Shown: positions 1 through 64,000 of the stretch, one piece after another
Layout of the letters: each line of letters starts with the position of its first letter
Position numbering within the stretch: position 1 is the stretch's first letter
IMG/VR virus record: IMGVR_UViG_3300047476_001329
Source of the DNA: a virus
Strand: one strand, 5' to 3'
Length of the DNA: 64,000 bases
Notes under the pieces: model-generated
Seen by the model: the letters and a program-made list of their open reading frames with translations, nothing else
Told to the model about the DNA's origin: nothing
Databases searched by the model: none
Program-made: the position numbers and the translations under genes

Positions 1-206
1 TTGACGTAATTAATCTCATTTATCTCATTACCACTATCCCATTTGATTACTTCTACCTTTGGGTATTTTTGATAAATGTCATCAGACGAATCTGTCGACA
101 TGTTATCATAAATGAATATCTTCTCACAGATGATACTGTAATAATCTAATGTAAATGGAAGTATTCTTTCCTCATTCCAAGATAATATATGTGCGTGTAT
201 TTTCAT

Positions 207-986
207 TTAAAATAAATTTTTCCAAAGTGTTAATATCTCATCATTATTTAATTTAGAAACCTCATTCATAGTTTCTTCATTTCCATAAAATTCAGTACCT
301 GTTAGGTAACACTCATCTTTAACTAAACATGCAACTTCCCCTTTAGATGAATGGTAAACTTTACCAATCATATCGTACATCTCTTGTTTATTATTTGTGT
401 GACCGTAGTGAATCACTCTTGGATTCATTAATGGTTTTACAAACCTGTCGAAGTAACCTTGGTCACCGATATGTCCGAACAGGTAAATTTTTTCACACCT
501 ATCTTTCAGGGCTCTTTGTATTGAAACATGTGTTTGTTTTCTGTCCTCAATTGTACCAATTATACCTGCGATGTTTTTTACTGATTCTTTATCAGAGTTC
601 AATAGGTTCTCTTTGATATTCGGTATGATTACATAATCCCCTCGATAATCCGAATGGTATTTCCTGTGCTCATCATGTAAAAAAACACAGACATCCCAGT
701 ACTGTTTTATTTTCCCAACGGGAAACCACCACTTCTCATGACAAGATAAGATTACCTTTTTTACCGGTGGTCTTTCTTGTAATTGTAAAAAATGGGTGAT
801 GATTACATCATCTGGTTCATATTTTAAATCCTTATCGATGTTACCAGACTTACATTTATCCAAATGGTAATTTTGATTACCATAAAATGTGCAGTCAATA
901 CCGTTTTCGTTTAAAAAATTAGTTAAGTTTATAAAAAAGGTGGTCGAGCCACCCTTTTCTGTAAATCCTGATATTATTTTTATCAT
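207..986 (-). CDS. putative glycosyltransferase (GT-B-like N-terminus with GG motif)
   Basis: 259-aa ORF. N-terminal 'IISGFTEKGGSTTFFINLTNFLNENG' resembles the GT4/GT-B N-terminal Gly-rich motif. Overlaps the downstream ORF by 4 nt (operon-like). Confidence 0.35.
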   Translation of the reverse strand: MIKIISGFTEKGGSTTFFINLTNFLNENGIDCTFYGNQNYHLDKCKSGNIDKDLKYEPDDVIITHFLQLQERPPVKKVILSCHEKWWFPVGKIKQYWDVCVFLHDEHRKYHSDYRGDYVIIPNIKENLLNSDKESVKNIAGIIGTIEDRKQTHVSIQRALKDRCEKIYLFGHIGDQGYFDRFVKPLMNPRVIHYGHTNNKQEMYDMIGKVYHSSKGEVACLVKDECYLTGTEFYGNEETMNEVSKLNNDEILTLWKNLF

Positions 987-2443
987 CTTATTTGTTTCAC
1001 ATTTTTTCTAATCTCAGGTACATTGATATATTGACCTAAAACTTGTTTTAATTCCCCATCTATCTTTTCAAATTGAGATGCCATGTCAATCATAACAACA
1101 CTATTTGTATCAACATAAACTTTACGTTTTTTAAGGAATGACTTCAATGCAAAATCTAAATTGTAGATTGATGTTTCTAAATTAATATCGAACCAATCTA
1201 TCATTTTTAAATTTGAAGATGTGGTTGCAAAAAAATCACTGATACTTCCAAAATTAATTGGGAAATGTCCGTGAAGTATGTTGAAATACGATGATTTATT
1301 TTTAAAGATTAAATTAAACTGCTCTTCTTTATTTTGAATAACGTCTAAACCATTTGAGAAGATGGTTCCATCAGATTCTAAAACCGATGGGAACGCACAT
1401 CCAAAACTACTCTTTTCATTTTTGTATATCCCATACATACTTGAAAAGGTATCATTAAGAATAGTCACCGCATCAGTCGAAAAGAAAAGTAAATCCGTTT
1501 TAGAACTCATAAACGATTCATCCCATTTCAATACAGATAGGTTTTTATTTAATGTTTCAAAAAACCCTTCATAGATAATAACATTTTCAGATTCATATTT
1601 CCTCACATCCTCAATGTTACTATCGGTTGAAATCAATGAGATTAATAGATTATCATAAACAGGTAAATTTTTAATATTATCGAAGAAATTTACAAGGTTC
1701 TCATTATTGTTCGATGTTTGAACAATTAGATTGTATTTCTCTTTAACCTGTTTTGGTTTAATCACATTGTAATTAATCTTTGGTGTGATTGATATGGGTA
1801 ATTCATTTTTAAATCTTTCAATGTAATCCTCTCTATTCTTTTCCCAAGATTCGTTGGTCATTCCAATAGATTTATGGGTTAATCTAATGTTATAGATAAC
1901 ACCAATCTGAACATCACTTAAATGATTCTCAGTGCAGAATGTCATATCGTAAAAATGGAAACCTGGTACAGATTCGTTAAATGTGTGTTTAATCCTATTC
2001 TTATGAATTGCAATAAACAAACCGTCAACCAAACAAACTTGTTGAATTGAATTTGGGACGCCATTCGCATATCTTGATTCCCACTTTTTACCTTCATTTT
2101 CATGATTAACAATACCAACCATTTTGGTATTATCTGTCCACCATCTACCACTTTCATGAATGTTGGTGGTACCGGCAACACCCAAAATACCGTATTCACT
2201 TTCTTCAAAGTGTTTCATTAACTTTCTTCCCCACGAGCCGGTATCGAAATAGATATCATCGTGACAAAGAACAACGATATCGTGTTCAGACTCTTGTATT
2301 ATTTCATTGTAAGTTTGTGACAAACTTTTTTCACCATTGTTCACCTTTTCAATAACCTGAACTTTTGGGTGACCACAAGTTTTCTTTAAGTATTCTTGAA
2401 ACTTGGGATTTGATTCTCTTGTGCTGTAACCTATTGTTATCAT
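983..2443 (-). CDS. putative nucleotide-sugar glycosyltransferase (GT-A-like, DxD-type 'HDDIYF') with C-terminal extension
   Basis: 486-aa ORF. N-terminal Rossmann-like segment followed by 'VVLCHDDIYF' (DxD-like) and 'GVAGTTN'. Translationally coupled to flanking minus-strand genes. Confidence 0.35.
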   Translation of the reverse strand: MITIGYSTRESNPKFQEYLKKTCGHPKVQVIEKVNNGEKSLSQTYNEIIQESEHDIVVLCHDDIYFDTGSWGRKLMKHFEESEYGILGVAGTTNIHESGRWWTDNTKMVGIVNHENEGKKWESRYANGVPNSIQQVCLVDGLFIAIHKNRIKHTFNESVPGFHFYDMTFCTENHLSDVQIGVIYNIRLTHKSIGMTNESWEKNREDYIERFKNELPISITPKINYNVIKPKQVKEKYNLIVQTSNNNENLVNFFDNIKNLPVYDNLLISLISTDSNIEDVRKYESENVIIYEGFFETLNKNLSVLKWDESFMSSKTDLLFFSTDAVTILNDTFSSMYGIYKNEKSSFGCAFPSVLESDGTIFSNGLDVIQNKEEQFNLIFKNKSSYFNILHGHFPINFGSISDFFATTSSNLKMIDWFDINLETSIYNLDFALKSFLKKRKVYVDTNSVVMIDMASQFEKIDGELKQVLGQYINVPEIRKNVKQIR

Positions 2444-2793
2444 CCTCTTAATAATTTGAAATTTTTAAATGTGTATTTGTTGTAGGAATAATCGAAATAA
2501 AAAAGTTGTCCAACAGGTTCGTTCATTGGTTGTATCGGAACTAAGTCCTGAACAATTGTTGTTGCATCCTGTCTTATTGTATTAATGATTTCTGAATCGA
2601 TTTCCCTTGAGAGTTCTTCCGATAATAATCTTGTCAATTCTTCTTCCACATTGATATTGTGATATGCTTCAATATCCTGAGCTAGTTCAGGAGACCATTG
2701 AGCATGAATTCTACGAATACCATGTCTAACTTCGACAGTGTTCGTTAGAAAATAATCATCACCTCTTAAAAGTAAGAATTTAGATAAGGGCAT
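2440..2793 (-). CDS. hypothetical protein
   Basis: 117-aa ORF in a minus-strand gene block, start overlapping the upstream gene stop. Confidence 0.3.
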   Translation of the reverse strand: MPLSKFLLLRGDDYFLTNTVEVRHGIRRIHAQWSPELAQDIEAYHNINVEEELTRLLSEELSREIDSEIINTIRQDATTIVQDLVPIQPMNEPVGQLFYFDYSYNKYTFKNFKLLRG

Positions 2794-2822
2794 ACCAAAA
2801 TATAAGAAAAACTAATCACAAA

Positions 2823-3062
2823 TTAAAATTTAGAACCATTTGGTGCTAAACCATTGTGATTATCTATTTGTTTTCTAAAATCCTCTCTTGTGTTATAAAG
2901 GTCAAGGGACCTGTTCACTAATTTTTGTAGGTTAATCGAACCATCAATTGTTTTAATCTTGAACCTCTTGTAAACATCGTCAATAATATTGACACTTGTA
3001 AGTTTTGTTTGTTGTTTAGGCATAATATAAGTATATAAATTTATATATATTATAAAAGACAA
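2823..3062 (-). CDS. hypothetical protein
   Basis: 79-aa ORF, minus-strand block. Confidence 0.25.
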   Translation of the reverse strand: MSFIIYINLYTYIMPKQQTKLTSVNIIDDVYKRFKIKTIDGSINLQKLVNRSLDLYNTREDFRKQIDNHNGLAPNGSKF

Positions 3063-3099
3063 AAAATATCGGACAATTTATCAGACTGTCCGATATTAT

Positions 3100-3288
3100 T
3101 TACTGTCCTTCAGTGTTTTCTTCGTTTGTTTGATTGTTAATCTCCTCAACCTTTTTGATAATTTGGTCAAGTTGTTGCTCCATAATACTAATTTCTTGAG
3201 GAGGAGTTGAAGAACTACCCTCAGTTAATTGAATGTTTACTGTTGGATTACTAACAGGTTGATTTCTTTTTTTACATCCGCATCCCAT
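3100..3288 (-). CDS. hypothetical small protein (N-terminal MGCGC, coiled-coil-like)
   Basis: 62-aa ORF. Cys-rich N-terminus, Glu/Gln-rich C-terminus. Confidence 0.2.
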   Translation of the reverse strand: MGCGCKKRNQPVSNPTVNIQLTEGSSSTPPQEISIMEQQLDQIIKKVEEINNQTNEENTEGQ

Positions 3289-3369
3289 GATTTTAAGTTT
3301 TTTTATAAATATTTTGGTTTATTGTTTTTTATTCGTTATCATTTGTAATGATAGTAAACAAAAAAGAAT

Positions 3370-4230
3370 TTGTCAATGGAAACGAATAAAATTTATCAAG
3401 GAGATTGTTTAGAACTTTTTAAAGAGTTGGATAACAACGTGGTTGACCTGTATGTAACAAGTCCACCCTACAATGTGGGCATTAGTTATGATGTCCATAA
3501 AGATGACGAACCAATGGAAGATTATCTTGCTTGGTGTAAGAAATGGTTATCTGAAGTTTATAGAACGTTAAAAGACGATGGAAGAATAGCTCTGAACATT
3601 CCTTATGAAATCAATGTGAGAGAAAGAGGGGGTAGAATCTTTTTAGTTTCTGAATACTGGCAGATGATGAAAGAAATTGGTTTTGGATTTTTTGGTGTTG
3701 TTGATTTAGAAGAGGATTCACCACACCGCTCAAAAACAACTGCGTGGGGTTCATGGATGTCACCATCATCACCCTACATATACAACCCAAAAGAATGTGT
3801 AATTCTTGCATATAAGAAGGATTACAAGAAAAAAGAAAAGGGCACCTCTCAATGGTCATATAATGAGGTTGAAATGGAAAATGAAGAGGGTGTTATCAAA
3901 AACAAAAGAGTTTATTCAGAAAAGGATAAGAGTGAATTCATGGAATTAGTTTTTGGTCAATGGAAATATTTTAATGACACCAAGTCATTAACCAAAGCGA
4001 CCTTCTCTATGGACATCCCAATGAAAGCAATAAAAATTCTTTCTTACAAAAATGATTTAGTTGTTGATTGTTTTTCGGGTAGTGGTACAACCGCACTTGC
4101 GGCTAAGAAATTAGATAGAAACTATATTGGGTTTGAATTATCTGAGAACTACGCTAAGATATCTCAACAAAGATTAATCGATTACGATAATCAAAAGAAA
4201 CAATTGGTGTTGTTTGAGAATGAAAATTAA
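3370..4230 (+). CDS. DNA methyltransferase, beta-class (N4-cytosine or N6-adenine; SPPY motif IV precedes FxGxG motif I)
   Basis: 'DLYVTSPPYNVG' catalytic motif near the N-terminus and 'VVDCFSGSGTTALAA' SAM-binding motif near the C-terminus. Order IV then I defines the beta class. SPPY is more typical of N4C enzymes. Confidence 0.8.
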   Translation: MSMETNKIYQGDCLELFKELDNNVVDLYVTSPPYNVGISYDVHKDDEPMEDYLAWCKKWLSEVYRTLKDDGRIALNIPYEINVRERGGRIFLVSEYWQMMKEIGFGFFGVVDLEEDSPHRSKTTAWGSWMSPSSPYIYNPKECVILAYKKDYKKKEKGTSQWSYNEVEMENEEGVIKNKRVYSEKDKSEFMELVFGQWKYFNDTKSLTKATFSMDIPMKAIKILSYKNDLVVDCFSGSGTTALAAKKLDRNYIGFELSENYAKISQQRLIDYDNQKKQLVLFENEN

Positions 4231-4595
4231 GACACAGGATTAATCGGTGTACCCAAATACATGTTTACTCGGTCACCCTCTTTAAAATTTGAGGTGGTAC
4301 CAGCTGGAAATTCAATTACATGGTCGGCAATACCGGTATATCTTTTTGGATTAAGTTCATTTTGACCCACGGGTTCACAATTACGGTGTATCCTACTAAT
4401 TTTATTTCTTAAGACAAAGACAATATCCAAAGGTATTAGACAATTTTTCATCCAAAAAGAATGGTGACCAATGTTACCCATATTAAACACCATACAACCT
4501 TCTAAATTGTCTCTACCCATCATTCCTTTACTTATTTCTTCAGGTTCTGATAAGTACTCTGCGGGGAATCTTGTATTGTTTATTATTACTGACAT
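4227..4595 (-). CDS. DUF192-like protein (COG1430 family)
   Basis: 'FWMKNCLIPLDIVFV' matches the conserved 'MxNTxIPLDiiF' core of DUF192 proteins. Confidence 0.4.
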   Translation of the reverse strand: MSVIINNTRFPAEYLSEPEEISKGMMGRDNLEGCMVFNMGNIGHHSFWMKNCLIPLDIVFVLRNKISRIHRNCEPVGQNELNPKRYTGIADHVIEFPAGTTSNFKEGDRVNMYLGTPINPVS

Positions 4596-4646
4596 ATTTT
4601 TATAAATATTTGACTTTCTCGTATTTCTTTATTATACTTTATTATC

Positions 4647-4892
4647 ATGAAAGCGTTGTTTAATAATCAGTTGAATTTTGACAATACGGATGAATTTGAA
4701 TTAGTTTTAGATAATTTAAATTTACAGATGTCAATCCAAATAATTGAAATAGGTATACAACATGCTTTAAATATGGGTGCGTATAATCTAATGGAGACAC
4801 ACTCACTATATAAATCATTACAACATTTAAAAAAATATGAACATAAGGACAATAATTTACGTGATGTTGATTCTGACGGGAATTCTGATTGA
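4647..4892 (+). CDS. hypothetical small protein
   Basis: 81-aa ORF. An overlapping antisense ORF of equal length exists, so strand is uncertain. Confidence 0.2.
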   Translation: MKALFNNQLNFDNTDEFELVLDNLNLQMSIQIIEIGIQHALNMGAYNLMETHSLYKSLQHLKKYEHKDNNLRDVDSDGNSD

Positions 4893-5211
4893 AAAATACG
4901 GAATAAACACAACTAATCCTGAGCTAGAAAAATATTTTGGTTTCGGGATAATCTCGTTAGGTTCATTCAACATCGTCTTAGACTATTTAAAAAAGAAGAA
5001 AAATGGGTAATCAAAAAGAAAAAAAGTATTTTGTTGATTTCTTTATTATAAAGAAAAAACACCACTGGTTTTTAATTCCCACACCCATTTTTTCATATAA
5101 CAAACATGAATTTTTTGAAACCGGAGTTACATCCCCATCCGTGGGTTTTAGTTTAAGGTTTTTGATTTTCATGATTGGGGTCCAAGCACAAAAAAATATA
5201 TATTATAAAAA

Positions 5212-6342
5212 ATGAAAAGAGTAGTTGAGTATGTTTGGTTGGATGGGTACACACCAGAACCAAATCTTAGAAGTAAAATTAAAATAGTTGATTTATATAA
5301 ATCGGTAAATGAACTAAGTGTTTCTGACTTCCCTAATTGGGGATTTGATGGTAGTTCAACAAAACAAGCTGAGGGTAATTTTTCAGATTGTTATTTGAAA
5401 CCTGTTAGATTTTATGCGACAGAAAATTACAGTGATACAATATATGTGTTGTGTGAAGTTTTAGATGGTAACAATCAAACTCACGAGTCAAATACTCGAG
5501 CGAAAGTTGGTGTAGAGGATATAAATTTTTGGGTGGGACTCGAACAAGAATACTTTATACGTTCAGGACATAACAAAAATATATTGGGGTTTGATTCAGG
5601 AACAATGATTGACCCACAAGGTAAGTATTATTGTGGTGTCGGTGGTCAAATGTATGGTAGAGAAGTGAGTACAGACCATTTGAATATGTGTTTAAAATAT
5701 AGAATAAACATTGAAGGAACGAACGCGGAAGTTGCCATGGGACAATGGGAATACCAAATTTTTGAAAAGGGTAAACTTAAAGCGTCAGATGATTTGTGGA
5801 TGTCGCGATACTTCTTGTTTCTGATTGCTGAAAAGTATGGATATCAAATTGAGTTACACCCTAAACCAATTCAACACGGTGAATGGAACGGTTCAGGAAT
5901 GCACACCAACTTCTCAAATGAAAAAATGAGAACTACGGGTGGAGAAGAATACTTCAATGCAATTTTTAGGGCGTTTGAATCAAGAACCAAAGAACATATT
6001 GAAAATTATGGTTCCGATAATCATTTACGATTAACAGGTAAATTTGAAACACAGTCAATTGACACATTTAGTTGGGGATTCTCAGATAGAGGAGCATCGA
6101 TTAGGGTTCCTAAATCGGTTGCGGATACTTGGGTAGGATATCTTGAGGATAGAAGACCAGCATCTCACGCTGACCCATATAGAATTGTAAAAGTTATTTC
6201 TGACACATTAACCTTAGCCGAAGAATTAAATAATACAATTCACATGATGAATGTTGAAGTTGATATAGAAAGTGTTGCAAGTAAATACGGAGCTCTTTCA
6301 AACGATGAACTGTTGGAAAACTACAGAAAAGACGAAGAATAA
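5212..6342 (+). CDS. glutamine synthetase, type II-like
   Basis: N-terminal 'VEYVWLDGYTPEPNLRSKIKIV' (GSII beta-grasp), 'GLEQEYF', 'GTNAEVAMGQWEYQI', 'ASIRVP'. These are all hallmark GS motifs. 376 aa fits GSII size. Confidence 0.75.
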   Translation: MKRVVEYVWLDGYTPEPNLRSKIKIVDLYKSVNELSVSDFPNWGFDGSSTKQAEGNFSDCYLKPVRFYATENYSDTIYVLCEVLDGNNQTHESNTRAKVGVEDINFWVGLEQEYFIRSGHNKNILGFDSGTMIDPQGKYYCGVGGQMYGREVSTDHLNMCLKYRINIEGTNAEVAMGQWEYQIFEKGKLKASDDLWMSRYFLFLIAEKYGYQIELHPKPIQHGEWNGSGMHTNFSNEKMRTTGGEEYFNAIFRAFESRTKEHIENYGSDNHLRLTGKFETQSIDTFSWGFSDRGASIRVPKSVADTWVGYLEDRRPASHADPYRIVKVISDTLTLAEELNNTIHMMNVEVDIESVASKYGALSNDELLENYRKDEE

Positions 6343-6352
6343 AATTTAATTT

Positions 6353-6505
6353 ATGGGAAAAAAAGATAAAGAACACAGAAAAAAAGTTCAAGCTCGTAAT
6401 CAAAAATTAAAAAGAGAAGAATCAACATTGATTAACCTCTTTAAAAAATTAGAAGAGTCGAAAAAAACTGAAACCGAAAATAAAAATCAAGTTAAAAACG
6501 ATTAA
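6353..6505 (+). CDS. hypothetical small basic protein (50 aa, Lys/Arg/Glu-rich)
   Basis: Unlisted ORF 'MGKKDKEHRKKVQARNQKLKREE...' fills the intergenic gap. Stop is adjacent to the next ATG. Confidence 0.25.
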   Translation: MGKKDKEHRKKVQARNQKLKREESTLINLFKKLEESKKTETENKNQVKND

Positions 6506-6506
6506 A

Positions 6507-6677
6507 ATGATAAGCCAACAAATTTTAGACACCTTTGTATTCGAAACATTGAATGGTCAATTCGGTGTTTCCGACCCAACAGAATTCGACCAAGTTATTG
6601 GTTACTATAATACAAAAATTGAAGCCGAAAATGCTTTAAAAGAATACATCACAAGAGAAGAAATAATATTTGAATAA
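6507..6677 (+). CDS. hypothetical small protein (56 aa)
   Basis: Unlisted ORF 'MISQQILDTFVFETLNGQFGVSD...'. Its TAA stop overlaps the ATG of the thioesterase gene (TAATG). Confidence 0.25.
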   Translation: MISQQILDTFVFETLNGQFGVSDPTEFDQVIGYYNTKIEAENALKEYITREEIIFE

Positions 6678-7087
6678 TGGAGTTTTTAAATTCTCACCCA
6701 ATAAAAAAATCTGACTTAGGATTTCACGGAAATTTATTCGGTGGGAAGTTACTCGCTTGGATTGATGCTGCTGCTGCGGGGTATTCGATGCAGTTGTGTG
6801 ACTCACCAAGAATGGTTACAGTTTCAATAGATAAATGTTATTTTGAAAAGCCAGCAAAAGAGGGTCAATTAATAAAAATTTACGGATTACCAAGTAAATT
6901 AGGAAACACATCGGTTACATTATACATGGAGGCAAGAGCTCATAATGTTTATACTGGTAATCAAATTGTAATCCTTAAAACGAATATTAGATTTGTTCGT
7001 ATTGATGAAGAAGGTAATCCCGTACCAATTGGTGAGAAAGGTAGAAGTAGAATTCAAAAATTAATTGATTCACAACCTACAGAATAA
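6677..7087 (+). CDS. acyl-CoA thioesterase (hotdog fold, 4HBT/YciA-like)
   Basis: 'GNLFGGKLLAWIDAAAAGYSMQ' matches the hotdog thioesterase active-site region. Confidence 0.6.
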   Translation: MEFLNSHPIKKSDLGFHGNLFGGKLLAWIDAAAAGYSMQLCDSPRMVTVSIDKCYFEKPAKEGQLIKIYGLPSKLGNTSVTLYMEARAHNVYTGNQIVILKTNIRFVRIDEEGNPVPIGEKGRSRIQKLIDSQPTE

Positions 7088-7500
7088 TGACTAAGAAAAA
7101 ACCCGACTTGGTTGTTTGGAATGAGGAAAACGGGTACGACTCGAATATAAAGGAATACCCAACTAATATCGGTGCACCTGCGTTCCAACTTCCAAATGTT
7201 TCTTTAATACGAACTGAATCATCTAAAAAAATGATGTCAGTTTTTGAAAGGGAAAGGGAGGAACTAATTGCAAAAGCGGAAAAATTAAGTAGAGAGTTTA
7301 ATGACTCATTAATGGTTTGGGAATCTAAAATACCGTTTGAACCAATTGTTGGTAAAACATATTACCTATACAACTTTAAGGGAGTTAAGACATTAAGTTT
7401 AATTTCCCCTAATGAATGGAATAAACAAGATTGTTTTTTAGGTGGCTTTACATTAAATTCGGAAAATAAATGGTTAAGAACATATGAAAGTCACTCTTGA
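7087..7500 (+). CDS. hypothetical protein
   Basis: 137-aa ORF, start overlaps the upstream stop. Confidence 0.35.
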   Translation: MTKKKPDLVVWNEENGYDSNIKEYPTNIGAPAFQLPNVSLIRTESSKKMMSVFEREREELIAKAEKLSREFNDSLMVWESKIPFEPIVGKTYYLYNFKGVKTLSLISPNEWNKQDCFLGGFTLNSENKWLRTYESHS

Positions 7501-7662
7501 AAGACAGTATAAACAATATTTAAAAACCAATCCCGAGATTGTACTTTCTTTCGAGGATTGGGAAAAAGTTTATATGGAAAATTTAAGAATCGGTTTAGAA
7601 ATGGGTGATGACTTTTCAGATTGGGATATAACCCTAATGGATGGAATTGAAGAATTAGATTA

Positions 7663-8277
7663 ATGGAAGGAAAATTAACATATCAAGAAAAATCAAGTGA
7701 ACTTATAAACAGTGTTGAGGGATGGTTTATCACAAGTGATGACGGTACCAATCATTATAAAGTTTCAACTATGTCCACTGAAAAAATTAACAGTGGTAAT
7801 TACAATTTTAAATCAGGAGACACAGTTAGTTATATTTTAAAAACTAGTTGTTATGTTTCAGGAAACGAAATCGTACATGATACTGTTGCCGATTTAATGA
7901 CAACACCAGTACCAACCAAAAAAGTATTTTTAATCGATATTGACGGTACGGTTTGTGACGATATAAAGAACGAAGATTCACACCTTTACCCAACGGCAAA
8001 ACATTTCCCGAGAGCTTTGGACATAATAAACAAATGGTATGATGAAGGTCACATCATTACCTTCTTTACCGCGAGAGAGAGTAAAGATAGAGAAGTGACA
8101 GAAACATGGTTAAAAGAAAAAGGATTCAAATACCATGGTTTGGTTATGGATAAACCAAGAATAAAAGATGGGCAAGAATATGTATGGATTGATAATCGAA
8201 AGGTTAGAGCAATAACATATCTTGGAACATGGTCGGAATTAAAAGAAGTGGATGCTAAAATTCAAACATTTGAATAA
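7663..8277 (+). CDS. HAD-superfamily hydrolase (phosphatase/nucleotidase-like)
   Basis: 'KVFLIDIDGTVCDD' matches HAD motif I (DxDGT). Lies directly upstream of the ThyA-family gene with stop/start overlap. Confidence 0.5.
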   Translation: MEGKLTYQEKSSELINSVEGWFITSDDGTNHYKVSTMSTEKINSGNYNFKSGDTVSYILKTSCYVSGNEIVHDTVADLMTTPVPTKKVFLIDIDGTVCDDIKNEDSHLYPTAKHFPRALDIINKWYDEGHIITFFTARESKDREVTETWLKEKGFKYHGLVMDKPRIKDGQEYVWIDNRKVRAITYLGTWSELKEVDAKIQTFE

Positions 8278-9476
8278 TGAACAACGTAGATAAACAATAT
8301 CAAGATTTACTTCAGGACATTTTGGATAATGGTGTGGAGAAAAAAGACAGAACTGGTACAGGAACCATTTCAGTATTTGGTAGACAAATCCGTCACAAAA
8401 TGAGTGAGGGATTTCCCCTACTTACAACTAAGAAAATGGCTTGGAAAACTATGGTGACCGAGTTACTATGGTTCCTTCGTGGTGATACAAACATCAAGTT
8501 CCTTGTTGATAATGGTTGTCATATTTGGGATGGTGATGCTTATAAGAATTATTGTGAACAGCAATCAAGACAATTGATTAAAGGTTGTACTTATCAAGAG
8601 TTCATTGATAAAATCAAAACAGATGATGAGTTTGCTAAGAAGTGGGGTGAATTAGGTCCCGTGTATGGTAAGCAATGGAGAAGTTGGGAAAATTTCTTCT
8701 ATGATTGTCCAGACCCTGATGGTGATGGTTTTAGACATTCTGAAGTAGACCAAATCACAAACCTAATCAACGACCTTAAAACAAATCCTGACTCAAGACG
8801 ATTGATGGTTAATGCTTGGAATGTAGCTGAATTAGACCAAATGGTTCTTCCACCTTGTCATTATGGATTTCAAGTTTATACGAGAGAGTTGAGTTTGGAA
8901 GAGAGGAGAAAATTAGCAAATCACCCTTCAGAATTTATTTCACCAATCACAGTAGAATCTTGGGATAGAGCTAATATTCCAACCCGAGCAATCTCTCTAA
9001 TGTGGAATCAACGTTCAGTAGATACATTCTTAGGTTTACCATTCAACATTGCAAGTTATGGTTTATTACTTGAAATCATTGCTAAGATAGTTAATATGGT
9101 TCCTGACGAATTGATTGGTAATTTAGGTGATGTACATTTGTATTCAAACCATATTGAACAAGCCAAGGAACAGATTGGTAGAAAATATACACCAGAAGAA
9201 AGACATGAATTATTAAAAACTGCCATGGGTGATTTCTATCAAACGGCAGTCGACGAACAAGTTCCTTTTGGTGGAGGATTAAGTGAATACTATGAAGCAC
9301 ACAAAATACCACACCACTCGAGAGAACCTTTTGAATTACCAATATTAAAGTTACCAAAAACAAACGCATTTTGGGATGGGTTTGATGTTAGTTTATTTGG
9401 TCATTTAGACCCTATCGATTTTATGGTTGAAAACTATAAATCACACCCACCAATTAAAGCACCACTCTCAAATTAA
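8277..9476 (+). CDS. thyA: thymidylate synthase family enzyme (ThyA; a dUMP hydroxymethylase cannot be excluded) with three insertions
   Basis: 'RTGTGTISVFGRQIRH', 'GFPLLTTKKMAWK', 'ELLWFLRGDTN', catalytic Cys in 'LPPCHYGFQVY', 'DTFLGLPFNIASY', 'GDVHLYSNH', C-terminal 'PPIKAPL'. 399 aa against 264-316 typical. Confidence 0.85.
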   Translation: MNNVDKQYQDLLQDILDNGVEKKDRTGTGTISVFGRQIRHKMSEGFPLLTTKKMAWKTMVTELLWFLRGDTNIKFLVDNGCHIWDGDAYKNYCEQQSRQLIKGCTYQEFIDKIKTDDEFAKKWGELGPVYGKQWRSWENFFYDCPDPDGDGFRHSEVDQITNLINDLKTNPDSRRLMVNAWNVAELDQMVLPPCHYGFQVYTRELSLEERRKLANHPSEFISPITVESWDRANIPTRAISLMWNQRSVDTFLGLPFNIASYGLLLEIIAKIVNMVPDELIGNLGDVHLYSNHIEQAKEQIGRKYTPEERHELLKTAMGDFYQTAVDEQVPFGGGLSEYYEAHKIPHHSREPFELPILKLPKTNAFWDGFDVSLFGHLDPIDFMVENYKSHPPIKAPLSN

Positions 9477-9658
9477 AAACGTTTATTATGAAAATTAGTA
9501 TTGATAAAGTTGTTTATCAAATGTATATTTTACCATACATGAAGATAACATACAATTCTTGGTTAAACGGTGATTATGAATTAATATTTGGTTGGTTAAG
9601 TTATCAATTAGTATTTGGTTACACACCATTAAAACAAAGAAAATGATATACTATAAAG

Positions 9659-9901
9659 ATGATAAAATTTTTTAAATTACTATTCATGTCTTTAAGAAAA
9701 CTCAACTCCCCAAAACTTGAGAATCCTGTTTGTTGGTCGGTTGATGATTTTAAAAAGGCAAAAAAATGGGCACAATGTAGAGTCCACCCAAATTTTAAAG
9801 ATAAATCAATATGGGAAGTTGTTTATTCACCACGATATGACACGACCGAAGTTCTTCACGAAATAAATAAGTTTATAATTATTGAAAATAAAAACAAATA
9901 A
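9659..9901 (+). CDS. hypothetical protein
   Basis: 80-aa ORF. Confidence 0.2.
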   Translation: MIKFFKLLFMSLRKLNSPKLENPVCWSVDDFKKAKKWAQCRVHPNFKDKSIWEVVYSPRYDTTEVLHEINKFIIIENKNK

Positions 9902-9904
9902 AAA

Positions 9905-11281
9905 ATGAAAATCACAAAAACACTTTTATTAATTTTAGGATTATTTACCCTAATTTATTCTTGTTCTGATACAAGTAACACAATTAAACCCGCGGAGTTT
10001 CCGACTCATTTGGGTATTAAAGATTTTAACTTCCCTGAAGATTCTAACAAAATTTATATTTGGTTGGAAAATCAAGATACCACAAGTATTGTTAGTCACG
10101 CTTGGGGTATTTGGGCTGGATTAACCGAACCAACAAAACAAAAATATAATGGACAGACCTTATTAGTTTTTGAAACTTGGATGGGTGTTCAAGAATTGGC
10201 AGCAATGTCGGCACAAGGTCAGGTATCAAGTGATATTGAGAAAACAAATAGAACACAATTAAGCATACCAAAACAATTTGTTCACGGTAGATTATTTGCG
10301 GGACAGAAAGTTGATACAAATTTTACAGTATTGGAGACAGTATCTTATGACCCATCTGCAGCACATTTCGCAACATCTAATAGATTGTTTAATAAATCTG
10401 TTTTAAATGGGTATACAGTTAAAAATGGTATTGGTGCAGTTCCTGAATTCCCTAACACATCAATTACGACTAAACCAACATATTATGCTGGCGTACCAAG
10501 TAAAAATGGTTTAATTAGAGTACCTGTTTGGGTTTCACCAAATCCTGCGAAAGCTTTCAAATATACAGAGTGGCAACAATGGGTTTACGCGGATGTTAAC
10601 AACAAACAAGAGCCGAATAAAAAATTGGTTCCTGTTACCACATCTAACCCAACACATGAACAAATTAAAGCGGCGACTTGTAATGTAAATGATTTCATTA
10701 ACTATAAAATTGATAGAGTTGGTGCGGACTATCTTAATAGTCATCAAGATGTTGGTACAACACCAAGTAGACAATTTGTTGAGGGTGATTATGTATTATT
10801 AGTTGCGATGCACGTGACAACGAAAGAATTTAAGAATTGGACATGGCAAACATATTTTTGGTGTCCTGACCCATCAAATCCACCTTCACCAAGTTCCAAA
10901 TTTGAAGCGGGTTTGAGACCTAAAGAACTTAAAGGTGCGGCATCACATTACGCTGTTAGTACGGCGTATGCTATGGTTTGGCCAAATCAACCTGTAACGG
11001 GTGGTTCGGATAATAATGCCAGACCTATTTTAGCTTTCAATCCATACCTTGAGGGTGGGTTCGGACCAAAAGTCTTCAGTTTACCTAATAAATTTAGACC
11101 TGATTTTGTATACGGTATGCAAACCAATTGTATGTCCTGCCACGCGTTGTCAACCATGACAGGTAAGAATGGTTATTCAACAAACCAGTATATTGATATG
11201 ATGGATACATCGTTATTTAAAAATGATGTCAAATTAGATTTCACATGGTCGATTCAAGGTAACATAAATTCTGATAAATAA
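9905..11281 (+). CDS. putative lipoprotein / secreted protein
   Basis: N-terminal 'MKITKTLLLILGLFTLIYSCSDTS' is a signal peptide with a lipobox-like Cys. 458 aa. Confidence 0.45.
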   Translation: MKITKTLLLILGLFTLIYSCSDTSNTIKPAEFPTHLGIKDFNFPEDSNKIYIWLENQDTTSIVSHAWGIWAGLTEPTKQKYNGQTLLVFETWMGVQELAAMSAQGQVSSDIEKTNRTQLSIPKQFVHGRLFAGQKVDTNFTVLETVSYDPSAAHFATSNRLFNKSVLNGYTVKNGIGAVPEFPNTSITTKPTYYAGVPSKNGLIRVPVWVSPNPAKAFKYTEWQQWVYADVNNKQEPNKKLVPVTTSNPTHEQIKAATCNVNDFINYKIDRVGADYLNSHQDVGTTPSRQFVEGDYVLLVAMHVTTKEFKNWTWQTYFWCPDPSNPPSPSSKFEAGLRPKELKGAASHYAVSTAYAMVWPNQPVTGGSDNNARPILAFNPYLEGGFGPKVFSLPNKFRPDFVYGMQTNCMSCHALSTMTGKNGYSTNQYIDMMDTSLFKNDVKLDFTWSIQGNINSDK

Positions 11282-11285
11282 TTTT

Positions 11286-11825
11286 ATGAAGTTTATGTCG
11301 TTATTAAAAGAATCACAAAATAGAAAGTACGAGTTTGGTTGTACTATGTTATATTTTAATTTCCCTGAAATTAATCACATCCATAAATTAATTGACCCCA
11401 ATCATCTCTATGTTAATGAGTATGATGATTCATATGGTTTAGAGAATGAACCACATACAACTTTATTGTTCGGTACCCACGACGACGTAACAGTAGATGA
11501 TGTGAGGAACACATTAAACGGGTTCACATTTAACACGTGTCGAGTACATAACCCATCATTGTTTCAAAATGAAATGTACGATGTTTTAAAGTTTGATGTG
11601 AATGGACCAAATTTACATGATGCCAATGGCGAACTTAGAAAATTCCCACACACCAATAATTTTCCTGATTACCATCCTCACTTAACTATTGCCTATTTAA
11701 AACCTGGAATGGGACCACGTTATGTTAGAAAACTAACTAACATGAATTACATGTTGAAACCAACTCATGGAATTTACTCACACCCAAGTGGAGAAAAAAC
11801 ACGTATTGATTTAAATTTAGAATAA
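11286..11825 (+). CDS. 2H phosphoesterase superfamily protein (LigT / cyclic phosphodiesterase-like)
   Basis: Two H-x-T-x motifs about 85 aa apart: 'PHTTLLFG' and 'HPHLTIAY'. Confidence 0.5.
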   Translation: MKFMSLLKESQNRKYEFGCTMLYFNFPEINHIHKLIDPNHLYVNEYDDSYGLENEPHTTLLFGTHDDVTVDDVRNTLNGFTFNTCRVHNPSLFQNEMYDVLKFDVNGPNLHDANGELRKFPHTNNFPDYHPHLTIAYLKPGMGPRYVRKLTNMNYMLKPTHGIYSHPSGEKTRIDLNLE

Positions 11826-12137
11826 GTGAAACTCAAGAAAATTGTAAAGGAATATAAGAATGCAACAACTTATGAAATTTGGGAAGGAATTAGAGATAAC
11901 TTTACTTTCGGATTTATCGGGGCGACCTTGGTTGTTTTTATTGCAACAAGAACAGACATTGCTGTTCTTTTGGGTTATATTATCTACTATTATTACATGG
12001 GTCGAATTGTAAATCGACCAAAATACGTTACAGATTTAGGCAAATTAATAGTCTTTCCAATACCCTCGGCGTTAGGTGCATTTACAGGATATAAACTTTC
12101 GTATACCTTAATACAATTTTTTCAAAATTTGTATTAA
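11826..12137 (+). CDS. hypothetical membrane protein
   Basis: Hydrophobic segments 'FGFIGATLVVFIATRTDIAVLLGYIIYYYY'. Confidence 0.3.
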   Translation: MKLKKIVKEYKNATTYEIWEGIRDNFTFGFIGATLVVFIATRTDIAVLLGYIIYYYYMGRIVNRPKYVTDLGKLIVFPIPSALGAFTGYKLSYTLIQFFQNLY

Positions 12138-12277
12138 CGACCCTGTCCTCTGTAATTCTTTTCTCTTTTATCGTGTTTGTTAAAAGATTTTTTAGCTTTA
12201 CCAATACGTCTTTTACCAAAGTTTACCTTTACCGAAGCATTAGACGATTTACCTTTTGAACTTTTTCCTGCTGCCAT
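12134..12277 (-). CDS. small highly basic protein (47 aa, Lys/Arg/Gly/Ser-rich)
   Basis: Start placed at the internal ATG (12275-12277, complement) giving 'MAAGKSSKGKSSNASVKVNFGKRRIGKAKKSFNKHDKREKNYRGQGR'. The upstream part of the track ORF is hydrophobic junk. Convergent with flanking + genes. Confidence 0.3.
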   Translation of the reverse strand: MAAGKSSKGKSSNASVKVNFGKRRIGKAKKSFNKHDKREKNYRGQGR

Positions 12278-12303
12278 GTTAATAATTTTATAAAGATAAA
12301 TAT

Positions 12304-12331
12304 GGATATCACAAAAAAAGTAATATATTTG
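12304..12331 (+). promoter_or_regulatory. phage promoter-like motif (GGATATCACAAAA...TATATTTG)
   Basis: 'ggatatcacaaaaaaagtaatatatttg' ends 13 nt before the ATG at 12345. TAnnTTTG is the Bacteroidota -7 consensus. Confidence 0.45.
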
Positions 12332-12344
12332 TAAAAACGTCACA

Positions 12345-14216
12345 ATGGAACTAATCAAACAAAGATTTACGTATTCTATAATTGATATCATAAGGGATAA
12401 TTGTGTCCTTAATAGTGAAAGAGTAAACGAAAAGAAACCGGTTATTCTTAGTGATGATTTTGATTTACCATTTGAATCAGTTGAACCTTCGATTGATATG
12501 ATTCTTAATGAGGTTCAAACCTCTGAAGCAATTCGTAAAAAGAGTCCTTCTTATGTTGATATTAAATTGGAACCATTCCCCAAAAACGGTAAAAGGACAA
12601 AATATTTTTATAATAATACTCAAAAGGAATACGTATCATTCCAAAAATTAACAAAGGAGCCTTGTTACACATCAAAAGAAAAACACCTCAAAAGACACTA
12701 CGGAAATCCGTTCGCCTCAATAAGAATTGTGACCACTGAGAGGTCTATTGAAATTCGAGACAATAAACTTCATATACGATTATACCAAAACATTAGGAGA
12801 AGAGAATTTAATTGGAGGTATTTTAGAAAATCTTCAGATGTTAAAACATTCACCATTGATTTGGAAAAGGGTGATTTCACAATTGGAGATATGTTATTTG
12901 GTACCACCAAGAAAAAGGTATTTAGAAAAAATTCATTTTCCACATTAGAACTACTTTTAAATTCTAATTATATTTTTAACATAAAATCGAGAATTGATAA
13001 GAATTTAAAAGTTGCCGATGAATTTTCAAATGTGTTTAATGATTATGAATTCCTTAAAATAATTAAGGAATACATTAAAGACTTACCGTCTGAATGTTCG
13101 GACTTGACACATAAACACCAATTTACAAATAAGTTTATTGAATTTTTTGTTGAAAAGAAAAAAATAAAAACACCAAATAATTTCACGGACTTAATTAAAT
13201 TATATTACCCAACTGAAAAATTCTTGAAGAAAAATGAACGGAAATTGGTACAATCAATTTTGGATAGTTTTGGAATAAATTCAAAATTTGTCAGTAAACT
13301 TTTTCACTCCAATCCAAGATTACATCTACAAGAGTTTTCATCTTTTTGTTCTTTATTTGGAAAGGATTATCCAAAGTATCTTGGTTCTTTACATCCAGAT
13401 TTTCTTAAGTTTTTTTCATATAAATCTGGAACAACGGTTACGTCGGTACCTTTAGAGTTAAGGGGTCCCCATAGTAGTGTGAGACAATTATACATTGATA
13501 AAAATGAAAAAGAAAATATTATTAAAATAGTCAATTCTTTAATAACTCCATCTGACCAAAACCGCGCACAACAGAATACAATTCAGGGGTTGTATACCTT
13601 ATTTAAAGACCATTTTGATATGATTGAAAAAATCAGAGATTATGACCCTAATATAAAAATGAGAGCAACAAATTACTCTGACTTTCACATAGAGCATTTG
13701 GAATTATCAAAAATGTGCTCATTGATTAAAAAAGGTTGGTCAATTGAATATCAGTATGATAATAGAATGGTTAGATTGGTCCAAGAGGTAATTAAAACTT
13801 CTTTTGAGGATAATGAATACACATTTAACCCAACTATCTTAAAAAGAGAAGAGGAGTATTCAGAAGAGGGGTCTTTTATGCACCATTGTGTTGCAACATA
13901 TGCAAATAAAGAATCGTCGATGATTGTTTCATTAAGGTCTGCAGATAACACCGATAGAGTTACATGTGAGTTCAATAAAAAAACAGGTGATTGTATTCAG
14001 GAAAGATACTTCTGTAATAAATTACCACCGGTTTATTTTATTGATTCTCTGGAAATATTGAAAAAAAGGATAAAGAAATTTGCGACCCAACGACTTTTAA
14101 ACCATATTGATGTTAAAAAAGTCAAAATTAAAATTAATGGTAAAGAAGTTCCCGAAAGAGCGGAGATGGATTTATTTGACCAATTGATTTATGGTATCAA
14201 TGATGCCAATTTTTAA
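12345..14216 (+). CDS. large hypothetical protein, paralog A of a tandem pair
   Basis: 623 aa. Shares two blocks with the downstream ORF: the 'DSFGINSKF...LFGKDYPKYL' region and a C-terminal 'EEGSFMHHCVATY...SLR' block. Confidence 0.45.
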   Translation: MELIKQRFTYSIIDIIRDNCVLNSERVNEKKPVILSDDFDLPFESVEPSIDMILNEVQTSEAIRKKSPSYVDIKLEPFPKNGKRTKYFYNNTQKEYVSFQKLTKEPCYTSKEKHLKRHYGNPFASIRIVTTERSIEIRDNKLHIRLYQNIRRREFNWRYFRKSSDVKTFTIDLEKGDFTIGDMLFGTTKKKVFRKNSFSTLELLLNSNYIFNIKSRIDKNLKVADEFSNVFNDYEFLKIIKEYIKDLPSECSDLTHKHQFTNKFIEFFVEKKKIKTPNNFTDLIKLYYPTEKFLKKNERKLVQSILDSFGINSKFVSKLFHSNPRLHLQEFSSFCSLFGKDYPKYLGSLHPDFLKFFSYKSGTTVTSVPLELRGPHSSVRQLYIDKNEKENIIKIVNSLITPSDQNRAQQNTIQGLYTLFKDHFDMIEKIRDYDPNIKMRATNYSDFHIEHLELSKMCSLIKKGWSIEYQYDNRMVRLVQEVIKTSFEDNEYTFNPTILKREEEYSEEGSFMHHCVATYANKESSMIVSLRSADNTDRVTCEFNKKTGDCIQERYFCNKLPPVYFIDSLEILKKRIKKFATQRLLNHIDVKKVKIKINGKEVPERAEMDLFDQLIYGINDANF

Positions 14217-14239
14217 GAGTACAAAATAAAATTTAGTCC

Positions 14240-15646
14240 ATGTATATTTTATACATGGATTTACTATATAGGCATTACCAAAACAAGAAATCAAAAGTCA
14301 ATAACACAACTTCAATTTCTGAAATCCAACTTTATCAGTTCGATAATTTACTACACTATATTGCCGATTTTTCATTTGATTATCTTCGTTACGGGACCAA
14401 AAATATTTTAACTGTACATCACGGTTTTACTATTAACCTAAAGAATGGTGACATAAATGTTTATTACCAACTCTCTAACCAATCACCAACTGAAAGAGCT
14501 CGAGGTAAAAACAGTACAAAGAAGAATAATTTCGAGTCGATTTTATACCTAATAGAACATGGTTTTTATAAGGGTGAAAAAAGGAGAGGATTTTGGGGTA
14601 AGAAATATGACTTAATGGTTGAACAAGTTACCAAAATCATAATTTCAAAAATCGAATCAGAAATAAATCAATTGATAGAAGTACCTCATCAAAAAAATTT
14701 TTCAATAAACCCATTATATGATTTATTAGTCGATTTTCATCTTCATAAAAAGAAGATAAAATATCATGACGCGATATACATTTCAATCCTTAAGGATTAC
14801 CCAAAATCAAAATGGTTAAAAATTAATGAGAACAAGTTTTTACCGGCAGTTTTGGATTCTTACGGTATTAAATCAAAATATCTAATAGGGGGGTTGAACG
14901 AGTATGAGAATCGAAATGTTGATATAAAAACACTAACCTATTTGTGTAAATTATTTGGTGAAGGGTATGTCGACTATTTAAGACAGATTAATTGGGTTGA
15001 ATTAACATCCAACAGAATTCAGTTTAAAAAATATCATTCTTTGAAGAATGAAAAGGAAAGAGCTTGTTTGGTTAGTATAATCAAAAATTGGGGCGAAATT
15101 TCATCACATGAGATTCAAAGATGTGATTTACTTGAAACAATAAATAAAGTGTTGACCCTAAGAGAATTTTTAGAAACTAAAAATATTGTTTCTAAATTTA
15201 ATGCTAAAGATTTAATTTCATTAGAATTACTTTTAAATGATTTAGATAATATAAAAAATCATTTTAAAAAGGGATATAAAGTTAGATATTCATTTGACGA
15301 AAATTTTTTAAATGAAATTGAATCCGACATTGTTGTTGGCGATAAAACATTCAAAGTTAGAATTCTGAAAGCTGAGGAGGATTTTATTAAAGAGGGTTAC
15401 ACAATGAAGAATTGTCTTTCAAAACAATTTCATAAAGGGGTTGTGTACATTTATTTGTCGATGAAACACAATCGAACAAATATCAATTTAGAATATAAAA
15501 AGGGTAATTTAATCATGTCATATGGTAAAGCCAATACCCCTGTTGAACCACATTTTAATCCAGCAATTTCTGAATTAACTAAGAGAATGTTAAAATACTC
15601 AGGTACCACATGGGTTAAAGAAAAATATGAATATATTACAAAATAA
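14240..15646 (+). CDS. hypothetical protein, paralog B of a tandem pair
   Basis: 468 aa. 'DSYGIKSKYL...LFGEGYVDYL' and 'KEGYTMKNCLSKQ...YLSMK' align with paralog A. Confidence 0.45.
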   Translation: MYILYMDLLYRHYQNKKSKVNNTTSISEIQLYQFDNLLHYIADFSFDYLRYGTKNILTVHHGFTINLKNGDINVYYQLSNQSPTERARGKNSTKKNNFESILYLIEHGFYKGEKRRGFWGKKYDLMVEQVTKIIISKIESEINQLIEVPHQKNFSINPLYDLLVDFHLHKKKIKYHDAIYISILKDYPKSKWLKINENKFLPAVLDSYGIKSKYLIGGLNEYENRNVDIKTLTYLCKLFGEGYVDYLRQINWVELTSNRIQFKKYHSLKNEKERACLVSIIKNWGEISSHEIQRCDLLETINKVLTLREFLETKNIVSKFNAKDLISLELLLNDLDNIKNHFKKGYKVRYSFDENFLNEIESDIVVGDKTFKVRILKAEEDFIKEGYTMKNCLSKQFHKGVVYIYLSMKHNRTNINLEYKKGNLIMSYGKANTPVEPHFNPAISELTKRMLKYSGTTWVKEKYEYITK

Positions 15647-15660
15647 ATTTTTATTTTTTT

Positions 15661-15688
15661 GGAAATCCAAAATTTTTTTATATATTTG
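15661..15688 (+). promoter_or_regulatory. phage promoter-like motif
   Basis: 'ggaaatccaaaatttttttatatatttg' has the same architecture as the other copies. Precedes the small ORF at 15709. Confidence 0.4.
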
Positions 15689-15708
15689 GTCAGTAAATTT
15701 TATTAATT

Positions 15709-15870
15709 ATGCAACCAAAAGAATCTAAATCTAACTCACACTTTAACATAAGTTTAGCGAAATCAGGACTAAGGATTGTCGCTTGTTATTTTTTGTTTTT
15801 CTCTAATTTAGAGAGTGCCGCAATCTTGTTTTTTGTGGCAGAACTATTAGGAATCGCAGAAGAATTTTAA
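15709..15870 (+). CDS. small hydrophobic (membrane) protein, 53 aa
   Basis: Unlisted ORF 'MQPKESKSNSHFNISLAKSGLRIVACYFLFFSNLESAAILFFVAELLGIAEEF' downstream of the promoter motif. Confidence 0.3.
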   Translation: MQPKESKSNSHFNISLAKSGLRIVACYFLFFSNLESAAILFFVAELLGIAEEF

Positions 15871-15873
15871 ATT

Positions 15874-16197
15874 ATGGTAATTGTAGACCCCTCAAATGAA
15901 AATAACCAAGACATTGGTTTTAGCGGAGATTGGATTAACATTAGACAGTCCACAGTAATCACTTTAAACGATTATTTGGTCGTTCAACATGATGATGGAC
16001 CCATCCAACTCAAGGTTAACATCACCGCGGATTTTAATACAATCCCGAAAGAATATCACGAAATATTCTTGAATGTTTTATCTGCCAGATATCAGGGTAG
16101 AGTTAATTTTGGTGACAACCCCTTTTCAAATTGTAAGCCAGTTCAAAAAAGAAAATGGTACCAATTTTGGAAGTCAAAATATTTTGTCGGACCTTAA
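15874..16197 (+). CDS. hypothetical protein
   Basis: 107-aa ORF. Confidence 0.3.
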   Translation: MVIVDPSNENNQDIGFSGDWINIRQSTVITLNDYLVVQHDDGPIQLKVNITADFNTIPKEYHEIFLNVLSARYQGRVNFGDNPFSNCKPVQKRKWYQFWKSKYFVGP

Positions 16198-16383
16198 TAT
16201 TTATTTTCATGAAAAGTCCAAAAGAGGTTAATAATCAAGTCATTATCAATGACGACATCGCAAGTATTGAACACGTGATTCAAGAAGACCCAAACGTAGA
16301 CGATGACTACACTTGGGACGATAACAAACAACACACAGAACAACATTTTTATTGAAAAAGAGTATTTTATAAAAACAACATAG

Positions 16384-17067
16384 ATGCGTATATCAAATTC
16401 ATTGATTGAGGGTGAAGTAAGAGAAATCAAACCTTTCATATTTGCAACAATAATAAAAAACCAATATGATAGGTCCTCATTATTTTGTAGATATCAGGAA
16501 TTTTACGAGTCACCATATCCACAGATAAGGGGTAAGTTTTTTACTATTGAAGAGTATATGAAACTCTATACTACACAGAATAAGAAACCACATTTTACTT
16601 ATCAAAGTGATTGGACAGGTTATAATATACCATCTAAAGTTTTACTCGAGGCGAGAAATATTTTCGGTCCCCCAATTACACAGTACGATACTACAATGAA
16701 TGAAATAATTGAGTATTGTGAAAGGGAATCTAGAATACAAAATCGGGGAGAACAACATTCTTGGTACCTTATTGGTGTTGATAAATTAAAAAGTGGTGTC
16801 ATGAATCATGAGATTGCCCATGGTTTCTATTTCACAAATCCACATTACAAAGTTGAGATGGATTATTTGATTGGAGACATCAACCCAAAACATTATGAAC
16901 ACTTAAAGAAAATTTTAGTAAAGGGTGGTTATTCTGATGATAAGTCAATAATCGATGATGAGATACAAGCGTACATGTCAACAGGAAAACACACTGAGTG
17001 GAATGACTCGATTTATCAAAAATACTCTCAAGAATTTATAAAAATATTTAAAAAGTTCAATAAATAA
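16384..17067 (+). CDS. hypothetical protein with HExxH motif (possible zinc metallopeptidase)
   Basis: 'VMNHEIAHGFYF' contains HEIAH. Confidence 0.3.
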   Translation: MRISNSLIEGEVREIKPFIFATIIKNQYDRSSLFCRYQEFYESPYPQIRGKFFTIEEYMKLYTTQNKKPHFTYQSDWTGYNIPSKVLLEARNIFGPPITQYDTTMNEIIEYCERESRIQNRGEQHSWYLIGVDKLKSGVMNHEIAHGFYFTNPHYKVEMDYLIGDINPKHYEHLKKILVKGGYSDDKSIIDDEIQAYMSTGKHTEWNDSIYQKYSQEFIKIFKKFNK

Positions 17068-17069
17068 AC

Positions 17070-17417
17070 GTGAGGTTATTTAGGTTCTATAGAGATGATA
17101 TTGGTTGGTTTGTAGATTTACCTGAATGGGAAGGTTCAAGATATGACCTCCAAATGGTAATGGGTGCAGATTCTTTTTTGGACATATTGTCTCAAGGAGA
17201 AAGTGAAAAATATGTTGCACTATCGGATGAACCTTTTGATGGGTGTTATGAACTTATTTTTGTGGGTCTTGGTAGAATTGAAGGTCCCGAAATTGGTGAG
17301 GGTGCATGGTATAAACTTGAAAATTATCTCGGCATAGATTTCCGATTACAAATGTGGTTATGTGATGTCACTAAATTCGTATTTGGTGATTTTCCAAGAA
17401 AAATATATTTTAGGTAA
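17070..17417 (+). CDS. hypothetical protein
   Basis: 115-aa ORF. Confidence 0.3.
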   Translation: MRLFRFYRDDIGWFVDLPEWEGSRYDLQMVMGADSFLDILSQGESEKYVALSDEPFDGCYELIFVGLGRIEGPEIGEGAWYKLENYLGIDFRLQMWLCDVTKFVFGDFPRKIYFR

Positions 17418-17762
17418 ATGAAATTTATAATTGCTGGTGGTAGAGACTTTAACGATTATGAATTATTAAAGAAGTCATGTGACGATTTAATACTTGATAA
17501 AGTTAATGAAATCATTTCGGGTGAAGCTCGAGGTGCAGACTCTTTAGGTGAAAAATGGGCAACAGAGAATAAAATAAAAGTCACACTTTTTCCCGCTAAT
17601 TGGAATAAATACGGTAAATCTGCTGGTTACAAAAGAAATACACAGATGGCCGAATATGCCAATGGATTGATTGCGTTTTGGGACGGTAAAAGTAAAGGTA
17701 CAAAGCACATGATTGATACCTCAACTCAAAAAGGTTTGGAGGTACATATAATTAATTACTGA
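17418..17762 (+). CDS. SLOG-superfamily protein (DprA/YspA/DUF2493-like Rossmann domain)
   Basis: 'MKFIIAGGRDFNDY...ISGEARGADSLGEKWA...LIAFWDGKSKGTKHMI' has the Gly-rich loop plus the G-x-A-x-G-x-D signature of the SLOG/DprA fold. Confidence 0.45.
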   Translation: MKFIIAGGRDFNDYELLKKSCDDLILDKVNEIISGEARGADSLGEKWATENKIKVTLFPANWNKYGKSAGYKRNTQMAEYANGLIAFWDGKSKGTKHMIDTSTQKGLEVHIINY

Positions 17763-17763
17763 T

Positions 17764-18342
17764 ATGAAAGTTATATTTTTAGACCATGACGGTGTAATCT
17801 GTCTATCAACAGAGTGGGGAGGTCGATACAAAAAAAGAGAAAAGAATGGGATTAACCATAAACAACCGAATTTAGAAATGCCGGTTGAGTATCGATTTGA
17901 TAATTTCAATCAAAAGGCCGTTAAAATTCTTAATGAGATTATAGAAAAAACAGGGGCGGAGATTGTGGTATCTTCTGATTGGAAGAGATGGGCAAATGTT
18001 GAGGAGATGGGTGAGTACTATGAATCAAAAGGAATCATTAAAAAACCGATTGCATTTACACCTAATTTAGGTCAATGTAATTGGTATGGAACTTGGGTTT
18101 GGTCCCCTGTTTGGGATTTAGAAATGACTAGAGTGATTGAAATAAAACAATATCTCCATGACCATCCCGAAATAACCCATTGGGTTTCTATTGATGATTT
18201 AGATATGGGTAAAACGGGTATACATGAAGGTACCAAATTTGAACATGATTGGGGTTTAGATAATTTTGTTTTAACACCCAGGGGTAATGAAGGTATAAAA
18301 CAGTCGGGTATAAAAGATAAAATAATCAAATACCTAACTTAA
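17764..18342 (+). CDS. HAD-like hydrolase (putative)
   Basis: N-terminal 'MKVIFLDHDGVICLS' matches HAD motif I (DxDG). Start is 2 nt after the SLOG gene stop. Confidence 0.4.
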   Translation: MKVIFLDHDGVICLSTEWGGRYKKREKNGINHKQPNLEMPVEYRFDNFNQKAVKILNEIIEKTGAEIVVSSDWKRWANVEEMGEYYESKGIIKKPIAFTPNLGQCNWYGTWVWSPVWDLEMTRVIEIKQYLHDHPEITHWVSIDDLDMGKTGIHEGTKFEHDWGLDNFVLTPRGNEGIKQSGIKDKIIKYLT

Positions 18343-18395
18343 TAAATCCATTTCCGAATACGGGAATATTTATCTAAGTATAGAATTGTTTTATA

Positions 18396-19976
18396 ATGAA
18401 AAGACCTAATATAATTGAGGAAATAAAAAGATTTCACGAAATAAGTGGTAATAAAAACATTATTTCAGAAGATTTTTTAGATGACCTTTTAAAAAAGGTT
18501 GGTCTAAAAAGTGATGAAAAGGATGTTAAAAAAATCGATGACCCTAAAAAGGCGGATTTAGTTTCTGATGATGTCAAACAATTTTACTCAACATTAGAAA
18601 ATGTAAAATCTGATTTGAACCAACAAAGTGCTGGTAATTATAAGTTCCAAAAAGATGTTGAGTCAGTTCAAATTGGATTGATGATATTAGGTTACGATTT
18701 ACCTAAACACGGTGTGGATGGTAAATATGGTCCCGAAACCGCTAGTGCAATATCAAAGTTTAAAAAAGACAATAATTTAGATAAAAAATCAGAACCAATT
18801 ACCGAATCAATCCTTGTTTCAATTTTAGAAGATTTTGAATTAATAAAGGAGAAATTGGAGATGATTCAGTTAGATGATACTTCATATCCAAACGTTAAAT
18901 TTGATAAGGACGGTACTCAATATGATGAAGTAAATAAAGCTCTCTTAGATGATTTACAGAAAGCCGCCGAATCTGTTGGTGTTATTGCGACAATAACCAC
19001 CGCTAAAACAGGTCACGGAGCATTAACAACAACAGGAAACCCGAGCAGACACATGACCCAAACGGCTGTGGACATCGCCATATTAGATGGCGAAGGTTCA
19101 GGTAAGGCATCAAATGAAACCAACGGAAATCCGACTTTTAGAGAAAAAGGTAATTTACTCAAAGACGCCTTAGTTCAATTAGGATATACTTGGAATAGTG
19201 AGAGTGGTAACGATAAAGCGGTTTTGTGGCAAACTAATACTGGTGGTAACCATTTCAATCACTTACACGTTTCTAATCAATCAGGAGCATCAACTGGTGA
19301 GTTAACTTCACTTGCATCAGGAACGGGTTCTGTTATGACTCCCGAAGATGTTAAGATTCTATTAGATAAATTAAAACAAAAGGGTGTTACTTCTGAAGAT
19401 TTAAAAAAATACATTGATGTAGTTAAAACAGGTGGTGGTGCTGAGTTTACAGATATTGATATCATGACAAACGAAGGTTTCCAAGCTTATAGTGAAATAT
19501 GTCAAAAATTTATAGATTCAAGACAACCAAACCCATTAGGAATTACTGGTGATATGATGGCCACAGGTGCGAAAACCGCCTATGAAAGATATCAAAGATA
19601 TGTACCACCTGAATTAGCTCTGAGTCAGTTGGCCTTGGAAGGTGGTATTGGTAATAAAGACTTGAACAGTAGACCGATTAGAACTAAAAATCCATTTAAC
19701 GTGGGTAACACTGATGACGGTTCAAATGTCCAACAAAATGATGTTCAAGATGGTATAAATGCATACTATAATTTAATCGCACGTGATTACATTGGTAAGG
19801 GTAAAACAGCAAAAGACTTATTAGTTAATTTTGTTAATAAAAGTGGAAACAGATATGCAACCGCTAAAGGTTATGAATCTAGTTTGAACACCTTGGCATC
19901 ACAAGCAAATAGAATTGCAAAACCTATTACAGATAGATTAGCAACTACCAAACCTCAGGGTTCTGACGTAGCATAA
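18396..19976 (+). CDS. peptidoglycan-binding domain protein (putative virion-associated lysin / structural protein)
   Basis: 'LPKHGVDGKYGPETASAISKFKKDNNL' matches the PG_binding_1 repeat. 526 aa with a Gly/Ser/Thr-rich middle. Confidence 0.55.
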   Translation: MKRPNIIEEIKRFHEISGNKNIISEDFLDDLLKKVGLKSDEKDVKKIDDPKKADLVSDDVKQFYSTLENVKSDLNQQSAGNYKFQKDVESVQIGLMILGYDLPKHGVDGKYGPETASAISKFKKDNNLDKKSEPITESILVSILEDFELIKEKLEMIQLDDTSYPNVKFDKDGTQYDEVNKALLDDLQKAAESVGVIATITTAKTGHGALTTTGNPSRHMTQTAVDIAILDGEGSGKASNETNGNPTFREKGNLLKDALVQLGYTWNSESGNDKAVLWQTNTGGNHFNHLHVSNQSGASTGELTSLASGTGSVMTPEDVKILLDKLKQKGVTSEDLKKYIDVVKTGGGAEFTDIDIMTNEGFQAYSEICQKFIDSRQPNPLGITGDMMATGAKTAYERYQRYVPPELALSQLALEGGIGNKDLNSRPIRTKNPFNVGNTDDGSNVQQNDVQDGINAYYNLIARDYIGKGKTAKDLLVNFVNKSGNRYATAKGYESSLNTLASQANRIAKPITDRLATTKPQGSDVA

Positions 19977-20029
19977 TTTTACTTTTACTTTTTACTTTTT
20001 TTTACATATCTTTCTATAAAATAACTTTT

Positions 20030-20254
20030 ATGGCAAAAGATACCTGTGTAATGTGTGGTGTTGAAACACCATATGATTTTGAAACAAATATTAATGTGAG
20101 ATTTGGTTACATTGAGGGTGTTGGTCAATTGTGTCAAAAATGTCACGACATTGATAGAACTGAATTTGTGACCATCCCAATGGAATTAATTAAGAATACA
20201 CCCAACAATATGGAGTTAGGTGAAAAAGTTAGAAGATTGTCTGGTAAGTATTAA
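20030..20254 (+). CDS. zinc-ribbon protein
   Basis: 'CVMCG...CQKCH' two Cys pairs. Confidence 0.3.
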   Translation: MAKDTCVMCGVETPYDFETNINVRFGYIEGVGQLCQKCHDIDRTEFVTIPMELIKNTPNNMELGEKVRRLSGKY

Positions 20255-20265
20255 CAATTCTATTT

Positions 20266-21489
20266 TTGTTGGTATTTATAGGTAAAGAAATTATTCTTAT
20301 GGATAAATTAACCGAAAAATATTTAAGACGTATAATCTCTGAATCCTACATTTCTGACGTGGAAGAGATGGCGTACAAACAAAAAGGTGTTAGAGATGAC
20401 AGAGGTAAAATGGTCAAATACAAACCATTTTTTAAAGAAGATAATGATACAGATATTCCCGATTATTGGATTGCAAATCCAACCTTACAACCGGGAGCGG
20501 AAATATTGGTTGTCCCATTGGACTGTCAAGAATTAGAGGATTTTAAAAATGCAAACCAAGATTGGTTGAATAGTATTCAAGCACTTCATAATTTAGAACC
20601 ACAACTTGCGGCGTGTAAACGTGGAAAATATCATAGACCCGTTGAGAAATACGTTGAGGGTGGTTACAAACCAACTGGTGAAAAAATGGGTGAATCTGAA
20701 AAGATTAAGAGAAGATTCTTTGATGTTATTGCACGTAATTTGGAAGATGAATCATTCGCTCAGGAGTTAAATAAAAGAAGTATTCCCGCAGTCATTGCTA
20801 GAGATAGGTCAAACGTAAACCAATACGGTAGATTCACAAATCAAAAAATAGAATACTCTACACATAACAACAACGCATATGCATCAGCTAAAGATTTCTT
20901 AACTGCGGCAATTGCTCGTGTTCAGGGTAAAGAAACACCTGAGATGAAAACATTCTATATGGCTCGTCAATATAATACAAGATATAATAATTGGAGAGCA
21001 GATAAGAAAATGTTAAAACAATATGTTGGGAAAACTGAAAAGTATATGTTAGATGCTTATGGTTTGGAACAGGATAACTTGGATGTAACAATAAGAATGG
21101 ATTTCGAAATCACGGGTGAACCAATTGGAGACAATAGTTACACATGGAATGTAAGAATGGTTTCTAAATTAGGTAAGAAACTTGAAGATGAGAGTGGATT
21201 AAAAGGTGGGTTTTTAGACGATAAACTAATACAAGCATCTTCAACAGCTCAACTTAGACCAGGTACCGAATTTAATGAGAACTATACAGTTATGGATAAT
21301 AAGGAGGTTGTTGATGCTTTAGTTCAAGCAATCGATGATTTAAAATCACAAGTCGTAGCTTTGAATCCTAAAGACACATTAAAGGCCGCAACGGTAAAGA
21401 GATACCAAATCGGTAACCGAGGTGATGAACTAAATGAATCCGTTAAAAAGAAATTGATTCATAGAGTGGTCCAAAAAGTAATCAAATAA
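20266..21489 (+). CDS. hypothetical protein (possibly structural)
   Basis: 407-aa ORF. Alternative start at M12 (20299). Followed by a strong terminator. Confidence 0.4.
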   Translation: MLVFIGKEIILMDKLTEKYLRRIISESYISDVEEMAYKQKGVRDDRGKMVKYKPFFKEDNDTDIPDYWIANPTLQPGAEILVVPLDCQELEDFKNANQDWLNSIQALHNLEPQLAACKRGKYHRPVEKYVEGGYKPTGEKMGESEKIKRRFFDVIARNLEDESFAQELNKRSIPAVIARDRSNVNQYGRFTNQKIEYSTHNNNAYASAKDFLTAAIARVQGKETPEMKTFYMARQYNTRYNNWRADKKMLKQYVGKTEKYMLDAYGLEQDNLDVTIRMDFEITGEPIGDNSYTWNVRMVSKLGKKLEDESGLKGGFLDDKLIQASSTAQLRPGTEFNENYTVMDNKEVVDALVQAIDDLKSQVVALNPKDTLKAATVKRYQIGNRGDELNESVKKKLIHRVVQKVIK

Positions 21490-21503
21490 TAGAAATTAAA
21501 AGG

Positions 21504-21530
21504 AATCCCGAGAAATCGGGATTTTTTTTT
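21504..21530 (+). terminator. Rho-independent terminator
   Basis: 'aatcccga gaaa tcgggatt' 8-bp stem followed by a T9 run. Confidence 0.7.
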
Positions 21531-21540
21531 GTATTTTTTT

Positions 21541-21568
21541 GTATATCACAAAATATTTCATATCTTTG
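21541..21568 (+). promoter_or_regulatory. phage promoter-like motif
   Basis: 'gtatatcacaaaatatttcatatctttg' ends 7 nt before the ATG at 21576. Confidence 0.45.
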
Positions 21569-21575
21569 TTCTCGT

Positions 21576-22076
21576 ATGGGAACGAATTATTACAGAATAC
21601 CGTTAGCGAGTGAAATGGAATCTCGTAAACAAAAATTGATAGAGGTGGTTACTAAACTTGAGTTAACCCCATCAAATATTGAAAGAAACTTTTCTTTCCC
21701 AAAGAATGATTCATGGGAATCGAGTTCCATATGGGATGATTTTCTCGATGGAACCAATATTCATTTAGGTAAACGAAGTGGTGGTTGGAAATTTTGTTGG
21801 AATTTTCACAAGAATAAACATTATTCAAACAAAGAGGAACTACTCTCATTCATTCGTTCAGGTAGAGTTGTTGATGAATATGGTCAAGAGTGGGATGTCG
21901 AAGAATTCATTATTATGGCTTTCGAATGGGGTCAACCAGATGGTTTAGTCGTGAATGAAGAATACCGTAGAGCAGAGAGAGCGAAGGGTCACGGTATGTT
22001 TTGGTTGGATAATGAGAAGTACGATGATTTAATAATTGATGGACTTAGAGTAAGTTCAGCAACAGAATTTAGTTGA
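21576..22076 (+). CDS. hypothetical protein
   Basis: 166-aa ORF. Confidence 0.35.
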   Translation: MGTNYYRIPLASEMESRKQKLIEVVTKLELTPSNIERNFSFPKNDSWESSSIWDDFLDGTNIHLGKRSGGWKFCWNFHKNKHYSNKEELLSFIRSGRVVDEYGQEWDVEEFIIMAFEWGQPDGLVVNEEYRRAERAKGHGMFWLDNEKYDDLIIDGLRVSSATEFS

Positions 22077-22077
22077 T

Positions 22078-22731
22078 ATGATAAAGTTAGATAAAGAAAA
22101 GAAAGTTTGGATTACATCCGATACGCATTACAGTCACAAAAACATATGTCGAGGTGTGACTAATTGGAGAATGCCTGATGGTTCGGTTCCCGTTGAACAA
22201 ACGAGGGATTTCCCAACTATTGAAACCATGAACGCATCAATCGTCAATAACATTAATGGACTTGTTGGTCAAGATGATATATTAATTCATTTAGGTGATT
22301 GGTCATTTGGTGGGTTTGAAAATATTGAGGAATTTAGGAATCGAATTGTTTGTGAGAACATTCATTTGGTTTTAGGAAACCACGACCACCATATTGATAG
22401 GAATCGACAAGGATGTCAAAGTTTGTTTCAGTCAGTTCAATGGTTCCAACAATTTGAATATATGGGTGAGACGATTGAGTGTTGTCATTATCCAATATCA
22501 AGTTGGAATAGTCTACGTAAAGGTCGTATTCACTTACATGGACATTGTCACTTACCTAACCACGCCAAGATTAGTAACGGTCGTCGTATGGATATTGGTA
22601 TGGATGGTAACCCCGATTTTGCACCTTACGATTTACTTGAGGTAATTAACATGTTAAAGAAACGAGAAATCGGTTCTGAGTTAGGTCCCCTTGACCACCA
22701 CATGGATGATATGCAAAATGTTGTTGGGTAA
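22078..22731 (+). CDS. calcineurin-like metallophosphoesterase
   Basis: 'LIHLGDWSFGG', 'LVLGNHDHH', 'HLHGHCH' are metallophosphatase motifs. Confidence 0.6.
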   Translation: MIKLDKEKKVWITSDTHYSHKNICRGVTNWRMPDGSVPVEQTRDFPTIETMNASIVNNINGLVGQDDILIHLGDWSFGGFENIEEFRNRIVCENIHLVLGNHDHHIDRNRQGCQSLFQSVQWFQQFEYMGETIECCHYPISSWNSLRKGRIHLHGHCHLPNHAKISNGRRMDIGMDGNPDFAPYDLLEVINMLKKREIGSELGPLDHHMDDMQNVVG

Positions 22732-22776
22732 TTTTGTAAATTAAAAATAATTGTTTATACTTTAATAACACTTAAC

Positions 22777-23115
22777 ATGTTTAATAAAATTTTTACCACC
22801 ATGATTAAATCGAGACTCATGATGAGTTTTTTAATCGGATTCTTTGTTGTCATCATGTTTCATTTTTTAATCTTTCCCGGATTAACAATTGCAAATACGA
22901 TTATCAATATCCTATCCGCTTTGTGGGGTGTCATGACTTTAATGTTCTTATTCTACTACGTCAGATACGCGTATTTTAATAACGAACCTTTTGAGTTGTT
23001 TACTCCTGACCCTAACAAACAACCTGAAACGGAATTAGACTACATTCCACCAAAAGGTAAAACAAAAAAAAGAACCCCTAAAGAATCAAATAAAACAAAA
23101 AAACAAAACAAATAA
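22777..23115 (+). CDS. membrane protein
   Basis: Two predicted TM helices, Lys-rich tail. Confidence 0.3.
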   Translation: MFNKIFTTMIKSRLMMSFLIGFFVVIMFHFLIFPGLTIANTIINILSALWGVMTLMFLFYYVRYAYFNNEPFELFTPDPNKQPETELDYIPPKGKTKKRTPKESNKTKKQNK

Positions 23116-23118
23116 ATT

Positions 23119-23970
23119 ATGGACCCAATTATTAGAAGAATCGTTTTTGGAATTTCAACATTCCTATTATTAACTGTACTATTTTTCTCATGTGAGAGAA
23201 TCGATGCTGGACATGTCGGTGTAAAGGTAAATCTTTACGGTGATGGTAAAGGTGTGGATGATGTTACTGAATGTACTGGTATGGTATTTTACAACCCATT
23301 CACCACCAAAATCTACGAGTTCCCGACGTTTATTCAACATAAAGAATACAAGAAGACGGAAGAGGTGGATAATTCCTTTGTGGTTAACTCAAAGGATGGT
23401 TCAGAATTTCAGGTATCACCTATCATGAACTATTCTGTACAAAGGGAAAAGGTACCAACAATTTTCTCAAAGTATCGTAGGTCACTCCCCGAAATTGAGG
23501 AAGGTTTCTTAAAAACCGCGGTATATGATGCGTTTCGTTTAGCGACCAATAAATACACCGCAGATGAACTCATCTCAAACAGAGCGGTCTTCGAAGTTGA
23601 AGTACGTAAAATGTTGGAGGGTCAGTTGTTAAAAGAGGGATTTATTATAAATCAATTCACCTCCAATTTAATTTATCCTGAAACCTTTAAAAAATCTATT
23701 GAGGCTAAGAACAACGCGGTACAAGCTGCTTTAAGAGCGGAGAATGAAGTAAAAACCGCGGAAGCCCAAGCTAAGATTAAAATCGCAACCGCTAATGGTA
23801 ACGCCCAAGCCATGTTAACATCGGCCAAAGCGGAAGCTGAAGCCAATAGGATGAAACAACAAACATTAACTCCATTATTGTTACAACTTGAATGGATTAA
23901 TAAGTGGAATGGTCGACTACCTGAAACGATGTTAGGAGACAAGAATAATACAATGATAGGTATTAAATAA
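23119..23970 (+). CDS. SPFH/band-7 (prohibitin/stomatin-like) domain protein
   Basis: N-terminal TM, then 'GHVGVKVNLYG' and an Ala/Glu/Lys-rich coiled coil typical of SPFH proteins. Confidence 0.55.
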   Translation: MDPIIRRIVFGISTFLLLTVLFFSCERIDAGHVGVKVNLYGDGKGVDDVTECTGMVFYNPFTTKIYEFPTFIQHKEYKKTEEVDNSFVVNSKDGSEFQVSPIMNYSVQREKVPTIFSKYRRSLPEIEEGFLKTAVYDAFRLATNKYTADELISNRAVFEVEVRKMLEGQLLKEGFIINQFTSNLIYPETFKKSIEAKNNAVQAALRAENEVKTAEAQAKIKIATANGNAQAMLTSAKAEAEANRMKQQTLTPLLLQLEWINKWNGRLPETMLGDKNNTMIGIK

Positions 23971-23974
23971 AAGG

Positions 23975-23998
23975 AACCCCTCTTTCGAGGGGTTTTTT
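23975..23998 (+). terminator. Rho-independent terminator
   Basis: 'aacccctc tttc gaggggtt' followed by a T-run. Confidence 0.7.
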
Positions 23999-24031
23999 GT
24001 TTAGATAAGATATTTATAGATAAAAGAAAAA

Positions 24032-24256
24032 ATGAAAAAAGTAGTAAAATTATCAATCAAAGATTTAGAAAATATCGTAAAAAGAACAATAAGTGAATCT
24101 GAATTAGAAAATTTGGATAACGATATGCAAGGTGATGTAACACCAAGCGATGAAGATAATGTTGAGGTTGATAGAAAAATTGCAATCGGTAAAGGTGAAG
24201 ACGGTAAAATTTATGTAACCGACATTGAAACCGGTGAAATACTTGGTACCAAATAA
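24032..24256 (+). CDS. hypothetical protein
   Basis: 74-aa acidic ORF. Confidence 0.25.
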   Translation: MKKVVKLSIKDLENIVKRTISESELENLDNDMQGDVTPSDEDNVEVDRKIAIGKGEDGKIYVTDIETGEILGTK

Positions 24257-24766
24257 TTATTGTTTGATATCGTCAGATACTTTCTTTTTTAATTTCTTAA
24301 TCATCCCAATCAATTTCTCATCACGTTTATTTTCAATAATTGTTGTTGTATTTGATTGAGGAACCATCGCCATAACTCTTTCTAAAGTATCTTCTGAAGA
24401 TATTTGAACTGTTCTACGAGACATTGAATTTAATATTCGTGTCTCGTTTTTCATTTTATTGGTGTGAGTTTCGATATCAGTTAGCATCTCCAATATTTCA
24501 GTTTCCCTTCTGACCATTTCATCAGTACATTCTCTTTGATTTGATATTACTTGAGAATTGAGTTCATTAACTCTTTTGTTTAACTCTAATATCTGATTAT
24601 TCTGAGATTCAATCCTTAGTTTTAGTTCCTCATCGTTATATGTTAATGACTCAGTGATTTTGGGTCCAACCGATATAATTATAATTGATATTAACAAAAT
24701 AGACAGAGCAACAATTCTTTGTCTCTGTGTGAATTTTGATAATATTTCAGATATATACTTAAACAT
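24257..24766 (-). CDS. membrane-anchored coiled-coil protein
   Basis: N-terminal TM 'IVALSILLISIIIISVG' then heptad-rich sequence. One of few minus-strand genes. Confidence 0.3.
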   Translation of the reverse strand: MFKYISEILSKFTQRQRIVALSILLISIIIISVGPKITESLTYNDEELKLRIESQNNQILELNKRVNELNSQVISNQRECTDEMVRRETEILEMLTDIETHTNKMKNETRILNSMSRRTVQISSEDTLERVMAMVPQSNTTTIIENKRDEKLIGMIKKLKKKVSDDIKQ

Positions 24767-24792
24767 ATAATAATAAATATTTCAAAATTAAT

Positions 24793-25131
24793 ATGGGAAA
24801 CAAAAAAGGATTAAAAACCCGAAACATTATCGTCTTCCATCCCGATACCGATGAAGAATTTGAGTTGTTCGTAACGTATGAACACATAAATATAGATGAT
24901 TCATATGATGAGGATAATCTATTCGTAGATGATGATGAGATTGATATTAAATCATATGAACCGAACAACGAAGTGGATGAATTACCGAATTGGTTAACTG
25001 AAGATATCGTTTACGAAGCACTATATGGTGAGTTAGAATTAGACGAATTAGATGAAGAAGAAATCATAGAAGAGGAGGAGGATTATTACGAAGATGACTC
25101 TGAAGATGATACTGAAGACGACGATTATTAA
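24793..25131 (+). CDS. highly acidic hypothetical protein
   Basis: Asp/Glu-rich C-terminus. Confidence 0.25.
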   Translation: MGNKKGLKTRNIIVFHPDTDEEFELFVTYEHINIDDSYDEDNLFVDDDEIDIKSYEPNNEVDELPNWLTEDIVYEALYGELELDELDEEEIIEEEEDYYEDDSEDDTEDDDY

Positions 25132-25197
25132 AAATATCTTTTCGTAAATTTTTTATTTTTAAATTTTATTCGTATACTTGTCATATAAAGATTTCAT

Positions 25198-25674
25198 ATG
25201 ACGGAGTATCGTATATTTTGTGATTTAGACGGAGTACTTGTTGATTTCAATCAAGGTTATAAAGACCTTACTGGTATTGAATTGAACAAAGACGAACACC
25301 GTAGTGATGCACAATTTTGGTCACCCATTGAAAAAGCTGGTTACGATTTTTGGATAAATCTAAAATGGTTAAACGATGGTCATAATTTATGGGACCACAT
25401 ATCAAAATATAACCCAACAATTTTATCGGCCCCCTCAAGACAAAATGACTCTCGAGTTGGGAAAGTCGATTGGGTAAATCGTGAACTACCGGGAGTACCA
25501 TTAATTTTAAGAAGCGCGAAACACAAAAAAGATTTCGCGTCACCGAATGCTATTCTAATTGATGATAGAAAAGATAATATCGACGGTTGGATTGCAAATG
25601 GTGGTGAAGGGATTTTACATACTTCGGCGGCGGATACAATCAAAACATTAAAAGAAAAATATAATTTACACTAA
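25198..25674 (+). CDS. 5'(3')-deoxyribonucleotidase-like HAD hydrolase
   Basis: 'YRIFCDLDGVLVDFNQGY' is the HAD motif I typical of the deoxyribonucleotidase family. Confidence 0.55.
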   Translation: MTEYRIFCDLDGVLVDFNQGYKDLTGIELNKDEHRSDAQFWSPIEKAGYDFWINLKWLNDGHNLWDHISKYNPTILSAPSRQNDSRVGKVDWVNRELPGVPLILRSAKHKKDFASPNAILIDDRKDNIDGWIANGGEGILHTSAADTIKTLKEKYNLH

Positions 25675-25862
25675 TGGCGGATAACAGTTCATCATCAGGA
25701 GGAGTAGGATTCTTCGGTCTGATGTTTTTAATTCTAATGACTTTAAAGTTAACTAACTACATCGATTGGTCGTGGTGGTGGGTAACCGCGCCATTATGGG
25801 GAGGTTTTGCTCTTATCTTTTTAATTTTCTTGATTATTGCAATTGTTAAAACGTTTGATTAA
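25674..25862 (+). CDS. small membrane protein
   Basis: Two TM helices. Start overlaps the upstream stop. Confidence 0.3.
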   Translation: MADNSSSSGGVGFFGLMFLILMTLKLTNYIDWSWWWVTAPLWGGFALIFLIFLIIAIVKTFD

Positions 25863-26527
25863 TGAAATACGTAAGTATCGATATTGAAACGTCAGGTTTG
25901 AATCCTGATATGAATAATATCTTATCTATTGGTGCTATTATCGAAGATACGGAAAAGAAATTACCGTATGAGGAACTACCAAAGTTCAATGCAATAATTC
26001 TTCAACACAATATTCAGGGTTCACCAAGAGCGATAACAATGAATAAACAAATCATTGGGATGATGGGGGATTATTTAGAAGGTGACGATGAAACTAGAGC
26101 AAACATGAACAACCATACTGATTATATTTTCTGTACCGAAGATGAGGTTGTACAGAAGTTCTATGACTTCTTGTGGGCTAATGGTTATATGATGCACGTT
26201 GATATGTTAAAGACAGTAAGGATTGTTGATGGTGTTCCATTTCCTGTATTCGGCAGTAACACTCCACCAATCACATTGAATGTTGCGGGTAAAAACTTTG
26301 GGACATTTGATAAGTTATTCCTCGAGGAACTTCCATGGTGGAAAAAATTAATTAGAACTCGACAAAGAATTATAGACCCGTCAATATTGTTTGTAGATTG
26401 GTTTGAGGATAATGCTTTACCATCGTTAACCAAATGTAAAGAACGTGCAAACATTGAAGGAATTGTCACACACAACGCACTTGAAGATGCGTGGGACGTG
26501 ATTGAATTACTTCGTAAATTTTATTAA
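25862..26527 (+). CDS. DnaQ-like 3'-5' exonuclease
   Basis: 'KYVSIDIETSGLNPDMNNILSIGAI' (Exo I motif). C-terminal 'THNALEDAWDV' (Exo III H-x4-D). Confidence 0.65.
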   Translation: MKYVSIDIETSGLNPDMNNILSIGAIIEDTEKKLPYEELPKFNAIILQHNIQGSPRAITMNKQIIGMMGDYLEGDDETRANMNNHTDYIFCTEDEVVQKFYDFLWANGYMMHVDMLKTVRIVDGVPFPVFGSNTPPITLNVAGKNFGTFDKLFLEELPWWKKLIRTRQRIIDPSILFVDWFEDNALPSLTKCKERANIEGIVTHNALEDAWDVIELLRKFY

Positions 26528-26554
26528 TCAATAACAAACCAAAAAATAAGTAAC

Positions 26555-27592
26555 ATGTCAAGAATTAAAGAACTCAAACAACACCCAGACAACAACATAA
26601 GTATGGTTGATGTCTTTAAAGTTTTATGCCCTGAGGGTAAAACAAAGTACATTGAATTTCTATTAAGACTTTCTAAAAACACAAAACACCTTGAAAGATA
26701 TGTGGAAGAAATTCGTGAAAATTTTGAAAGGGAGCTCGGGATTACAAGAGATAAACTTGGGGATATGACCCCATTCCAACTATACATTTCGTATAGATTT
26801 TTGGAAATGAACTTCAACTTTTCAGATTTAAAAACTTTCCAAAAATTCTGTGATTACAATGAAAGAGGATTAATCAAAGAGAATGATTTATCCAAGTTCA
26901 GCGGATTTGAGGATGTGATGACCGCAACGAGTTTGGCGGAAATTAAAGCGTATGAGAAAGATTTAGAGAAACAAATCCAAACCATTTATTCATCTGATGA
27001 ATGGGTTGTTTTGAGACCTCTAACTTTTCACGCATCAAAAAAATATGGTTCATCCACCAAGTGGTGTACCGCGTCAGAAAATAATCCTGATTACTTTTTA
27101 AGATACTCTAAAAGAGGTATCTTGATTTATATGATTAACAAAATAACAGGATTGAAAGTGGCTTGTTTCAAGTCTCTTGATTCAGAACCTGAATTTTCAT
27201 TTTGGAATCAAATTGATTCTCGTATTGATTCTCTTGAGAGCGAACTTCCAGATTTCATTTTAGATATGGTTCGAAATGAAGTTAAAAACAATTCTTATAC
27301 TAATCATTCATTACTTAGTGATGAGGATAAAAATAAAGAAGAATCTTTGATGAAAAGTTACAATAAAATTCATGCCGTACAAGATGAGGCACAACCAATG
27401 GCCGAACTTCGAAGACAAGTGATTATGGAAGATACCGATGATGAAAGGGAAGAACTTATGGTGGAAGAATTCATCACGGAATCATCTGAACCACAGGATG
27501 AAAGAGAGTATGATAGAAGAGATTATGAAATGAGAGGTCCGTCAGTAACGGGATATGATGAACCAACTCAAGCTGTGGAAACAAATTGGTAA
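26555..27592 (+). CDS. hypothetical protein, member of dispersed paralog pair ('MSRxxELK...SxDEWxVLxPL...TKWC' family)
   Basis: 345 aa. 'IYSSDEWVVLRPLTFHASKKYGSSTKWCTASE' aligns with 38846..39682. Acidic C-terminal tail. Confidence 0.4.
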   Translation: MSRIKELKQHPDNNISMVDVFKVLCPEGKTKYIEFLLRLSKNTKHLERYVEEIRENFERELGITRDKLGDMTPFQLYISYRFLEMNFNFSDLKTFQKFCDYNERGLIKENDLSKFSGFEDVMTATSLAEIKAYEKDLEKQIQTIYSSDEWVVLRPLTFHASKKYGSSTKWCTASENNPDYFLRYSKRGILIYMINKITGLKVACFKSLDSEPEFSFWNQIDSRIDSLESELPDFILDMVRNEVKNNSYTNHSLLSDEDKNKEESLMKSYNKIHAVQDEAQPMAELRRQVIMEDTDDEREELMVEEFITESSEPQDEREYDRRDYEMRGPSVTGYDEPTQAVETNW

Positions 27593-27616
27593 TCGATTAA
27601 TAATCAATCAACAAAT

Positions 27617-27644
27617 GAGAGGGATTTCGGTCCCTCTTTTTTTT
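27617..27644 (+). terminator. Rho-independent terminator
   Basis: 'gagaggga tttcgg tccctc' followed by a T8 run. Confidence 0.7.
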
Positions 27645-27653
27645 ATTAAAAAA

Positions 27654-27685
27654 TTTGTATATTCCAAATATTGCACATATATTTG
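27654..27685 (+). promoter_or_regulatory. phage promoter-like motif
   Basis: 'tttgtatattccaaatattgcacatatatttg' ends 18 nt before the ATG at 27704. Confidence 0.45.
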
Positions 27686-27703
27686 TATACAAATCATAAA
27701 AAA

Positions 27704-28171
27704 ATGAGAGATATCTTAACAATACTATGTGTGATATTATTGAATAACACATTTGCTCAGGGACTAAGAATACCTGAAAGAATCTTTAATTACACATTGT
27801 CTTATGGACCCCGAGGTAATTCAATGTTCTATTCTGTTGGATATGAATTTGCGAAAGACAGAAGTAATGCAAACATTGGTGTTGGTTATGGTAAGATAAT
27901 GGCTGAATTGAATTTATTCAACCCTAACATATTAACAATGAATGCGAGACCCGAGGAAATTTATGTTGGTTTAAATTATGTTTATACCAATAAAGATTAC
28001 AGATGGTTAGTTTTGAATGGTGGTATTGGGTATTCCATGAACAATGATAATAAGTTTATGTTGAAGACCTCGGCGAATCTACGAGTATCCAACCCTTTTT
28101 TTATTACACTCTCTTTTTATCAAACAGAAAAACCATTCTTCACGGTTGGTGGTAAACTATTCCTTTTTTAA
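27704..28171 (+). CDS. secreted / outer-membrane-like protein with signal peptide
   Basis: Start moved to the ATG at 27704 because the track start is TTG. 'MRDILTILCVILLNNTFAQG' is a signal peptide. Alternating-hydrophobic beta-rich sequence. Confidence 0.35.
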   Translation: MRDILTILCVILLNNTFAQGLRIPERIFNYTLSYGPRGNSMFYSVGYEFAKDRSNANIGVGYGKIMAELNLFNPNILTMNARPEEIYVGLNYVYTNKDYRWLVLNGGIGYSMNNDNKFMLKTSANLRVSNPFFITLSFYQTEKPFFTVGGKLFLF

Positions 28172-28173
28172 TT

Positions 28174-28548
28174 ATGAAAATAGCATTAATTGCACACGAT
28201 GGAAAAAAGGCTGACATGGTCGCCTTTGTCATGAAGAGATTAGATTTCTTCAATCGAAACGATGTTGACATTGTAGCAACAGGAACAACAGGTAAACGAA
28301 TTATGTTTGCTGGTGTGACTAAAGTAGAACAAGTGAACTCGGGACCAATGGGAGGTGATGCAGAAATTGCGTCCATGGTATCAAGAAAAGAAATTGACGC
28401 AGTCATATTTTTTAGAGACCCATTGGATAAACATCCTCACGAACCTGATGTACAGATGTTAATGAGAGTATGTGATGTTCACGAGGTTGCACTTGCAACC
28501 AATTACTCGAGTGCGAGAATGGTGGTTGACCATTTCACAAAAATTTAA
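28174..28548 (+). CDS. mgsA: methylglyoxal synthase
   Basis: 'MKIALIAHDGKK', 'VATGTTGKRI', 'NSGPMGGDAEIASMV', 'VIFFRDPLDKHPHEPDVQMLMRVCDV' match E. coli MgsA motif-for-motif, including the catalytic His-Asp of 'AHD'. Confidence 0.8.
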   Translation: MKIALIAHDGKKADMVAFVMKRLDFFNRNDVDIVATGTTGKRIMFAGVTKVEQVNSGPMGGDAEIASMVSRKEIDAVIFFRDPLDKHPHEPDVQMLMRVCDVHEVALATNYSSARMVVDHFTKI

Positions 28549-28589
28549 AAACTGGAACAATAATTGTCTAATCCTCAAACACAAAAATT

Positions 28590-29156
28590 ATGTTTTACAA
28601 ATATGATGATTCCTTACTCCTTTGGAAAAAGGATTGGAAAAAGGTTAAGATAGCACTATCGGTTGTAATTGTATTGGTTGTCTCTTCTTTTATCTTGGGT
28701 CGATTTATGAGATTCAAAAGTTTGGACACCTACGAAAAAGAACTAATAGTTATTTCCTTGGAAAAAGAAAAGAACAAATTCTCGGAAGAGAAATTTGTAT
28801 CAGAGTTGAAAAGGTTAAATGTTAAGTTCCCACATATTGTGATGGCTCAGGCAATTGCCGAGACAGGACATTACAAAAGTCAGGTGTTCAAAGAGAATCA
28901 TAATTTGTTTGGTATGAAACAAGCAACGGTGAGAATTAATACCGCAAAAGGAACTCAGAATGGTCACGCCTACTATGATAATTGGTATCAATCAGTATAT
29001 GATTATGCGTTTTATCAATGTCGTTACTTGGGTCAAATAAATACGGAGAATGAATATTACCTGTATTTATCAAGTACTTACGCTGAAGCCGGTGACGGTT
29101 ATGTTAAGTTGGTAAAAAATATAATAGAAAGTGAAAAATTAAAAGAAAAATTTTAA
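28590..29156 (+). CDS. membrane-anchored N-acetylglucosaminidase (FlgJ-like lysin)
   Basis: N-terminal TM, then 'AQAIAETGHYKSQVFKENHNLFGMK' is the glucosaminidase active-site region. Confidence 0.6.
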   Translation: MFYKYDDSLLLWKKDWKKVKIALSVVIVLVVSSFILGRFMRFKSLDTYEKELIVISLEKEKNKFSEEKFVSELKRLNVKFPHIVMAQAIAETGHYKSQVFKENHNLFGMKQATVRINTAKGTQNGHAYYDNWYQSVYDYAFYQCRYLGQINTENEYYLYLSSTYAEAGDGYVKLVKNIIESEKLKEKF

Positions 29157-29157
29157 A

Positions 29158-29478
29158 ATGATATCAAAACAAATTAAATTTTTATTGGTGTTGATTATGA
29201 TACTAGTTTCTTTAGGTGTACTATTTTTAAATAGACCCGATTCAAAAGAAACAAGTACACCCATTAAAGATGAATTAATAAAAGAAGAAACTCAACCAAT
29301 CGGTAAATGGGAACCTCTACCCGTTATAAGTTGTGAGGAAATCTTCACAAATCAATATCATGTCACATTTAGAAATGGTATAACTATTCTAACAAACGAC
29401 CCTGCGGAAGTTGGGGACACCACAAAATGTTGGATGAACAAAACAATTGATTCCGTGACGTTTGAGAAACCATACTAA
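29158..29478 (+). CDS. membrane protein (possible lysis-associated)
   Basis: N-terminal TM 'FLLVLIMILVSLGVLFL'. Immediately downstream of the lysin. Followed by a terminator. Confidence 0.3.
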   Translation: MISKQIKFLLVLIMILVSLGVLFLNRPDSKETSTPIKDELIKEETQPIGKWEPLPVISCEEIFTNQYHVTFRNGITILTNDPAEVGDTTKCWMNKTIDSVTFEKPY

Positions 29479-29482
29479 TTAA

Positions 29483-29510
29483 ATTCCCCCGTTGTAGGGG
29501 AATTTTTTTT
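29483..29510 (+). terminator. Rho-independent terminator
   Basis: 'attcccc cgttgta ggggaat' followed by a T8 run. Confidence 0.7.
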
Positions 29511-29583
29511 GGAATACTTTTGGAAAACCGATTTCTTTTTCTTATATTTTATTATTGATGAATGTACATTAATAAGGAATATA

Positions 29584-30693
29584 ATGAAAGTAAACATATC
29601 AAATGCAACCTTTTCTTCGATAGTCGGTATTGGTCAAAAAGTAAAAAGGGCAGCAAACGAATCGGGTAACACATATCTTGAATTAAACAGGGGAGTTAAT
29701 GCGGTAACAGAAATTGACCTGACCGAAATAATGAATCAGGTTGATTTTAATTCAAAAGAATTCCAAGTCTACGCACCGAATTTAGGTATTGAATCATTTA
29801 GAAATTCTATTGTCTCAGAATACTTCCCTTCCTTTGTAAACACACCCAACTTTATCAATAATATTGCCATCACACCAGGAGGAATGCCCGCCTTGGACTT
29901 GGTAATTCAATTACTGAATGTTGAGAACATTTACTTCCCACAATTTTATTGGGGGTCTTATTCTAAAATGGCTACAATAAGACAGAAATCGTTTTCTTTT
30001 TACGAATCATTAGAGTCGATTGACCCATCAACCTTAAGTGAATCTTCATGTATCTTTATTTGTGACCCCAACAATCCTACAGGGGTTAAAATGGATGATA
30101 ATATATTGTTCAGAAAGATATATGAAATATCTATGACAGGTGCAATTATCATTTTTGATTCTCCATATAGAAAGTTGTTTTATGATGATGATTTTTTTGA
30201 TAAGGTTGCACACTTGGATAATGTGATTATCACCGAATCGTTCTCAAAATGGGTTGGGTTATCTGGTTTAAGAATGGGTTTTATTTTTTGTAAGGACAAA
30301 GACTTTAACTCAGAACTTAATATCAGATTACTCTATGAATTCAATGCGGTTTCCTCACCCTCACAAATGATAATTGAAAAGGTGTTAACAACACCTCAAG
30401 GAAGAGAATCACTGAACATTTTCAAGGAGGTTACCACAAATAACATCAGAAAGAATATTGAATACCTCAAGGAGAAAGATTTATTAGTTAAGGAGATTTA
30501 TGGTGAATCATCACCCATGGGAATTTTCGCTGTTGTAAATAAATCTGAAGATTATTTGTTTCAACATAGAATTGGTGCGGTTGGTTTGGATAAGTTTGTT
30601 TACCATGACAAAGATTTATGGTCGTCTTATTCCAGAATTTGTGTATCAGTACAACATGAATTATTTAAAAAATATTTATTAAACTTAAAATAA
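29584..30693 (+). CDS. PLP-dependent aminotransferase (class I/II fold)
   Basis: Start moved to the ATG at 29584 because the track ORF begins inside the terminator. 'SFSKWVGLSGLRMGFIF' contains the PLP-Lys region typical of aminotransferases. Confidence 0.55.
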   Translation: MKVNISNATFSSIVGIGQKVKRAANESGNTYLELNRGVNAVTEIDLTEIMNQVDFNSKEFQVYAPNLGIESFRNSIVSEYFPSFVNTPNFINNIAITPGGMPALDLVIQLLNVENIYFPQFYWGSYSKMATIRQKSFSFYESLESIDPSTLSESSCIFICDPNNPTGVKMDDNILFRKIYEISMTGAIIIFDSPYRKLFYDDDFFDKVAHLDNVIITESFSKWVGLSGLRMGFIFCKDKDFNSELNIRLLYEFNAVSSPSQMIIEKVLTTPQGRESLNIFKEVTTNNIRKNIEYLKEKDLLVKEIYGESSPMGIFAVVNKSEDYLFQHRIGAVGLDKFVYHDKDLWSSYSRICVSVQHELFKKYLLNLK

Positions 30694-30699
30694 AATAAA

Positions 30700-30918
30700 A
30701 TGCAAACATTAGTTTTTAACACAACAAACAAAGAAGTTAAACTTTATGAGGGTGAAAAAAGTCACACTAAATTATTGGACATTATTACTAACGTACCAAC
30801 TGTTAGAGTTTCTGAGAACGGTTATTATGAGGTCATGAAAAAGATAGATGGTGAAGAAAAAAACGCACCTGTTTTGAGAGTACCTATTTCACACACAAAC
30901 ATGTTTATAGAAAAGTAA
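30700..30918 (+). CDS. hypothetical protein
   Basis: 72-aa ORF. Confidence 0.25.
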   Translation: MQTLVFNTTNKEVKLYEGEKSHTKLLDIITNVPTVRVSENGYYEVMKKIDGEEKNAPVLRVPISHTNMFIEK

Positions 30919-30919
30919 T

Positions 30920-32836
30920 ATGGCTAAGTTCGTACCGAGCAAATATCAAAAGGATATCTTTAATTTCATTTTAAAAGACAATCGTAACGCGGTGGTTTCC
31001 GCTGTTGCTGGTAGTGGTAAAACAACTACGTTGTTGAAAGCTTTGGATTTAATACCTGAAGATAAGTCGGTATTATTTTTGGCGTTCAATGTTAGTATCA
31101 GAGATGAATTAAAAAGAAGAATCCCCGAAAACAAAAACATCGAGGTAATGACCCTTAATGGTTTTGGGTATACAATCATGAGAAACATGTACGATTGTGG
31201 GGTGGACGATAAAAGTTTAAAATATCGTAATCTTTTTTGGGACATCATCAAATTTTTCAATGGGGAAAAACCTGATGGTCTTGACAAATATGGTTTTAAC
31301 GAAGAACAATACAAATACATTAAGAACATATATGATGCGTGTCAAGGTGAAAACATTGATAGGTATAAGTTTGTTAGTGATGTGGTATCTCTTTGTAATC
31401 TATCGAGACAAAATTTAATAAATTTTGAAATTAAACCGATTGGTGTTGGGGAGATAAACAAGATTGCCGAGGTTCACTCAATTAGTAATCAGGATGGTGA
31501 ATCTACCGCAGCGTGGTATCTATCTAAGTTAGGTATGTCATATCTAAAGATTATTGATTATACCGACATGATTTGTTTGCCAGTTCTTTTGAATCATCGA
31601 GGTCCAACATATGATTTTGTTTTCATCGATGAATGTCAGGATTTAAATACTTGTCATAGGCATCTAATGCATAATGCCATGAAATCTGACGGTGGTAGAT
31701 TCATTGCAGTAGGTGACCCTAAACAAGCGATTTATGCTTTTGCCGGTGCTGACCACGAATCATATCAGAAATTAAAAGATTTACCCAATACAATCGAATT
31801 ACCCCTATCTTACACGTATAGAGTTTCACCTGAAATTGTTAATTTGGTTAGACATCTCAATCCCGCGATAATGGCTCACACAAAAAATAGACCGGGAAGA
31901 GTCTTGGAAAATTTTTCTTATAAAGATATACAAGACGGAGACATGGTGATATGTAGAAATACATTCCCTGTTGTTTCATTGTGTCTGAGATTACTAAGTG
32001 AAGGTAAGAAATCATATATCATCGGTTCAGATTTTGGTAAATCCTTGACTAAAATGATATCGGATTGTCAAAAGAAAATGGACGAGTTCAACATGATGAA
32101 CGTATTATGTTGTTTACTTAAAGACAAGGAGAAGTTGATTGAAAAAATAATGACTAATCACACAATGAAACGAGGTGAGGCTCTTGAAGACAGTCAAGTA
32201 ATTCTTTTGTCCGAAAAAATTCAAGCCATTGAAGTGTTATCATATGGGATAGACGACCCCAATGAGGTAATTAAAAAAATCGATGCCATATTTTCTGATG
32301 ATAAAAAGACCGGTATTTGTTTAAGTAATGTGCACAAAGCAAAAGGACTTGAAGCTGAAAGAGTTTTTATTATCCACCAAGATTTATTCCCATCAAAATA
32401 TGCGATTCTACCATGGCAAATTGAACAAGAAAAAAACTTAGAATATGTTGCATACACAAGGGCGAAAACGACCTTAGGGTTTGTTACAGATTTCGACGCG
32501 TTTGCCAGTCACAAGACACGAGATATTGACCCATCAAAAATTAAAATAAGTAATCATGTTGGTAAACCCGGTATGAAAATGTATTTTGAATTAATAGTGT
32601 CCGATAAAAGAATAGTGGATTCACCATATGGAGGTAAAGACGTGGTTTATGATTTGGTGGATAAGAATGGAAACGTTTTTAGTAAGTGGGGTGACATAAG
32701 TGAGGAATACTTATCAACTCACCAACATCAATCTGTCGAAATTAATTCAAAAGTTTCTTTTTATGCAATGATAAAAGACCATGGTCAATTTAGGGGTAAC
32801 AAAGTCACAAAATTGGGTAAAATATCTCACTACTAA
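30920..32836 (+). CDS. UvrD/PcrA-like superfamily 1 DNA helicase
   Basis: Walker A 'AVAGSGKTTTLLKA', 'FVFIDECQDL' (motif II DExx), 'IAVGDPKQAIYAFAGA' (motif III), 'LSNVHKAKGLEAERVFI' (motif VI-like). Confidence 0.65.
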   Translation: MAKFVPSKYQKDIFNFILKDNRNAVVSAVAGSGKTTTLLKALDLIPEDKSVLFLAFNVSIRDELKRRIPENKNIEVMTLNGFGYTIMRNMYDCGVDDKSLKYRNLFWDIIKFFNGEKPDGLDKYGFNEEQYKYIKNIYDACQGENIDRYKFVSDVVSLCNLSRQNLINFEIKPIGVGEINKIAEVHSISNQDGESTAAWYLSKLGMSYLKIIDYTDMICLPVLLNHRGPTYDFVFIDECQDLNTCHRHLMHNAMKSDGGRFIAVGDPKQAIYAFAGADHESYQKLKDLPNTIELPLSYTYRVSPEIVNLVRHLNPAIMAHTKNRPGRVLENFSYKDIQDGDMVICRNTFPVVSLCLRLLSEGKKSYIIGSDFGKSLTKMISDCQKKMDEFNMMNVLCCLLKDKEKLIEKIMTNHTMKRGEALEDSQVILLSEKIQAIEVLSYGIDDPNEVIKKIDAIFSDDKKTGICLSNVHKAKGLEAERVFIIHQDLFPSKYAILPWQIEQEKNLEYVAYTRAKTTLGFVTDFDAFASHKTRDIDPSKIKISNHVGKPGMKMYFELIVSDKRIVDSPYGGKDVVYDLVDKNGNVFSKWGDISEEYLSTHQHQSVEINSKVSFYAMIKDHGQFRGNKVTKLGKISHY

Positions 32837-32872
32837 ATTGATTATTTAAAACATTTTTAATATATTTGAACA

Positions 32873-33361
32873 ATGGGATGTGATATACATGTTTACTTAG
32901 AAAAATACACCTCGGTAAACGGGGTAAACAAGTGGGTCAATGTGGACCATTGGCAGATAAACCCAAGCTTTGGTGTTCATGAAGATGAACGCGAATATCA
33001 ATTAATATCATTTTATTGGGGGAGGAACTATGACTTGTTCAGTATTCTTGCCGAGGTGAGGGGTTCTCTTGACCCCATTGACGACCCTCGGGGGTTACCA
33101 GAGGATGTAACGGATATTACACGAAAAGAGTTTGAAAGGTGGGGTCGAGATGCTCACACACCATCTTATTATACATTAAAAGAACTCAAAGATTACCTCT
33201 ATAACAATTCAGAAGATGAGGAAATAACGGAAACACTAAAACTATTCATTGAACCTATGGAAAATAGGTTCAGAGAAGAATTTTGGATAACAAATGATGA
33301 TGAAAAAAGATATACCGTGAAGGAAAATGCTTTTAGAGTTGTATTTTGGTTTGACAATTAA
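32873..33361 (+). CDS. hypothetical protein
   Basis: 162-aa ORF. Confidence 0.35.
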   Translation: MGCDIHVYLEKYTSVNGVNKWVNVDHWQINPSFGVHEDEREYQLISFYWGRNYDLFSILAEVRGSLDPIDDPRGLPEDVTDITRKEFERWGRDAHTPSYYTLKELKDYLYNNSEDEEITETLKLFIEPMENRFREEFWITNDDEKRYTVKENAFRVVFWFDN

Positions 33362-33657
33362 AACATATGGACGATAAATTATATAAAGCGGCGATAGATT
33401 TTGTACAGAGATACGAATCTGAAAATGTTAGTGAACACATCATCAACATTATAGTGTCTGTCATGAGAACAAGAGATGGTATCGGACCCATCGGTGGTAG
33501 TTTTGTACAATCTATCGTTAATAACGATTTGTACGGGGCAATGGTAAGGGCAGACAAAGAATGTTTGAAACATATAAAACTAATCACATTATCAAGAAAC
33601 AATTGTTTCTGTGAGATATGATTTTGTTTTTTGAAAAAAATAACTTATAATTAGACT

Positions 33658-33912
33658 ATGAAAAAATTCACATTGATATTATTTCTTGGAGTAATCTTTA
33701 TGTCTTGTAAGTACAAATCTACTTTTACCGACACGAAGATTAAATGTGTGATTGATTCTGTAGAATACCATGGCGTTGGTCACGATAATACTTTACAAAC
33801 CACACCGTATTGGAAGTTATATCTTAGAGAACCTAAGATGAAAATAACCTCATATAGATGTTACGATAAAGGTGACACTATAGAAGTAATTGAAAGAAAA
33901 ATAAAAAAATAA
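33658..33912 (+). CDS. small lipoprotein
   Basis: 'MKKFTLILFLGVIFMSCKY' signal peptide plus lipobox. Confidence 0.35.
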   Translation: MKKFTLILFLGVIFMSCKYKSTFTDTKIKCVIDSVEYHGVGHDNTLQTTPYWKLYLREPKMKITSYRCYDKGDTIEVIERKIKK

Positions 33913-33915
33913 TAT

Positions 33916-34788
33916 ATGATTAACAGAACCTTTTCACCTGAATGGAAATTATGGATTTGGTCAAACGTCGTAAACGGATACGATAAGGAATCTATTTTTA
34001 ATGTTTTATTAAATAATGGATTCGATTACAATTTGATAAAAAAAGAATTAGAGATTGAACCAACCAACGCATTAATTTGGCAAAGACAATACTCACAAGA
34101 AAATTTAAACCAACCATACGAGGTTGAGATTTATCCATTCAATAAATCTTTATGTGATAACCCAAGAGCATATCGAATTGAAAATAACTTGGTGGAAATT
34201 TATCATTTTCCTGAAATCCTAACTTTGTCTGAGTGTGATGAGTTGGTTTCATTAACCAATAAGAAATTAAATTCACAGAAAAAGGCGAAGGATTCTAACT
34301 CACCATTGATTTATAAATTAGACAAGAAATCTGAAATCTATAAAACCGTAAACGACAGGTTAAATTCTGTTGTTGGTATGTTGGATTCTTTTGGTGAAGA
34401 CATTTACATTCAGAAAATAACACCTGAATTTGAATACGAAGAAAGATACGATTTCTTACTTCCTAACCAAGTTGAGGGAGATAGGTTATTCACAACTATG
34501 GGTAATCGTTTGTGGAGTATTCAAATCTCACTAAATAACATCACCGACGGTGGACACCTGACTTTCCATTCGATTGATAGAAGTGTTAAACCAGTAAAAG
34601 GTGAAGCGGTAATTTGGAAGAATCTTTATCATGATTCACAACCAAACCCATACACTAAACATGTACATTTCAAAACCAATGAAGGTGACAAATATGTATT
34701 GTTTAAACATTATAGAATGGCCGATGGGAGTCAAGTGAAGATAGAGGGTCAACAAGAAATAGAAATACAATTAGATGAAATCAAATAG
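33916..34788 (+). CDS. hypothetical protein, possibly 2OG-Fe(II) oxygenase-like
   Basis: 'HLTFHSID' (H-x-D) and later 'HVHFK'. Weak. Confidence 0.3.
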   Translation: MINRTFSPEWKLWIWSNVVNGYDKESIFNVLLNNGFDYNLIKKELEIEPTNALIWQRQYSQENLNQPYEVEIYPFNKSLCDNPRAYRIENNLVEIYHFPEILTLSECDELVSLTNKKLNSQKKAKDSNSPLIYKLDKKSEIYKTVNDRLNSVVGMLDSFGEDIYIQKITPEFEYEERYDFLLPNQVEGDRLFTTMGNRLWSIQISLNNITDGGHLTFHSIDRSVKPVKGEAVIWKNLYHDSQPNPYTKHVHFKTNEGDKYVLFKHYRMADGSQVKIEGQQEIEIQLDEIK

Positions 34789-35011
34789 AATCATATTTAT
34801 TTTACTTATTCTAATTATAAGTTCATGTAGTGAACCTAACGCTCGTGAGGTAAAAACCGAAAAGAATACCCCTCAATCTATCAAACTACCTAATCAGTCT
34901 GATTTTAGAGTGTATGAGTGGAACCATAAAGGTCACACATATTTAATAATTGATGATAGTCATGGCTCAGGAATCACTCACGCAGGACACTGTGAATGTA
35001 ATATCAGATGA
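34775..35011 (+). CDS. small lipoprotein
   Basis: 'IFILLILIISSCSEPN' has a lipobox. Confidence 0.3.
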   Translation: MKSNRIIFILLILIISSCSEPNAREVKTEKNTPQSIKLPNQSDFRVYEWNHKGHTYLIIDDSHGSGITHAGHCECNIR

Positions 35012-35079
35012 TTTAACACCTGAACAAGAAGATATCTTGTGGTGGGAGCACTATAAGAAATACTATTTAATCGAAGATA

Positions 35080-35619
35080 ATGGGGAGTCTCAATTTTCAT
35101 GAGGATATTAAAATAGGTTTAACCAACGAACAAATAGTCGTGGACATATTTGAAAGGGAATATGACGCGAAATGTGTTGGTAAGAGTGAAAAGGAAATTG
35201 GGAATCACAAAGAATTTGATTTAATATTTAATTTCCCAACAAAATCGAATGTGATTGCTGAAGTAAAGACTGAGGATAAATGGGTCCAACCCGGTAGAAG
35301 TTTACCAAATGGAGCATATTTTCCCGGTATTGACACAGGTAACTTGTGTATTGAGTATATGATGCACGGAAAAGATAGTGGTATCATGGTCACTAAATCA
35401 GATTTGTGGGTGATTGTATTCATGAACATAAAAGAAGTTTGGGTAATTAGAACCGAAAAATTAAGGAATTTAATTTCTGAGAATAACTTCAAAATTAAAA
35501 TTGGTGGTGATGAAGTTTATGCTGGTACTAACACTTTAATACCAGAAGAAAAGAGGTCACACATGTATCTAATTCCAAGAAAAGACTTTGAGAGTCACTT
35601 TACAATTTTAAAATACTAA
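35080..35619 (+). CDS. hypothetical protein, possible PD-(D/E)xK nuclease fold
   Basis: 'EFDLIFNF...AEVKTED' has D...E-x-K spacing. Weak. Confidence 0.3.
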   Translation: MGSLNFHEDIKIGLTNEQIVVDIFEREYDAKCVGKSEKEIGNHKEFDLIFNFPTKSNVIAEVKTEDKWVQPGRSLPNGAYFPGIDTGNLCIEYMMHGKDSGIMVTKSDLWVIVFMNIKEVWVIRTEKLRNLISENNFKIKIGGDEVYAGTNTLIPEEKRSHMYLIPRKDFESHFTILKY

Positions 35620-36032
35620 TAAGAACTTTCACTAACAAAGTCTCTAAGTATTTGACCCATCACATTAGCAAAATTTAATTGTAATAGTTCTTCCTGAGTA
35701 ACGAATCTCAGATATTGACCTTCATTTAAAGGGATTTCCTCAAGTGGTTTATTGATTACACCTCTGAATATATATTTCACGTTAGGTGTCACATCCCCTT
35801 CTGTACAAACATATTTTTTCCAAAAAGAAAAACTTCTTAAGTCACTCGTGGTTTGTTCAATCTCCTCCATCATTTCCCTTTTAAGTGCTTCGATGGGTGT
35901 TTCTCTTTTTTCAACATGACCGCCAATTAAGTCCCAATGATTGGGAAATGGAATTTCAGGATTATCATCCCTAAGGTAAACCAAATATTTACCTTCTAGA
36001 TTTTGGAGAATTATTTGAGATATTTGTACCAT
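35616..36032 (-). CDS. Nudix hydrolase
   Basis: Nudix box 'GGHVEKRETPIEALKREMMEEIE'. Confidence 0.7.
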   Translation of the reverse strand: MVQISQIILQNLEGKYLVYLRDDNPEIPFPNHWDLIGGHVEKRETPIEALKREMMEEIEQTTSDLRSFSFWKKYVCTEGDVTPNVKYIFRGVINKPLEEIPLNEGQYLRFVTQEELLQLNFANVMGQILRDFVSESSY

Positions 36033-36070
36033 AGCTTGGAATTATAAAGATAAATATTTATACTTTACTT

Positions 36071-36241
36071 ATGGAAATATTTTTAATGACTTTGACAGTC
36101 TTATTTTTGATAGTCGCATGGTTGTTTTCAACATCACTAACAGTGGGTGGTAAACATGATTTCACGGCCTTTAAATTAAAATCTATTTTTTATTGGGTTT
36201 CAATAACCGTCTCTTTTATTGCGGGATATTTAATAAAATAA
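36071..36241 (+). CDS. small membrane protein (56 aa)
   Basis: Unlisted ORF 'MEIFLMTLTVLFLIVAWLFSTSLTVGG...'. Confidence 0.25.
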   Translation: MEIFLMTLTVLFLIVAWLFSTSLTVGGKHDFTAFKLKSIFYWVSITVSFIAGYLIK

Positions 36242-36254
36242 ACTTTTAAATATA

Positions 36255-36458
36255 ATGAGTAATTCAGAGATTCACGAACACTATGGGTGGTTAGCATTTA
36301 ACGAGGGTTTCTTCAATGAATGGAGAGACGAGGTTGCCCATAGATTGACATCTCTAAACCCCTTTGATAGTGCTAGAGAAGATGTGAGAGCCGATTTATC
36401 CGTACAAGTTTTTAAGGAAATGACGAGTCAAAGAAAGCAACTTGAATTAGGTGAATAA
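36255..36458 (+). CDS. hypothetical protein
   Basis: 67-aa ORF. Confidence 0.25.
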   Translation: MSNSEIHEHYGWLAFNEGFFNEWRDEVAHRLTSLNPFDSAREDVRADLSVQVFKEMTSQRKQLELGE

Positions 36459-36466
36459 TATGGTTT

Positions 36467-36925
36467 ATGAATTTTTTAGAAAAAGTTAAATTATTAATTG
36501 ATAAAAGATACACATCCCCATTTCTTAAAAGACATAAGGATGATTATTTTTGTAATAGGTGGTGGTGTCATAAGGTTCAAATTTCCACAATCCCATTATC
36601 TGAAATTAAGAGCAACATAAAATCAATAGGGATAGATGAACCGAAATACAGACAAATAGAATACGAAATATTAGAAAGAGGGTTTGATTATAGTAAAAGT
36701 TACATTTATCTTTCCTCAAAAAAATATATTACAGACGGTCATCACAGGTATTTCATTTTAAAAAAACATTTTGATGATACATTAATGATTACTGTTTATA
36801 TCTTAACAGATATGAAGAATCGATATGGTTATGTCTTAAAAGTTTCTTTAGTGCATTTATTTGTTTGGTTCTATAGAACTCTTTTTAGAAGGGAGAAGGG
36901 TCAAGTTATAGAATTGGATGTTTAG
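36467..36925 (+). CDS. ParB/Srx-like nuclease domain protein
   Basis: 'YITDGHHRYFILK' contains the DGHHR motif. Confidence 0.45.
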   Translation: MNFLEKVKLLIDKRYTSPFLKRHKDDYFCNRWWCHKVQISTIPLSEIKSNIKSIGIDEPKYRQIEYEILERGFDYSKSYIYLSSKKYITDGHHRYFILKKHFDDTLMITVYILTDMKNRYGYVLKVSLVHLFVWFYRTLFRREKGQVIELDV

Positions 36926-36946
36926 TTTTTATTAAAATTAAGTTAA

Positions 36947-36970
36947 AGGGGGAAAGTTTCCCCTTTTTTA
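36947..36970 (+). terminator. Rho-independent terminator
   Basis: 'gggggaaagtttcccc' followed by a T6 run. Confidence 0.6.
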
Positions 36971-36997
36971 TTTAGCTTTATTCTGATAATTATTGGT

Positions 36998-37714
36998 ATG
37001 AGAATAGATGCTCTTTTTATTTCAGATGTACATCTTGGAACCAAGGGTTCCAACTCTGAAATGGTATTAAATGTTTTGAAACATTATGAACCCGATTATC
37101 TTTTTTTAGTGGGGGATATTATAGATGGTTGGATGTTACAAAAAAGATTCAGGTGGAAACAAAATGATACCAACGTAATCAGAAAGATTTTGTCACATTC
37201 AAAAAGAGGTGCTAAAGTCATTTATATTACAGGAAACCATGATGAATTTTTAAGACAATACAATGACCTATCTTTAGGTAACATTGAAATATGTGATGAG
37301 TATAAGTACGGTAATGTTTTTATATGTCACGGTGATATGTACGATGGTGTTGTTAAATTGAAATGGTTAGGTGTGCTAGGTTCAATTGGATATGATTTAG
37401 CGATTTCAATCGACCAGACCCTAAAGAAATTTGGTCACAAACGTTCTCTGTCTAAGTTTTTAAAAGATAGCGTTAAGGAGGCGGTTAAATTCATTACAAG
37501 CTTTGAAGTTGAATTGGTGAGACAAGCCAAGAAAAGAGGTTGTGACACCGTTATTTGTGGTCACATACACAATCCCGAAGATAAAATTATTGAAGACGTT
37601 AGGTATCTAAATTGTGGGGATTGGATTGAAAATAATACGTACATTGTACATAACAATGGTGAATTTAAAATTCATAATTATGACACTTTATCGTCCCCAA
37701 AAAATCAAAAATAA
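36998..37714 (+). CDS. calcineurin-like metallophosphoesterase (LpxH/YfcE-like)
   Basis: 'ALFISDVHLG', 'LFLVGDIIDGW', 'ITGNHDEF', 'ICGHIH'. Confidence 0.65.
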   Translation: MRIDALFISDVHLGTKGSNSEMVLNVLKHYEPDYLFLVGDIIDGWMLQKRFRWKQNDTNVIRKILSHSKRGAKVIYITGNHDEFLRQYNDLSLGNIEICDEYKYGNVFICHGDMYDGVVKLKWLGVLGSIGYDLAISIDQTLKKFGHKRSLSKFLKDSVKEAVKFITSFEVELVRQAKKRGCDTVICGHIHNPEDKIIEDVRYLNCGDWIENNTYIVHNNGEFKIHNYDTLSSPKNQK

Positions 37715-38417
37715 AGTTACAATAGTGATTCCTTGTTATAATGAGGATAAGTACATAAAAAAAACTATAGACTCAATCTACAAGCAAGTACTAATTGATG
37801 GGACGTTAATTATTATTGCAGACAATCATTCAACAGATAGAACCAGGGGAATAATAAATAATCTATCTAACATGTATTCAGATAGATTAAACATACAAAT
37901 GATTAATGGTGGGAAAGTTGCTGAGGCAAGAAATCTTGGTAGTAACTTAGTAACCACAGAATATGTTCTCTTTATTGATGCAGACACCCAATTATTTAGT
38001 AACACCGCCATTCATGATGCCATGGAGGAAATGATGTTTAACGATTTGGATTTATTAACCTTTAAATTAAGGTCCGTGTCAGGTGATTGGAAATCTAAGT
38101 TAGCGTTTGCTAGTTTTAACTTTGTAAATAAGATAGTAAGTAAATTCACCCCGTTCGCTGTCGGGACATTTTTTATGACAAGGACGGATAGATTTGTGGA
38201 GTTGGGTAAATTTAATGAAGAATACCACCACAGCGAAGATTTCGGTTTAAGTAAAAAATATAACCCAAAGAAATTCAAGATATTCCAACACTATGTTGGT
38301 CAAGATGACCGCAGATTCAAAAAGATGGGGTATTTGGGTATGGTCAAGTTACTCATTAAATCCTTTTTAAATAGGAAAAACGAAGAATATTTCAAAAAAG
38401 ATATTGGTTATTGGTGA
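37680..38417 (+). CDS. family 2 glycosyltransferase
   Basis: Start placed at the ATG at 37680. 'VTIVIPCYNEDKYIKKTIDSIYKQ', 'FIDADT' (DxD). Confidence 0.6.
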   Translation: MTLYRPQKIKNKVTIVIPCYNEDKYIKKTIDSIYKQVLIDGTLIIIADNHSTDRTRGIINNLSNMYSDRLNIQMINGGKVAEARNLGSNLVTTEYVLFIDADTQLFSNTAIHDAMEEMMFNDLDLLTFKLRSVSGDWKSKLAFASFNFVNKIVSKFTPFAVGTFFMTRTDRFVELGKFNEEYHHSEDFGLSKKYNPKKFKIFQHYVGQDDRRFKKMGYLGMVKLLIKSFLNRKNEEYFKKDIGYW

Positions 38418-38543
38418 TTTCAAAAAAAATTTTGAAATATTAAATATTCTTCTTATTATTGTCTCATGATTACATTTTTACTTGTAGTTGTTTGTATCTT
38501 GTTGTATGCAATCAACGAAAACATCAGACAAAAAAAATAGACT

Positions 38544-38858
38544 ATGGTCCACACCAATATACAGGTATATGATTATTTGCAACCACATTACAAATTTAAT
38601 TTGATAACGATGGCATTCTGTGATAGAATGTTGATTATTATGATATCTAACGGTTGTAGTGATAAAGAAAAACTCGACTTGAGGAAATACCTAAACGAGA
38701 ATCTTTTTTATCAACACGAAGAAACTAATGTTTATTATCGTTTAAAAAGTAGAAGTGGTGACTTTATTGACCCGACTATTTTTGATAAAGAAAATGGTAA
38801 TTCAAGAAAAGAAATGGTTGAACGTTTTATTGGGAGAAATATATTATGTCAAGGTTAG
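38544..38858 (+). CDS. hypothetical protein
   Basis: 104-aa ORF. Confidence 0.25.
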   Translation: MVHTNIQVYDYLQPHYKFNLITMAFCDRMLIIMISNGCSDKEKLDLRKYLNENLFYQHEETNVYYRLKSRSGDFIDPTIFDKENGNSRKEMVERFIGRNILCQG

Positions 38859-39682
38859 ATAAATTAAAAGAACAACATCAAGATTTAAATATAAATCTGA
38901 TTGATTTGTTGGCAAAAGCGGACCCTAGCGGTTCGTACAAATACTTACCCTTTTTAATTAAAACGTTTAAGTCAAATTTCACCACTGAGGGTGATATACT
39001 TAGGCATATGTTCCAAAGAGATAACTTAATTAGTTTGACAAAATTTGAGGAACATATGAAACATAATCGTATTAAGAATAATGATATTAGTACGTATAGT
39101 AGTTTTAAACAGATTAAAGATGAGGTTGAAGAGGCCGACGAATTATTACGTATAAAAGAACTCGAAAAACAAGTCAAGAAAATATACAGTAATGATGAAT
39201 GGTTAGTACTCATACCACTCAGTTATGAATCTGCAAAGATGTACGGTGCAAATACCAAATGGTGTGTGACTCAACGTGAGTATTGGGATAAATATTTGAA
39301 AGATTACAAGATTATTTATATCATCAATAAAAAAACTGATGTAAAATGGGCAATCTCGAGTAAAGATAGTGAAGATTTAATTGAGGGTTGGCAATCAGAT
39401 GACCATACAATTAGTCCTTTTATGATACCCATCCCATCATCTATTTTGGCAATAATCACCGACGAAATAAGGGAAAGAGAATCGATTTCGGAAATGTCTG
39501 AGTATAAGGTTCTACATCCAAAAGACGAAACTTGGGTAACTTGGGATTATAATGGCCGAAATATATCTCAATTACATGAAGTTCAAGACAGTTACGGTGA
39601 TTTCATTAACGCGGCTAATTCCATGGACGTTCAACACATCTTGAGTCTTTTTGGAAAACTTGGGATGGGTGGACAACAATAA
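38846..39682 (+). CDS. hypothetical protein, second member of dispersed paralog pair
   Basis: 'MSRLDKLKEQHQDLNINL...' and 'IYSNDEWLVLIPLSYESAKMYGANTKWCVTQRE' align with 26555..27592. Confidence 0.4.
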   Translation: MSRLDKLKEQHQDLNINLIDLLAKADPSGSYKYLPFLIKTFKSNFTTEGDILRHMFQRDNLISLTKFEEHMKHNRIKNNDISTYSSFKQIKDEVEEADELLRIKELEKQVKKIYSNDEWLVLIPLSYESAKMYGANTKWCVTQREYWDKYLKDYKIIYIINKKTDVKWAISSKDSEDLIEGWQSDDHTISPFMIPIPSSILAIITDEIRERESISEMSEYKVLHPKDETWVTWDYNGRNISQLHEVQDSYGDFINAANSMDVQHILSLFGKLGMGGQQ

Positions 39683-39694
39683 AAATTTAGTGAG

Positions 39695-39988
39695 ATGTCA
39701 AATACAAACATCAAGATTGCATACAAGGAATACCTGAATTGGTATGAAAATTTGGGCATAAATCGTGAATATATTAGGGAGGTTAAGATAACTAATATAA
39801 CTCGTTTTACTGATAGGTTAATTGAGGACGACGAGTTATGGTTAATGTTTGGTGACGGTTGTACCGTGGATTTAACCCTCCTTGAAAGACAGAACATATT
39901 CAAGGAAAAATACCCCCACATGTTGGACATACTATCTCACCGACATTATGACGACCACTCAATACCAAAACGAAAATTAATCAAATGA
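39695..39988 (+). CDS. hypothetical protein
   Basis: 97-aa ORF. Confidence 0.3.
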   Translation: MSNTNIKIAYKEYLNWYENLGINREYIREVKITNITRFTDRLIEDDELWLMFGDGCTVDLTLLERQNIFKEKYPHMLDILSHRHYDDHSIPKRKLIK

Positions 39989-40569
39989 AATATATCTTAA
40001 AAACTTACGGATGGAGTGCTGAGTTCATCGGTAAAAAACTAACAGACGAACAAGTCGAACAAATTGAATTACTCAAAGAAGAAAATGGTTACGACGAACT
40101 TTGGGAAACTAGATTTGATTTGGAAAATCTCGACATTGACATTTATGATGGTGATTTATTCCACGTGAATAAAGCGTTAGATAACGATACCATGATTTTT
40201 GAGTTGGAAGATGAAAATGGTAATTCTGTTTTGTCTTTTGGTATTGGAGATATTAAAACCATTTCATCTGTAGATGAGGATTGGGATGATTATGTTTCTC
40301 ATCGAGGATTCCCAATTGAAAAAGGTGAGAACATATTCTTAACCGTCGATGAAAACAAGGGAGGTATCTTTGAATTTGAAATTGAATCTGAATCGGTGCC
40401 GACTGTTGATGATTTCACTTACTGTCATGGTTCTGTCGATTTCCCTGATGGTGATTGGGATTATATCGATAGAATATTCTATAAGGGTACGGAATTAGAA
40501 CCATCAGATTTCTTAGATAATTCGGGTAAGTCATCCCAAATGAACATTTTTAGATTTGAAGAAGAATAA
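39985..40569 (+). CDS. acidic hypothetical protein
   Basis: 194 aa, Asp/Glu-rich. Confidence 0.35.
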   Translation: MKYILKTYGWSAEFIGKKLTDEQVEQIELLKEENGYDELWETRFDLENLDIDIYDGDLFHVNKALDNDTMIFELEDENGNSVLSFGIGDIKTISSVDEDWDDYVSHRGFPIEKGENIFLTVDENKGGIFEFEIESESVPTVDDFTYCHGSVDFPDGDWDYIDRIFYKGTELEPSDFLDNSGKSSQMNIFRFEEE

Positions 40570-40768
40570 CTCAACGTGTAAAGAATGTCCTTGGGTTGTT
40601 AAAAGTAAGAACAACGATGTTGTAACCCGTTTTTCCAAGAGGATGGGAAAACCACACTCTTGTCATATGATACATAAAAATATTTGGGATGTGTCTGATG
40701 GTAATTTGTGTAAGGGTTATCAAAATTATTTGAATAATGTGAAAGACCAAAAGAATGTCATTGAGTGA
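40556..40768 (+). CDS. small Cys/His-rich protein
   Basis: 'CKECPW...SCHMIH...CKGY'. Confidence 0.25.
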   Translation: MKKNNSTCKECPWVVKSKNNDVVTRFSKRMGKPHSCHMIHKNIWDVSDGNLCKGYQNYLNNVKDQKNVIE

Positions 40769-41090
40769 ATACAAATTACTTAAAGGTTATACAATTCCAC
40801 CACCTCCACGTTATAATATAAGCAGTGGATTACACTGGATTCAGCAACCTTTTGTCAGAATTTGTTCGATAAATAATGATTTGCGTTCATTTCAAGAAAA
40901 TACATTTCATTGTAATGTCATCACAGTTGAATCAATTAACAGAGTGATTAGTAACCCAAATGTTGCATTGTTCTTATATAGGGCAATATCTTTTGAAACT
41001 CGAGAAGAGTATGGAATTTTAAATAATTTTGATGTACCAATGAACACACCAATGAGATTAATTGGGTATATTTTAGATTTATCTAATTGA
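40755..41090 (+). CDS. hypothetical protein
   Basis: 111-aa ORF. Confidence 0.3.
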   Translation: MSLSEYKLLKGYTIPPPPRYNISSGLHWIQQPFVRICSINNDLRSFQENTFHCNVITVESINRVISNPNVALFLYRAISFETREEYGILNNFDVPMNTPMRLIGYILDLSN

Positions 41091-41093
41091 AAA

Positions 41094-41125
41094 TTTGGAA
41101 TATTCTAAATTAGATATTATTTTTG
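41094..41125 (+). promoter_or_regulatory. phage promoter-like motif
   Basis: 'tttggaatattctaaattagatattatttttg'. 27 nt upstream of the small ORF at 41152. Confidence 0.4.
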
Positions 41126-41151
41126 TAGAACAACCGTTAAACACTATTAAA

Positions 41152-41265
41152 ATGGAAAACCAAGGAAGAAGGAAAGACCAGATTGAATTTAGTGAGAGAG
41201 TAGCATTTTGGTCAATAGTTGCAATTATCGTAACAATTGCATCAATTTTAATACTTAATAGGTGA
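41152..41265 (+). CDS. small membrane peptide (37 aa)
   Basis: Unlisted ORF 'MENQGRRKDQIEFSERVAFWSIVAIIVTIASILILNR'. Confidence 0.25.
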   Translation: MENQGRRKDQIEFSERVAFWSIVAIIVTIASILILNR

Positions 41266-41278
41266 AGGAACAAACAAA

Positions 41279-41542
41279 ATGAAAATATTTAAATCATCAG
41301 GTTACACAGAAAACGACACTATGTGCTCAGGAACAATTTACAAATTTAAGGACCGTTGGTTCTTCCGTTACATTTTAATGTTTGATGATGAGTATACCGA
41401 AATACCGGTAAACGAATCATCAATCCCAAACTCAAAACTCATCACTGAATTCTACGAGACAGGGGCTAGAGTTAATGCTAGAATTGTTACCAAGAGAACA
41501 GAGGACGGGAGAGTTTACGATGAGGCAATTTTAGTAGAATGA
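41279..41542 (+). CDS. hypothetical protein
   Basis: 87-aa ORF. Confidence 0.3.
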   Translation: MKIFKSSGYTENDTMCSGTIYKFKDRWFFRYILMFDDEYTEIPVNESSIPNSKLITEFYETGARVNARIVTKRTEDGRVYDEAILVE

Positions 41543-42165
41543 TAGACAATTTAGAATTAATCAAACCACTTTTGAACTTCGAAAACGAAGGGGACTTTTA
41601 TATGCTCTACGTTTTCAAAAGGAAAAAGGACCAAACTACAGATAAGGCGAACCATCAATCGGTTCGTACAATCAAAACATATTGTGTTGAGAGTATTGAT
41701 TATCTTGAAAAGAGATACGAAGAAATCAAACAACTTTGTGAGATGTTCAAGTCTCGAGCATACATCCATATACAAAAACAAAATCACCAAGATGTGTCTT
41801 TGGAAATGATGGTTGCATTAGCAAACAAAATTCGTAATGGTCAACACAGACAACAACACCTATTCGATTCAGTTGTTGGTCAATTAAAAACGTTAGAAAA
41901 ACGTTGGATTGTTGATATTGACACCAAGGACGAAGAGGCCGTACATAAAATCGCTCGTTTAATTGATAGGTTACGTCCCGAAGGTTCCAAAATCGAAGCT
42001 GTTATCCCAACTAAAAGTGGATATCACTTCATCACCAAAAGATTTGACGTGATGGAGTTCAATAAGATTATGTCTTTGCAGGGTGATGTTCCTGATATTC
42101 AAAAGAAGAATCCAACACTACTTTATTTACCCGATTGTTTACATCAAGATATAGAACATGTTTAA
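41539..42165 (+). CDS. hypothetical protein
   Basis: 208-aa ORF overlapping the neighbouring starts/stops (operon). Confidence 0.35.
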   Translation: MIDNLELIKPLLNFENEGDFYMLYVFKRKKDQTTDKANHQSVRTIKTYCVESIDYLEKRYEEIKQLCEMFKSRAYIHIQKQNHQDVSLEMMVALANKIRNGQHRQQHLFDSVVGQLKTLEKRWIVDIDTKDEEAVHKIARLIDRLRPEGSKIEAVIPTKSGYHFITKRFDVMEFNKIMSLQGDVPDIQKKNPTLLYLPDCLHQDIEHV

Positions 42166-42889
42166 ATTTTATGAGGTTGGCGGTAAAGTTAGAGATGAAA
42201 TCTTAGAGTTAGAATCTAAAGATGTGGATTATGTTGCGGTACCAAGTGATGGTTTGTTAAAAGATGTTACTTCGGCACACGACATGTTCGGTATTCTTGA
42301 GAGTTACCTTAAGGAAGAAGGATTTGAACTATTTTTGGTTACACCCGACTGTTTCACAATCCGTGCTAAGTTCCCGAAAGAACATAAGTACGAAGGTGTT
42401 GCCGATTTTGTCATGGCAAGAAAGGAAGTAGGTTACATTCCTGGTACTAGACAACCAATCATCCAACCCGGTACTTTATTCGATGATTTAGAAAGAAGAG
42501 ACTTTACCCTCAACGCGTTGGCGAAAGACGAAGATGGTAAGATAATTGATTTCTTCAATGGGTTGGAACATTTAAAGAAGGGTATGTTAGTAACACCATT
42601 AAATGTTAATGATACATTCAACGATGACCCACTTCGTATTTTAAGAGCCATTAGATTCTCTATTACCAAAGGATTTACAATTGGTGCGTTTATGGATTTA
42701 GTGATTCAAGATTACGATTACAACAAAAAAATGAAGGTGGTTTCTGTAGAGAGGATTAGAGAAGAATTGTTTAAATGTTTTAAGCACGATACGATTAAAA
42801 CTTTAAGAGTTCTCAATGATTATCCAAAACTTAGAAATTACATCTTCAAAAAAAATATTCTGTGGTTAAAACCAACATTAGAAAAATGA
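42158..42889 (+). CDS. tRNA nucleotidyltransferase (CCA-adding enzyme) / poly(A) polymerase head-domain protein
   Basis: 'VGGKVRDEILELESKDVDYVAV' matches the GG-x-V-R-D...D-x-D nucleotidyltransferase head motif of CCA-adding enzymes. 243 aa (minimal). Confidence 0.55.
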   Translation: MFKFYEVGGKVRDEILELESKDVDYVAVPSDGLLKDVTSAHDMFGILESYLKEEGFELFLVTPDCFTIRAKFPKEHKYEGVADFVMARKEVGYIPGTRQPIIQPGTLFDDLERRDFTLNALAKDEDGKIIDFFNGLEHLKKGMLVTPLNVNDTFNDDPLRILRAIRFSITKGFTIGAFMDLVIQDYDYNKKMKVVSVERIREELFKCFKHDTIKTLRVLNDYPKLRNYIFKKNILWLKPTLEK

Positions 42890-43413
42890 AAACAATAGAA
42901 GTATCGGATGAAATGTATGCAAAGTTGATGGAACTTGCAACAGAGATGACAACACAGGACCCAAGAGGTACTCGTATGCCACACCTATTTCAAATTAGGG
43001 ATTGGAAGAAAGTATATGATGCCGATTTAAATGGTGACACTCACATTTATTTGGATAGAGGTTATGGTGTTGAAATTGAAACCGTTGATGAATTAATTGA
43101 ATATCTTAGTGATTCGGAGATTGAGTTTAACGAAGATGAAATTAGGGATATGTGGGTTAATGACCATGACTTTGGTTTACCTGATTGGATTGAAGAAAAT
43201 TGTAAAGATTTAGAACGACATTCATATTCAATGGAAGAGTTCTATGTTAATTCATTTTTAACGGCTAAAGCGGCTCAAGAACATCTTGAAAAAAACTATT
43301 ACCATTATCACAAAAATGCCGATGTTTATTTAAATCATTCTTGGAGAAATTCTGAGGCGGATTTGGTTTCAGAATTTCTTTGTGGTTTAGTGGGGAAAGA
43401 GATGCACACATAA
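42862..43413 (+). CDS. hypothetical protein
   Basis: 183-aa ORF. Confidence 0.35.
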   Translation: MVKTNIRKMKTIEVSDEMYAKLMELATEMTTQDPRGTRMPHLFQIRDWKKVYDADLNGDTHIYLDRGYGVEIETVDELIEYLSDSEIEFNEDEIRDMWVNDHDFGLPDWIEENCKDLERHSYSMEEFYVNSFLTAKAAQEHLEKNYYHYHKNADVYLNHSWRNSEADLVSEFLCGLVGKEMHT

Positions 43414-43450
43414 AAACAAAATTGTGAAAAATTTTATTTAAAAATTTTTC

Positions 43451-43477
43451 GGATATCAAAAAATATTTCTATATTTG
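43451..43477 (+). promoter_or_regulatory. phage promoter-like motif
   Basis: 'ggatatcaaaaaatatttctatatttg' ends 19 nt before the ATG at 43497. Confidence 0.45.
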
Positions 43478-43496
43478 TGAATAATAAATCACAAAT

Positions 43497-44984
43497 ATGA
43501 ATCCACTTCTTTTAACTGACGGTTATAAAACCGGACATCACCAACAATATCCAAAGGGGACAACGTTGGTTTATTCAAATTTCACACCACGTAGTAACAA
43601 GTACGCACCCAAGGGATGTGACAAAGTGGTATCTTTCGGTCAACAAATGGTTATGAAACAAATCCACGATATGTTTCAAAATTATTTCTTTAAACGACCA
43701 AAAGAAGAAGTTATCTCTGAAATCAAACAAGAGATGTCTTGGTACTTAGGTACTGAGTACGATGTCTCACATTTTGAAAAATTACATGATTTAGGATATC
43801 TTCCAATTCATGTTAAGGGAATTGAAGAAGGAACATTGGTTCCAATTAAAGTTCCGGTGTTGACGATTTATAACACCGAACCCGAGTTCTATTGGGTTAC
43901 GAATTATTTGGAGACAATCATTTCAAATTTATTATGGAAACCGATGACATCGGCAACCATTGCGTATCAATATAGAAAAGTATTGACTCAATGGATGTTA
44001 AAAACTGACCCTGAAAGGGCGTGGTTCATCGATTGGCAAGGACACGACTTCTCAATGAGAGGTATGGATTCAATCGCGGCAACGATTAGTTCGGGACTTG
44101 GACATGCAACATCATTCATGGGTTCAGATTCTTTACCTGTTATCCACGGAGCTCGTAAATTCTATGGAGCACAAGGACCTGTTGTCGGTAGTGTTAATGC
44201 TACCGAACACAGTGTAATGTGTGCGGGTTCTAAAGAAGATGAGATTGGTACATTCCGCAGATTATTGGAAACTTATCCAACAGGAATCTTATCAGTTGTA
44301 TCAGATACATGGGACTTATGGAAAGTATGTACTGAACACGTAGTCACTTTGAAAGAAGAGATTATGGCTCGTGATGGTAAATTGGTTATTCGTCCTGACT
44401 CAGGCGACCCAGTTGATATTATTTGTGGATTGAACTCAAAACCTCCAATTATGATAGATTCAGAATTATTGAAATCGAAAGATGTTCACAATGAACCTAA
44501 AGTAAAAGGAGTAATTGAATTACTTTGGGATGTGTTCGGTGGTACGGTCAACGAACAAGGTTATAAAGTACTTGACTCCCATATTGGTGCAATCTACGGT
44601 GACTCAATCACAATCGACAGAGCTGAAGAAATCTGTAAGAGATTGGAAGCAAAAGGTTTTGCATCAACAAACATTGTATTAGGTGTTGGTTCTTTCACAT
44701 ATCAATATAATACAAGAGATACATTTGGTTTCGCGATGAAGGCAACATACGTTGAAGTGGATGGGGAAGGTCGTGAAATCTTCAAGGACCCAATCACCGA
44801 CGACGGTACTAAGAAATCTGCAACCGGTTTATTGTCGGTCTTCAAAGATGATAATTTAGTTTATCGATTACACGACCATTGTGATTGGGATACCGAATCA
44901 AAAGGAGAACTCCAAACCATTTACAAAGATGGCACTTTACGAAATGTTGTATCATTTGAAGAAATTCGTTTACGTTTAAAATAA
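43497..44984 (+). CDS. nicotinamide phosphoribosyltransferase-like (NAMPT / Namat-type)
   Basis: 'MNPLLLTDGYKTGHHQQYP' closely matches the NAMPT N-terminus (compare 'NILLATDSYKVTHYKQYPP'). 495 aa. 'LDSHIGAIYGDSIT' region. Confidence 0.85.
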   Translation: MNPLLLTDGYKTGHHQQYPKGTTLVYSNFTPRSNKYAPKGCDKVVSFGQQMVMKQIHDMFQNYFFKRPKEEVISEIKQEMSWYLGTEYDVSHFEKLHDLGYLPIHVKGIEEGTLVPIKVPVLTIYNTEPEFYWVTNYLETIISNLLWKPMTSATIAYQYRKVLTQWMLKTDPERAWFIDWQGHDFSMRGMDSIAATISSGLGHATSFMGSDSLPVIHGARKFYGAQGPVVGSVNATEHSVMCAGSKEDEIGTFRRLLETYPTGILSVVSDTWDLWKVCTEHVVTLKEEIMARDGKLVIRPDSGDPVDIICGLNSKPPIMIDSELLKSKDVHNEPKVKGVIELLWDVFGGTVNEQGYKVLDSHIGAIYGDSITIDRAEEICKRLEAKGFASTNIVLGVGSFTYQYNTRDTFGFAMKATYVEVDGEGREIFKDPITDDGTKKSATGLLSVFKDDNLVYRLHDHCDWDTESKGELQTIYKDGTLRNVVSFEEIRLRLK

Positions 44985-44989
44985 AAACC

Positions 44990-45964
44990 GTGGCAGAAGT
45001 ATTAAATTTAGTAAACCCAAACGATATACTTTCATTTAAGTACAAGATAAGTCGTTTCCCCGATGGTCAACAATCTTTACAATTGACTGAAGATGGTTAC
45101 AACACATTTGAATCTCTCAGACATTCTAATAACGCACATGGTATCATTATCAAATCAAGGTTGAACACTTTCAGTGACCTTGAACTAATCATATGTGCAA
45201 CTAAGGCATTGAGAAACGTTGGTGTTAAGAACATTGAACTTTATATTCCATATTGTATCGGGGGTAGAAGTGACCGTAAGTTTATGGAAGGTGGAATCAA
45301 TTACATTAAAGATGTAATTGCGCCAATCATCAATTCTCAAGGGTATGAAAGGGTAATCATTATGGACCCACATAGTGATGTATTGGAAGCATGTATCGAC
45401 AACTTTGTTAAGATTGATAACTTAAAGATTGCTAACTTCGCTTTACGTGATTATTTCATTTCAAAAGGATTTGAAACATGGAGTGCGGATAATTTTGAAA
45501 AGGTTCGGTTTGTTTCTCCTGATGCTGGTGCATTGAAAAAAGTATTCCACGTTGCTGAGAATGTAAAATACAAACACAACGTTATAATTTCTTCAAAACA
45601 TCGTAACATTGAAACCGGTGCAATTGATTACACCGATGTTCCAATGTCAGTACACGATGCCGATAAGGACTTCTTCATCTTTGATGATATTTGTGATGGT
45701 GGTAGAACCTTTATCGAGATAGCTAAGGCAATCGAAGAGAAAAGAAAGTTATCAAGTGTAGTTCAACCACAACATTATGGTAAGAACTACTTAGTGGTTA
45801 CCCACGGTATTTTCAGTGTAGGTTTTGACTTCCTAGTCCAATATTTTGACGGTATCTACTGTACAAATAGTGTAAAAGATATTCGAGACGGAACTATTGT
45901 GGACACGTTCTCAAGACACAAAACAATTCATTCATTAGTTAAACAATTAGATGTATTCAAATGA
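44990..45964 (+). CDS. ribose-phosphate pyrophosphokinase-like (PRPP synthetase / Adps-type)
   Basis: 'KISRFPDGQQSLQL' (PRS N-domain F-x-DGE-like motif) and 'FFIFDDICDGGRTF' (PRPP-binding loop). Confidence 0.75.
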   Translation: MAEVLNLVNPNDILSFKYKISRFPDGQQSLQLTEDGYNTFESLRHSNNAHGIIIKSRLNTFSDLELIICATKALRNVGVKNIELYIPYCIGGRSDRKFMEGGINYIKDVIAPIINSQGYERVIIMDPHSDVLEACIDNFVKIDNLKIANFALRDYFISKGFETWSADNFEKVRFVSPDAGALKKVFHVAENVKYKHNVIISSKHRNIETGAIDYTDVPMSVHDADKDFFIFDDICDGGRTFIEIAKAIEEKRKLSSVVQPQHYGKNYLVVTHGIFSVGFDFLVQYFDGIYCTNSVKDIRDGTIVDTFSRHKTIHSLVKQLDVFK

Positions 45965-46434
45965 GAATAACAGATAACTACGTGTTCTTTTGGAGTGGAA
46001 TTTATTCCCAATGGCACAAAGCACCAATGGTAATCGACAAGGTCGAATACAATTCATGTGAACAATATATGATGCATCAAAAAGCATTACTTTTTGAAGA
46101 CAATGAGATTGCAGAATTGATTATGAAAGAGTCAAACCCGAGGGAACAAAAGAGGTTTGGTCGAATGATTAAGAACTTTAATAAATCCGTTTGGGAAAAG
46201 AATTGTCTGGCAATTGTGTATGAGGGAAACTTAGCCAAGTTTACTCAAAACCCTGACTTAATGTCGGCGATGTTAAGTACTGGAGATAGAATCTTTGTTG
46301 AAGCATCTCCACTTGATAACATTTGGGGAATTGGGATGAAAGAGGACCATCCGGATATTGAGGACCCCTCATATTGGTTAGGTCTTAATTTATTGGGACA
46401 GGCATTAAATCTTGTTAAAAATAAAATAAAATAA
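45961..46434 (+). CDS. NADAR (YbiA/DUF1768) domain protein
   Basis: 'NYVFFWSGIYSQWH' and 'YNSCEQYMMHQKALLFED' are the conserved NADAR blocks. Confidence 0.7.
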   Translation: MRITDNYVFFWSGIYSQWHKAPMVIDKVEYNSCEQYMMHQKALLFEDNEIAELIMKESNPREQKRFGRMIKNFNKSVWEKNCLAIVYEGNLAKFTQNPDLMSAMLSTGDRIFVEASPLDNIWGIGMKEDHPDIEDPSYWLGLNLLGQALNLVKNKIK

Positions 46435-46435
46435 T

Positions 46436-46543
46436 ATGGAACAACTACATCCAGTGGCCCAAGTAGTAGGAATCATTGTAATCGGCATCTGTGTATGTGT
46501 TGCACTTTTAGCCATGTTCACCACCTATTTTGATAAGCGTTGA
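46436..46543 (+). CDS. tiny hydrophobic peptide (35 aa)
   Basis: Unlisted ORF 'MEQLHPVAQVVGIIVIGICVCVALLAMFTTYFDKR'. Confidence 0.2.
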   Translation: MEQLHPVAQVVGIIVIGICVCVALLAMFTTYFDKR

Positions 46544-46544
46544 T

Positions 46545-46991
46545 ATGAGTACAATGAAAGAATACTTCGATAAGAACCCCGAGTCTCTCCCATATCTTCA
46601 AAGATTGGAGGATGAGTGGAAAATGTACGGTAAGATAATCATTGCGTGTGATTATGATGATACCATATCACCATGGAAGATGCAAAACAGGGATTTCAAA
46701 AGAGTTTTTGAAGTACTGACAGTTGCAAAACAAACCGGTGCGTATGTCGTTATCTTCACCGCATGTAAAGAAGACCGTTACCCTGAAATTACTAAGTATT
46801 GTATGGACAATGGTTTGGAAATCGATGGGATTAACACCACACCAATTGATTTACCTTACGGTAACGATAAAAAGATTTACGCAAACGTGTTCATTGATGA
46901 CCGTGCGGGTTTAAATGAATCATTGAACATTTTGGAGATGGCAATGTATCGTATCCGTGGTAGTAAATCATCAGAAGGATTTGATTTTTAA
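46545..46991 (+). CDS. HAD-like hydrolase (putative)
   Basis: Start moved to 'MSTMKEY'. 'KIIIACDYDDTISPW' is HAD motif I-like. Confidence 0.4.
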   Translation: MSTMKEYFDKNPESLPYLQRLEDEWKMYGKIIIACDYDDTISPWKMQNRDFKRVFEVLTVAKQTGAYVVIFTACKEDRYPEITKYCMDNGLEIDGINTTPIDLPYGNDKKIYANVFIDDRAGLNESLNILEMAMYRIRGSKSSEGFDF

Positions 46992-47010
46992 ATTTTAATT
47001 ATAGATTACG

Positions 47011-47811
47011 ATGGGACTTGACATTTATTTGTATCGATACGATAACTTTGAGAGAAATAGAGAACTCGAAGAAAATTACGAAAGTTATTCGGAAAAACTT
47101 TGGGCTGAAGCTGGTGAATATGAAAATTTAACTCAAGAACAGAAAGATGAAATTAGGTCTAAACTTAAAGAGTACGCGTTACCTTTAGGTTTGGATGAAT
47201 GGGGTTCTTGTGATGATGGTGTTGATATGATTGAGGAAACTCATCCCGATTATCCTGACCACTATTTTAAAATTGGTTACTTCAGAAGTTCATATAATGA
47301 AGGTGGTATTGAAAGAATCCTTAGGAATCTCGGATTATCAACTTTACATGACATCTTCAATTATGAATCGGGTGATGAATATTATTTCCAACCAAATTGG
47401 GAAGAATCTTTGGTTCGTTGTGAAGAGACAATTGAATTATTTAGACAGAAGGGAGGATATCGTGTTCATCACGTATCGGGAAATATCTTTAAACAACCTG
47501 ATGTACATTCTGAAAAAGATGCGTTAGACATTTTCTTGGAGGAACTTGAAAAAGAAAGACCTACTCGAAATGATGGGGAAAGGTATAATTATTCAAACTC
47601 CCGTGGTGAGTTTAACATGGCGGAACCAATAAAAGTATTGGCATTTATACCGGGAACATATAAAATCTTTAATAGTCAACCTTGTGTTTATGTTGTAACT
47701 GAAAGTGATAACACTTGGTACATAAACGCACTTGAGATTGTTCGCGACACTATCAAATACGTACTATCAAAAGAAAACAAAGAACAATACTACTTACATT
47801 GGTCGGGATAA
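47011..47811 (+). CDS. hypothetical protein
   Basis: 266-aa ORF. Confidence 0.4.
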   Translation: MGLDIYLYRYDNFERNRELEENYESYSEKLWAEAGEYENLTQEQKDEIRSKLKEYALPLGLDEWGSCDDGVDMIEETHPDYPDHYFKIGYFRSSYNEGGIERILRNLGLSTLHDIFNYESGDEYYFQPNWEESLVRCEETIELFRQKGGYRVHHVSGNIFKQPDVHSEKDALDIFLEELEKERPTRNDGERYNYSNSRGEFNMAEPIKVLAFIPGTYKIFNSQPCVYVVTESDNTWYINALEIVRDTIKYVLSKENKEQYYLHWSG

Positions 47812-47827
47812 AAATTAATATTTTTTT

Positions 47828-47855
47828 GGATATTCCAAAATATTAATTATATTTG
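47828..47855 (+). promoter_or_regulatory. phage promoter-like motif
   Basis: 'ggatattccaaaatattaattatatttg'. ATG at 47882. Confidence 0.45.
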
Positions 47856-47881
47856 TAATTGTAACATTTAATTTAAAAAAA

Positions 47882-48163
47882 ATGAAAACGTTTGAAGATT
47901 TGAATTTTAAACGAATCAACGAACCTCCGTTTATGGTTGGTAAGAAGGCCAGAATGATGTTTGAAAACGGATATGGTGTTTCGGTGGTTTCACACACTTT
48001 TTCATATGGTGGAAAAGACGGTATGTACGAATTAGCAGTGTTGGATTCCAATGGTGAATTAACATACAATACGTCAATCACCAATGATGTGATGGGTTAT
48101 TTGAATAGTAGCGATGTTACAAGGATTATGGAGGACGTACAAAAATTGAAAGATGGAAAATAG
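47882..48163 (+). CDS. hypothetical protein
   Basis: 93-aa ORF. Confidence 0.3.
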   Translation: MKTFEDLNFKRINEPPFMVGKKARMMFENGYGVSVVSHTFSYGGKDGMYELAVLDSNGELTYNTSITNDVMGYLNSSDVTRIMEDVQKLKDGK

Positions 48164-48237
48164 AGTATACGATAGAATTTTACACGTTCTTGCAGGTATT
48201 GCAGTGGGTTACCTATTATTTTGTGTAATTTAAAATC

Positions 48238-48501
48238 TTGATTATGGAATTAGAAAGGTTTAACAAAGCAAAGGAACTCAAAGAAAAGATTGATAGGTTA
48301 GAGAGAAAACATCATAAGTTATCCTCAGCAAAAAAATCTTGTAATTGCAGTGCATCTGTTGAATTTCTTGTTTTTGGGATTTCTAGACAAGACACAGTCC
48401 AACTGAGCAACACTGATAATATCAGAGAAATGATTGAAAGAGAAATAGTGGATGTATCGGTCGAGATAGAAAAATTAAAAATCGAATTTGAGGGGATATA
48501 A
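48238..48501 (+). CDS. hypothetical protein
   Basis: 87-aa ORF. Confidence 0.25.
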   Translation: MIMELERFNKAKELKEKIDRLERKHHKLSSAKKSCNCSASVEFLVFGISRQDTVQLSNTDNIREMIEREIVDVSVEIEKLKIEFEGI

Positions 48502-48504
48502 ACA

Positions 48505-48720
48505 ATGACACCAAAAGAGAAGGCATTAAAGGACACGATAAATAAGTTCACCAACCTATTGGATGGTCAGGTAAAATCTGGCGTCACGGTAAGAGGTATC
48601 ATCAATTACTATGAATCCAAATTGAACAATGAACCCATAGAGGTATCCAAACCGGTTGATGGTATCATGGAGAATTTCATTGAGGAGTATATAAAACAAT
48701 TCACAGACGAAGATGCGTAA
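48505..48720 (+). CDS. hypothetical protein
   Basis: 71-aa ORF. Confidence 0.25.
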   Translation: MTPKEKALKDTINKFTNLLDGQVKSGVTVRGIINYYESKLNNEPIEVSKPVDGIMENFIEEYIKQFTDEDA

Positions 48721-48904
48721 ACATTTTAATATAAAAGTACTATTACAATCAGGAACTACCCAATCTATATTGGAATACAACAGATATGATGTGGTTCGAT
48801 TTGATGTGGGTACAAATTTTTATTTGTTGATAGAAGAAGATGGTACCGAGAGTTACTTCCCAATTAACTTCTCGATTGTAAAAGAAATTGAAGATAATCG
48901 ATAA
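48713..48904 (+). CDS. hypothetical protein
   Basis: 63-aa ORF. Confidence 0.2.
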   Translation: MRKHFNIKVLLQSGTTQSILEYNRYDVVRFDVGTNFYLLIEEDGTESYFPINFSIVKEIEDNR

Positions 48905-48906
48905 TC

Positions 48907-49299
48907 ATGGAACCACAAGACCAATGGGTATTTTTCAGGGACATAGATTGGTTATGTCCAAAAAACAACAGATTCAATGTTGATACCAGAGATTTCCATT
49001 GTGGATATTATTGGAGTGACGACAAACATTCTGATTATGAAACCATAAAGAAATATCCACATTTCTTTTTCACCAAAGATGAATTGGTTACACTCTTGGA
49101 AAGATACTTTACCGAATCAGGTGGTAAAGCCGAATGGAGATACTTTTCATTGGAGGATTATAGAGATGGTTGGGATTTGAAGTATCTAAGAATTTACAGA
49201 ACGGAACTTGGTTTTGTTGTTTGTAACAGTGAACATCGAGCATTGAAAAAATCACTGTTAGATTCAAAAGTACATCAAGATTTATTACATACACATTAA
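48907..49299 (+). CDS. hypothetical protein
   Basis: 130-aa ORF. Confidence 0.3.
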   Translation: MEPQDQWVFFRDIDWLCPKNNRFNVDTRDFHCGYYWSDDKHSDYETIKKYPHFFFTKDELVTLLERYFTESGGKAEWRYFSLEDYRDGWDLKYLRIYRTELGFVVCNSEHRALKKSLLDSKVHQDLLHTH

Positions 49300-49302
49300 A
49301 CA

Positions 49303-49782
49303 ATGAAGTATCTAGGACAAAATGAATTAGGACAAGAAGTTTTCCATAATCAACCACCAGAAGTTGATTGGGCGGGTGTTGATTATGATGGGGAACTAAA
49401 TTTTGGTATTGCAATCAACCCGAGGTATACATGGGCTTCCGAAGTTTGGAGGGGTTATGAAAAAATTGGTGAGTCCGTTGAGAATAGTGGTTACAAGGCA
49501 CTAACTCAAGTTATGAGAATTAACCAACCCCAAGATTTGGTGGAAACCAAACAATCAATTACTCTTGAAGACTTGAAAGATTTTGATGTGTGGAAATCTT
49601 GGAAACACGATGAGGTTACATTGGAACCGCTCTATACTGAAAAAGAGGTTGATAGAATTTTGGATACCCAAAGAGGAAACTCTTTCGTGGCAGTTCTTGA
49701 TAAAACAAATGATACAAAAATTTCGTCCTTAGCGAGTAACGCACCGGAACCGTGGGGATGGAGAAAAAGTAAAAAACAATGA
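49303..49782 (+). CDS. hypothetical protein
   Basis: 159-aa ORF. Confidence 0.35.
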   Translation: MKYLGQNELGQEVFHNQPPEVDWAGVDYDGELNFGIAINPRYTWASEVWRGYEKIGESVENSGYKALTQVMRINQPQDLVETKQSITLEDLKDFDVWKSWKHDEVTLEPLYTEKEVDRILDTQRGNSFVAVLDKTNDTKISSLASNAPEPWGWRKSKKQ

Positions 49783-50237
49783 TGTTAAAAGAAAAAATAC
49801 AAGAATCGTTTTTAATTGCTTTCAAAGCAAAAGATGAAACTGCAAAATCTGCATTGAGTAGCATCAAAGCAGCAATCACTATTGCAGAAAAACAAGATGG
49901 TTTAGGTGACTTATCAGATGATAATGTAATCAAACTAATAAATAAGGCAATCAAACAACGTGAAGAATCTCAAAAGATTTACGAAGATGCTGGTAGAGAT
50001 GAGTTGGCTCGTAAAGAATGTGATGAAGCATCTGTCCTTCGTGCATTCTTACCAAAACAAATGACACCTCAAGAAATCACCGATGCACTTACTGAAATTA
50101 TTCAAGGATTCTCAGGTGTTGTTACCAACCCACAAGTGTTGATTGGTAAATCAATCGGAGAGTTTAATAAAAGACACCAAGGTAAAGCGGACATTGGTAC
50201 CGTTAAGGAAATTGTAACTAAATTAGTACAATCATGA
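49779..50237 (+). CDS. GatB/YqeY-domain protein
   Basis: 'LKEKIQESFLIAFKAKDE...ALSSIKAAI...KQREESQKIYEDAGRDELARKE...LRAFLPKQMTPQEI' follows the YqeY family pattern throughout. Confidence 0.6.
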   Translation: MMLKEKIQESFLIAFKAKDETAKSALSSIKAAITIAEKQDGLGDLSDDNVIKLINKAIKQREESQKIYEDAGRDELARKECDEASVLRAFLPKQMTPQEITDALTEIIQGFSGVVTNPQVLIGKSIGEFNKRHQGKADIGTVKEIVTKLVQS

Positions 50238-50695
50238 TGTTAAACATAGAATTGTCCGATATGTCGGACTTAATGAGAAGTATTTCAGAGTATGAATACC
50301 TAGCAAACACATTCCCACAACTAACTAGTGGTGATGACAGAGAAAGATTGGTTAAGTTTTGGAATGAGAAGATTGTTAAAAGAGAAACCTCAACCCAAAT
50401 GACCCAAGAAGAATATAGATATTGGAAAGAGATTAATTTCCATATGATTAAACAAACATGGGGAAACACTTCAGGTGGTTGGCAAGGTATCGGTGGTTCA
50501 GCAATGACATCCACATATACTGTAATCATTGAGAATGTTTGGTATGGTCTTGTTTGTATCTATTACAATGGTAAGTTAGCATACATTTGTGAGATGGATG
50601 AGAAGTATAACAATTACATGAGAAAAAATTACAGAGGGTTACCAGGTCATGGTGATTGTAGAGAAAAATTAACCGTACTTTATAAATCAAGATGA
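50234..50695 (+). CDS. hypothetical protein
   Basis: 153-aa ORF. Confidence 0.3.
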   Translation: MMLNIELSDMSDLMRSISEYEYLANTFPQLTSGDDRERLVKFWNEKIVKRETSTQMTQEEYRYWKEINFHMIKQTWGNTSGGWQGIGGSAMTSTYTVIIENVWYGLVCIYYNGKLAYICEMDEKYNNYMRKNYRGLPGHGDCREKLTVLYKSR

Positions 50696-50964
50696 GAAAA
50701 TTTGTACTAATTGGTATAATACTATTTGGTATTATGTCATGTAATGATGAACAGGATACGACCACACAAACAACAACGGAATCAATTCCCAATGATGTGA
50801 TGACGTTCCATTATGGAAATGTTGATGAATACCGAATCCAAGAGATTGATGGGTGTGAGTACATTGTTATCAATGGTAGAGCTAATGAACAACCGGCATT
50901 AACCCACAAAGGAAACTGTAAGTATTGTTTGGAAAGAAACAAAAAACAAGAAGAGGAATATTAA
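50692..50964 (+). CDS. small secreted/lipoprotein
   Basis: 'LIGIILFGIMSCNDEQD' has a lipobox. Confidence 0.3.
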   Translation: MRKFVLIGIILFGIMSCNDEQDTTTQTTTESIPNDVMTFHYGNVDEYRIQEIDGCEYIVINGRANEQPALTHKGNCKYCLERNKKQEEEY

Positions 50965-50965
50965 T

Positions 50966-51250
50966 ATGAAAAGATTATTCTTATACCTTCTTAGAAGGTA
51001 CAGCAACACCGAAGCTCAACGAATGGAAATCTACCGTGAGTTGTGGTATAATACCAAAGACGAATATAACGAACAAACTTCGTTTGGTAACGTGTACAAT
51101 ATGAACATTGAGGTTCTTATGTCCAATCCATTCTTTGAAAGTAGGGTATTGTTAGGTGAGGATGAACATTTGAAAATGTTGAAACAAGGATTAGCAGATT
51201 CATTCGATGAGAGTGTCGAATTCGTTTTAAAAGAGAGTGGTAAAATTTAA
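50966..51250 (+). CDS. hypothetical protein
   Basis: 94-aa ORF. Confidence 0.3.
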   Translation: MKRLFLYLLRRYSNTEAQRMEIYRELWYNTKDEYNEQTSFGNVYNMNIEVLMSNPFFESRVLLGEDEHLKMLKQGLADSFDESVEFVLKESGKI

Positions 51251-51261
51251 ATTAAAACAAT

Positions 51262-51444
51262 ATGGGTTTTTTTTCAAACATTATTAGTGCCACAATTAAG
51301 ACAGCGCTCACACCGGTGGCGGTGGTTAAGGATGTTGTTAATGTTGTCACGGGAAACGAGGCGGACACAACTAAGAATTTACTTGAGAGTGCAAAGGATG
51401 ACGCATCTGATGCTCTTGATGATTTGGTTGACGGAGAAGTTTAA
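51262..51444 (+). CDS. hypothetical small protein
   Basis: 60-aa ORF. Confidence 0.2.
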   Translation: MGFFSNIISATIKTALTPVAVVKDVVNVVTGNEADTTKNLLESAKDDASDALDDLVDGEV

Positions 51445-51449
51445 ACATT

Positions 51450-52088
51450 ATGGGATATAGAAACTACTTAGGTTCTCTACCAAAGAGAGAATACAACAAA
51501 ATCAAAAGCATGACCTTACAGGAGTTGTATGCGTTTAAGAATGAAGAGTGGTCCGATGACCCATATGATAAACCGGGTCATGTTGGTGTGTACGATGTTG
51601 CATACAACACACACTATGAGTTAGGAAAGTATGTGGACCAATTCCCAAAGAAATTCTTCAAGACGGTATTCAAGAACAAGGAAACACAAAAACATTTTAC
51701 CGAGGAACATGATTTCTATGTGGTAGAAAAAGAATTTGTAGAAGAACTACTCAAATACTACACTGAGAAGATTCGAACATACTATAAAGATATGTTGGAA
51801 CCATTCTTTGAGGGTACGGAATCGAAAGCCGGTTTTATGAAAACCGAAGATACACCGATGACCAAAGAAGAAATCTCGGGAGTGTATAAATTGATTGACC
51901 ATGTTAGAAGTATGGCCATGGATTGGGGAGTTGCTAGTTGGTTTGATGATATGTTACCATACAACCTAACCAACCCCGATAAAGATTTCATCAGTAGTTG
52001 GAAGTATGAGTACTCAATTTTCAACTTGGTTATTCTTTATCACACTTTCGATTGGAAAAAGAATGTAATGATTTACTACGGATATTAA
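51450..52088 (+). CDS. hypothetical protein
   Basis: 212-aa ORF. Confidence 0.35.
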   Translation: MGYRNYLGSLPKREYNKIKSMTLQELYAFKNEEWSDDPYDKPGHVGVYDVAYNTHYELGKYVDQFPKKFFKTVFKNKETQKHFTEEHDFYVVEKEFVEELLKYYTEKIRTYYKDMLEPFFEGTESKAGFMKTEDTPMTKEEISGVYKLIDHVRSMAMDWGVASWFDDMLPYNLTNPDKDFISSWKYEYSIFNLVILYHTFDWKKNVMIYYGY

Positions 52089-52099
52089 AAAACACAACT

Positions 52100-52450
52100 A
52101 TGATAATTTTTACAAACCACATTACCAGAATTTACAAAAACGTAAAATTTGAAGAATACGGTTATCGTATTGGTAAGAAAAAAAAGAGAGTAGGTTGGAA
52201 ATACCTAATCATTCCAGTATATGAAAAATTCGATGCTGTTTTTCATTATTGGGATTTTGAATGTTTAGTCGAAGATTTTAATTTTGAAAATAGATTCATT
52301 GAAGGTGATAGAGTTTTTAGGGACCCATATATCACCATATATTTAAGCGACGGAAATTATGAAAAAGTATGGTTCAAAACTGAAGAGGAGTTAGACGATT
52401 ACGTAAGTGATTTAATCAGAACAAACCCAACGATTGAAATTAAGTCATGA
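52100..52450 (+). CDS. hypothetical protein
   Basis: Start moved to the internal ATG at 52100 to avoid overlap with the upstream gene. Confidence 0.3.
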   Translation: MIIFTNHITRIYKNVKFEEYGYRIGKKKKRVGWKYLIIPVYEKFDAVFHYWDFECLVEDFNFENRFIEGDRVFRDPYITIYLSDGNYEKVWFKTEEELDDYVSDLIRTNPTIEIKS

Positions 52451-52611
52451 ATGATTTTAAACTATTAGAGGGGTACACCTGTGAAATGGTTTTATTCATG
52501 ATAAGTTTAGAAGAACTCAATCGAACACTTGAAAAATGGAATGAGAGTTTAATAAAAATGAACGAATCATTAGATTCAATTAGTAAAACTCTAAGAAATT
52601 TTTAGAAAAAA

Positions 52612-52643
52612 TTTGGAATATCATAAATAATATATTATTTTTG
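52612..52643 (+). promoter_or_regulatory. phage promoter-like motif
   Basis: 'tttggaatatcataaataatatattatttttg' ends only 4 nt before the ATG at 52648 (possibly leaderless). Confidence 0.4.
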
Positions 52644-52647
52644 TTCT

Positions 52648-53217
52648 ATGGATAAGATAAAATGGGTTTTAGAACAACATAGTGGTACGAATCATATGTA
52701 CGATACGTACTTACCATATGAATTTCACTTAAGGATGGTGAATCATGTTGGTCAACAATTTAGGTATCTTTTGGATGATAGTAAAGAATACTATACACGT
52801 GAACCAATTGTGAACCCTGTGGTTCAGATATCATTGTCAAAGGCCTGTATGTTAGCAACATGGGGTCATGACTTGATTGAGGATACCCGTGTATCTTACA
52901 ACGATGTAAAAGACCATTTAGGTCAGGAAGCTGCTGATATTATCTACGCAGTCACTAACGAAAAAGGTAAGAACCGTAAAGAACGGGCTAACGAAAAATA
53001 TTACGAAGGTATTAGAAACACGCCAGGTGCGGTATTCGTTAAATTGTGTGACCGAATTGCGAACGTACAATATTCAAAGATGACAGGTAGTCGTATGTTT
53101 GAAATGTACAAAAAAGAAAATGATGAGTTTGTAACCAGACTTGGGTACCCATTCAACAATGGTCACGACTACTCAAATATGTTTGAATATTTAATTAATC
53201 TATTCATCGAAGAATAA
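52648..53217 (+). CDS. HD-domain phosphohydrolase (putative)
   Basis: 'ATWGHDLIEDT' contains the H-D...D core of HD-domain proteins. Confidence 0.4.
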   Translation: MDKIKWVLEQHSGTNHMYDTYLPYEFHLRMVNHVGQQFRYLLDDSKEYYTREPIVNPVVQISLSKACMLATWGHDLIEDTRVSYNDVKDHLGQEAADIIYAVTNEKGKNRKERANEKYYEGIRNTPGAVFVKLCDRIANVQYSKMTGSRMFEMYKKENDEFVTRLGYPFNNGHDYSNMFEYLINLFIEE

Positions 53218-53218
53218 T

Positions 53219-53512
53219 ATGGAAAAAATTATTATCCCAAGAGGTATGGGTAAAACCTACCAACTAATTAAAAGAGCGTCGAAAAGTGGTGATTACATAG
53301 TTTGTCATAACCAACATGAAGCAAGTAGAATTCAATCCATTGCATTGTCTTTAGGGTTTAAGATTAATTTTCCAATCACTTATCATGAGTTTATTGAAAA
53401 ACAATATGAGGGAAAGAACATCAGTGGATTTTTAATTGATAATGTGGAATTGTTGTTAGAGTCCCTAACCAATGTACCAATCCACACAATCACTATGTCA
53501 CACAATTCATAA
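53219..53512 (+). CDS. hypothetical protein
   Basis: 97-aa ORF. Confidence 0.3.
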   Translation: MEKIIIPRGMGKTYQLIKRASKSGDYIVCHNQHEASRIQSIALSLGFKINFPITYHEFIEKQYEGKNISGFLIDNVELLLESLTNVPIHTITMSHNS

Positions 53513-53521
53513 TTAAGTACC

Positions 53522-54094
53522 ATGAGTTTATATAACACATTATTTGGGGTAAATCCAGCAACACCATTTCTAATCGGAGCATTGGAATTGGATAAGAACG
53601 TTCCTGAAAATTGGGAAGAGAAATATGATAAAATCACAGACACTTGGGGCGAACCTGATTGGAATAGTGAGAATGGTGTGGCTTTAATGAAAGAGTGTAA
53701 GGAAAATAGATTCTACCCGACAGGTAGATTCCGTGATATCTATTTTCAAAACGAAGAAGGTAGTGAACCTAAAATCATTTTATATACTAGAAACGGTGGT
53801 GGTAACCGTGATTGGTACAGTTATGTTTTTGAATTACTATCAGAACATCCATTGTACATTCAAAATTACGATGATGATTTTGATTCAACTTACGCATATA
53901 TAGAATTTAAAGCACCACAATTGGTGGTTGATTTCTTTGATGGTGTAAAAACCGGTAAGTTGGAAACTGTCAGTGAAAAATTCCAAAGGGAAATCCAAGA
54001 TATGGAGAATGGTAAAGAACCTAACCCACAGGTAATGGAATTCATGAAGAATATTGTTGAACAAATTAATCAAAGTACTGATGTTAAAGGATAA
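53522..54094 (+). CDS. hypothetical protein
   Basis: 190-aa ORF. Confidence 0.35.
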   Translation: MSLYNTLFGVNPATPFLIGALELDKNVPENWEEKYDKITDTWGEPDWNSENGVALMKECKENRFYPTGRFRDIYFQNEEGSEPKIILYTRNGGGNRDWYSYVFELLSEHPLYIQNYDDDFDSTYAYIEFKAPQLVVDFFDGVKTGKLETVSEKFQREIQDMENGKEPNPQVMEFMKNIVEQINQSTDVKG

Positions 54095-54788
54095 TCCAAA
54101 ATACGAAACCTTTGTTAGGTCATGGTCTTCAAATGATGATTGGAGAGACCCAATTATTAAACCTATTTGTTTTCCCAATGGTTGGGTCGCATCAACCAAC
54201 TCTTACAAACTATTGTGGGTTTATGACCCTGAGTTTATTAATCGTGAAAATGTTCATGATTTCTCAAAAGGCGATGGTGCAAATGCTCTCAAAATCATGG
54301 AAGAATATAAAAAATTCTATGAAGGTGAAATGAAAGGATTTGGTAAAATTTTGGTCTCCGATATTGAGAAGGTATTTGAGGATATCAAAATGATACCTGA
54401 GTACGATAAAAAGTACAAGGATTGTTCCAACTGTGATGGATATGGAAAGGTTGAATGTGATTGTTGCGGTCACGAAACTGATTGTGATGAATGTGATGGT
54501 GAGGGTAATGTTGAATGTGGAGAAGAAGAAACAGGTGAATACAAATACCCATCAAACCATTATATAAAAATCCATGGTAATCATTTATCACTCTATGAAA
54601 TGAGGGAGGTTGTTGATTACTTGAAACAAATGGGGGTAGATGAATTGGAAATCTACTCAACCGATTCGGATATTAAAAGTCTGTTTGGAATACCGGGAGA
54701 AAAAATGTATATTTTAATCATGGGTAACATGATTGACCGAGCTTACGATGATGGATTAAAAACGTATAATGTAAATTTAAGAAAATAA
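54054..54788 (+). CDS. Cys-rich protein with DnaJ-type CxxC zinc-finger cluster
   Basis: 'CSNCDGYGKVECDCCGHETDCDECDGEGNVECG'. Start uncertain, with an alternative ATG at 54081. Confidence 0.35.
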   Translation: MLNKLIKVLMLKDNPKYETFVRSWSSNDDWRDPIIKPICFPNGWVASTNSYKLLWVYDPEFINRENVHDFSKGDGANALKIMEEYKKFYEGEMKGFGKILVSDIEKVFEDIKMIPEYDKKYKDCSNCDGYGKVECDCCGHETDCDECDGEGNVECGEEETGEYKYPSNHYIKIHGNHLSLYEMREVVDYLKQMGVDELEIYSTDSDIKSLFGIPGEKMYILIMGNMIDRAYDDGLKTYNVNLRK

Positions 54789-54792
54789 CAAC

Positions 54793-55497
54793 ATGAATAG
54801 AAAAGAAAAATTAATCAGTTCTCTAAACATTGTAATCAATGCTTTAGAAAATGACACAGCACATTACAATTGGATTAAGCAACATAGTTGCAATTGTGGA
54901 TTAGTTGCTCAAACTGTTTTGAATAATAGTCCCCATGAACTTGCCAAAAGAATTGAGAAGGAAGATATTTTCAATAGAGAGTTGTTTAAATTGAAACTAG
55001 ACAATGACAACAACACTTGGAAAAACGCCGTGAAGATGTGGTGTCCAATCGCCGGTAAACCAATGAAACAAATCTTTATTGATTTGGAGGAAGCGGGTTT
55101 ATCAAAGGAAGATATTGTTCATTTGGAGTATATGGACAACCCAGCCATTTTAAATCTATCAGGGATTTCAAAAACAAAGAAAAGTACTGAAAGAGTTAAT
55201 GCCGGCACTAAACGAATTCCGAGAACTGATTTTTGGGGAAGAGTTCTTGGTCTATCAAAATATGAAAATGTTTATGAAGACCGAGTGATTGAAGAAACTT
55301 ATAATTGGTGGTCTGAACCAAAAAACTTGGTTAAGTATTTGAAAGCGTGGGTTTCCATCTTGAAAGAAAATAGAGAATCGGTAAATGAGGTTGAGAATCT
55401 ATCTAATCAAGAACTCAATGAAAGACTACTCGTAGCAATTGCCGAAGAAGATTACGAATCCGCGGCGATGCTTCGGGACGAAATAAATAAATTGTAA
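54793..55497 (+). CDS. hypothetical protein with C-terminal UVR (UvrB/UvrC) motif
   Basis: 'LLVAIAEEDYESAAMLRDEINKL' matches the UVR motif. Confidence 0.35.
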   Translation: MNRKEKLISSLNIVINALENDTAHYNWIKQHSCNCGLVAQTVLNNSPHELAKRIEKEDIFNRELFKLKLDNDNNTWKNAVKMWCPIAGKPMKQIFIDLEEAGLSKEDIVHLEYMDNPAILNLSGISKTKKSTERVNAGTKRIPRTDFWGRVLGLSKYENVYEDRVIEETYNWWSEPKNLVKYLKAWVSILKENRESVNEVENLSNQELNERLLVAIAEEDYESAAMLRDEINKL

Positions 55498-55738
55498 AAA
55501 TATTAGTTGGTCATGTACAAATCATTCAAATTAACAAAGAGACATTCCGTGGCTTTCCACAAGTTCCGTAAGAGTGCTAAGACAATACAAACCAAAGTAC
55601 CGGCATATCATACTGGTATATGTAAGTCCACGGATGAAATAAATGGATTCGACACATATTTCTTTGTGTTGGGTACATTTAGAATGATGTGGTATGTTGA
55701 ACACAAACATAAATGTGGACATAGTCCTGGATAAAATT

Positions 55739-56074
55739 ATGGAAAAGAAATTAGGAAAAATCCAATCAGTAAGATTCGGACACGGTGGATACCAAGACGC
55801 TTGTATCGGACTATCAGTTACATTAGGTGATGGTAGTTGGGGTGTTGGTGATTTCAAGGGTACATGGGACCCTGAGATGATTAAATGTTCCGAACATTCT
55901 AAATGGACGGAAGAAGATAGAACCAATAACATTGGTGAGTCGGTTCGTTTTGTATCGAAACTTTTAAAAGAAGCAAAAGTCGATAGTGTGGAAAAACTCA
56001 AAGGTGTACCGGTTGAAGCAACATTTGATGGTAACATGTTAAAAGAATGGAGAATATTAACGGAGGTTTTATGA
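55739..56074 (+). CDS. hypothetical protein
   Basis: Start placed at 'MEKKLGKIQS'. The track ORF starts earlier at 55694. Confidence 0.3.
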   Translation: MEKKLGKIQSVRFGHGGYQDACIGLSVTLGDGSWGVGDFKGTWDPEMIKCSEHSKWTEEDRTNNIGESVRFVSKLLKEAKVDSVEKLKGVPVEATFDGNMLKEWRILTEVL

Positions 56075-56457
56075 TGAACTTTATTCTAAGTCTACAATTC
56101 ATTTTTAAACCACACTATTGGTTGATGAACAATTCATACAACAAGGAGTGGGACGAAAAATTAAATCAACTGATGGATAATTATCCAATTGAATTTGGTC
56201 CTGTTAATTCTTTGGATGGTGAGATTCATACCATTACTCTTGGTGGAAATTTGATTTGGATTGCAAATTATCCTTACGCATATGCGAGCCCATATTCTTA
56301 CACTAGAAGTGTTGATGAGATTAGACCATCAAGATTAACCATTCAGAGATTGCATAATTTGGTGAAGAGTACTAATGTCCCATTGAAAAATGATGTGGAA
56401 CCACTAATCGAATATTTTAAAAATGTGGATAAATCTTTAGATGAGAAACATAAGTGA
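56047..56457 (+). CDS. hypothetical protein
   Basis: 136-aa ORF. Confidence 0.3.
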   Translation: MENINGGFMMNFILSLQFIFKPHYWLMNNSYNKEWDEKLNQLMDNYPIEFGPVNSLDGEIHTITLGGNLIWIANYPYAYASPYSYTRSVDEIRPSRLTIQRLHNLVKSTNVPLKNDVEPLIEYFKNVDKSLDEKHK

Positions 56458-56797
56458 AACACCGGAAAATTGGGTGGTAATGAAGATTGTCATCGCAGGT
56501 CAAACTACATATAAAGTATTTGGTAGTTGGCGAGGTGGATATCTCAGCGGTGATTATTGGAGACTAAACAGTGGAATTAAAGACGTTGAGGAAGATGATG
56601 ATTATTATTACTTCAACGGATTCTCGGGTAGTTGTTACAAATGTAGTAAAAAACATTATGGTATTGCAACCACATATTGTTGGAGTATTTTTGATTCTAT
56701 GATTGAGTTAGGGATTTCAAAAGGTGCGGATGTGGAGATTATGGATAAAGATACTAACTGGTTAAATTTAAAGTCCGATGCAAATGAGAATGGCTAA
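56441..56797 (+). CDS. hypothetical protein
   Basis: 118-aa ORF. Confidence 0.3.
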   Translation: MRNISETPENWVVMKIVIAGQTTYKVFGSWRGGYLSGDYWRLNSGIKDVEEDDDYYYFNGFSGSCYKCSKKHYGIATTYCWSIFDSMIELGISKGADVEIMDKDTNWLNLKSDANENG

Positions 56798-57146
56798 AGC
56801 ACCACAGGAACATGTGGATAAGTTAAGACGTTGGATGCAATTCAACGATGAGTTGTGCAAGATTGACCCGACCAATGAGTATGAATGGGACGAGTTAAAA
56901 AAAGATTGGGAAGACGATGAGGATTTTATGCCAATCATCAAACATTGTGAGGACGACCAAGGATTTACTTGGGAATACTACATGGATTATTACCAGTCTC
57001 ACATTTCTTGGATTCACATGAGAGTAATATTTGGTTTTGAGGTGTTGGTTGATAATGTTTGTGACCCTGATTTGGATTATTTGGAGTTTAAACCTGAGAT
57101 TAAAAAATTATTGGAACAAGATGATACACCTGTGGAGACTAATTAA
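56778..57146 (+). CDS. acidic hypothetical protein
   Basis: 122-aa ORF. Confidence 0.3.
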   Translation: MQMRMAKAPQEHVDKLRRWMQFNDELCKIDPTNEYEWDELKKDWEDDEDFMPIIKHCEDDQGFTWEYYMDYYQSHISWIHMRVIFGFEVLVDNVCDPDLDYLEFKPEIKKLLEQDDTPVETN

Positions 57147-57331
57147 AAGTATATTCGTAAATGATGCCCACGAAATAGTATCAAAACGAGGTAAAGAGAT
57201 TTTAGCGGAACAACAAAAAGAATACACTTTTATTCCAAACCCAAAGACATCTCGTACACAATCTGATATGGTTGACATAATAATCGATGGAAACGGAAAA
57301 AGACGAAGATTTAAATAATGTGAAAAAATAT

Positions 57332-57462
57332 AGTCAGGTGGCGAAATGGTAGACGCTGAAAGTATCCTAAAGTACACACCATAAACATAAGAACTTGGTG
57401 ATAGATTAAGTCCATTAAGTTGGAAGAGTGTACAACTACAGGTTCGAGTCCTGTTCTGACTA
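57332..57462 (+). ncRNA. tRNA-like element E1 (131 nt; canonical acceptor, D- and T-arms, about 80-nt central insertion)
   Basis: 5' 'agtcagg tg gcgaaatggtagacgc' and 3' 'acagg ttcgagt cctgt tctgact a'. The 7-bp acceptor pairs, with one G-U. T-loop is TTCGAGT. The centre holds a 6-bp hairpin gtacac/gtgtac enclosing about 50 nt. Confidence 0.45.
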
Positions 57463-57480
57463 CAAAAAATAACTATTAAA

Positions 57481-57804
57481 ATGGTATACAGAAAACTAAA
57501 AAGGGTTTGGTCTCACAATGACATGAACTATATCCCAAAGTTCAGAGAAACATTTCCCGAATTAAACAAAGTATCAAGTGAAGAAATGTGTGATAGATGG
57601 GTCGAACTTGGTATTGATTTTTACACTGAACAAAAAACGGAGGTAAAAGGATGGGTTAGATTAACGTTACCTTTTGCGTTGATACTTTTCGTATTAATGT
57701 TTATCGGATTACCATTTACATTTATGATTACCGGTAAATGGGGTTATAGTCTTGGAGAAAAAAATAGAATACTCAATTGGTTTCGTATTTTACGTTTAAA
57801 TTAA
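57481..57804 (+). CDS. membrane protein
   Basis: 107 aa, TM segment 'LTLPFALILFVLMFIGLPFTFMI'. Starts 19 nt after E1. Confidence 0.35.
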   Translation: MVYRKLKRVWSHNDMNYIPKFRETFPELNKVSSEEMCDRWVELGIDFYTEQKTEVKGWVRLTLPFALILFVLMFIGLPFTFMITGKWGYSLGEKNRILNWFRILRLN

Positions 57805-57816
57805 AATTAAAATAAG

Positions 57817-57939
57817 ATGATAGAAATAATTTTTTTTGTGTTACTACCGATAGGTTTATTAGGACTTTTAGTGGTAACCATATGGGACTTCATCGACGAA
57901 ATACGTTCAATCAACAAAAATGAAAAGATAAAAAAATAG
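57817..57939 (+). CDS. tiny membrane peptide (40 aa)
   Basis: Unlisted ORF 'MIEIIFFVLLPIGLLGLLVVTIWDFIDEIR...'. Confidence 0.2.
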   Translation: MIEIIFFVLLPIGLLGLLVVTIWDFIDEIRSINKNEKIKK

Positions 57940-57942
57940 ATT

Positions 57943-58128
57943 ATGATAAAACACATTAAACGTTTTTTATTTTCATTCACTAAAGAAGGAATTGAACAAC
58001 AGAGAGTTCAAATGCGACAACAACGATGTAAGCACGAGAAATGGTCTCATGACACCCAAATCAGAACGATAGAATGTAAATCCTGTGGTTTAAGAGCGTG
58101 GGTTGAGGATTACACCAATCTCTATTAA
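57943..58128 (+). CDS. small zinc-ribbon protein
   Basis: 'CKHEKW...CKSCG'. Confidence 0.25.
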   Translation: MIKHIKRFLFSFTKEGIEQQRVQMRQQRCKHEKWSHDTQIRTIECKSCGLRAWVEDYTNLY

Positions 58129-58262
58129 ATGGAAAATCATTCGGTTTGGTTTAAAAGGTGGTTCAATCCAATACTTAGAAAAACATTCAAAGTGGAGATA
58201 TGTTCCATCATAATGGGTAATGAAGTAATTGGTTACGGAATTAGAAAATTAAAATAAAATAT

Positions 58263-58333
58263 AGTCAGGTGGCGTACTGGGAGACGCTCCGTGTATAGAC
58301 GGGAGAGGGTAGGTTCGATTCCTACCCTGACTA
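58263..58333 (+). tRNA. tRNA-like gene E2 (71 nt; anticodon arm non-canonical, isotype unresolved)
   Basis: Acceptor agtcagg/cctgact. D-arm gcgt-actgggag-acgc. T-arm gtagg-ttcgatt-cctac. The anticodon region 'tccgtgtatagacggg' folds either as a 5-bp stem with a 6-nt loop or a 4-bp stem with an 8-nt loop, not the usual 7-nt loop. Confidence 0.5.
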
Positions 58334-58444
58334 CAAAAATTGTGAGTGAAATATATAGAACTCTCCTTATGTGATGTAAAGCTTTCCTTTCACATATAGT
58401 AATGGAAGTGCGGACACCTTAGCCTAAGTTATCAATCAAGGAAT

Positions 58445-58532
58445 AGTCAGGTGGCGGAATTGGTAGACGCCCTGTTTCTAGACGATGGCCGAAAGCAAGA
58501 TTTCGGTACAGGTTCGAATCCTGTCCTGACTA
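58445..58532 (+). tRNA. class II tRNA with long variable arm, probable tRNA-Leu(UAG)
   Basis: Acceptor agtcagg/cctgact. D-loop 'gaattggtaga'. Anticodon arm ctgtt-tcTAGac-gatgg (G-U rich stem). Variable arm hairpin ccgaaa-gcaaga-tttcgg. T-arm acagg-ttcgaat-cctgt. No encoded CCA. Confidence 0.6.
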
Positions 58533-58546
58533 CAAAAAATAAAATT

Positions 58547-58729
58547 ATGATAGATTTAGATAAAGCAAAATTCATCGGAGAAGGTGAATGGGTTAAAGAT
58601 TCAGCATATCAGGTATATGAATTGGATGGTAAATATTATTCCGTTATAGTAATTGGACATACTAATAAAGAAATTATGGATGATTCGATAACTGAAATTG
58701 ATAAAGAAGATATTAGTAAGTATATCTAA
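58547..58729 (+). CDS. hypothetical small protein
   Basis: Start moved to 'MIDLDKAKF' because the track ORF start (58451) lies inside the tRNA. Confidence 0.3.
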   Translation: MIDLDKAKFIGEGEWVKDSAYQVYELDGKYYSVIVIGHTNKEIMDDSITEIDKEDISKYI

Positions 58730-58735
58730 ATAATA

Positions 58736-58829
58736 TAGTCAGGTGGCACGGGGTGTACGGTTAAGTTAATGAATTTACGGTATTATAGTTAACTTAATTT
58801 CCTACAGGGTTCGACTCCCTACTGACTAC
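58736..58829 (+). ncRNA. tRNA-like element E4 (94 nt; acceptor and T-arm conserved, centre replaced by a 9-bp hairpin)
   Basis: 5' 'tagtcag g tg gcacggggtgtacgg' and 3' 'aggg ttcgact ccct a ctgacta c'. Central ttaagttaa / ttaacttaa 9-bp stem with a 19-nt loop. Confidence 0.4.
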
Positions 58830-59063
58830 ACGTTCCGTAACAGACAACGGATAGTATTCCCAATACGATGAGAAACGGAGTGATGTCCGTATGGGAAAGT
58901 TGGTGATAGATACGTAAAATCACCCGGTTGACTGCCGAGACGGTAACATCCCTCAGGAAGGAGAGTCAAAAAGTTTATTCCTAACCTTAACTTGTTGCCT
59001 ACTTTAGGACAAGATTTGGGGACAACCATAACACTTGTAAGTTGGATAAATTAGGGTGTTAAT

Positions 59064-59169
59064 TAGTCAGGTGGCGGAAGCTATCGGTAGAGTGATGATT
59101 GATTGGAAGACATTAAGTTGACACCCACTCAATATGTAGCTTAATGCAGGTTCGAATCCTGTCCTGACT
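59064..59169 (+). ncRNA. tRNA-like element E5 (106 nt; conserved ends, expanded centre)
   Basis: 5' 'agtcagg tg gcggaagctatcggtag'. 3' 'gcagg ttcgaat cctgt cctgact a' is identical to the E3 3' end. Central cattaag / cttaatg 7-bp stem with a 22-nt loop. Confidence 0.4.
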
Positions 59170-59185
59170 ACAAAAAAAATAGATT

Positions 59186-59395
59186 ATGGACAATGGTGAT
59201 GAATCAAGTGCATTCCACAAAGCTGATACGGTTGACGGTCAATGGTTATCATTAGTCAAATCTGAAAGGAAATTGCAAAAACAAAAATTGCTCGAGATAT
59301 TCGGACACGAAAATGCGGGTCCAAGATGGCAGTACATGAATGGACTGATTGACATGTCATTAAAATATATTGAATTAACAAAAGAAGAAGAATAA
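59186..59395 (+). CDS. hypothetical small protein
   Basis: 69-aa ORF starting 17 nt after E5. Confidence 0.3.
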   Translation: MDNGDESSAFHKADTVDGQWLSLVKSERKLQKQKLLEIFGHENAGPRWQYMNGLIDMSLKYIELTKEEE

Positions 59396-59446
59396 AATTA
59401 TTAACTCCATATACTATAAACGTACTTTATAGATTCTAGACACTAT

Positions 59447-59473
59447 AATAGGGTTCGACTCTCTCCTGACTAC
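59447..59473 (+). other. orphan tRNA 3'-half-like fragment (T-arm plus acceptor 3' strand only)
   Basis: 'ataggg ttcgact ctct cctgacta c aaaaa' matches the shared 3' end of E1-E5. No matching 5' acceptor strand (agtcagg) within about 250 nt upstream. Confidence 0.4.
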
Positions 59474-59579
59474 AAAAATAGTATTTATTCTAATTTTAAA
59501 AGGTAGTTATACCTCTCTTTTGTTTAACTATTCTCGTTTACGTTAAAAAACAATTAATTTTAACGAAAAAACAAAAATT

Positions 59580-60419
59580 ATGAAAAATTTACTTTTATTA
59601 CTTTTATTTTTACCCAATTTAATATTGGGTCAGTACAATCCGATGTCAATTTATTATACAATACCTGTGGGGGACACTTGTACTATACATACAGTTCCCG
59701 CGAATTGTTATAATGATTCTATGACAATCGAAGGATATATCCAAGGAGGTCAACGACCAATTTATTACACTTGGAAACTAGTGAATAACAACACAACCAT
59801 ACAGGATTCAACATTATGTACAATTGTTCCTGGTCACGATTATTTAACTGATTGGTTAGACTTCTTAGATGTTAGTTTAAATAACCCTCAACCTAAGTTG
59901 GGTAATGGAAACTATACTTATAGATTAACCGTGATTGATAGTCGTGTTGAATCTGCAACAGATAAACACGATACACTCATCGTCAATTTCAAATATACTT
60001 TCCCTAACCAAATTACGTTACCTACCCCACTTGCCAATTTACCGGATTGCGACACTTGCGTTGGGGAATATTTGTCGATAAATCCGGCAATGGGTACATC
60101 ACCATATAACATTCTTTTAATTGGTGCAGATAATTTAGGTAATCACGTTGAATATTATGGTTATCATTGTCAGTCATTAAATATTACTAATCTAGCCGAA
60201 TTATATGCTGGTTGTTATGACATTTATGTCGAAGATATAATGGGTTGTATGGAATCATTTGATTATTGTTACACCACAACTGGAGTAACTGAATTAGCCA
60301 TTGGCAAACACTTGGTTAAGGTAACGGACCTAATGGGTAAAGAATGTTTACCCGAACCTAATAAATTATTGATTTATCATTATAGTGATGGGTCAACGGA
60401 TAAAATTATTAAAAATTAA
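59580..60419 (+). CDS. secreted Cys-rich protein
   Basis: 'MKNLLLLLLFLPNLILGQ' signal peptide. Multiple Cys pairs. 279 aa. Confidence 0.4.
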   Translation: MKNLLLLLLFLPNLILGQYNPMSIYYTIPVGDTCTIHTVPANCYNDSMTIEGYIQGGQRPIYYTWKLVNNNTTIQDSTLCTIVPGHDYLTDWLDFLDVSLNNPQPKLGNGNYTYRLTVIDSRVESATDKHDTLIVNFKYTFPNQITLPTPLANLPDCDTCVGEYLSINPAMGTSPYNILLIGADNLGNHVEYYGYHCQSLNITNLAELYAGCYDIYVEDIMGCMESFDYCYTTTGVTELAIGKHLVKVTDLMGKECLPEPNKLLIYHYSDGSTDKIIKN

Positions 60420-60463
60420 AATAATTAGATACGTAACCAAAATAGAAAATTTTATCAAAATAT

Positions 60464-60495
60464 TTTGGAATATACAAAAGTATTTTGTTTATTTG
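60464..60495 (+). promoter_or_regulatory. phage promoter-like motif (weaker copy)
   Basis: 'tttggaatatacaaaagtattttgtttatttg'. ATG at 60518. Confidence 0.3.
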
Positions 60496-60517
60496 TGTTA
60501 TAAACTTAAAATCGAAC

Positions 60518-60715
60518 ATGAAAATATTAATTACAGCGGCATTGCACGACACAAAAGAAACGATTGACGACACATTACCCGGTGATTTTGTACCGAGAGT
60601 CGGGGATACCATTTACTTCAAATCAAAAACAAAATATAAAGTTGAACGAGTTGTTATCGATTATGATTTAAATGAAATTACCGTTTGGGTTAAAGACGCC
60701 TTGCCAACAGATTAA
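60518..60715 (+). CDS. hypothetical small protein
   Basis: Start placed at 'MKILITAALHD' inside the track ORF 60485..60715. Confidence 0.3.
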   Translation: MKILITAALHDTKETIDDTLPGDFVPRVGDTIYFKSKTKYKVERVVIDYDLNEITVWVKDALPTD

Positions 60716-60725
60716 AAATATAGAT

Positions 60726-61139
60726 ATGGAACAATATAAAAAAGATGCCCTTGATGAACTAACTGGTATCATTAAAGAAAAATTCGATGAGAGTCAAAGA
60801 AGTCCCGAATCAAAATATGTGGTTGCATACAAAAGAAAATCGGATGATAGTCTAATTGGATATCATCTATCAACTTTCTGTCAAGTTACTGACGATAAGT
60901 TTTTAGCCAAAAGATATGAAGGTGAGAATCCATACAGTCAACTTCAAACAATCCACAATAACATTAAACATGTTTTGTCTATTCAAGAAGGTGACACATC
61001 ATTCTTGGCTGAGGTAAAGTTGGAAATTAAAAACACTTATTTTCCTGGTATAACTATCGATGACATTTATTTGGATGCTGAGTATCTTGACGATGCTCCG
61101 AAACAAACAATTGTGTTCACACATATTGAAGGTAAATAA
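60726..61139 (+). CDS. hypothetical protein
   Basis: Start at 'MEQYKKDALDE'. Confidence 0.3.
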   Translation: MEQYKKDALDELTGIIKEKFDESQRSPESKYVVAYKRKSDDSLIGYHLSTFCQVTDDKFLAKRYEGENPYSQLQTIHNNIKHVLSIQEGDTSFLAEVKLEIKNTYFPGITIDDIYLDAEYLDDAPKQTIVFTHIEGK

Positions 61140-61140
61140 T

Positions 61141-61512
61141 ATGAAAGGGACATTAGGTACAAACGAGGTTGGTGGTTATGTGGTAAATTACCATGACGAG
61201 AATGACCACACACAAAAGAAACTTCCTCTACACCCTGGTGATGTTCATAAGATATCATCCGTTGGTTTTATTTTGGGGGATTATGTTGACATTGAATTTG
61301 AAAAGGTTTTGGTTTATGTTGAACCACCTGACAACATTCACTGTAACCGTGGTGATGATGTTATGCACGCACGATTGGTCGATAAAGAAAAAAAACTTTA
61401 CAGAGATATTGAAGATGCAATTATTATGTGGAGTAACGATGGGACAAAGACCGCAGGCACATTGACAAGAGACATTATTAAAATAATCGATTCAATAAAA
61501 AACGATGGGTAA
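61141..61512 (+). CDS. hypothetical protein
   Basis: Start at 'MKGTLGTNEV'. Confidence 0.3.
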   Translation: MKGTLGTNEVGGYVVNYHDENDHTQKKLPLHPGDVHKISSVGFILGDYVDIEFEKVLVYVEPPDNIHCNRGDDVMHARLVDKEKKLYRDIEDAIIMWSNDGTKTAGTLTRDIIKIIDSIKNDG

Positions 61513-61711
61513 AAAATTAATAATAACAATCGAACTTAGTGATACTGAACAACAGAAGTTTGATGAGTGGAAGACACACATCAAGGCAATCTATGGTGAA
61601 TATGGATTGTTTACTTGGAAAGTTACCCCCAACGGGATTGGGTCTGAGATTGTTGTTTATAGTCATTTAACAAAAACAGAATTAGATTTAACCGATGTAG
61701 AAAACTGGTGA
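61505..61711 (+). CDS. hypothetical protein
   Basis: 68-aa ORF. Confidence 0.25.
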   Translation: MGKKLIITIELSDTEQQKFDEWKTHIKAIYGEYGLFTWKVTPNGIGSEIVVYSHLTKTELDLTDVENW

Positions 61712-61956
61712 CAATGGATAATGAAGAAAGACAAAAACTAATCAACCTAATGTTTGGTATGGTTATGGCGGCAACAAGTGATGAAGTTTTCTGTAAGAAA
61801 CCGAGAGGTGAGAGAATGGCGTGGGTTGCAAACAACCTTAGAGATATGGGTTATGACACGCATCCAATTGGAATGAGTTGGGGGGCATTGGTTGGTCCTG
61901 AGTTTAGAAAAACAAATGAGGTTATAACGGATAATCTCGATAACAAAAAAATATAG
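61708..61956 (+). CDS. hypothetical protein
   Basis: 82-aa ORF. Confidence 0.25.
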   Translation: MTMDNEERQKLINLMFGMVMAATSDEVFCKKPRGERMAWVANNLRDMGYDTHPIGMSWGALVGPEFRKTNEVITDNLDNKKI

Positions 61957-62198
61957 TGATGGATACTGCGGTAAAATTTATGTTAAAGGAACTCCAAGAG
62001 AAATTCCCAAAAGAAATGAAAGACATGTATGAAAATAATCAGTTATTATTTGAAGACATTGTTTTAAAATCTGAAAAAAAGCACGAGCAAGAGATTGAAA
62101 ATGCTTTACAATTTGGGTGGAGTAATATGACACCGGCTTTGAGGGGTTATTATAACAAAACCTTTAAACAAAAGGAGAATGGTGCACAAACTAATTAA
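61956..62198 (+). CDS. hypothetical protein
   Basis: 80-aa ORF. Confidence 0.25.
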   Translation: MMDTAVKFMLKELQEKFPKEMKDMYENNQLLFEDIVLKSEKKHEQEIENALQFGWSNMTPALRGYYNKTFKQKENGAQTN

Positions 62199-62209
62199 AA
62201 CGTAAAATT

Positions 62210-62839
62210 ATGAAAAATATACATTTATTACCAACAGACAAAATAAGTAGAGTTTTCATTACAAATGAAGATAAGTATGGTTTCAGAGAACACTGCGTTC
62301 CTGATACAATCCAAACTTGTAAAAACCATAACATCTACATCACTTCTAATGAAGAAATTAAAGAAGGTGATTGGTTTTTAGATATTATTTCAAACACAAT
62401 ACATCAAGCTAAACAAGCTACAGGTGTTTTCAATACAAGAAAAAAAATCATCTTAACAACAGACCAAGATTTAATCAACGATGGTGTACAAGAGATTGAT
62501 AATGGGTTCTTAGAATGGTTTGTAAACAATCCGAGTTGTGAAGAAGTTGAGGTTGGTACTTACCACGTTAAGGGTGATATTAGTGGAAAATTACATTACA
62601 AAATCATCATCCCACAAGAAGAACAATTGCCAACCCCATGGTTTAATACGGAACAAATAGAGACTTGGATTGGCGAATCAATCACAACGGAAGGTAAAGA
62701 AATCGAGGAGATAAAAGGTGGAAGAGGAAAATTGGTTGTTATGCACCAATGTGGTGAAAATAAGGAAGCACTAATATCACAACTTGAAACCATGATTTAT
62801 GGTTTAAAGGAAGGATTTGAAAATTTTGCCTCACACTAA
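62210..62839 (+). CDS. hypothetical protein
   Basis: 209-aa ORF. Confidence 0.35.
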   Translation: MKNIHLLPTDKISRVFITNEDKYGFREHCVPDTIQTCKNHNIYITSNEEIKEGDWFLDIISNTIHQAKQATGVFNTRKKIILTTDQDLINDGVQEIDNGFLEWFVNNPSCEEVEVGTYHVKGDISGKLHYKIIIPQEEQLPTPWFNTEQIETWIGESITTEGKEIEEIKGGRGKLVVMHQCGENKEALISQLETMIYGLKEGFENFASH

Positions 62840-62851
62840 AAAACAGGAACA

Positions 62852-63070
62852 ATGAGTAAAATAAATTTAGAATTAGTAAATGGTGTAGAAGGTGATTCCA
62901 TTTACCTAAATGACACAAGAATCTGTGGGTCAAAACCTTGGGGTGGTGGAAGAGTTATTAAAAAATGGACTACTTCCGTAAGTGACATTGAGTACGCTCT
63001 TGGTATTAAATTCACAGAGGCACAATTAGAGAAACTAAACAAGAGGGACAATGAAAGCAACACTAATTAA
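62852..63070 (+). CDS. hypothetical protein
   Basis: 72-aa ORF. Confidence 0.25.
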   Translation: MSKINLELVNGVEGDSIYLNDTRICGSKPWGGGRVIKKWTTSVSDIEYALGIKFTEAQLEKLNKRDNESNTN

Positions 63071-63614
63071 AAGAATAGATAACGGTTGGCCGGTGTTTTC
63101 ACTGAGAAGAGAAGATGGAAGAATGATTGCAACATCACGATTCCCATTTGATGAACCAACTAAAATGATTGCCAGGAGTAACGGTATTGAACTTCAAGTC
63201 TTATCATCTCAAAACTGTGATGAGTTGTTTGGGATATTTGATGCAGATAAGATATCAAAACAAGAAGCGGAAAAATTACACGATAAGAGTAAACACGATG
63301 ATTGGGATGTTTATGATAGTTTGGTACATGAAGACGCTGAGACTATTAAAATTGGTTTCAATAGAGCAATGAAGTTAACCGAAACCAAACGATTCAGTTT
63401 AAAAGATATGGTGGATTGTTGGGACGCAGCACTTAAATTCCAAGAAACCCGGGTAACTTTGGTGGAGTTTCTTGAATCTTTACGTCAAATTGAAGTTGAG
63501 GTTGAGACGGAAGACATAACACTACCATTTGGTGCCAACGAATTTGAAATCAAAACAAAACTAAAACTTGACGATAACGGATTTTTAATCCTTAAAAAAT
63601 TAGAACAATGTTAA
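63051..63614 (+). CDS. hypothetical protein
   Basis: 187-aa ORF. Confidence 0.35.
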   Translation: MKATLIKRIDNGWPVFSLRREDGRMIATSRFPFDEPTKMIARSNGIELQVLSSQNCDELFGIFDADKISKQEAEKLHDKSKHDDWDVYDSLVHEDAETIKIGFNRAMKLTETKRFSLKDMVDCWDAALKFQETRVTLVEFLESLRQIEVEVETEDITLPFGANEFEIKTKLKLDDNGFLILKKLEQC

Positions 63615-64000
63615 AAGAATTCATTATACAATGTATGTTCTTCAGAAGTAAGGACAAAATACATAGATTTTTGGGGTTATTTGTGTGGGTTAACCTACTA
63701 CAAATTATTCTCATAACTTGTCGATTACTATCAACTATGTAACAAAAAAGACTATGGACTTAAGAAAAGAATTATTAGAATTCCTTGAAGCCAATAATAA
63801 TTTTGGACTTGAAGAACCCGAAAAAATCGTTGACATTTATATTAAAGTGTATAAAGAAGGATTGGGTGTTAATTATTTTAATCAACAAGAACAACCCAAA
63901 CCAATTGAAGAGGGAAAAACAAAAAGTAATAGTAAACCATTTACGGGAAAAGGTATACAAGCACCACCTCCACCAGTATTTAAACGAACTAAACAACGTG

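Follow-up and report, generated by a model that had tools for sequence, protein, structure and literature searches.

When a phage encodes a Nampt-like protein next to a PRPS-like one, the question is what the pair makes: does it serve the ordinary PRPP-dependent salvage of nicotinamide, or does it rebuild the NAD+ that bacterial defences have destroyed? The question is raised here by a locus in the virus IMGVR_UViG_3300047476_001329, of which a stretch of 64,000 nucleotides (hereafter, the window) was analysed. The second of these possibilities is embodied in NARP1, a pair of enzymes, Adps and Namat, known from phages Bas63, SPbetaL1 and ICP1 (Osterman et al.; 10.1101/2024.02.11.579819; structures in PMC12774641 and PMC13586617). 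In the window, the two genes are accompanied by further genes, and it has to be asked, in addition, whether these belong to the same pathway. We argue, with a probability of roughly 0.8, that the array is a NARP1-type NAD+ reconstitution operon extended by three genes that probably widen the input of the pathway.

Architecture of the locus

The array, predicted to rebuild NAD+, belongs to a low-GC uncultivated phage with a Gp23-type capsid (Table 1). An identical protein and the same gene order were found on contigs from six independent samples, and the locus is therefore not an assembly chimera. The three adjoining, co-directional genes from which the earlier note had started are indeed present as open reading frames with domain matches far beyond chance, and the peptides quoted from them (LLTDGYKTGHHQQYP, FPDGQQ and DDICDGGRT) are all there. 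The genes lie where stated, but the end given for the module, 46434, comes too early: downstream of the NADAR gene, the array goes on into a micro-ORF, which begins 1 nt past the NADAR stop codon and ends 1 nt ahead of the next ATG, and from there into a gene for a HAD-superfamily protein, and runs to position 46991. The spacers throughout the array range from -4 to 5 nt, and no terminator-like sites were found between its genes. As to the translational coupling that had been proposed, tight coupling is plausible at the junction of the Adps and NADAR genes, which overlap by 4 nt (ATGA), and possible at the junction of the Namat and Adps genes, which are separated by a 5-nt gap.

Table 1. Coordinates of the array and of the repeat in front of it
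Feature	Position	Strand	Basis
Inverted repeat	43473..43496	+	abuts the Namat ATG
Namat (predicted nicotinamide ADP-ribose transferase), Nampt-like, 495 aa, ATG start	43497..44984	+	9W5X/9W5W match, clamp motif
Adps (predicted ADPR-pyrophosphate synthetase), PRPS-like, 324 aa, GTG start	44990..45964	+	PP-loop, Adps HMM
NADAR-domain N-glycohydrolase (predicted), YbiA-type, 157 aa, ATG start	45961..46434	+	PF08719
Hydrophobic micro-ORF, 35 aa, MEQLHPVAQVVGIIVIGICVCVALLAMFTTYFDKR	46436..46543	+	translation, conservation
HAD-superfamily phosphatase (predicted), capless (C0-type), 148 aa, ATG start	46545..46991	+	four HAD motifs, AF2 model

The single promoter-like motif that was thought to drive the genes could not be recovered: a consensus scan found no plus-strand sigma-70 site within the 82 nt of intergenic DNA at 43414-43496, and overall it yielded 17 sites against the 22.7 expected from shuffled sequences. 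The AT-rich spacer upstream of the Namat gene does contain a perfect inverted repeat, ATTTGTGA-N8-TCACAAAT, which ends where the start codon begins, occurs once in the window and never in the shuffles, and folds as RNA with -13.1 kcal/mol (z = -3.2). This repeat, which showed no conservation upstream of Namat genes in relatives, may form a hairpin in RNA or serve as an operator.

Identity of the two core enzymes

The 495-residue protein matches NAPRTase (E = 4.5e-39) and NAMPT_N as well as phrog_448 (E = 3e-195). It scores 534.9 bits (E = 1.8e-159) against the crystallised Namat of SPbetaL1 (PDB 9W5X/9W5W), as compared to about 218 bits against human and other Nampts and 225.7 bits against the best PDB entry not labelled Nampt-like. 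In particular, residues 398-408 form a clamp-helix motif, GSFTYQYNTRD, that is identical to that of SPbetaL1, F400 and Y404 included; the underlying signature, GSX-phi-X-phi-X-phi-TRD, is specific to Namat and absent from Nampt. In the Namat alignment, all catalytic residues and all those that contact NAM, NMN and AMP are conserved: the protein keeps D8, Y10, F185, R188, the Asp of GSDS, A235, H238, R299 and D301, along with G368-D369, G398, S399, F400, Y404 and T406-R407-D408. In the clamp loop, which is variable across Namats, R40 of SPbetaL1, the residue that stacks on adenine, is aligned to K35, followed by Y36; most other aligned Namats have N/G-K-(Y/H) at this position. By its defining motif, its ligand-binding residues and its score relative to Nampt, the protein is identified as a predicted Namat.

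The case of the 324-residue protein (phrog_619, E = 9e-56) calls for more care. The residues F18, R87, H121, D161, K185, D212 and D213 of ICP1 Adps are invariant in an alignment that includes this protein. Of these, K185, the catalytic lysine of the beta-hairpin, and the residues of the acceptor site (R87, H121, D161, D212 and D213) occur in E. coli Prs too and therefore speak for competence, not for specificity. The donor-site PP-loop, a feature conserved among Adps homologues, reads DDICDGGRTF, as in the Bas60-type Adps, the counterparts being DDICDGAASF in ICP1 Adps and DDMIDTGGTL in E. coli Prs. The protein reaches 85 bits with TIGR01251, below the cut-off of 113, and stays far below the cut-offs of all Prs equivalogs. 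A leave-one-out Adps HMM gives it 173 bits versus 102.5 for E. coli Prs, and BLASTP aligns it with Bas60 Adps at 131 bits, ICP1 Adps at 97 bits and E. coli Prs at 60.5 bits, this Prs being the one cellular enzyme compared in both cases; the best solved PRPS yields 42 bits only. Adps differ from PRPS in having lost a regulatory module, alpha11-alpha12, at the C-terminal end; the protein here ends in a 30-residue tail of its own, for which the C-terminus of Prs offers no alignment. Its sequence, which comes closer to Adps of demonstrated activity than to E. coli Prs, thus supports a probable assignment to Adps. Divergence within the Adps family is very high, and some bona fide phage Adps (of the Staphylococcus, crAss and Bacillus types) score below E. 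coli Prs against the 324-residue protein.

Osterman et al. call NARP1 where homologues of Adps and Namat are encoded in close proximity, and here the two genes lie 5 nt apart on one strand. Taking the first two genes as a NARP1 core would, accordingly with their sequences, deserve high confidence.

The accessory genes

The product of the third gene matches the NADAR family far beyond chance (PF08719, E = 3.2e-49, 167.8 bits against a gathering cut-off of 35.1; TIGR02464, 146 bits where 73.7 are required; PDB 8BAU, 55.9 bits). Seven of the eight active-site residues of PnNADAR are conserved, namely, E43, K50, R79, W89, E125, D130 and W133, which correspond to E34, K41, R68, W78, E114, D119 and W122, and the eighth, R93, is replaced by C82. 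At the position of E125, His has been reported in phage NADARs of the T4 type and Asp in DarG1; the Glu found here is the state of the YbiA subfamily. As judged from these residues, the protein is predicted to be an intact YbiA-type enzyme. An AdfN-type identity (T4 gp30.3) was considered and rejected, E114 standing where His would be expected. A substrate demonstrated for the family is guanine-ADPr on DNA. The earlier note had proposed that the first two genes encode Namat and Adps, not canonical NadV and Prs, and the third a YbiA-like NADAR; all three identifications are supported, and between NARP1 and the canonical pair that had been set against it, sequence evidence, as far as it goes, favours NARP1.

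The 35-residue product of the micro-ORF, which gene callers missed on the identical contigs, is probably a single-pass membrane peptide. It is conserved (71-91% amino acid identity) next to Adps or HAD genes in three related loci (L010, L011 and L027), is also present in L065 and, with 65% identity, immediately precedes the NADAR gene in L014.

The last gene encodes a protein of the HAD superfamily (phrog_1238, E = 1.6e-19) with the motifs D36-Y-D38-D-T40 (DxDxT), T72, K110 and D118-D119, which vary little or not at all among 23 relatives and are intact in six of six aligned sequences, that is, in the window and in five NARP1-linked homologues from five other phages. The AF2 model (pLDDT 84.9) has a 2OBB-like fold, and 2OBB, the BT_0820 protein of Bacteroides thetaiotaomicron, is the best PDB match (profile E = 1e-5; Foldseek E = 1.2e-4). 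The two proteins share the small capless Rossmannoid core and DxDxT, with an identity of 21% only; the HAD protein is a distant relative of BT_0820 and does not belong to the BT0820 family proper (NCBIfam NF046079), for which it scores 26.1 bits where 165 are required. The PDB entry describes BT_0820 as a 'conserved protein' with no substrate assigned.

Gene neighbourhoods of related NARP1 loci

If the accessory genes contribute to the pathway, they might be expected next to NARP1 elsewhere. We surveyed 58 non-redundant Namat-seeded IMG/VR loci, with counts that take no account of shared ancestry. In 14 of the 58, the HAD gene is part of the NARP1 locus or adjoins it, and the same was seen, beyond this set, in the crAss-like phages cr111_1, cr126_1 and DAC15, in Bacillus phage Belinda and in Vibrio phage VPT02; in Prevotella phage Lak-B5, it adjoins the Adps gene. 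In phages of unrelated families and hosts, it is found between the Adps and Namat genes, often with overlapping stop and start codons, an arrangement that would be difficult to account for if the genes were functionally unrelated. For Ralstonia phage RSL2, which has a weaker HAD homologue, no NARP1 was found nearby. The HAD gene is a recurrent partner of NARP1, more strongly linked to it than the NADAR gene, which was found no more than 5 kb from Namat in 3 of the 58 loci and, the window included, in six distinct lineages. The arrangement of NADAR differs between the loci (L014, L051, L063, L086 and L119), the gene being the immediate neighbour of Adps, Macro or Namat in L051, L086 and L119, so that the orders Adps-NADAR, Macro-NADAR and NADAR-Namat are all represented. 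This recurrence in related uncultivated phages lends some support to the reasonable suggestion, itself made from sequence, that NADAR may broaden the module beyond the two-gene NARP1.

Among the 58 NARP1 loci, 7 carry Metallophos genes and 15 carry Macro-like genes. The HAD gene and a Macro-like gene occur together in two locus groups, as exemplified by L031; thus, HAD is not simply a substitute for the Macro-domain phosphatase Adpp, and the substrates of the two may differ. We found no description in the literature of NADAR, of the 35-residue membrane peptide or of the small HAD phosphatase as partners of NARP1.

Comparison with known systems

With the NARP1 of cultured phages, the locus shares the two enzyme families side by side, the Namat clamp motif, the catalytic residues, the PP-loop and the predicted route from ADPR through ADPR-PP to NAD+. 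It differs in its inverted order, with Namat first (a minority arrangement, 15 loci against 51), in its distance from the validated enzymes (52% identity to SPbetaL1 for Namat; 32-36% to SPbetaL1, ICP1 and Bas60 for Adps), in the longer Adps, with an insert and the C-terminal tail, and in the three extra genes packed into the array. The closest precedent for a small phosphatase gene in such an operon is NARP1-AP of Vibrio phage Gary (Adps-Adpp-Namat; 10.64898/2026.01.28.702374), and many relatives of the window place the HAD gene at the exact position of Adpp, between Adps and Namat. Adpp, however, is a Macro-domain ADPR-1''-P phosphatase, whereas the window protein is of the HAD superfamily; a Macro-like HMM from related loci detected no Macro gene in the window, and there is none among the 25 of 39 Pfam families listed.

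A glycosidase in a NARP1 locus also has a precedent, RyDEP of mycobacteriophage DyoEdafos, the product of which, linear ADPR, feeds Adps and Namat (10.64898/2026.05.28.727677). We propose the same logic for NADAR, although RyDEP is a RyR-domain O-glycosidase that acts on 2'/3'cADPR, whereas NADAR has an unrelated fold and is predicted to cleave N-glycosidic ADP-ribosyl bonds. AdfN and the phage NADARs that counter DarTG1 (PMC11257639, PMC11125620) resemble the window protein in being stand-alone NADARs with the catalytic Glu and the remaining active site; they differ from it in the residue at the E125 position and in the NARP1 operon setting, which is unreported for AdfN. Finally, NARP2 of Vibrio phage KVP40 (Nampt and a bifunctional Nmnat/Nudix enzyme) likewise restores NAD+ via an enzyme of the Nampt family; in contrast to the window, with its adjacent Adps, its Namat motif and no Nmnat seen, the NARP2 Nampts prefer PRPP and have no Adps next to them.

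Alternative explanations

The pair might still be an ordinary Prs and a NadV/Nampt that make PRPP and NMN, with an NMN adenylyltransferase of the host or the phage completing NAD+, in which case it would work in the manner of NARP2 or boost metabolism in general. The automated names agree with this: NCBIfam NF006629, 'nicotinate phosphoribosyltransferase', takes the 495-residue protein at 549 bits, above its cut-off, and PHROG calls the two proteins 'nicotinamide phosphoribosyl transferase' and 'ribose-phosphate pyrophosphokinase'. Moreover, Namat can still make some NMN from PRPP in vitro, and the catalytic residues of Adps are mostly those of PRPS. We nevertheless regard PRPP salvage as very improbable, considering the Namat-specific clamp motif, a bit score to the solved Namat 2.4-fold above that to any Nampt, and a 324-residue protein with an Adps-type PP-loop that falls under every Prs cut-off. 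Besides, no NMNAT was seen in the window, with no CTP_transf_like among the 25 of 39 families listed, where the only Nudix is a stand-alone 138-residue ORF on the minus strand (35619-36032), and the published survey puts Nampt-like genes that adjoin a PRS-like gene in the NARP1 clade.

A NARP1 core, once accepted, could have acquired its neighbours through the clustering of auxiliary and anti-defence genes that share no pathway. NADAR would then be a stand-alone enzyme directed against DarT1-like toxins, removing ADP-ribose from phage DNA as T4 AdfN does, and HAD an unrelated nucleotide or polynucleotide phosphatase; indeed, some annotators of Bacillus phages name it 'polynucleotide kinase'. 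Guanine-ADPr is hydrolysed by every NADAR subtype for which published tests exist, phage NADARs neutralise DarTG1, and few of the surveyed NARP1 loci (the 3 of 58) have a NADAR. The nearest NADARs of cultured phages lie away from NARP1: none adjoining it was found in the three that were checked (Serratia BF, Vibrio phiKT1024 and Bacillus WH1), and in Bacillus PJN02 and 2S-4 the gene is more than 20 kb from Namat. Yet this explanation appears unlikely in view of the HAD gene sandwiched between Adps and Namat across unrelated phage families and hosts, the persistence of NADAR beside NARP1 through several rearrangements, and the Glu that it carries at the position defining the subfamily, where T4-type AdfN has His. 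Less likely still is pathway housekeeping, whereby the phosphoesterases (Metallophos, Macro and HAD) would recycle dead-end ADPR-cyclic-phosphate to ADPR, NADAR would undo the N-glycosidic adducts that a large pool of reactive free ADPR forms without enzymes, and the range of defences countered would not be widened. ADPR-PP does decay spontaneously to ADPR-cyclic-phosphate, in infected cells as well as in vitro, YbiA-type NADARs have a known role in damage control, as N-glycosidases acting on reactive riboflavin intermediates, and the Metallophos and Macro-like genes of NARP1 loci, with HAD and Macro occurring together in L031, would fit such a scheme. On the other hand, the Macro accessory, Adpp, acts on the aRES product ADPR-1''-P and is required against aRES, and most NARP1 operons function without any accessory.

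A proposed pathway

The reading that we favour, an extended NARP1 operon, can be envisaged as follows. Host NADase effectors of the TIR, SIR2, SEFIR or DSR type would split NAD+ into ADP-ribose and nicotinamide. Adps would pyrophosphorylate the free ribose of ADPR (ADPR + ATP -> ADPR-PP + AMP), and Namat would replace the pyrophosphate with nicotinamide (ADPR-PP + nicotinamide -> NAD+ + PPi). The accessory enzymes probably convert ADP-ribose derivatives into ADPR: NADAR would free it from N-glycosidically linked ADP-ribose, e.g. guanine-ADPr on DNA, and HAD is predicted to dephosphorylate phosphorylated ADPR species, the candidates being ADPR-1''-P (from RES-type NADases), 2'-phospho-ADPR (from NADP+) and the hydrolysis products of ADPR-cyclic-phosphate. 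We infer the Adps and Namat steps from close homology and from the conservation of residues that define these activities experimentally, and the accessory roles from gene linkage and family chemistry only; that the latter might act as a funnel is proposed because Macro/Adpp in NARP1-AP and RyDEP already feed ADPR within NARP1 operons. The two-enzyme pathway by which phages rebuild the NAD+ destroyed by bacterial defences is known; what appears to be new in this phage is the set of three extra genes, which probably widen what the pathway can take in.

Identity of the Namat-Adps pair

As the earlier note had claimed, three co-directional ORFs lie at 43451-46434, and every peptide that it quoted was found. 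They code for a Nampt-like protein (Namat), a PRPS-like protein (Adps) and a NADAR protein (see the table below); the sole Pfam match of the second, to Pribosyltran, is sub-threshold. The best solved relatives of the window Namat (534.9 bits) are 9W5X/9W5W, the structures of SPbetaL1 Namat, with animal and bacterial Nampts at about 218 bits. According to the structural study of SPbetaL1 Namat, the defining feature of Namat is a selectivity clamp whose helix has the signature GS-X-phi-X-phi-X-phi-TRD. The aromatics in positions 3 and 7 of this signature stack on adenine, and Nampt lacks the signature. The clamp helix of the window protein, GSFTYQYNTRD, is the same as in SPbetaL1; all contacts to NAM, ribose-phosphate and AMP are kept, along with the catalytic His, and the sole change among the ligand and clamp residues is found in the variable clamp loop, where R40 of SPbetaL1 is replaced by K35.

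Sequence comparison places the second protein, on good support but short of proof, in the Adps clade, a very divergent family. It falls below every NCBIfam Prs model cut-off (TIGR01251, 85 bits versus a cut-off of 113; Prs equivalog models, at most 66 bits versus cut-offs of at least 296), and solved PRPSs score 42 bits at most. With an Adps HMM from which the window protein was left out, this protein scores 173 bits and E. coli Prs 102.5; the BLASTP scores are 131 bits with Bas60 Adps, 97 with ICP1 Adps and 60.5 with Prs. In an alignment with the Adps of ICP1 (crystallised and assayed), SPbetaL1 (assayed) and Bas60 (in the same BASEL group as Bas63), K185, R87, H121, D161 and D212/D213 are conserved in the window protein, and its PP-loop, DDICDGGRTF, is of the Bas60 type, whereas Prs has DDMIDTGGTL.

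In the literature, the criterion for NARP1, the pathway that leads from ADPR via ADPR-PP to NAD+, is the adjacency of Adps and Namat. Taken together, the clamp motif of Namat, the Adps-type PP-loop, the missed Prs cut-offs and this adjacency bear out the proposal of a NARP1-type pair, so that the pair qualifies as NARP1 at the sequence level; its gene order, Namat then Adps, is in the minority (15 loci versus 51). Canonical PRPP salvage by Prs and NadV, or NARP2 (Nampt with Nmnat/Nudix), is an unlikely reading, both candidates having been rejected on the Namat motif and the missed Prs cut-offs. Besides, the Pfam census of the window has no Nmnat among the matches listed, and the sole Nudix among them is a stand-alone ORF on the other strand. 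If it hydrolyses ADPR, this Nudix hydrolase would compete with Adps for substrate.

Extent of the gene array and its phage setting

The first two genes of the array are separated by 5 nt, and the second and third overlap in ATGA. The array of three genes was correctly described, but not its end at 46434, since a micro-ORF and a gene for a small capless HAD phosphatase continue it: the former begins 1 nt past the NADAR stop, and the ATG of the latter lies 1 nt past the micro-ORF stop. Contigs of five NCBI metagenome assemblies and one Logan run code for a protein identical to the 324-aa Adps, flanked by the same genes, and the recurrence of this arrangement in six independent samples indicates that it is real.

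The single promoter-like motif that had been proposed to drive the array was not recovered: a sigma-70 scan found no + strand sigma-70-like site in the 82-nt spacer 5' of Namat, and over the whole region such sites are fewer than in shuffles. A terminator scan yielded nothing beyond shuffle level. The inverted repeat that abuts the Namat ATG has no second copy in the window and would form an RNA hairpin that folds better than shuffles (z = -3.2); as it is not conserved 5' of Namat in related loci, it is not treated as a family feature.

The source is a large uncultivated phage. The window has a GC content of about 33%, with nearly all genes on the + strand, and codes for a Gp23-type capsid protein, thymidylate synthase, helicases, a CCA-adding enzyme and two tRNAs. 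The best megablast match of the locus among cultured phages covers 226 bp only, so that there is no close cultured relative. The second HAD-type domain of the window, together with the CCA-adding enzyme and the two tRNAs, points to RNA repair or tRNA maintenance in this phage.

SLOG domains bind nucleotide-derived ligands, and a window ORF that matches this family (PF10686) could be relevant to ADPR-based signalling.

Features of the window, with the coordinate pairs of the two tRNA genes listed in the order given
Feature	Position	Strand	Details
Second HAD-type phosphatase domain	7663-8274	+	weak LNS2 and acid-phosphatase-B matches, sub-threshold PNKP-phosphatase match
SPFH/Band 7 protein	23119-23967	+	20 kb from NARP1
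Nudix hydrolase	35619-36032	-	138 aa; stand-alone, surrounded by + strand genes
208-aa protein	41539-42165	+	phrog_14949
CCA-adding tRNA nucleotidyltransferase	42158-42889	+	two genes 5' of Namat
Inverted repeat	43473-43496		perfect, 8 bp: ATTTGTGA-N8-TCACAAAT
Namat (ORF1)	43497-44984	+	495 aa; Pfam NAPRTase (E 4.5e-39) and NAMPT_N; phrog_448 (E 3e-195)
Adps (ORF2)	44990-45964	+	324 aa, GTG start; phrog_619 (E 9e-56)
NADAR (ORF3)	45961-46434	+	157 aa; Pfam NADAR (E 3.2e-49); phrog_1017 (E 8.5e-49)
Micro-ORF	46436-46543		35 codons, hydrophobic product
HAD phosphatase	46545-46991		148 aa
266-aa gene	47011-47811	+	19 nt past the HAD stop
YqeY-like protein	49779-50234	+	PF09424 (E 4.5e-33); 2.8 kb 3' of HAD
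tRNA	58263-58334	+	ARAGORN anticodon call of two bases, 'at'
tRNA-Leu(TAG)	58445-58533	+	
SLOG-family ORF			PF10686 (YAcAr, YspA/cpYpsA-related), E 1.9e-14

The NADAR protein

The third protein scores above the Pfam and TIGR02464 thresholds for NADAR. Residues E43, K50, R79, W89, E125, D130 and W133 of the P. nicotianae enzyme correspond to E34, K41, R68, W78, E114, D119 and W122 of the window protein, with C82 in place of R93. The protein belongs to the YbiA subfamily by its Glu at the E125 position, where the DarG1 type has Asp and the T4 AdfN type has His. Every NADAR subtype tested to date cleaves guanine-linked ADP-ribose and sets ADPR free, while protection in vivo depends on subtype.

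Among related IMG/VR loci (L-numbers), NADAR accompanies NARP1 in diverse arrangements, namely, as overlapping Adps-NADAR in L051, in the order Adps-Macro-NADAR in L086 and as abutting NADAR-Namat in L119; L063 and L014 are likewise NADAR-containing NARP1 loci, and in these five and the window the catalytic residues are kept. YqeY genes track NADAR-bearing NARP1 loci (L051, L063, L119 and the window). Adjacency to NARP1 is not a general rule of phage NADARs, being absent in all three of the closest cultured-phage cases (Serratia BF, Vibrio phiKT1024 and Bacillus WH1).

The HAD phosphatase and the micro-ORF

All four HAD phosphatase motifs are present in the HAD product, the AF2 model of which is confident (pLDDT 84.9). 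Among solved structures, the only significant match is to BT_0820, a capless HAD protein that is itself uncharacterised (2OBB; profile E 1e-5, Foldseek E 1.2e-4); the HAD product scores well under the BT0820 family cut-off and matches no Pfam family. The window Adps retrieved 17 IMG/VR loci, in many of which HAD forms a contiguous block with Adps and Namat, for instance in the order Adps-HAD-Namat in L012, L013 and L019. The phages that carry NARP1-embedded HAD genes are diverse, with the order Namat-HAD-Adps in crAss-like Bacteroides phages (cr111_1, cr126_1 and DAC15), Adps-Namat-HAD in the Bastille-like Bacillus phage Belinda and Adps-HAD-Namat in the T5-like Vibrio phage VPT02; in the Lak megaphage Prevotella Lak-B5, HAD adjoins Adps. 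Ralstonia RSL2, with a weaker homologue, is the one lineage without NARP1 nearby among the cultured or complete phages checked.

Public phage records (NC_031024.1, NC_055880.1, NC_041917.1 and others) mislabel these accessories, the NARP1-linked HAD as 'phosphoheptose isomerase' or 'polynucleotide kinase' and phage NADARs as 'GTP cyclohydrolase'.

The micro-ORF protein is 65-91% conserved in L010, L011, L014 and L027, beside Adps, HAD or NADAR, and occurs also in L065; owing to this conservation at the protein level, it is taken as a real gene. The next gene, for a 266-aa product, has 655 metagenome relatives, on contigs of up to 434 kb, and a homologue between Namat and Adps in L014. AF2 models it with confidence (pLDDT 88.7), but neither a significant solved-structure match (best Foldseek E 0.19) nor a Pfam or PHROG family was found for it, and we do not claim it as a member of the module.

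Neighbourhoods of NARP1 in related loci

Eighty IMG/VR loci were retrieved with a Namat alignment and scanned with HMMs over +/-5 kb; collapse at 90% Namat identity left 58 groups with Adps in range. The commonest neighbour is a nucleoside-deoxyribosyltransferase-like gene, PF15891 (19/58 groups; e.g. L043:6733-7206, L014:9463-9936, L027:6548-7015), followed by Macro-like (Adpp-like) and SPFH genes (15 groups each), HAD (14), Metallophos (7), and NADAR and YqeY (3 each). PF15891 is absent from the window, and we met no description of it as a NARP1 partner in the literature; it co-occurs with the Macro-like gene in 11 groups versus 4.3 expected (p = 8e-5, uncorrected for ancestry). SPFH homologues adjoin NARP1 also in the crAss-like cr126_1, and in L021 and L025, which are more distant loci, homologues of the 208-aa protein lie directly beside Adps.

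HAD and Macro-like genes occur together in two groups versus 5.5 expected (Fisher p = 0.045, uncorrected for ancestry), one of these being L031 (Adps-Macro-HAD-Namat). Since both are present in some loci, HAD cannot be read simply as a substitute for Adpp, the Macro-domain accessory of NARP1-AP, and its role as a straight non-homologous replacement was downgraded to one option among several.

In some loci, Namat (L022:1873-4679) or Adps (L025:1638-4246, L026:5971-7608) is divided between two ORFs that lie 0.7-1.7 kb from each other, and in other loci LAGLIDADG, GIY-YIG and NUMOD3 endonuclease genes lie between NARP1 genes, which suggests intron or homing-endonuclease invasion.

A possible role of the accessory genes

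Strong homology supports the following steps for this pair: host NADases would yield ADPR and nicotinamide, Adps would use ATP to pyrophosphorylate ADPR, and Namat would add nicotinamide, regenerating NAD+. We suggest, with a probability of roughly 0.3, that NARP1 forms the centre of a modular 'ADP-ribose funnel', in which NADAR and the BT0820-like HAD convert non-canonical NAD+ breakdown products or ADP-ribosyl conjugates to ADPR. In the likeliest mode of action of the array itself, HAD would strip phosphate off a phospho-ADPR species that is unusable by Adps, NADAR would free ADPR from N-glycosidic ADP-ribosyl conjugates, and both products would feed the NARP1 core, by analogy with Macro/Adpp, which feeds it against aRES (bioRxiv 10.64898/2026.01.28.702374), and RyDEP, which does so against Thoeris cADPR signals (bioRxiv 10.64898/2026.05.28.727677). 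Candidate inputs of the funnel are phospho-ADPR species, DNA that bears N-glycosidic ADPR, and immune signals with N-linked ADPR; the PF15891 and Metallophos genes of related loci could serve in the same role.

The accessories may also be independent neighbours of the pair, with NADAR acting as a stand-alone DNA de-ADP-ribosylase, a possible if doubtful reading. The sole joint mention of NADAR and Namat in the NARP1 literature searched is that of AdfN, as a separate anti-DarT factor; this literature, of incomplete coverage, has no mention of a NADAR or HAD-type enzyme as a NARP1 partner, which is absence of evidence only. It appears improbable that the accessories salvage what forms when the labile intermediate ADPR-PP decays.

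NARP1 is an established counter-defence, present in about 4-5% of sequenced phages, so that the core described here is just another member and the interest lies in the genes that accompany it: NARP1 and extended NARP1 operons are rated as known, and the accessory set as a testable lead. Macro/Adpp and RyDEP, directed at aRES and Thoeris signals, respectively, illustrate how NARP1-embedded genes reveal host variation in the chemistry of NAD+ destruction. If the funnel reading is true, each accessory would point to a host defence chemistry, maybe one not yet described, and HAD would represent a second class of phosphatase associated with NARP1, distinct from Macro and present in roughly one in four of the sampled NARP1 loci. 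The identity of the HAD and NADAR substrates could improve phage annotation and expose further NAD+-cleaving or ADP-ribosylating defence chemistries.

What the first reader, a model, noticed from the sequence alone, without database searches (positions are those of the whole stretch)
57331..59473. Array of tRNA-like elements with near-identical ends but aberrant cores, each directly upstream of a small ORF
Five elements (57332-57462, 58263-58333, 58445-58532, 58736-58829, 59064-59169) share an almost invariant 5' end 'tAGTCAGGTGGCg', an invariant 3' end 'GGTTCGAnTCC...CTGACTAcAAAAA', and a well-formed 7-bp acceptor stem and T-arm with TTCGAnT loops. Only one (58445-58532) folds as a plausible canonical tRNA: class II, long variable arm, TAG anticodon. 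The others carry 6- or 8-nt anticodon loops (E2) or replace the anticodon arm with long perfect hairpins enclosing 19-50 nt loops (E1 131 nt, E4 94 nt, E5 106 nt). Real phage tRNA clusters do not normally share one acceptor stem across isotypes. Every element ends in an A-run and is followed within about 15-25 nt by the ATG of a small ORF (57481, 58547, 59186, 59580). Possible readings are these: (a) tRNA genes with short introns or insertions in a bacterial virus; (b) tRNA-like punctuation, meaning RNase P/Z processing signals that excise small-protein mRNAs from a polycistronic transcript; (c) a tRNA-derived repeat family used for recombination or homing. Any of these would be unusual for a phage.
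Basis: seen in the sequence. Interest (0 to 1): 0.8.

Follow-up and report, generated by a model that had tools for sequence, protein, structure and literature searches.

The report
Phage tRNA-shaped carrier RNAs, swappable middles
The five odd "tRNAs" belong to a large, apparently undescribed family of phage small-RNA genes that keep the top half of a leucine tRNA as a constant chassis, replace the anticodon region with many different conserved RNA modules, and use their identical ends as recombination points for swapping gene cassettes.

Summary
The array is real. There are five full elements plus one 3'-only remnant, all on the + strand between 57332 and 59472. Only E2 and E3 reach the Rfam tRNA threshold, and neither has a normal anticodon loop.

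The array is one example of a large family. The same ends occur in more than 120 IMG/VR viral contigs, and about two dozen copies lie on mostly Bacteroidota metagenome bins. No copy was found in cultured phages, and no host tRNA has this acceptor stem.

The constant part is a leucine-tRNA chassis: acceptor stem, D arm, covarying 15:48 pair, T arm, A73, U-1 and C74, with no encoded CCA. The middle is hypervariable, about 140 unrelated types.

Each middle type is conserved as a unit. Homology between contigs stops exactly at the RNA ends. E5-type RNAs (64 contigs) show strong covariation. The E1 and E5 middles also occur on non-tRNA hairpin carriers.

Two phages 97-98% identical to the window differ from it by whole cassettes whose breakpoints lie in the chassis modules.

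Best reading: these are tRNA-derived carrier RNAs, probably cut out like tRNAs, that display modular cargo RNAs. Their conserved ends also drive cassette exchange. Cargo function and expression are untested.

The parts
57332..57462 (+). E1, 131 nt. It has the tRNA-Leu-type chassis: AGTCAGG acceptor stem, GGCGAAATGGTAGACGC D arm, T48, ACAGGTTCGAGTCCTGT T arm and A73. It carries an 80-nt cargo closed by the stem GTACACAC/GTGTAC.
   Evidence: The Rfam tRNA match is partial, 19.3 bits. The cargo is conserved in L299 on the same chassis. In L302 it sits on a plain 12-bp hairpin carrier, and the inner stem is compensated there.
58263..58333 (+). E2, 71 nt. This is the short-cargo member: a tRNA-length molecule with a 5-bp stem, a 6-nt loop (GUAUAG) and no nucleotide 26. 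It has a C15:G48 pair.
   Evidence: ARAGORN calls it 'tRNA-???' with anticodon 'at'. Rfam tRNA scores 37.2 bits. It is conserved in the close relatives L340 and L352. Its core has no exact match in IMG/VR.
58445..58532 (+). E3, 88 nt. It looks like a class II tRNA, but the anticodon stem has three G.U pairs and C sits where U33 should be. The conserved motif is UGUUUCUAGACGA.
   Evidence: ARAGORN calls it Leu(tag). Rfam tRNA scores 40.2 bits. The homologue at L021 5430-5515 is called Ser(aga), in a different register. In phages 98% identical to the window, this core is replaced by an unrelated one while both flanks stay 98% identical.
58737..58828 (+). E4, 92 nt. This is the most degenerate member. 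The acceptor stem is 6 bp with a G.A mismatch, the T stem is 4-5 bp, and there is no normal D arm. The cargo is a 12-bp perfect hairpin with a 17-nt loop.
   Evidence: It is conserved only in the close relatives L340 and L352. Its loop has no exact match in IMG/VR.
59065..59170 (+). E5, 106 nt. The chassis has a remodelled D region. The cargo has an outer stem, an inner stem AUUGA.UGG/CCA.UCAAU and the loop AAGACAUUAAGUUGACAC.
   Evidence: The same RNA occurs in 8 viral and 56 metagenome contigs. In the alignment, 98.4% of cells are paired. 15 of 31 pairs carry double changes, against 4.9±1.6 in shuffles (0 of 500 reach 15) and 1-4 in the slid controls. The acceptor stem occurs as at least six different compensated sequences.
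59450..59472 (+). E6, a 3'-only remnant: a T arm (AGGG TTCGACT CTCT) plus the 3' acceptor strand CCTGACT and A. It is most likely a recombination scar.
   Evidence: Only 2 true orphans were found among about 220 3' modules. In the relative L352, the homology with the window breaks exactly at ATAATAGG|GTTCGACTC.
58830..59064 (+). A separate structured non-coding RNA of about 235 nt, in the 3' trailer of E4. It is a neighbour of the array, not part of the tRNA-like family.
   Evidence: It is conserved after E4 in L340 and L352. In L363 (11206-11417) it lies at a different genomic place with no tRNA-like element beside it. RNAalifold gives a multi-helix fold with 5 compensated pairs from 3 sequences. 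There is no Rfam match.
57481..57804 (+). Small ORF of 107 aa with predicted membrane segments. Its ATG lies 18 nt after E1.
   Evidence: It matches phrog_36118, of unknown function, at E 6.6e-32.
58547..58729 (+). Small ORF of 60 aa. Its ATG lies 14 nt after E3.
   Evidence: No family match was found. It is retained downstream of the swapped element in L340 and L352.
59186..59395 (+). Small ORF of 69 aa. Its ATG lies 15 nt after E5.
   Evidence: Homologues sit directly downstream of E5-type elements in three other contigs.
59580..60419 (+). ORF of 279 aa with an N-terminal signal-like segment, 106 nt after E6. It belongs to the cassette that is missing in relative L352.
   Evidence: No confident family match was found.

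Best explanation
The five elements are genes for tRNA-derived carrier RNAs. Each keeps the parts of a leucine tRNA that make the L-shape and are read by tRNA-processing enzymes: a 7-bp acceptor stem, the D arm with G18G19, the 15:48 tertiary pair, the T arm and the A73 discriminator. The anticodon arm and variable arm are replaced by a cargo RNA module.

Inferred steps:
- The elements are transcribed inside the long + strand transcript.
- RNase P cuts at the 5' end and a 3' processing enzyme such as RNase Z cuts at the 3' end.
- CCA is added afterwards, because it is not encoded.
- The result is a stable tRNA-shaped RNA that displays the cargo, and the short-leader mRNA of the next small ORF is released at the same time.

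Shown:
- Cargos are independent, conserved, structured modules.
- The same cargo appears on chassis with different acceptor sequences, and also on non-tRNA hairpins.
- One chassis carries more than a hundred unrelated cargos.
- The near-identical 5' and 3' chassis modules are the breakpoints at which closely related phages gain, lose and swap cores and adjacent small ORFs. The family therefore also works as a set of recombination anchors.

Unknown: what the cargos do. Binding of host proteins or RNAs is the most likely class of function.
For: 1. The family is large. 173 elements were extracted, with a median length of 102 nt.

2. ARAGORN calls only 40 of the 173 elements, with scattered anticodons that include 11 calls with two-base or four-base anticodons.

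3. The chassis is conserved well beyond the positions my search pattern fixed. The T stem is over 90% ACAGG/CCTGT, the D arm is GGCGGAAT(T)GGTAGACGC, and T48 is at 79%.

4. Positions 15 and 48 covary. The pair is A:T in 131 elements, and 8 of the 11 elements with G15 have C48 (Fisher p = 4e-7).

5. In the 96 elements not fetched with the 3' pattern, U is at -1 in 83%, C at position 74 in 99%, and CCA is encoded in 4.

6. Acceptor stems are fully compensated among RNAs that share one cargo. L190 and L252 show this against their AGTCAGG counterparts. All 7 acceptor pairs in the E5-type alignment carry double changes.

7. Cargos are under selection. Homology between contigs is confined to positions 0 to len+1 of the element at 76-100% identity, with unalignable flanks, in 10 of 18 pairs tested and in E5 versus L069.

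8. Cargos occur on other carriers. The E1 cargo sits on a 12-bp hairpin in L302. The E5 cargo sits on a long hairpin in tRNA 3' trailers in L287, L322 and L358, where the carrier stems are themselves compensated.

9. In other phages the elements lie inside true tRNA arrays. There they score 31-50 bits on the Rfam tRNA model, against 55-77 bits for the real tRNAs.

10. Recombination is visible directly. L352 and L340 differ from the window by a core swap at E3, a 600-nt cassette of one element plus ORFs bounded by 5' modules, and a 1.25-kb cassette bounded by the E6 T loop.
Against: - There is no expression, end-mapping or processing data. RNase P/Z cleavage, CCA addition and stability are inferred from sequence features alone.
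- Cargo function is unknown. No antisense target was found in the window. No conserved partner protein was found. No cargo matched an Rfam family.
- Isolated cores are only weakly more structured than shuffles, with a mean z of -0.52.
- E4 departs from the chassis, and E2 and E4 have no homologues outside close relatives.
- The invariance of AGTCAGG in most members is partly a consequence of how I searched.
- If processing alone mattered, any tRNA would serve as a carrier. Why this particular chassis sequence is kept so strictly is explained here only by recombination or by an unknown sequence-specific partner.
Confidence: 0.6

Rival explanations
1. The functional part is the tRNA mimic itself. 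On this view the RNAs are decoys or competitive substrates for host factors that act on tRNAs. Candidates are tRNA-cleaving defence nucleases, enzymes that attack the CCA tail, and leucyl-tRNA synthetase. The middle only has to be 'not an anticodon', so that the RNA cannot poison translation.
For: - The chassis keeps the complete E. coli-type leucine identity set: A73, A14, the A15:U48 pair and the G18G19 placement (this set is from established knowledge of LeuRS identity). LeuRS ignores the anticodon, so such RNAs could still be charged.
- The acceptor and T-arm sequence is kept far more strictly than structure alone needs.
- Phage tRNAs with altered anticodon loops are thought to evade anticodon nucleases (PMC10264068, found).
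- tRNA-tail-cleaving immune nucleases have been described (PMC12851939, found).
Against: - Cargos are conserved as specific sequences and structures, and they survive transfer onto non-tRNA carriers. That would not be expected if the middle were irrelevant.
- A decoy role does not explain why one phage carries up to six different cargos.
- No defence or anti-defence gene is consistently nearby.
Confidence: 0.15
2. The elements are pure punctuation. They exist only as RNase P/Z cleavage signals that cut the polycistronic transcript into individual small-ORF mRNAs, and the excised RNA is a by-product.
For: - Elements are wedged between ORFs. The distance to the next ATG peaks at 10-19 nt (42 of 234 elements), and an upstream stop codon lies within 20 nt in 74 of 234.
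- U-1 and C74 are conserved.
- The array region shows no excess of promoter-like or terminator-like sites.
Against: - Under this model the middles should drift neutrally. Instead they are 85-100% identical between contigs whose flanks cannot be aligned, and their stems are kept by compensatory changes.
- E2 and E4 are not followed by ORFs.
- In tRNA arrays the real tRNAs could already provide punctuation.
Confidence: 0.1
3. They are working decoder tRNAs with unusual features: 6- or 8-nt anticodon loops for frameshifting, suppressor anticodons, or short spliced insertions.
For: - E2 and E3 pass the Rfam tRNA threshold.
- ARAGORN assigns two-base or four-base anticodons to 11 members. A few members, such as L010 and L061 Lys-UUU, look canonical apart from sharing the same acceptor stem.
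Against: - E1, E4 and E5, and most of the family, have no anticodon arm at all.
- ARAGORN puts the anticodon in different registers in homologues: E3 is called tag, while L021 is called aga.
- The same middles occur without any tRNA around them.
- ORFs in the window read through normally with the standard code.
Confidence: 0.04
4. It is only a DNA repeat family. The shared ends are recombination or homing sites for shuffling small-ORF cassettes, and the tRNA-like look is inherited and no longer functional as RNA.
For: Indels and swaps between phages 97-98% identical to each other have their breakpoints exactly in the 5' or 3' modules. E6 looks like a recombination scar.
Against: - A DNA-only repeat would not maintain base pairing through double substitutions in the acceptor stem, the T stem and the cargo stems. 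It would not maintain the 15:48 tertiary pair either.
- No recombinase or homing endonuclease gene is consistently linked.
Confidence: 0.06

Closest known systems
Engineered 'tRNA scaffold' for recombinant RNA expression (Ponchon and Dardel approach; extension described in PMC3753655, found)
   Same: An RNA of interest replaces the anticodon region of a tRNA. The acceptor stem, D arm and T arm are kept so that the chimera is processed by tRNA enzymes and is stable.
   Different: That system is man-made, and its cargo is closed by the anticodon stem. Here the architecture occurs naturally in phages, often removes the variable arm as well, uses a leucine (class II) chassis, and comes in hundreds of variants.
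Murid herpesvirus 68 tRNA-miRNA-encoded RNAs (TMERs); from my own knowledge, not checked here
   Same: Viral tRNA-like genes that are not used for decoding. They serve as processing and expression modules for attached small-RNA hairpins, and they occur as an array.
   Different: TMERs come from a eukaryotic virus and are transcribed by RNA polymerase III. Their cargo hairpins lie downstream of the tRNA-like part, not inside it. The sequences are not related.
tmRNA, including phage-encoded copies seen in L088 and L111
   Same: The acceptor stem and T arm are kept, the anticodon domain is replaced by something else, and the gene sits in phage tRNA arrays.
   Different: tmRNA has a G3:U70 alanine identity pair, no D stem, pseudoknots, a tag reading frame and a length of about 350 nt. 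None of these features is present here, and the Rfam tmRNA model does not match beyond a 15-nt T arm.
Promoter-early stem-loop (PeSL) cassettes of T4-type phages that mediate modular shuffling of small ORFs (Arbiol, Comeau and Krisch 2010); from my own knowledge
   Same: Short conserved repeats flank small ORFs of unknown function in a plastic genome region, and they act as recombination points for cassette gain and loss.
   Different: PeSLs are a promoter plus a terminator hairpin, not RNA genes. Here the repeats are the two ends of a structured RNA that is itself under selection.
Phage tRNAs with anticodon-loop changes that escape tRNA-targeting defences (PMC10264068)
   Same: Phage-encoded tRNA bodies whose anticodon region departs from the host version.
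   Different: Those tRNAs still decode. Most members here have no anticodon arm.
Small stable RNAs C and D of the T4 tRNA cluster, and sRNAs cut from tRNA trailers such as 3'ETS-leuZ; from my own knowledge
   Same: Non-tRNA small RNAs are co-transcribed and co-processed with tRNAs. The E5 cargo placed in tRNA 3' trailers (L287, L322, L358) and the 235-nt RNA after E4 resemble this arrangement.
   Different: I know of no evidence that those RNAs use a shared tRNA chassis with exchangeable middles.

Membership tests
Canonical tRNA (Rfam RF00005) | 7-bp acceptor stem plus a 5-bp T stem with a T-psi-C type loop | tested here: met
   E1, E2, E3 and E5 meet this. E4 is one nucleotide short, giving a 6-bp acceptor stem or a 4-bp T stem.
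Canonical tRNA (Rfam RF00005) | Anticodon arm: a 5-bp stem and a 7-nt loop with U33 and a purine at position 37 | tested here: not met
   E1, E4 and E5 have no such arm. E2 has a 6-nt loop. E3 has C at position 33 and three G.U pairs in the stem. Across the family, ARAGORN calls only 40 of 173 elements, with scattered anticodons.
Canonical tRNA (Rfam RF00005) | Score at or above the Rfam gathering threshold of 29 bits | tested here: inconclusive
   E2 scores 37.2 bits and E3 40.2 bits, so both pass. E1 gets 19.3 bits from a partial match. E4 and E5 have no tRNA match. Real tRNAs in related arrays score 55-77 bits.
Leucine tRNA (class II, bacterial LeuRS identity) | A73 discriminator, A14, an A15:U48 tertiary pair and a Leu-type D loop with G18G19 | tested here: met
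   Family-wide, A73 is at 100%, A14 at 89% and A15 at 88%. T48 is at 79%, and G15 goes with C48. E1 and E3 fit this pattern. E2 has C15:G48. E4 and E5 have remodelled D regions.
Leucine tRNA (class II, bacterial LeuRS identity) | The RNA is aminoacylated with leucine | not testable with these tools
   This needs a charging assay or acid-gel Northern blots.
tRNA gene interrupted by a group I intron | An insert of about 200 nt or more in the anticodon loop, with the P1-P9 core, leaving an intact tRNA after removal | tested here: not met
   The cores in the window are 20-80 nt. No intron family appears at E<=10. No anticodon arm remains after removing the insert.
tmRNA | G3:U70 pair, tag reading frame, pseudoknots, length of about 350 nt | tested here: not met
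   The acceptor stem is A1-G2-U3-C4..., with U3:A70. The only Rfam tmRNA match is a 15-nt T arm at 10.7 bits.
Bacterial Y RNA / YrlA | The 5' and 3' ends form a Ro-binding helix, with the tRNA-like domain inside the molecule | tested here: not met
   Here the 5' and 3' ends form the acceptor stem itself. No Y RNA family matched in Rfam.
Natural tRNA-chassis carrier RNA (working class proposed here; analogue of the engineered tRNA scaffold) | One chassis with many unrelated cargos, and the same cargo on different carriers | tested here: met
   139 non-redundant cores sit on the AGTCAGG chassis. The E1 cargo occurs on a hairpin in L302. The E5 cargo occurs on six acceptor variants and on hairpins in L287, L322 and L358.
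Natural tRNA-chassis carrier RNA (working class proposed here; analogue of the engineered tRNA scaffold) | Excision by RNase P and a 3' tRNA-processing enzyme, followed by accumulation as a stable RNA | not testable with these tools
   Only indirect evidence is available: U-1 in 83%, C74 in 99%, no encoded CCA, and location inside tRNA arrays.
Repeat-bounded recombination cassettes (PeSL-like) | Indels and swaps between close relatives have breakpoints in the repeats | tested here: met
   Comparison of the window with L352 and L340 shows a core swap at E3, a 600-nt cassette bounded by 5' modules, and a 1.25-kb cassette bounded by the E6 T loop.
Repeat-bounded recombination cassettes (PeSL-like) | The repeat is an early promoter plus a terminator stem-loop | tested here: not met
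   Promoter-like and terminator-like sites are not in excess. The repeats are the ends of a structured RNA.

The most novel reading that the evidence does not exclude
Phages of freshwater Bacteroidota maintain a recombining 'library' of small functional RNAs mounted on one leucine-tRNA chassis. The chassis is not only a processing handle. It is charged by LeuRS or bound by tRNA-handling machinery such as EF-Tu, the ribosome or tRNA-directed immune nucleases. Each cargo is thereby delivered to, or shielded from, a particular host system. This would be a programmable tRNA-mimic platform for host takeover or counter-defence, with the identical ends allowing phages to trade cargos by homologous recombination.
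Probability: 0.2. Interest if true: 0.92.

Novelty: new variant of a known kind. Interest (0 to 1): 0.8.

Why it matters
Phage tRNA genes are usually read as codon-supply or anti-defence spare parts, and elements like these are either annotated as odd tRNAs or ignored.

If this reading holds, a large part of what tRNA finders flag as 'undetermined' in uncultured phage genomes is a separate class of non-coding RNA genes. These genes would have a modular carrier-plus-cargo design, which bioengineers invented independently. That would have several consequences:
- It gives more than a hundred new conserved RNA modules to study.
- It provides a natural test of what a tRNA chassis contributes: processing, stability, charging or targeting.
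- Bacteroidota lack Hfq and ProQ (from my own knowledge), so how their small RNAs are stabilised is an open question. This family may bear on it.
- It offers a concrete mechanism, identical RNA-gene ends acting as recombination anchors, for the rapid turnover of small ORFs in plastic regions of phage genomes.

Tried and rejected
- DNA similarity of the 3-kb region, of the 3' module and of the E1 and E5 cargos to 50,697 GenBank phage records gave no match, or only ordinary tRNAs at 87% or less.
- A search for antisense targets of the cores and spacers within the window found nothing above chance. The only notable result was a 10-mer, CATTAAGTTG, shared by the E1 and E5 cargos.
- I looked for a conserved partner protein near the elements, in 149 loci overall and in 64 E5-type loci. 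None was found. The commonest neighbours were terminase (18 loci) and spurious antisense ORFs.
- I looked for known RNA families in the cargos with three Rfam runs, two of them at permissive E-values. The results were tRNA and tmRNA matches, one freshwater-1 RNA outside the elements, and a weak RAGATH-30 similarity for the E1 cargo (20.5 bits against a gathering score of 59.5) that I do not trust.
- K-mer enrichment in the cores gave only modest motifs, such as TATGGT and TAAGTCC.
- Folding-energy z-scores of isolated cores showed only a weak signal.
- Exact-pattern scans for the E2 core and the E4 loop found nothing in IMG/VR. A gapped E1 pattern found nothing in the metagenomes.
- A scan for sigma-70 promoters and intrinsic terminators was uninformative, and it is probably the wrong promoter model for this host.
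- Family searches on the flanking ORFs returned only unknown-function families.
- Seven literature searches found no description of this family. One search failed on a term that was too short.
- One paper that looked promising, on a protein-RNA anti-CRISPR, turned out to concern host tRNA fragments.
- I considered integration (att) sites and rejected the idea, because no host tRNA with this acceptor stem exists in 185,579 species genomes.
- I considered CRISPR-like or diversity-generating systems and rejected them, because the middles are unrelated sequences conserved as units, not mutated copies.

Full report
**1. What is in the window**

The region 57332-59472 holds five full elements and one fragment, all on the + strand.
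- The 11-mer AGTCAGGTGGC occurs exactly at 57332, 58263, 58445, 58737 and 59065, and nowhere else in the 64 kb.
- CTGACTAC occurs six times, against 0.78 expected by chance.
- A T-loop motif, GGTTCRANTC, lies just upstream of each of those six sites.
- The sixth site, 59450-59472, has a T arm and the 3' acceptor strand but no 5' half.
- ARAGORN calls only E2 (undetermined, two-base 'anticodon', meaning a 6-nt loop) and E3 (Leu-TAG).
- The Rfam tRNA model gives 37 bits for E2 and 40 bits for E3. E1, E4 and E5 do not reach the threshold.
- Free-energy folding recovers the acceptor stem and T arm and puts a long hairpin or multi-hairpin where the anticodon arm should be.
- E4 is the most degenerate. 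It is one nucleotide short between the T loop and the 3' end, has no normal D arm and has no A-run after it.
- Only E1, E3 and E5 are followed within 14-18 nt by an ORF start.

The window itself is a large phage genome segment. It encodes ThyX, a helicase, NAMPT plus a PRPP synthetase, a GlnII-like glutamine synthetase and many small ORFs of unknown function.

**2. The array is one example of a very large family**

- In nearly all of these loci a 5' module, AGTCAGGTGGCGGAAT(T)GGTAGACGC, lies 60-190 nt upstream. The stretch between the two modules is different in almost every case.
- I extracted 173 elements with a median length of 102 nt. Up to six occur per contig.
- A pairing-aware search found a 5' partner for 211 of about 220 3' modules. 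True orphans like E6 are rare.
- The same pattern in one genome per species (185,579 species) gave only 64 loci. About two dozen are elements of this kind on short contigs of metagenome bins, mostly Bacteroidota (Chitinophagia, Flavobacterium, Sediminibacterium, Saprospiraceae). The rest are an unrelated Bacteroidales tRNA-Glu or chance matches in coding sequence.
- No host tRNA therefore has this acceptor stem, and the family is essentially viral.
- It is absent from 50,697 GenBank phage records.
- Rfam 15 has no family for it, and seven full-text searches found no description. I cannot exclude a description outside those sources.

**3. The constant part is a leucine-tRNA chassis that works as RNA**

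- Positions my search pattern did not fix are still over 90% conserved. These include the T stem ACAGG/CCTGT, U8, the D arm GGCGGAAU(U)GGUAGACGC, and U48 at 79%.
- The D arm is the standard bacterial tRNA-Leu D arm. With A73 and the A15:U48 pair it makes up the E. coli-type leucine identity set (established knowledge of LeuRS identity).
- Positions 15 and 48 covary. The pair is A:U in 131 elements, and 8 of the 11 elements with G15 have C48 (Fisher p = 4e-7). The tertiary Levitt pair, and hence the L-shape, is therefore maintained.
- A second scan, keyed on the D arm, showed that the acceptor stem is not always AGTCAGG. Elements with aberrant middles also carry TGTTGTG/CACAACA, GTCAAGG/CCTTGAC, GACAAGG/CCTTGTC and other stems, always complementary. 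Some of them have middles homologous to AGTCAGG elements. This is whole-helix compensation.
- In the 96 elements not fetched through the 3' pattern, the base before A1 is U in 83%. The base after A73 is C in 99%, followed by an A-rich run. CCA is encoded in only 4. U(-1) and a 3' RCC are known preferences of bacterial RNase P, and a missing CCA implies endonucleolytic 3' processing plus CCA addition. Both points come from established knowledge and were not tested here.
- In other phages the elements sit inside real tRNA arrays, for example about 30 tRNAs and a tmRNA in L111. There they score 31-50 bits on the tRNA model, against 55-77 bits for the true tRNAs.

**4. The variable part is cargo, not junk**

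- All-against-all comparison leaves about 140 unrelated core types (139 remain after removing near-duplicates), plus some twenty small groups.
- Within the small groups, stems change by double substitutions. In L038, L092 and L104, CATACAA/TTGTATG becomes CATATAA/TTATATG, and GAG/CTC becomes GGG/CCC.
- When two contigs share a core type, their homology begins at position 0 and ends at the last base of the element. This held at 76-100% identity with unalignable flanks in 10 of 18 pairs.
- E5 matches L069 at 94.5% over 110 nt, with no flanking similarity even at the protein level.
- For E5 I collected 8 viral and 56 metagenome contigs, mostly from freshwater lakes. In an alignment of 26 distinct sequences, 98.4% of cells pair. 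15 of 31 pairs show changes on both sides, against 4.9±1.6 in shuffles (0 of 500 reach 15) and 1-4 when partners are slid. All 7 acceptor pairs, 2 T-stem pairs and 6 cargo-stem pairs covary.
- The invariant 18-nt loop of the E5 cargo is partly forced by the 20-mer I searched with, so I do not count it as evidence.

**5. Cargo and carrier are separable**

- The E1 cargo (UGAAAGUAUC.UAAAG, a stem, CCAUAAACAUAAGAACUUGGUGAUAGAUUAAGUCCAUUAAGUUGGAAGA, and the closing strand) is found on the same chassis in L299.
- In L302 the same cargo has no tRNA part. It is closed by a perfect 12-bp stem, and its inner stem has changed from GUACAC/GUGUAC to GGUUAU/AUAGCC.
- The E5 cargo is found on chassis with six different acceptor sequences.
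- In L287, L322 and L358 the E5 cargo sits on a long hairpin placed immediately 3' of a genuine tRNA. The hairpin's own stems are compensated there (GUGGAAACC/GGUUUCC becomes GUAGAGAC/GGUCUCUC).
- This is the logic of the engineered tRNA scaffold: an interchangeable handle that gets an RNA module made, cut out and kept.
- The E1 and E5 cargos share a hairpin with the hexaloop UUAAGU closed by CA/UG. I could not interpret it.

**6. The identical ends are recombination points**

Two metagenome contigs are close relatives of the window phage. L352 is 98.5% identical over 9.5 kb, and L340 is 97.5% identical. They differ from the window at three places, each touching a chassis module.
- At E3 the flanks are 98.3% and 98.8% identical, but the core is replaced by an unrelated one of a type also seen in L013. 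The replacement 5' module has one change (AGTTAGG), and an extra tRNA-like gene of about 75 nt lies just upstream.
- L340 has about 600 nt more, consisting of a 147-nt element and two small ORFs. The insertion lies exactly between two ..AAAU|AGTCAGGTGGC junctions ahead of E4.
- L352 lacks window 59452-60708. The break is at AUAAUAGG|GUUCGACUC, which is the T loop of E6.

E6 is therefore best read as the scar of such an event.

**7. What I could not establish**

- I have no expression or end-mapping data.
- No antisense targets were found in the window.
- No partner protein was found.
- No known RNA family matched any cargo.
- The cores are only weakly more stable than shuffled sequence.
- E2 and E4 have no homologues beyond the close relatives.
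- Cargo function is therefore open. I rank the carrier model first at 0.6.
- A tRNA-mimic decoy role gets 0.15. It is attractive because the leucine identity set is intact and LeuRS ignores anticodons, but it does not explain cargo conservation.
- Pure punctuation gets 0.1, DNA-only repeats 0.06 and real decoders 0.04.

**8. Comparison with known systems**

The family works like the synthetic tRNA scaffold and like the tRNA-like/miRNA genes of murid herpesvirus 68. It shares with tmRNA the idea of a tRNA top half joined to another domain. Its ends behave like the PeSL repeats of T4-type phages. It fails the defining tests of canonical tRNA (anticodon arm), tmRNA, intron-bearing tRNA and Y RNA. 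I therefore file it as a new variant of the tRNA-like RNA kind rather than as a member of any named family.

Noticed in passing
window 58830-59064 (+): A structured non-coding RNA of about 235 nt lies directly after E4. It is conserved in L340 and L352. In L363 (11206-11417) it lies at a different genomic position with no tRNA-like element next to it. It folds into several helices with 5 compensated pairs from 3 sequences, one hairpin is variable in length, and it has no Rfam match.
   Followed up: partly
window 58334-58444 (+); L352 and L340 at the equivalent place: The 110 nt between E2 and E3 are non-coding. In the two close relatives an additional tRNA-like gene of about 75 nt follows this spacer. 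Its acceptor stem is GGGCAU/AUGCCC, its T arm is UGGGUUUCGAAUACCCA, and it has a 9-nt loop containing CCUAG. ARAGORN does not call it.
   Followed up: partly
window 57411-57424 and 59107-59120: The E1 and E5 cargos share the 10-mer CAUUAAGUUG. In both it forms a hairpin with the hexaloop UUAAGU closed by C-A/U-G. The chance of such a shared 10-mer is roughly 0.005-0.01. Its meaning is unknown.
   Followed up: partly
L021 4124-4186: A match to the Rfam candidate motif freshwater-1 RNA (RF02979) scores 70.1 bits, E 3.8e-14, just under the gathering score of 72. It lies inside a phage tRNA array that also holds five chassis elements.
   Followed up: no
L088 5938-6409; L111 5724-6218: Phage-encoded tmRNA genes (71 and 68 bits) lie in the same arrays as the chassis elements.
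   Followed up: no
L008, L015, L030, L074, L075, L087, L094, L108 (elements of 74-81 nt): This is a distinct short subfamily with the same acceptor stem and T arm. Its body is different but conserved: GCGUAAUGAGG, a hairpin, AAUCCU, then GGUUGCUU. It has no Leu-type D arm.
   Followed up: no
L021 2390-2481, L090 13264-13356, L281, L028, L031, L047, L088, L142, L150: Some cargos contain a second T-loop-like hairpin (GGUUCGAnUCC) inside the element, as if a second tRNA elbow motif were nested in the body.
   Followed up: no
L078, L082, L097 and window E5 (59065-59170): In some members extra sequence sits inside the D loop, between GGCGGAA and GGUAGA, rather than after the D arm. The chassis therefore tolerates insertions at more than one site.
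   Followed up: no
window 5212-6342, 8277-9476, 29509-30693, 43497-45964, 12345-15646: Auxiliary genes are present in this phage: a GlnII-like glutamine synthetase, ThyX, a PLP-dependent aminotransferase, NAMPT next to a PRPP synthetase (an NAD salvage pair), and two adjacent PcfJ-like proteins.
   Followed up: no
family-wide, for example L352 1164-1259, L340 5248-5343, L287 5835-5908: ARAGORN reports four-base 'anticodons' (caag, ttag, gaaa, atga, aaat) from 8-nt loops and two-base ones from 6-nt loops for 11 of the 40 members it calls. The element that replaces E3 in the relatives looks like a tRNA-Leu(CAA) with an 8-nt loop, UUCAAGGU. I could not exclude quadruplet decoding for this minority.
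   Followed up: partly
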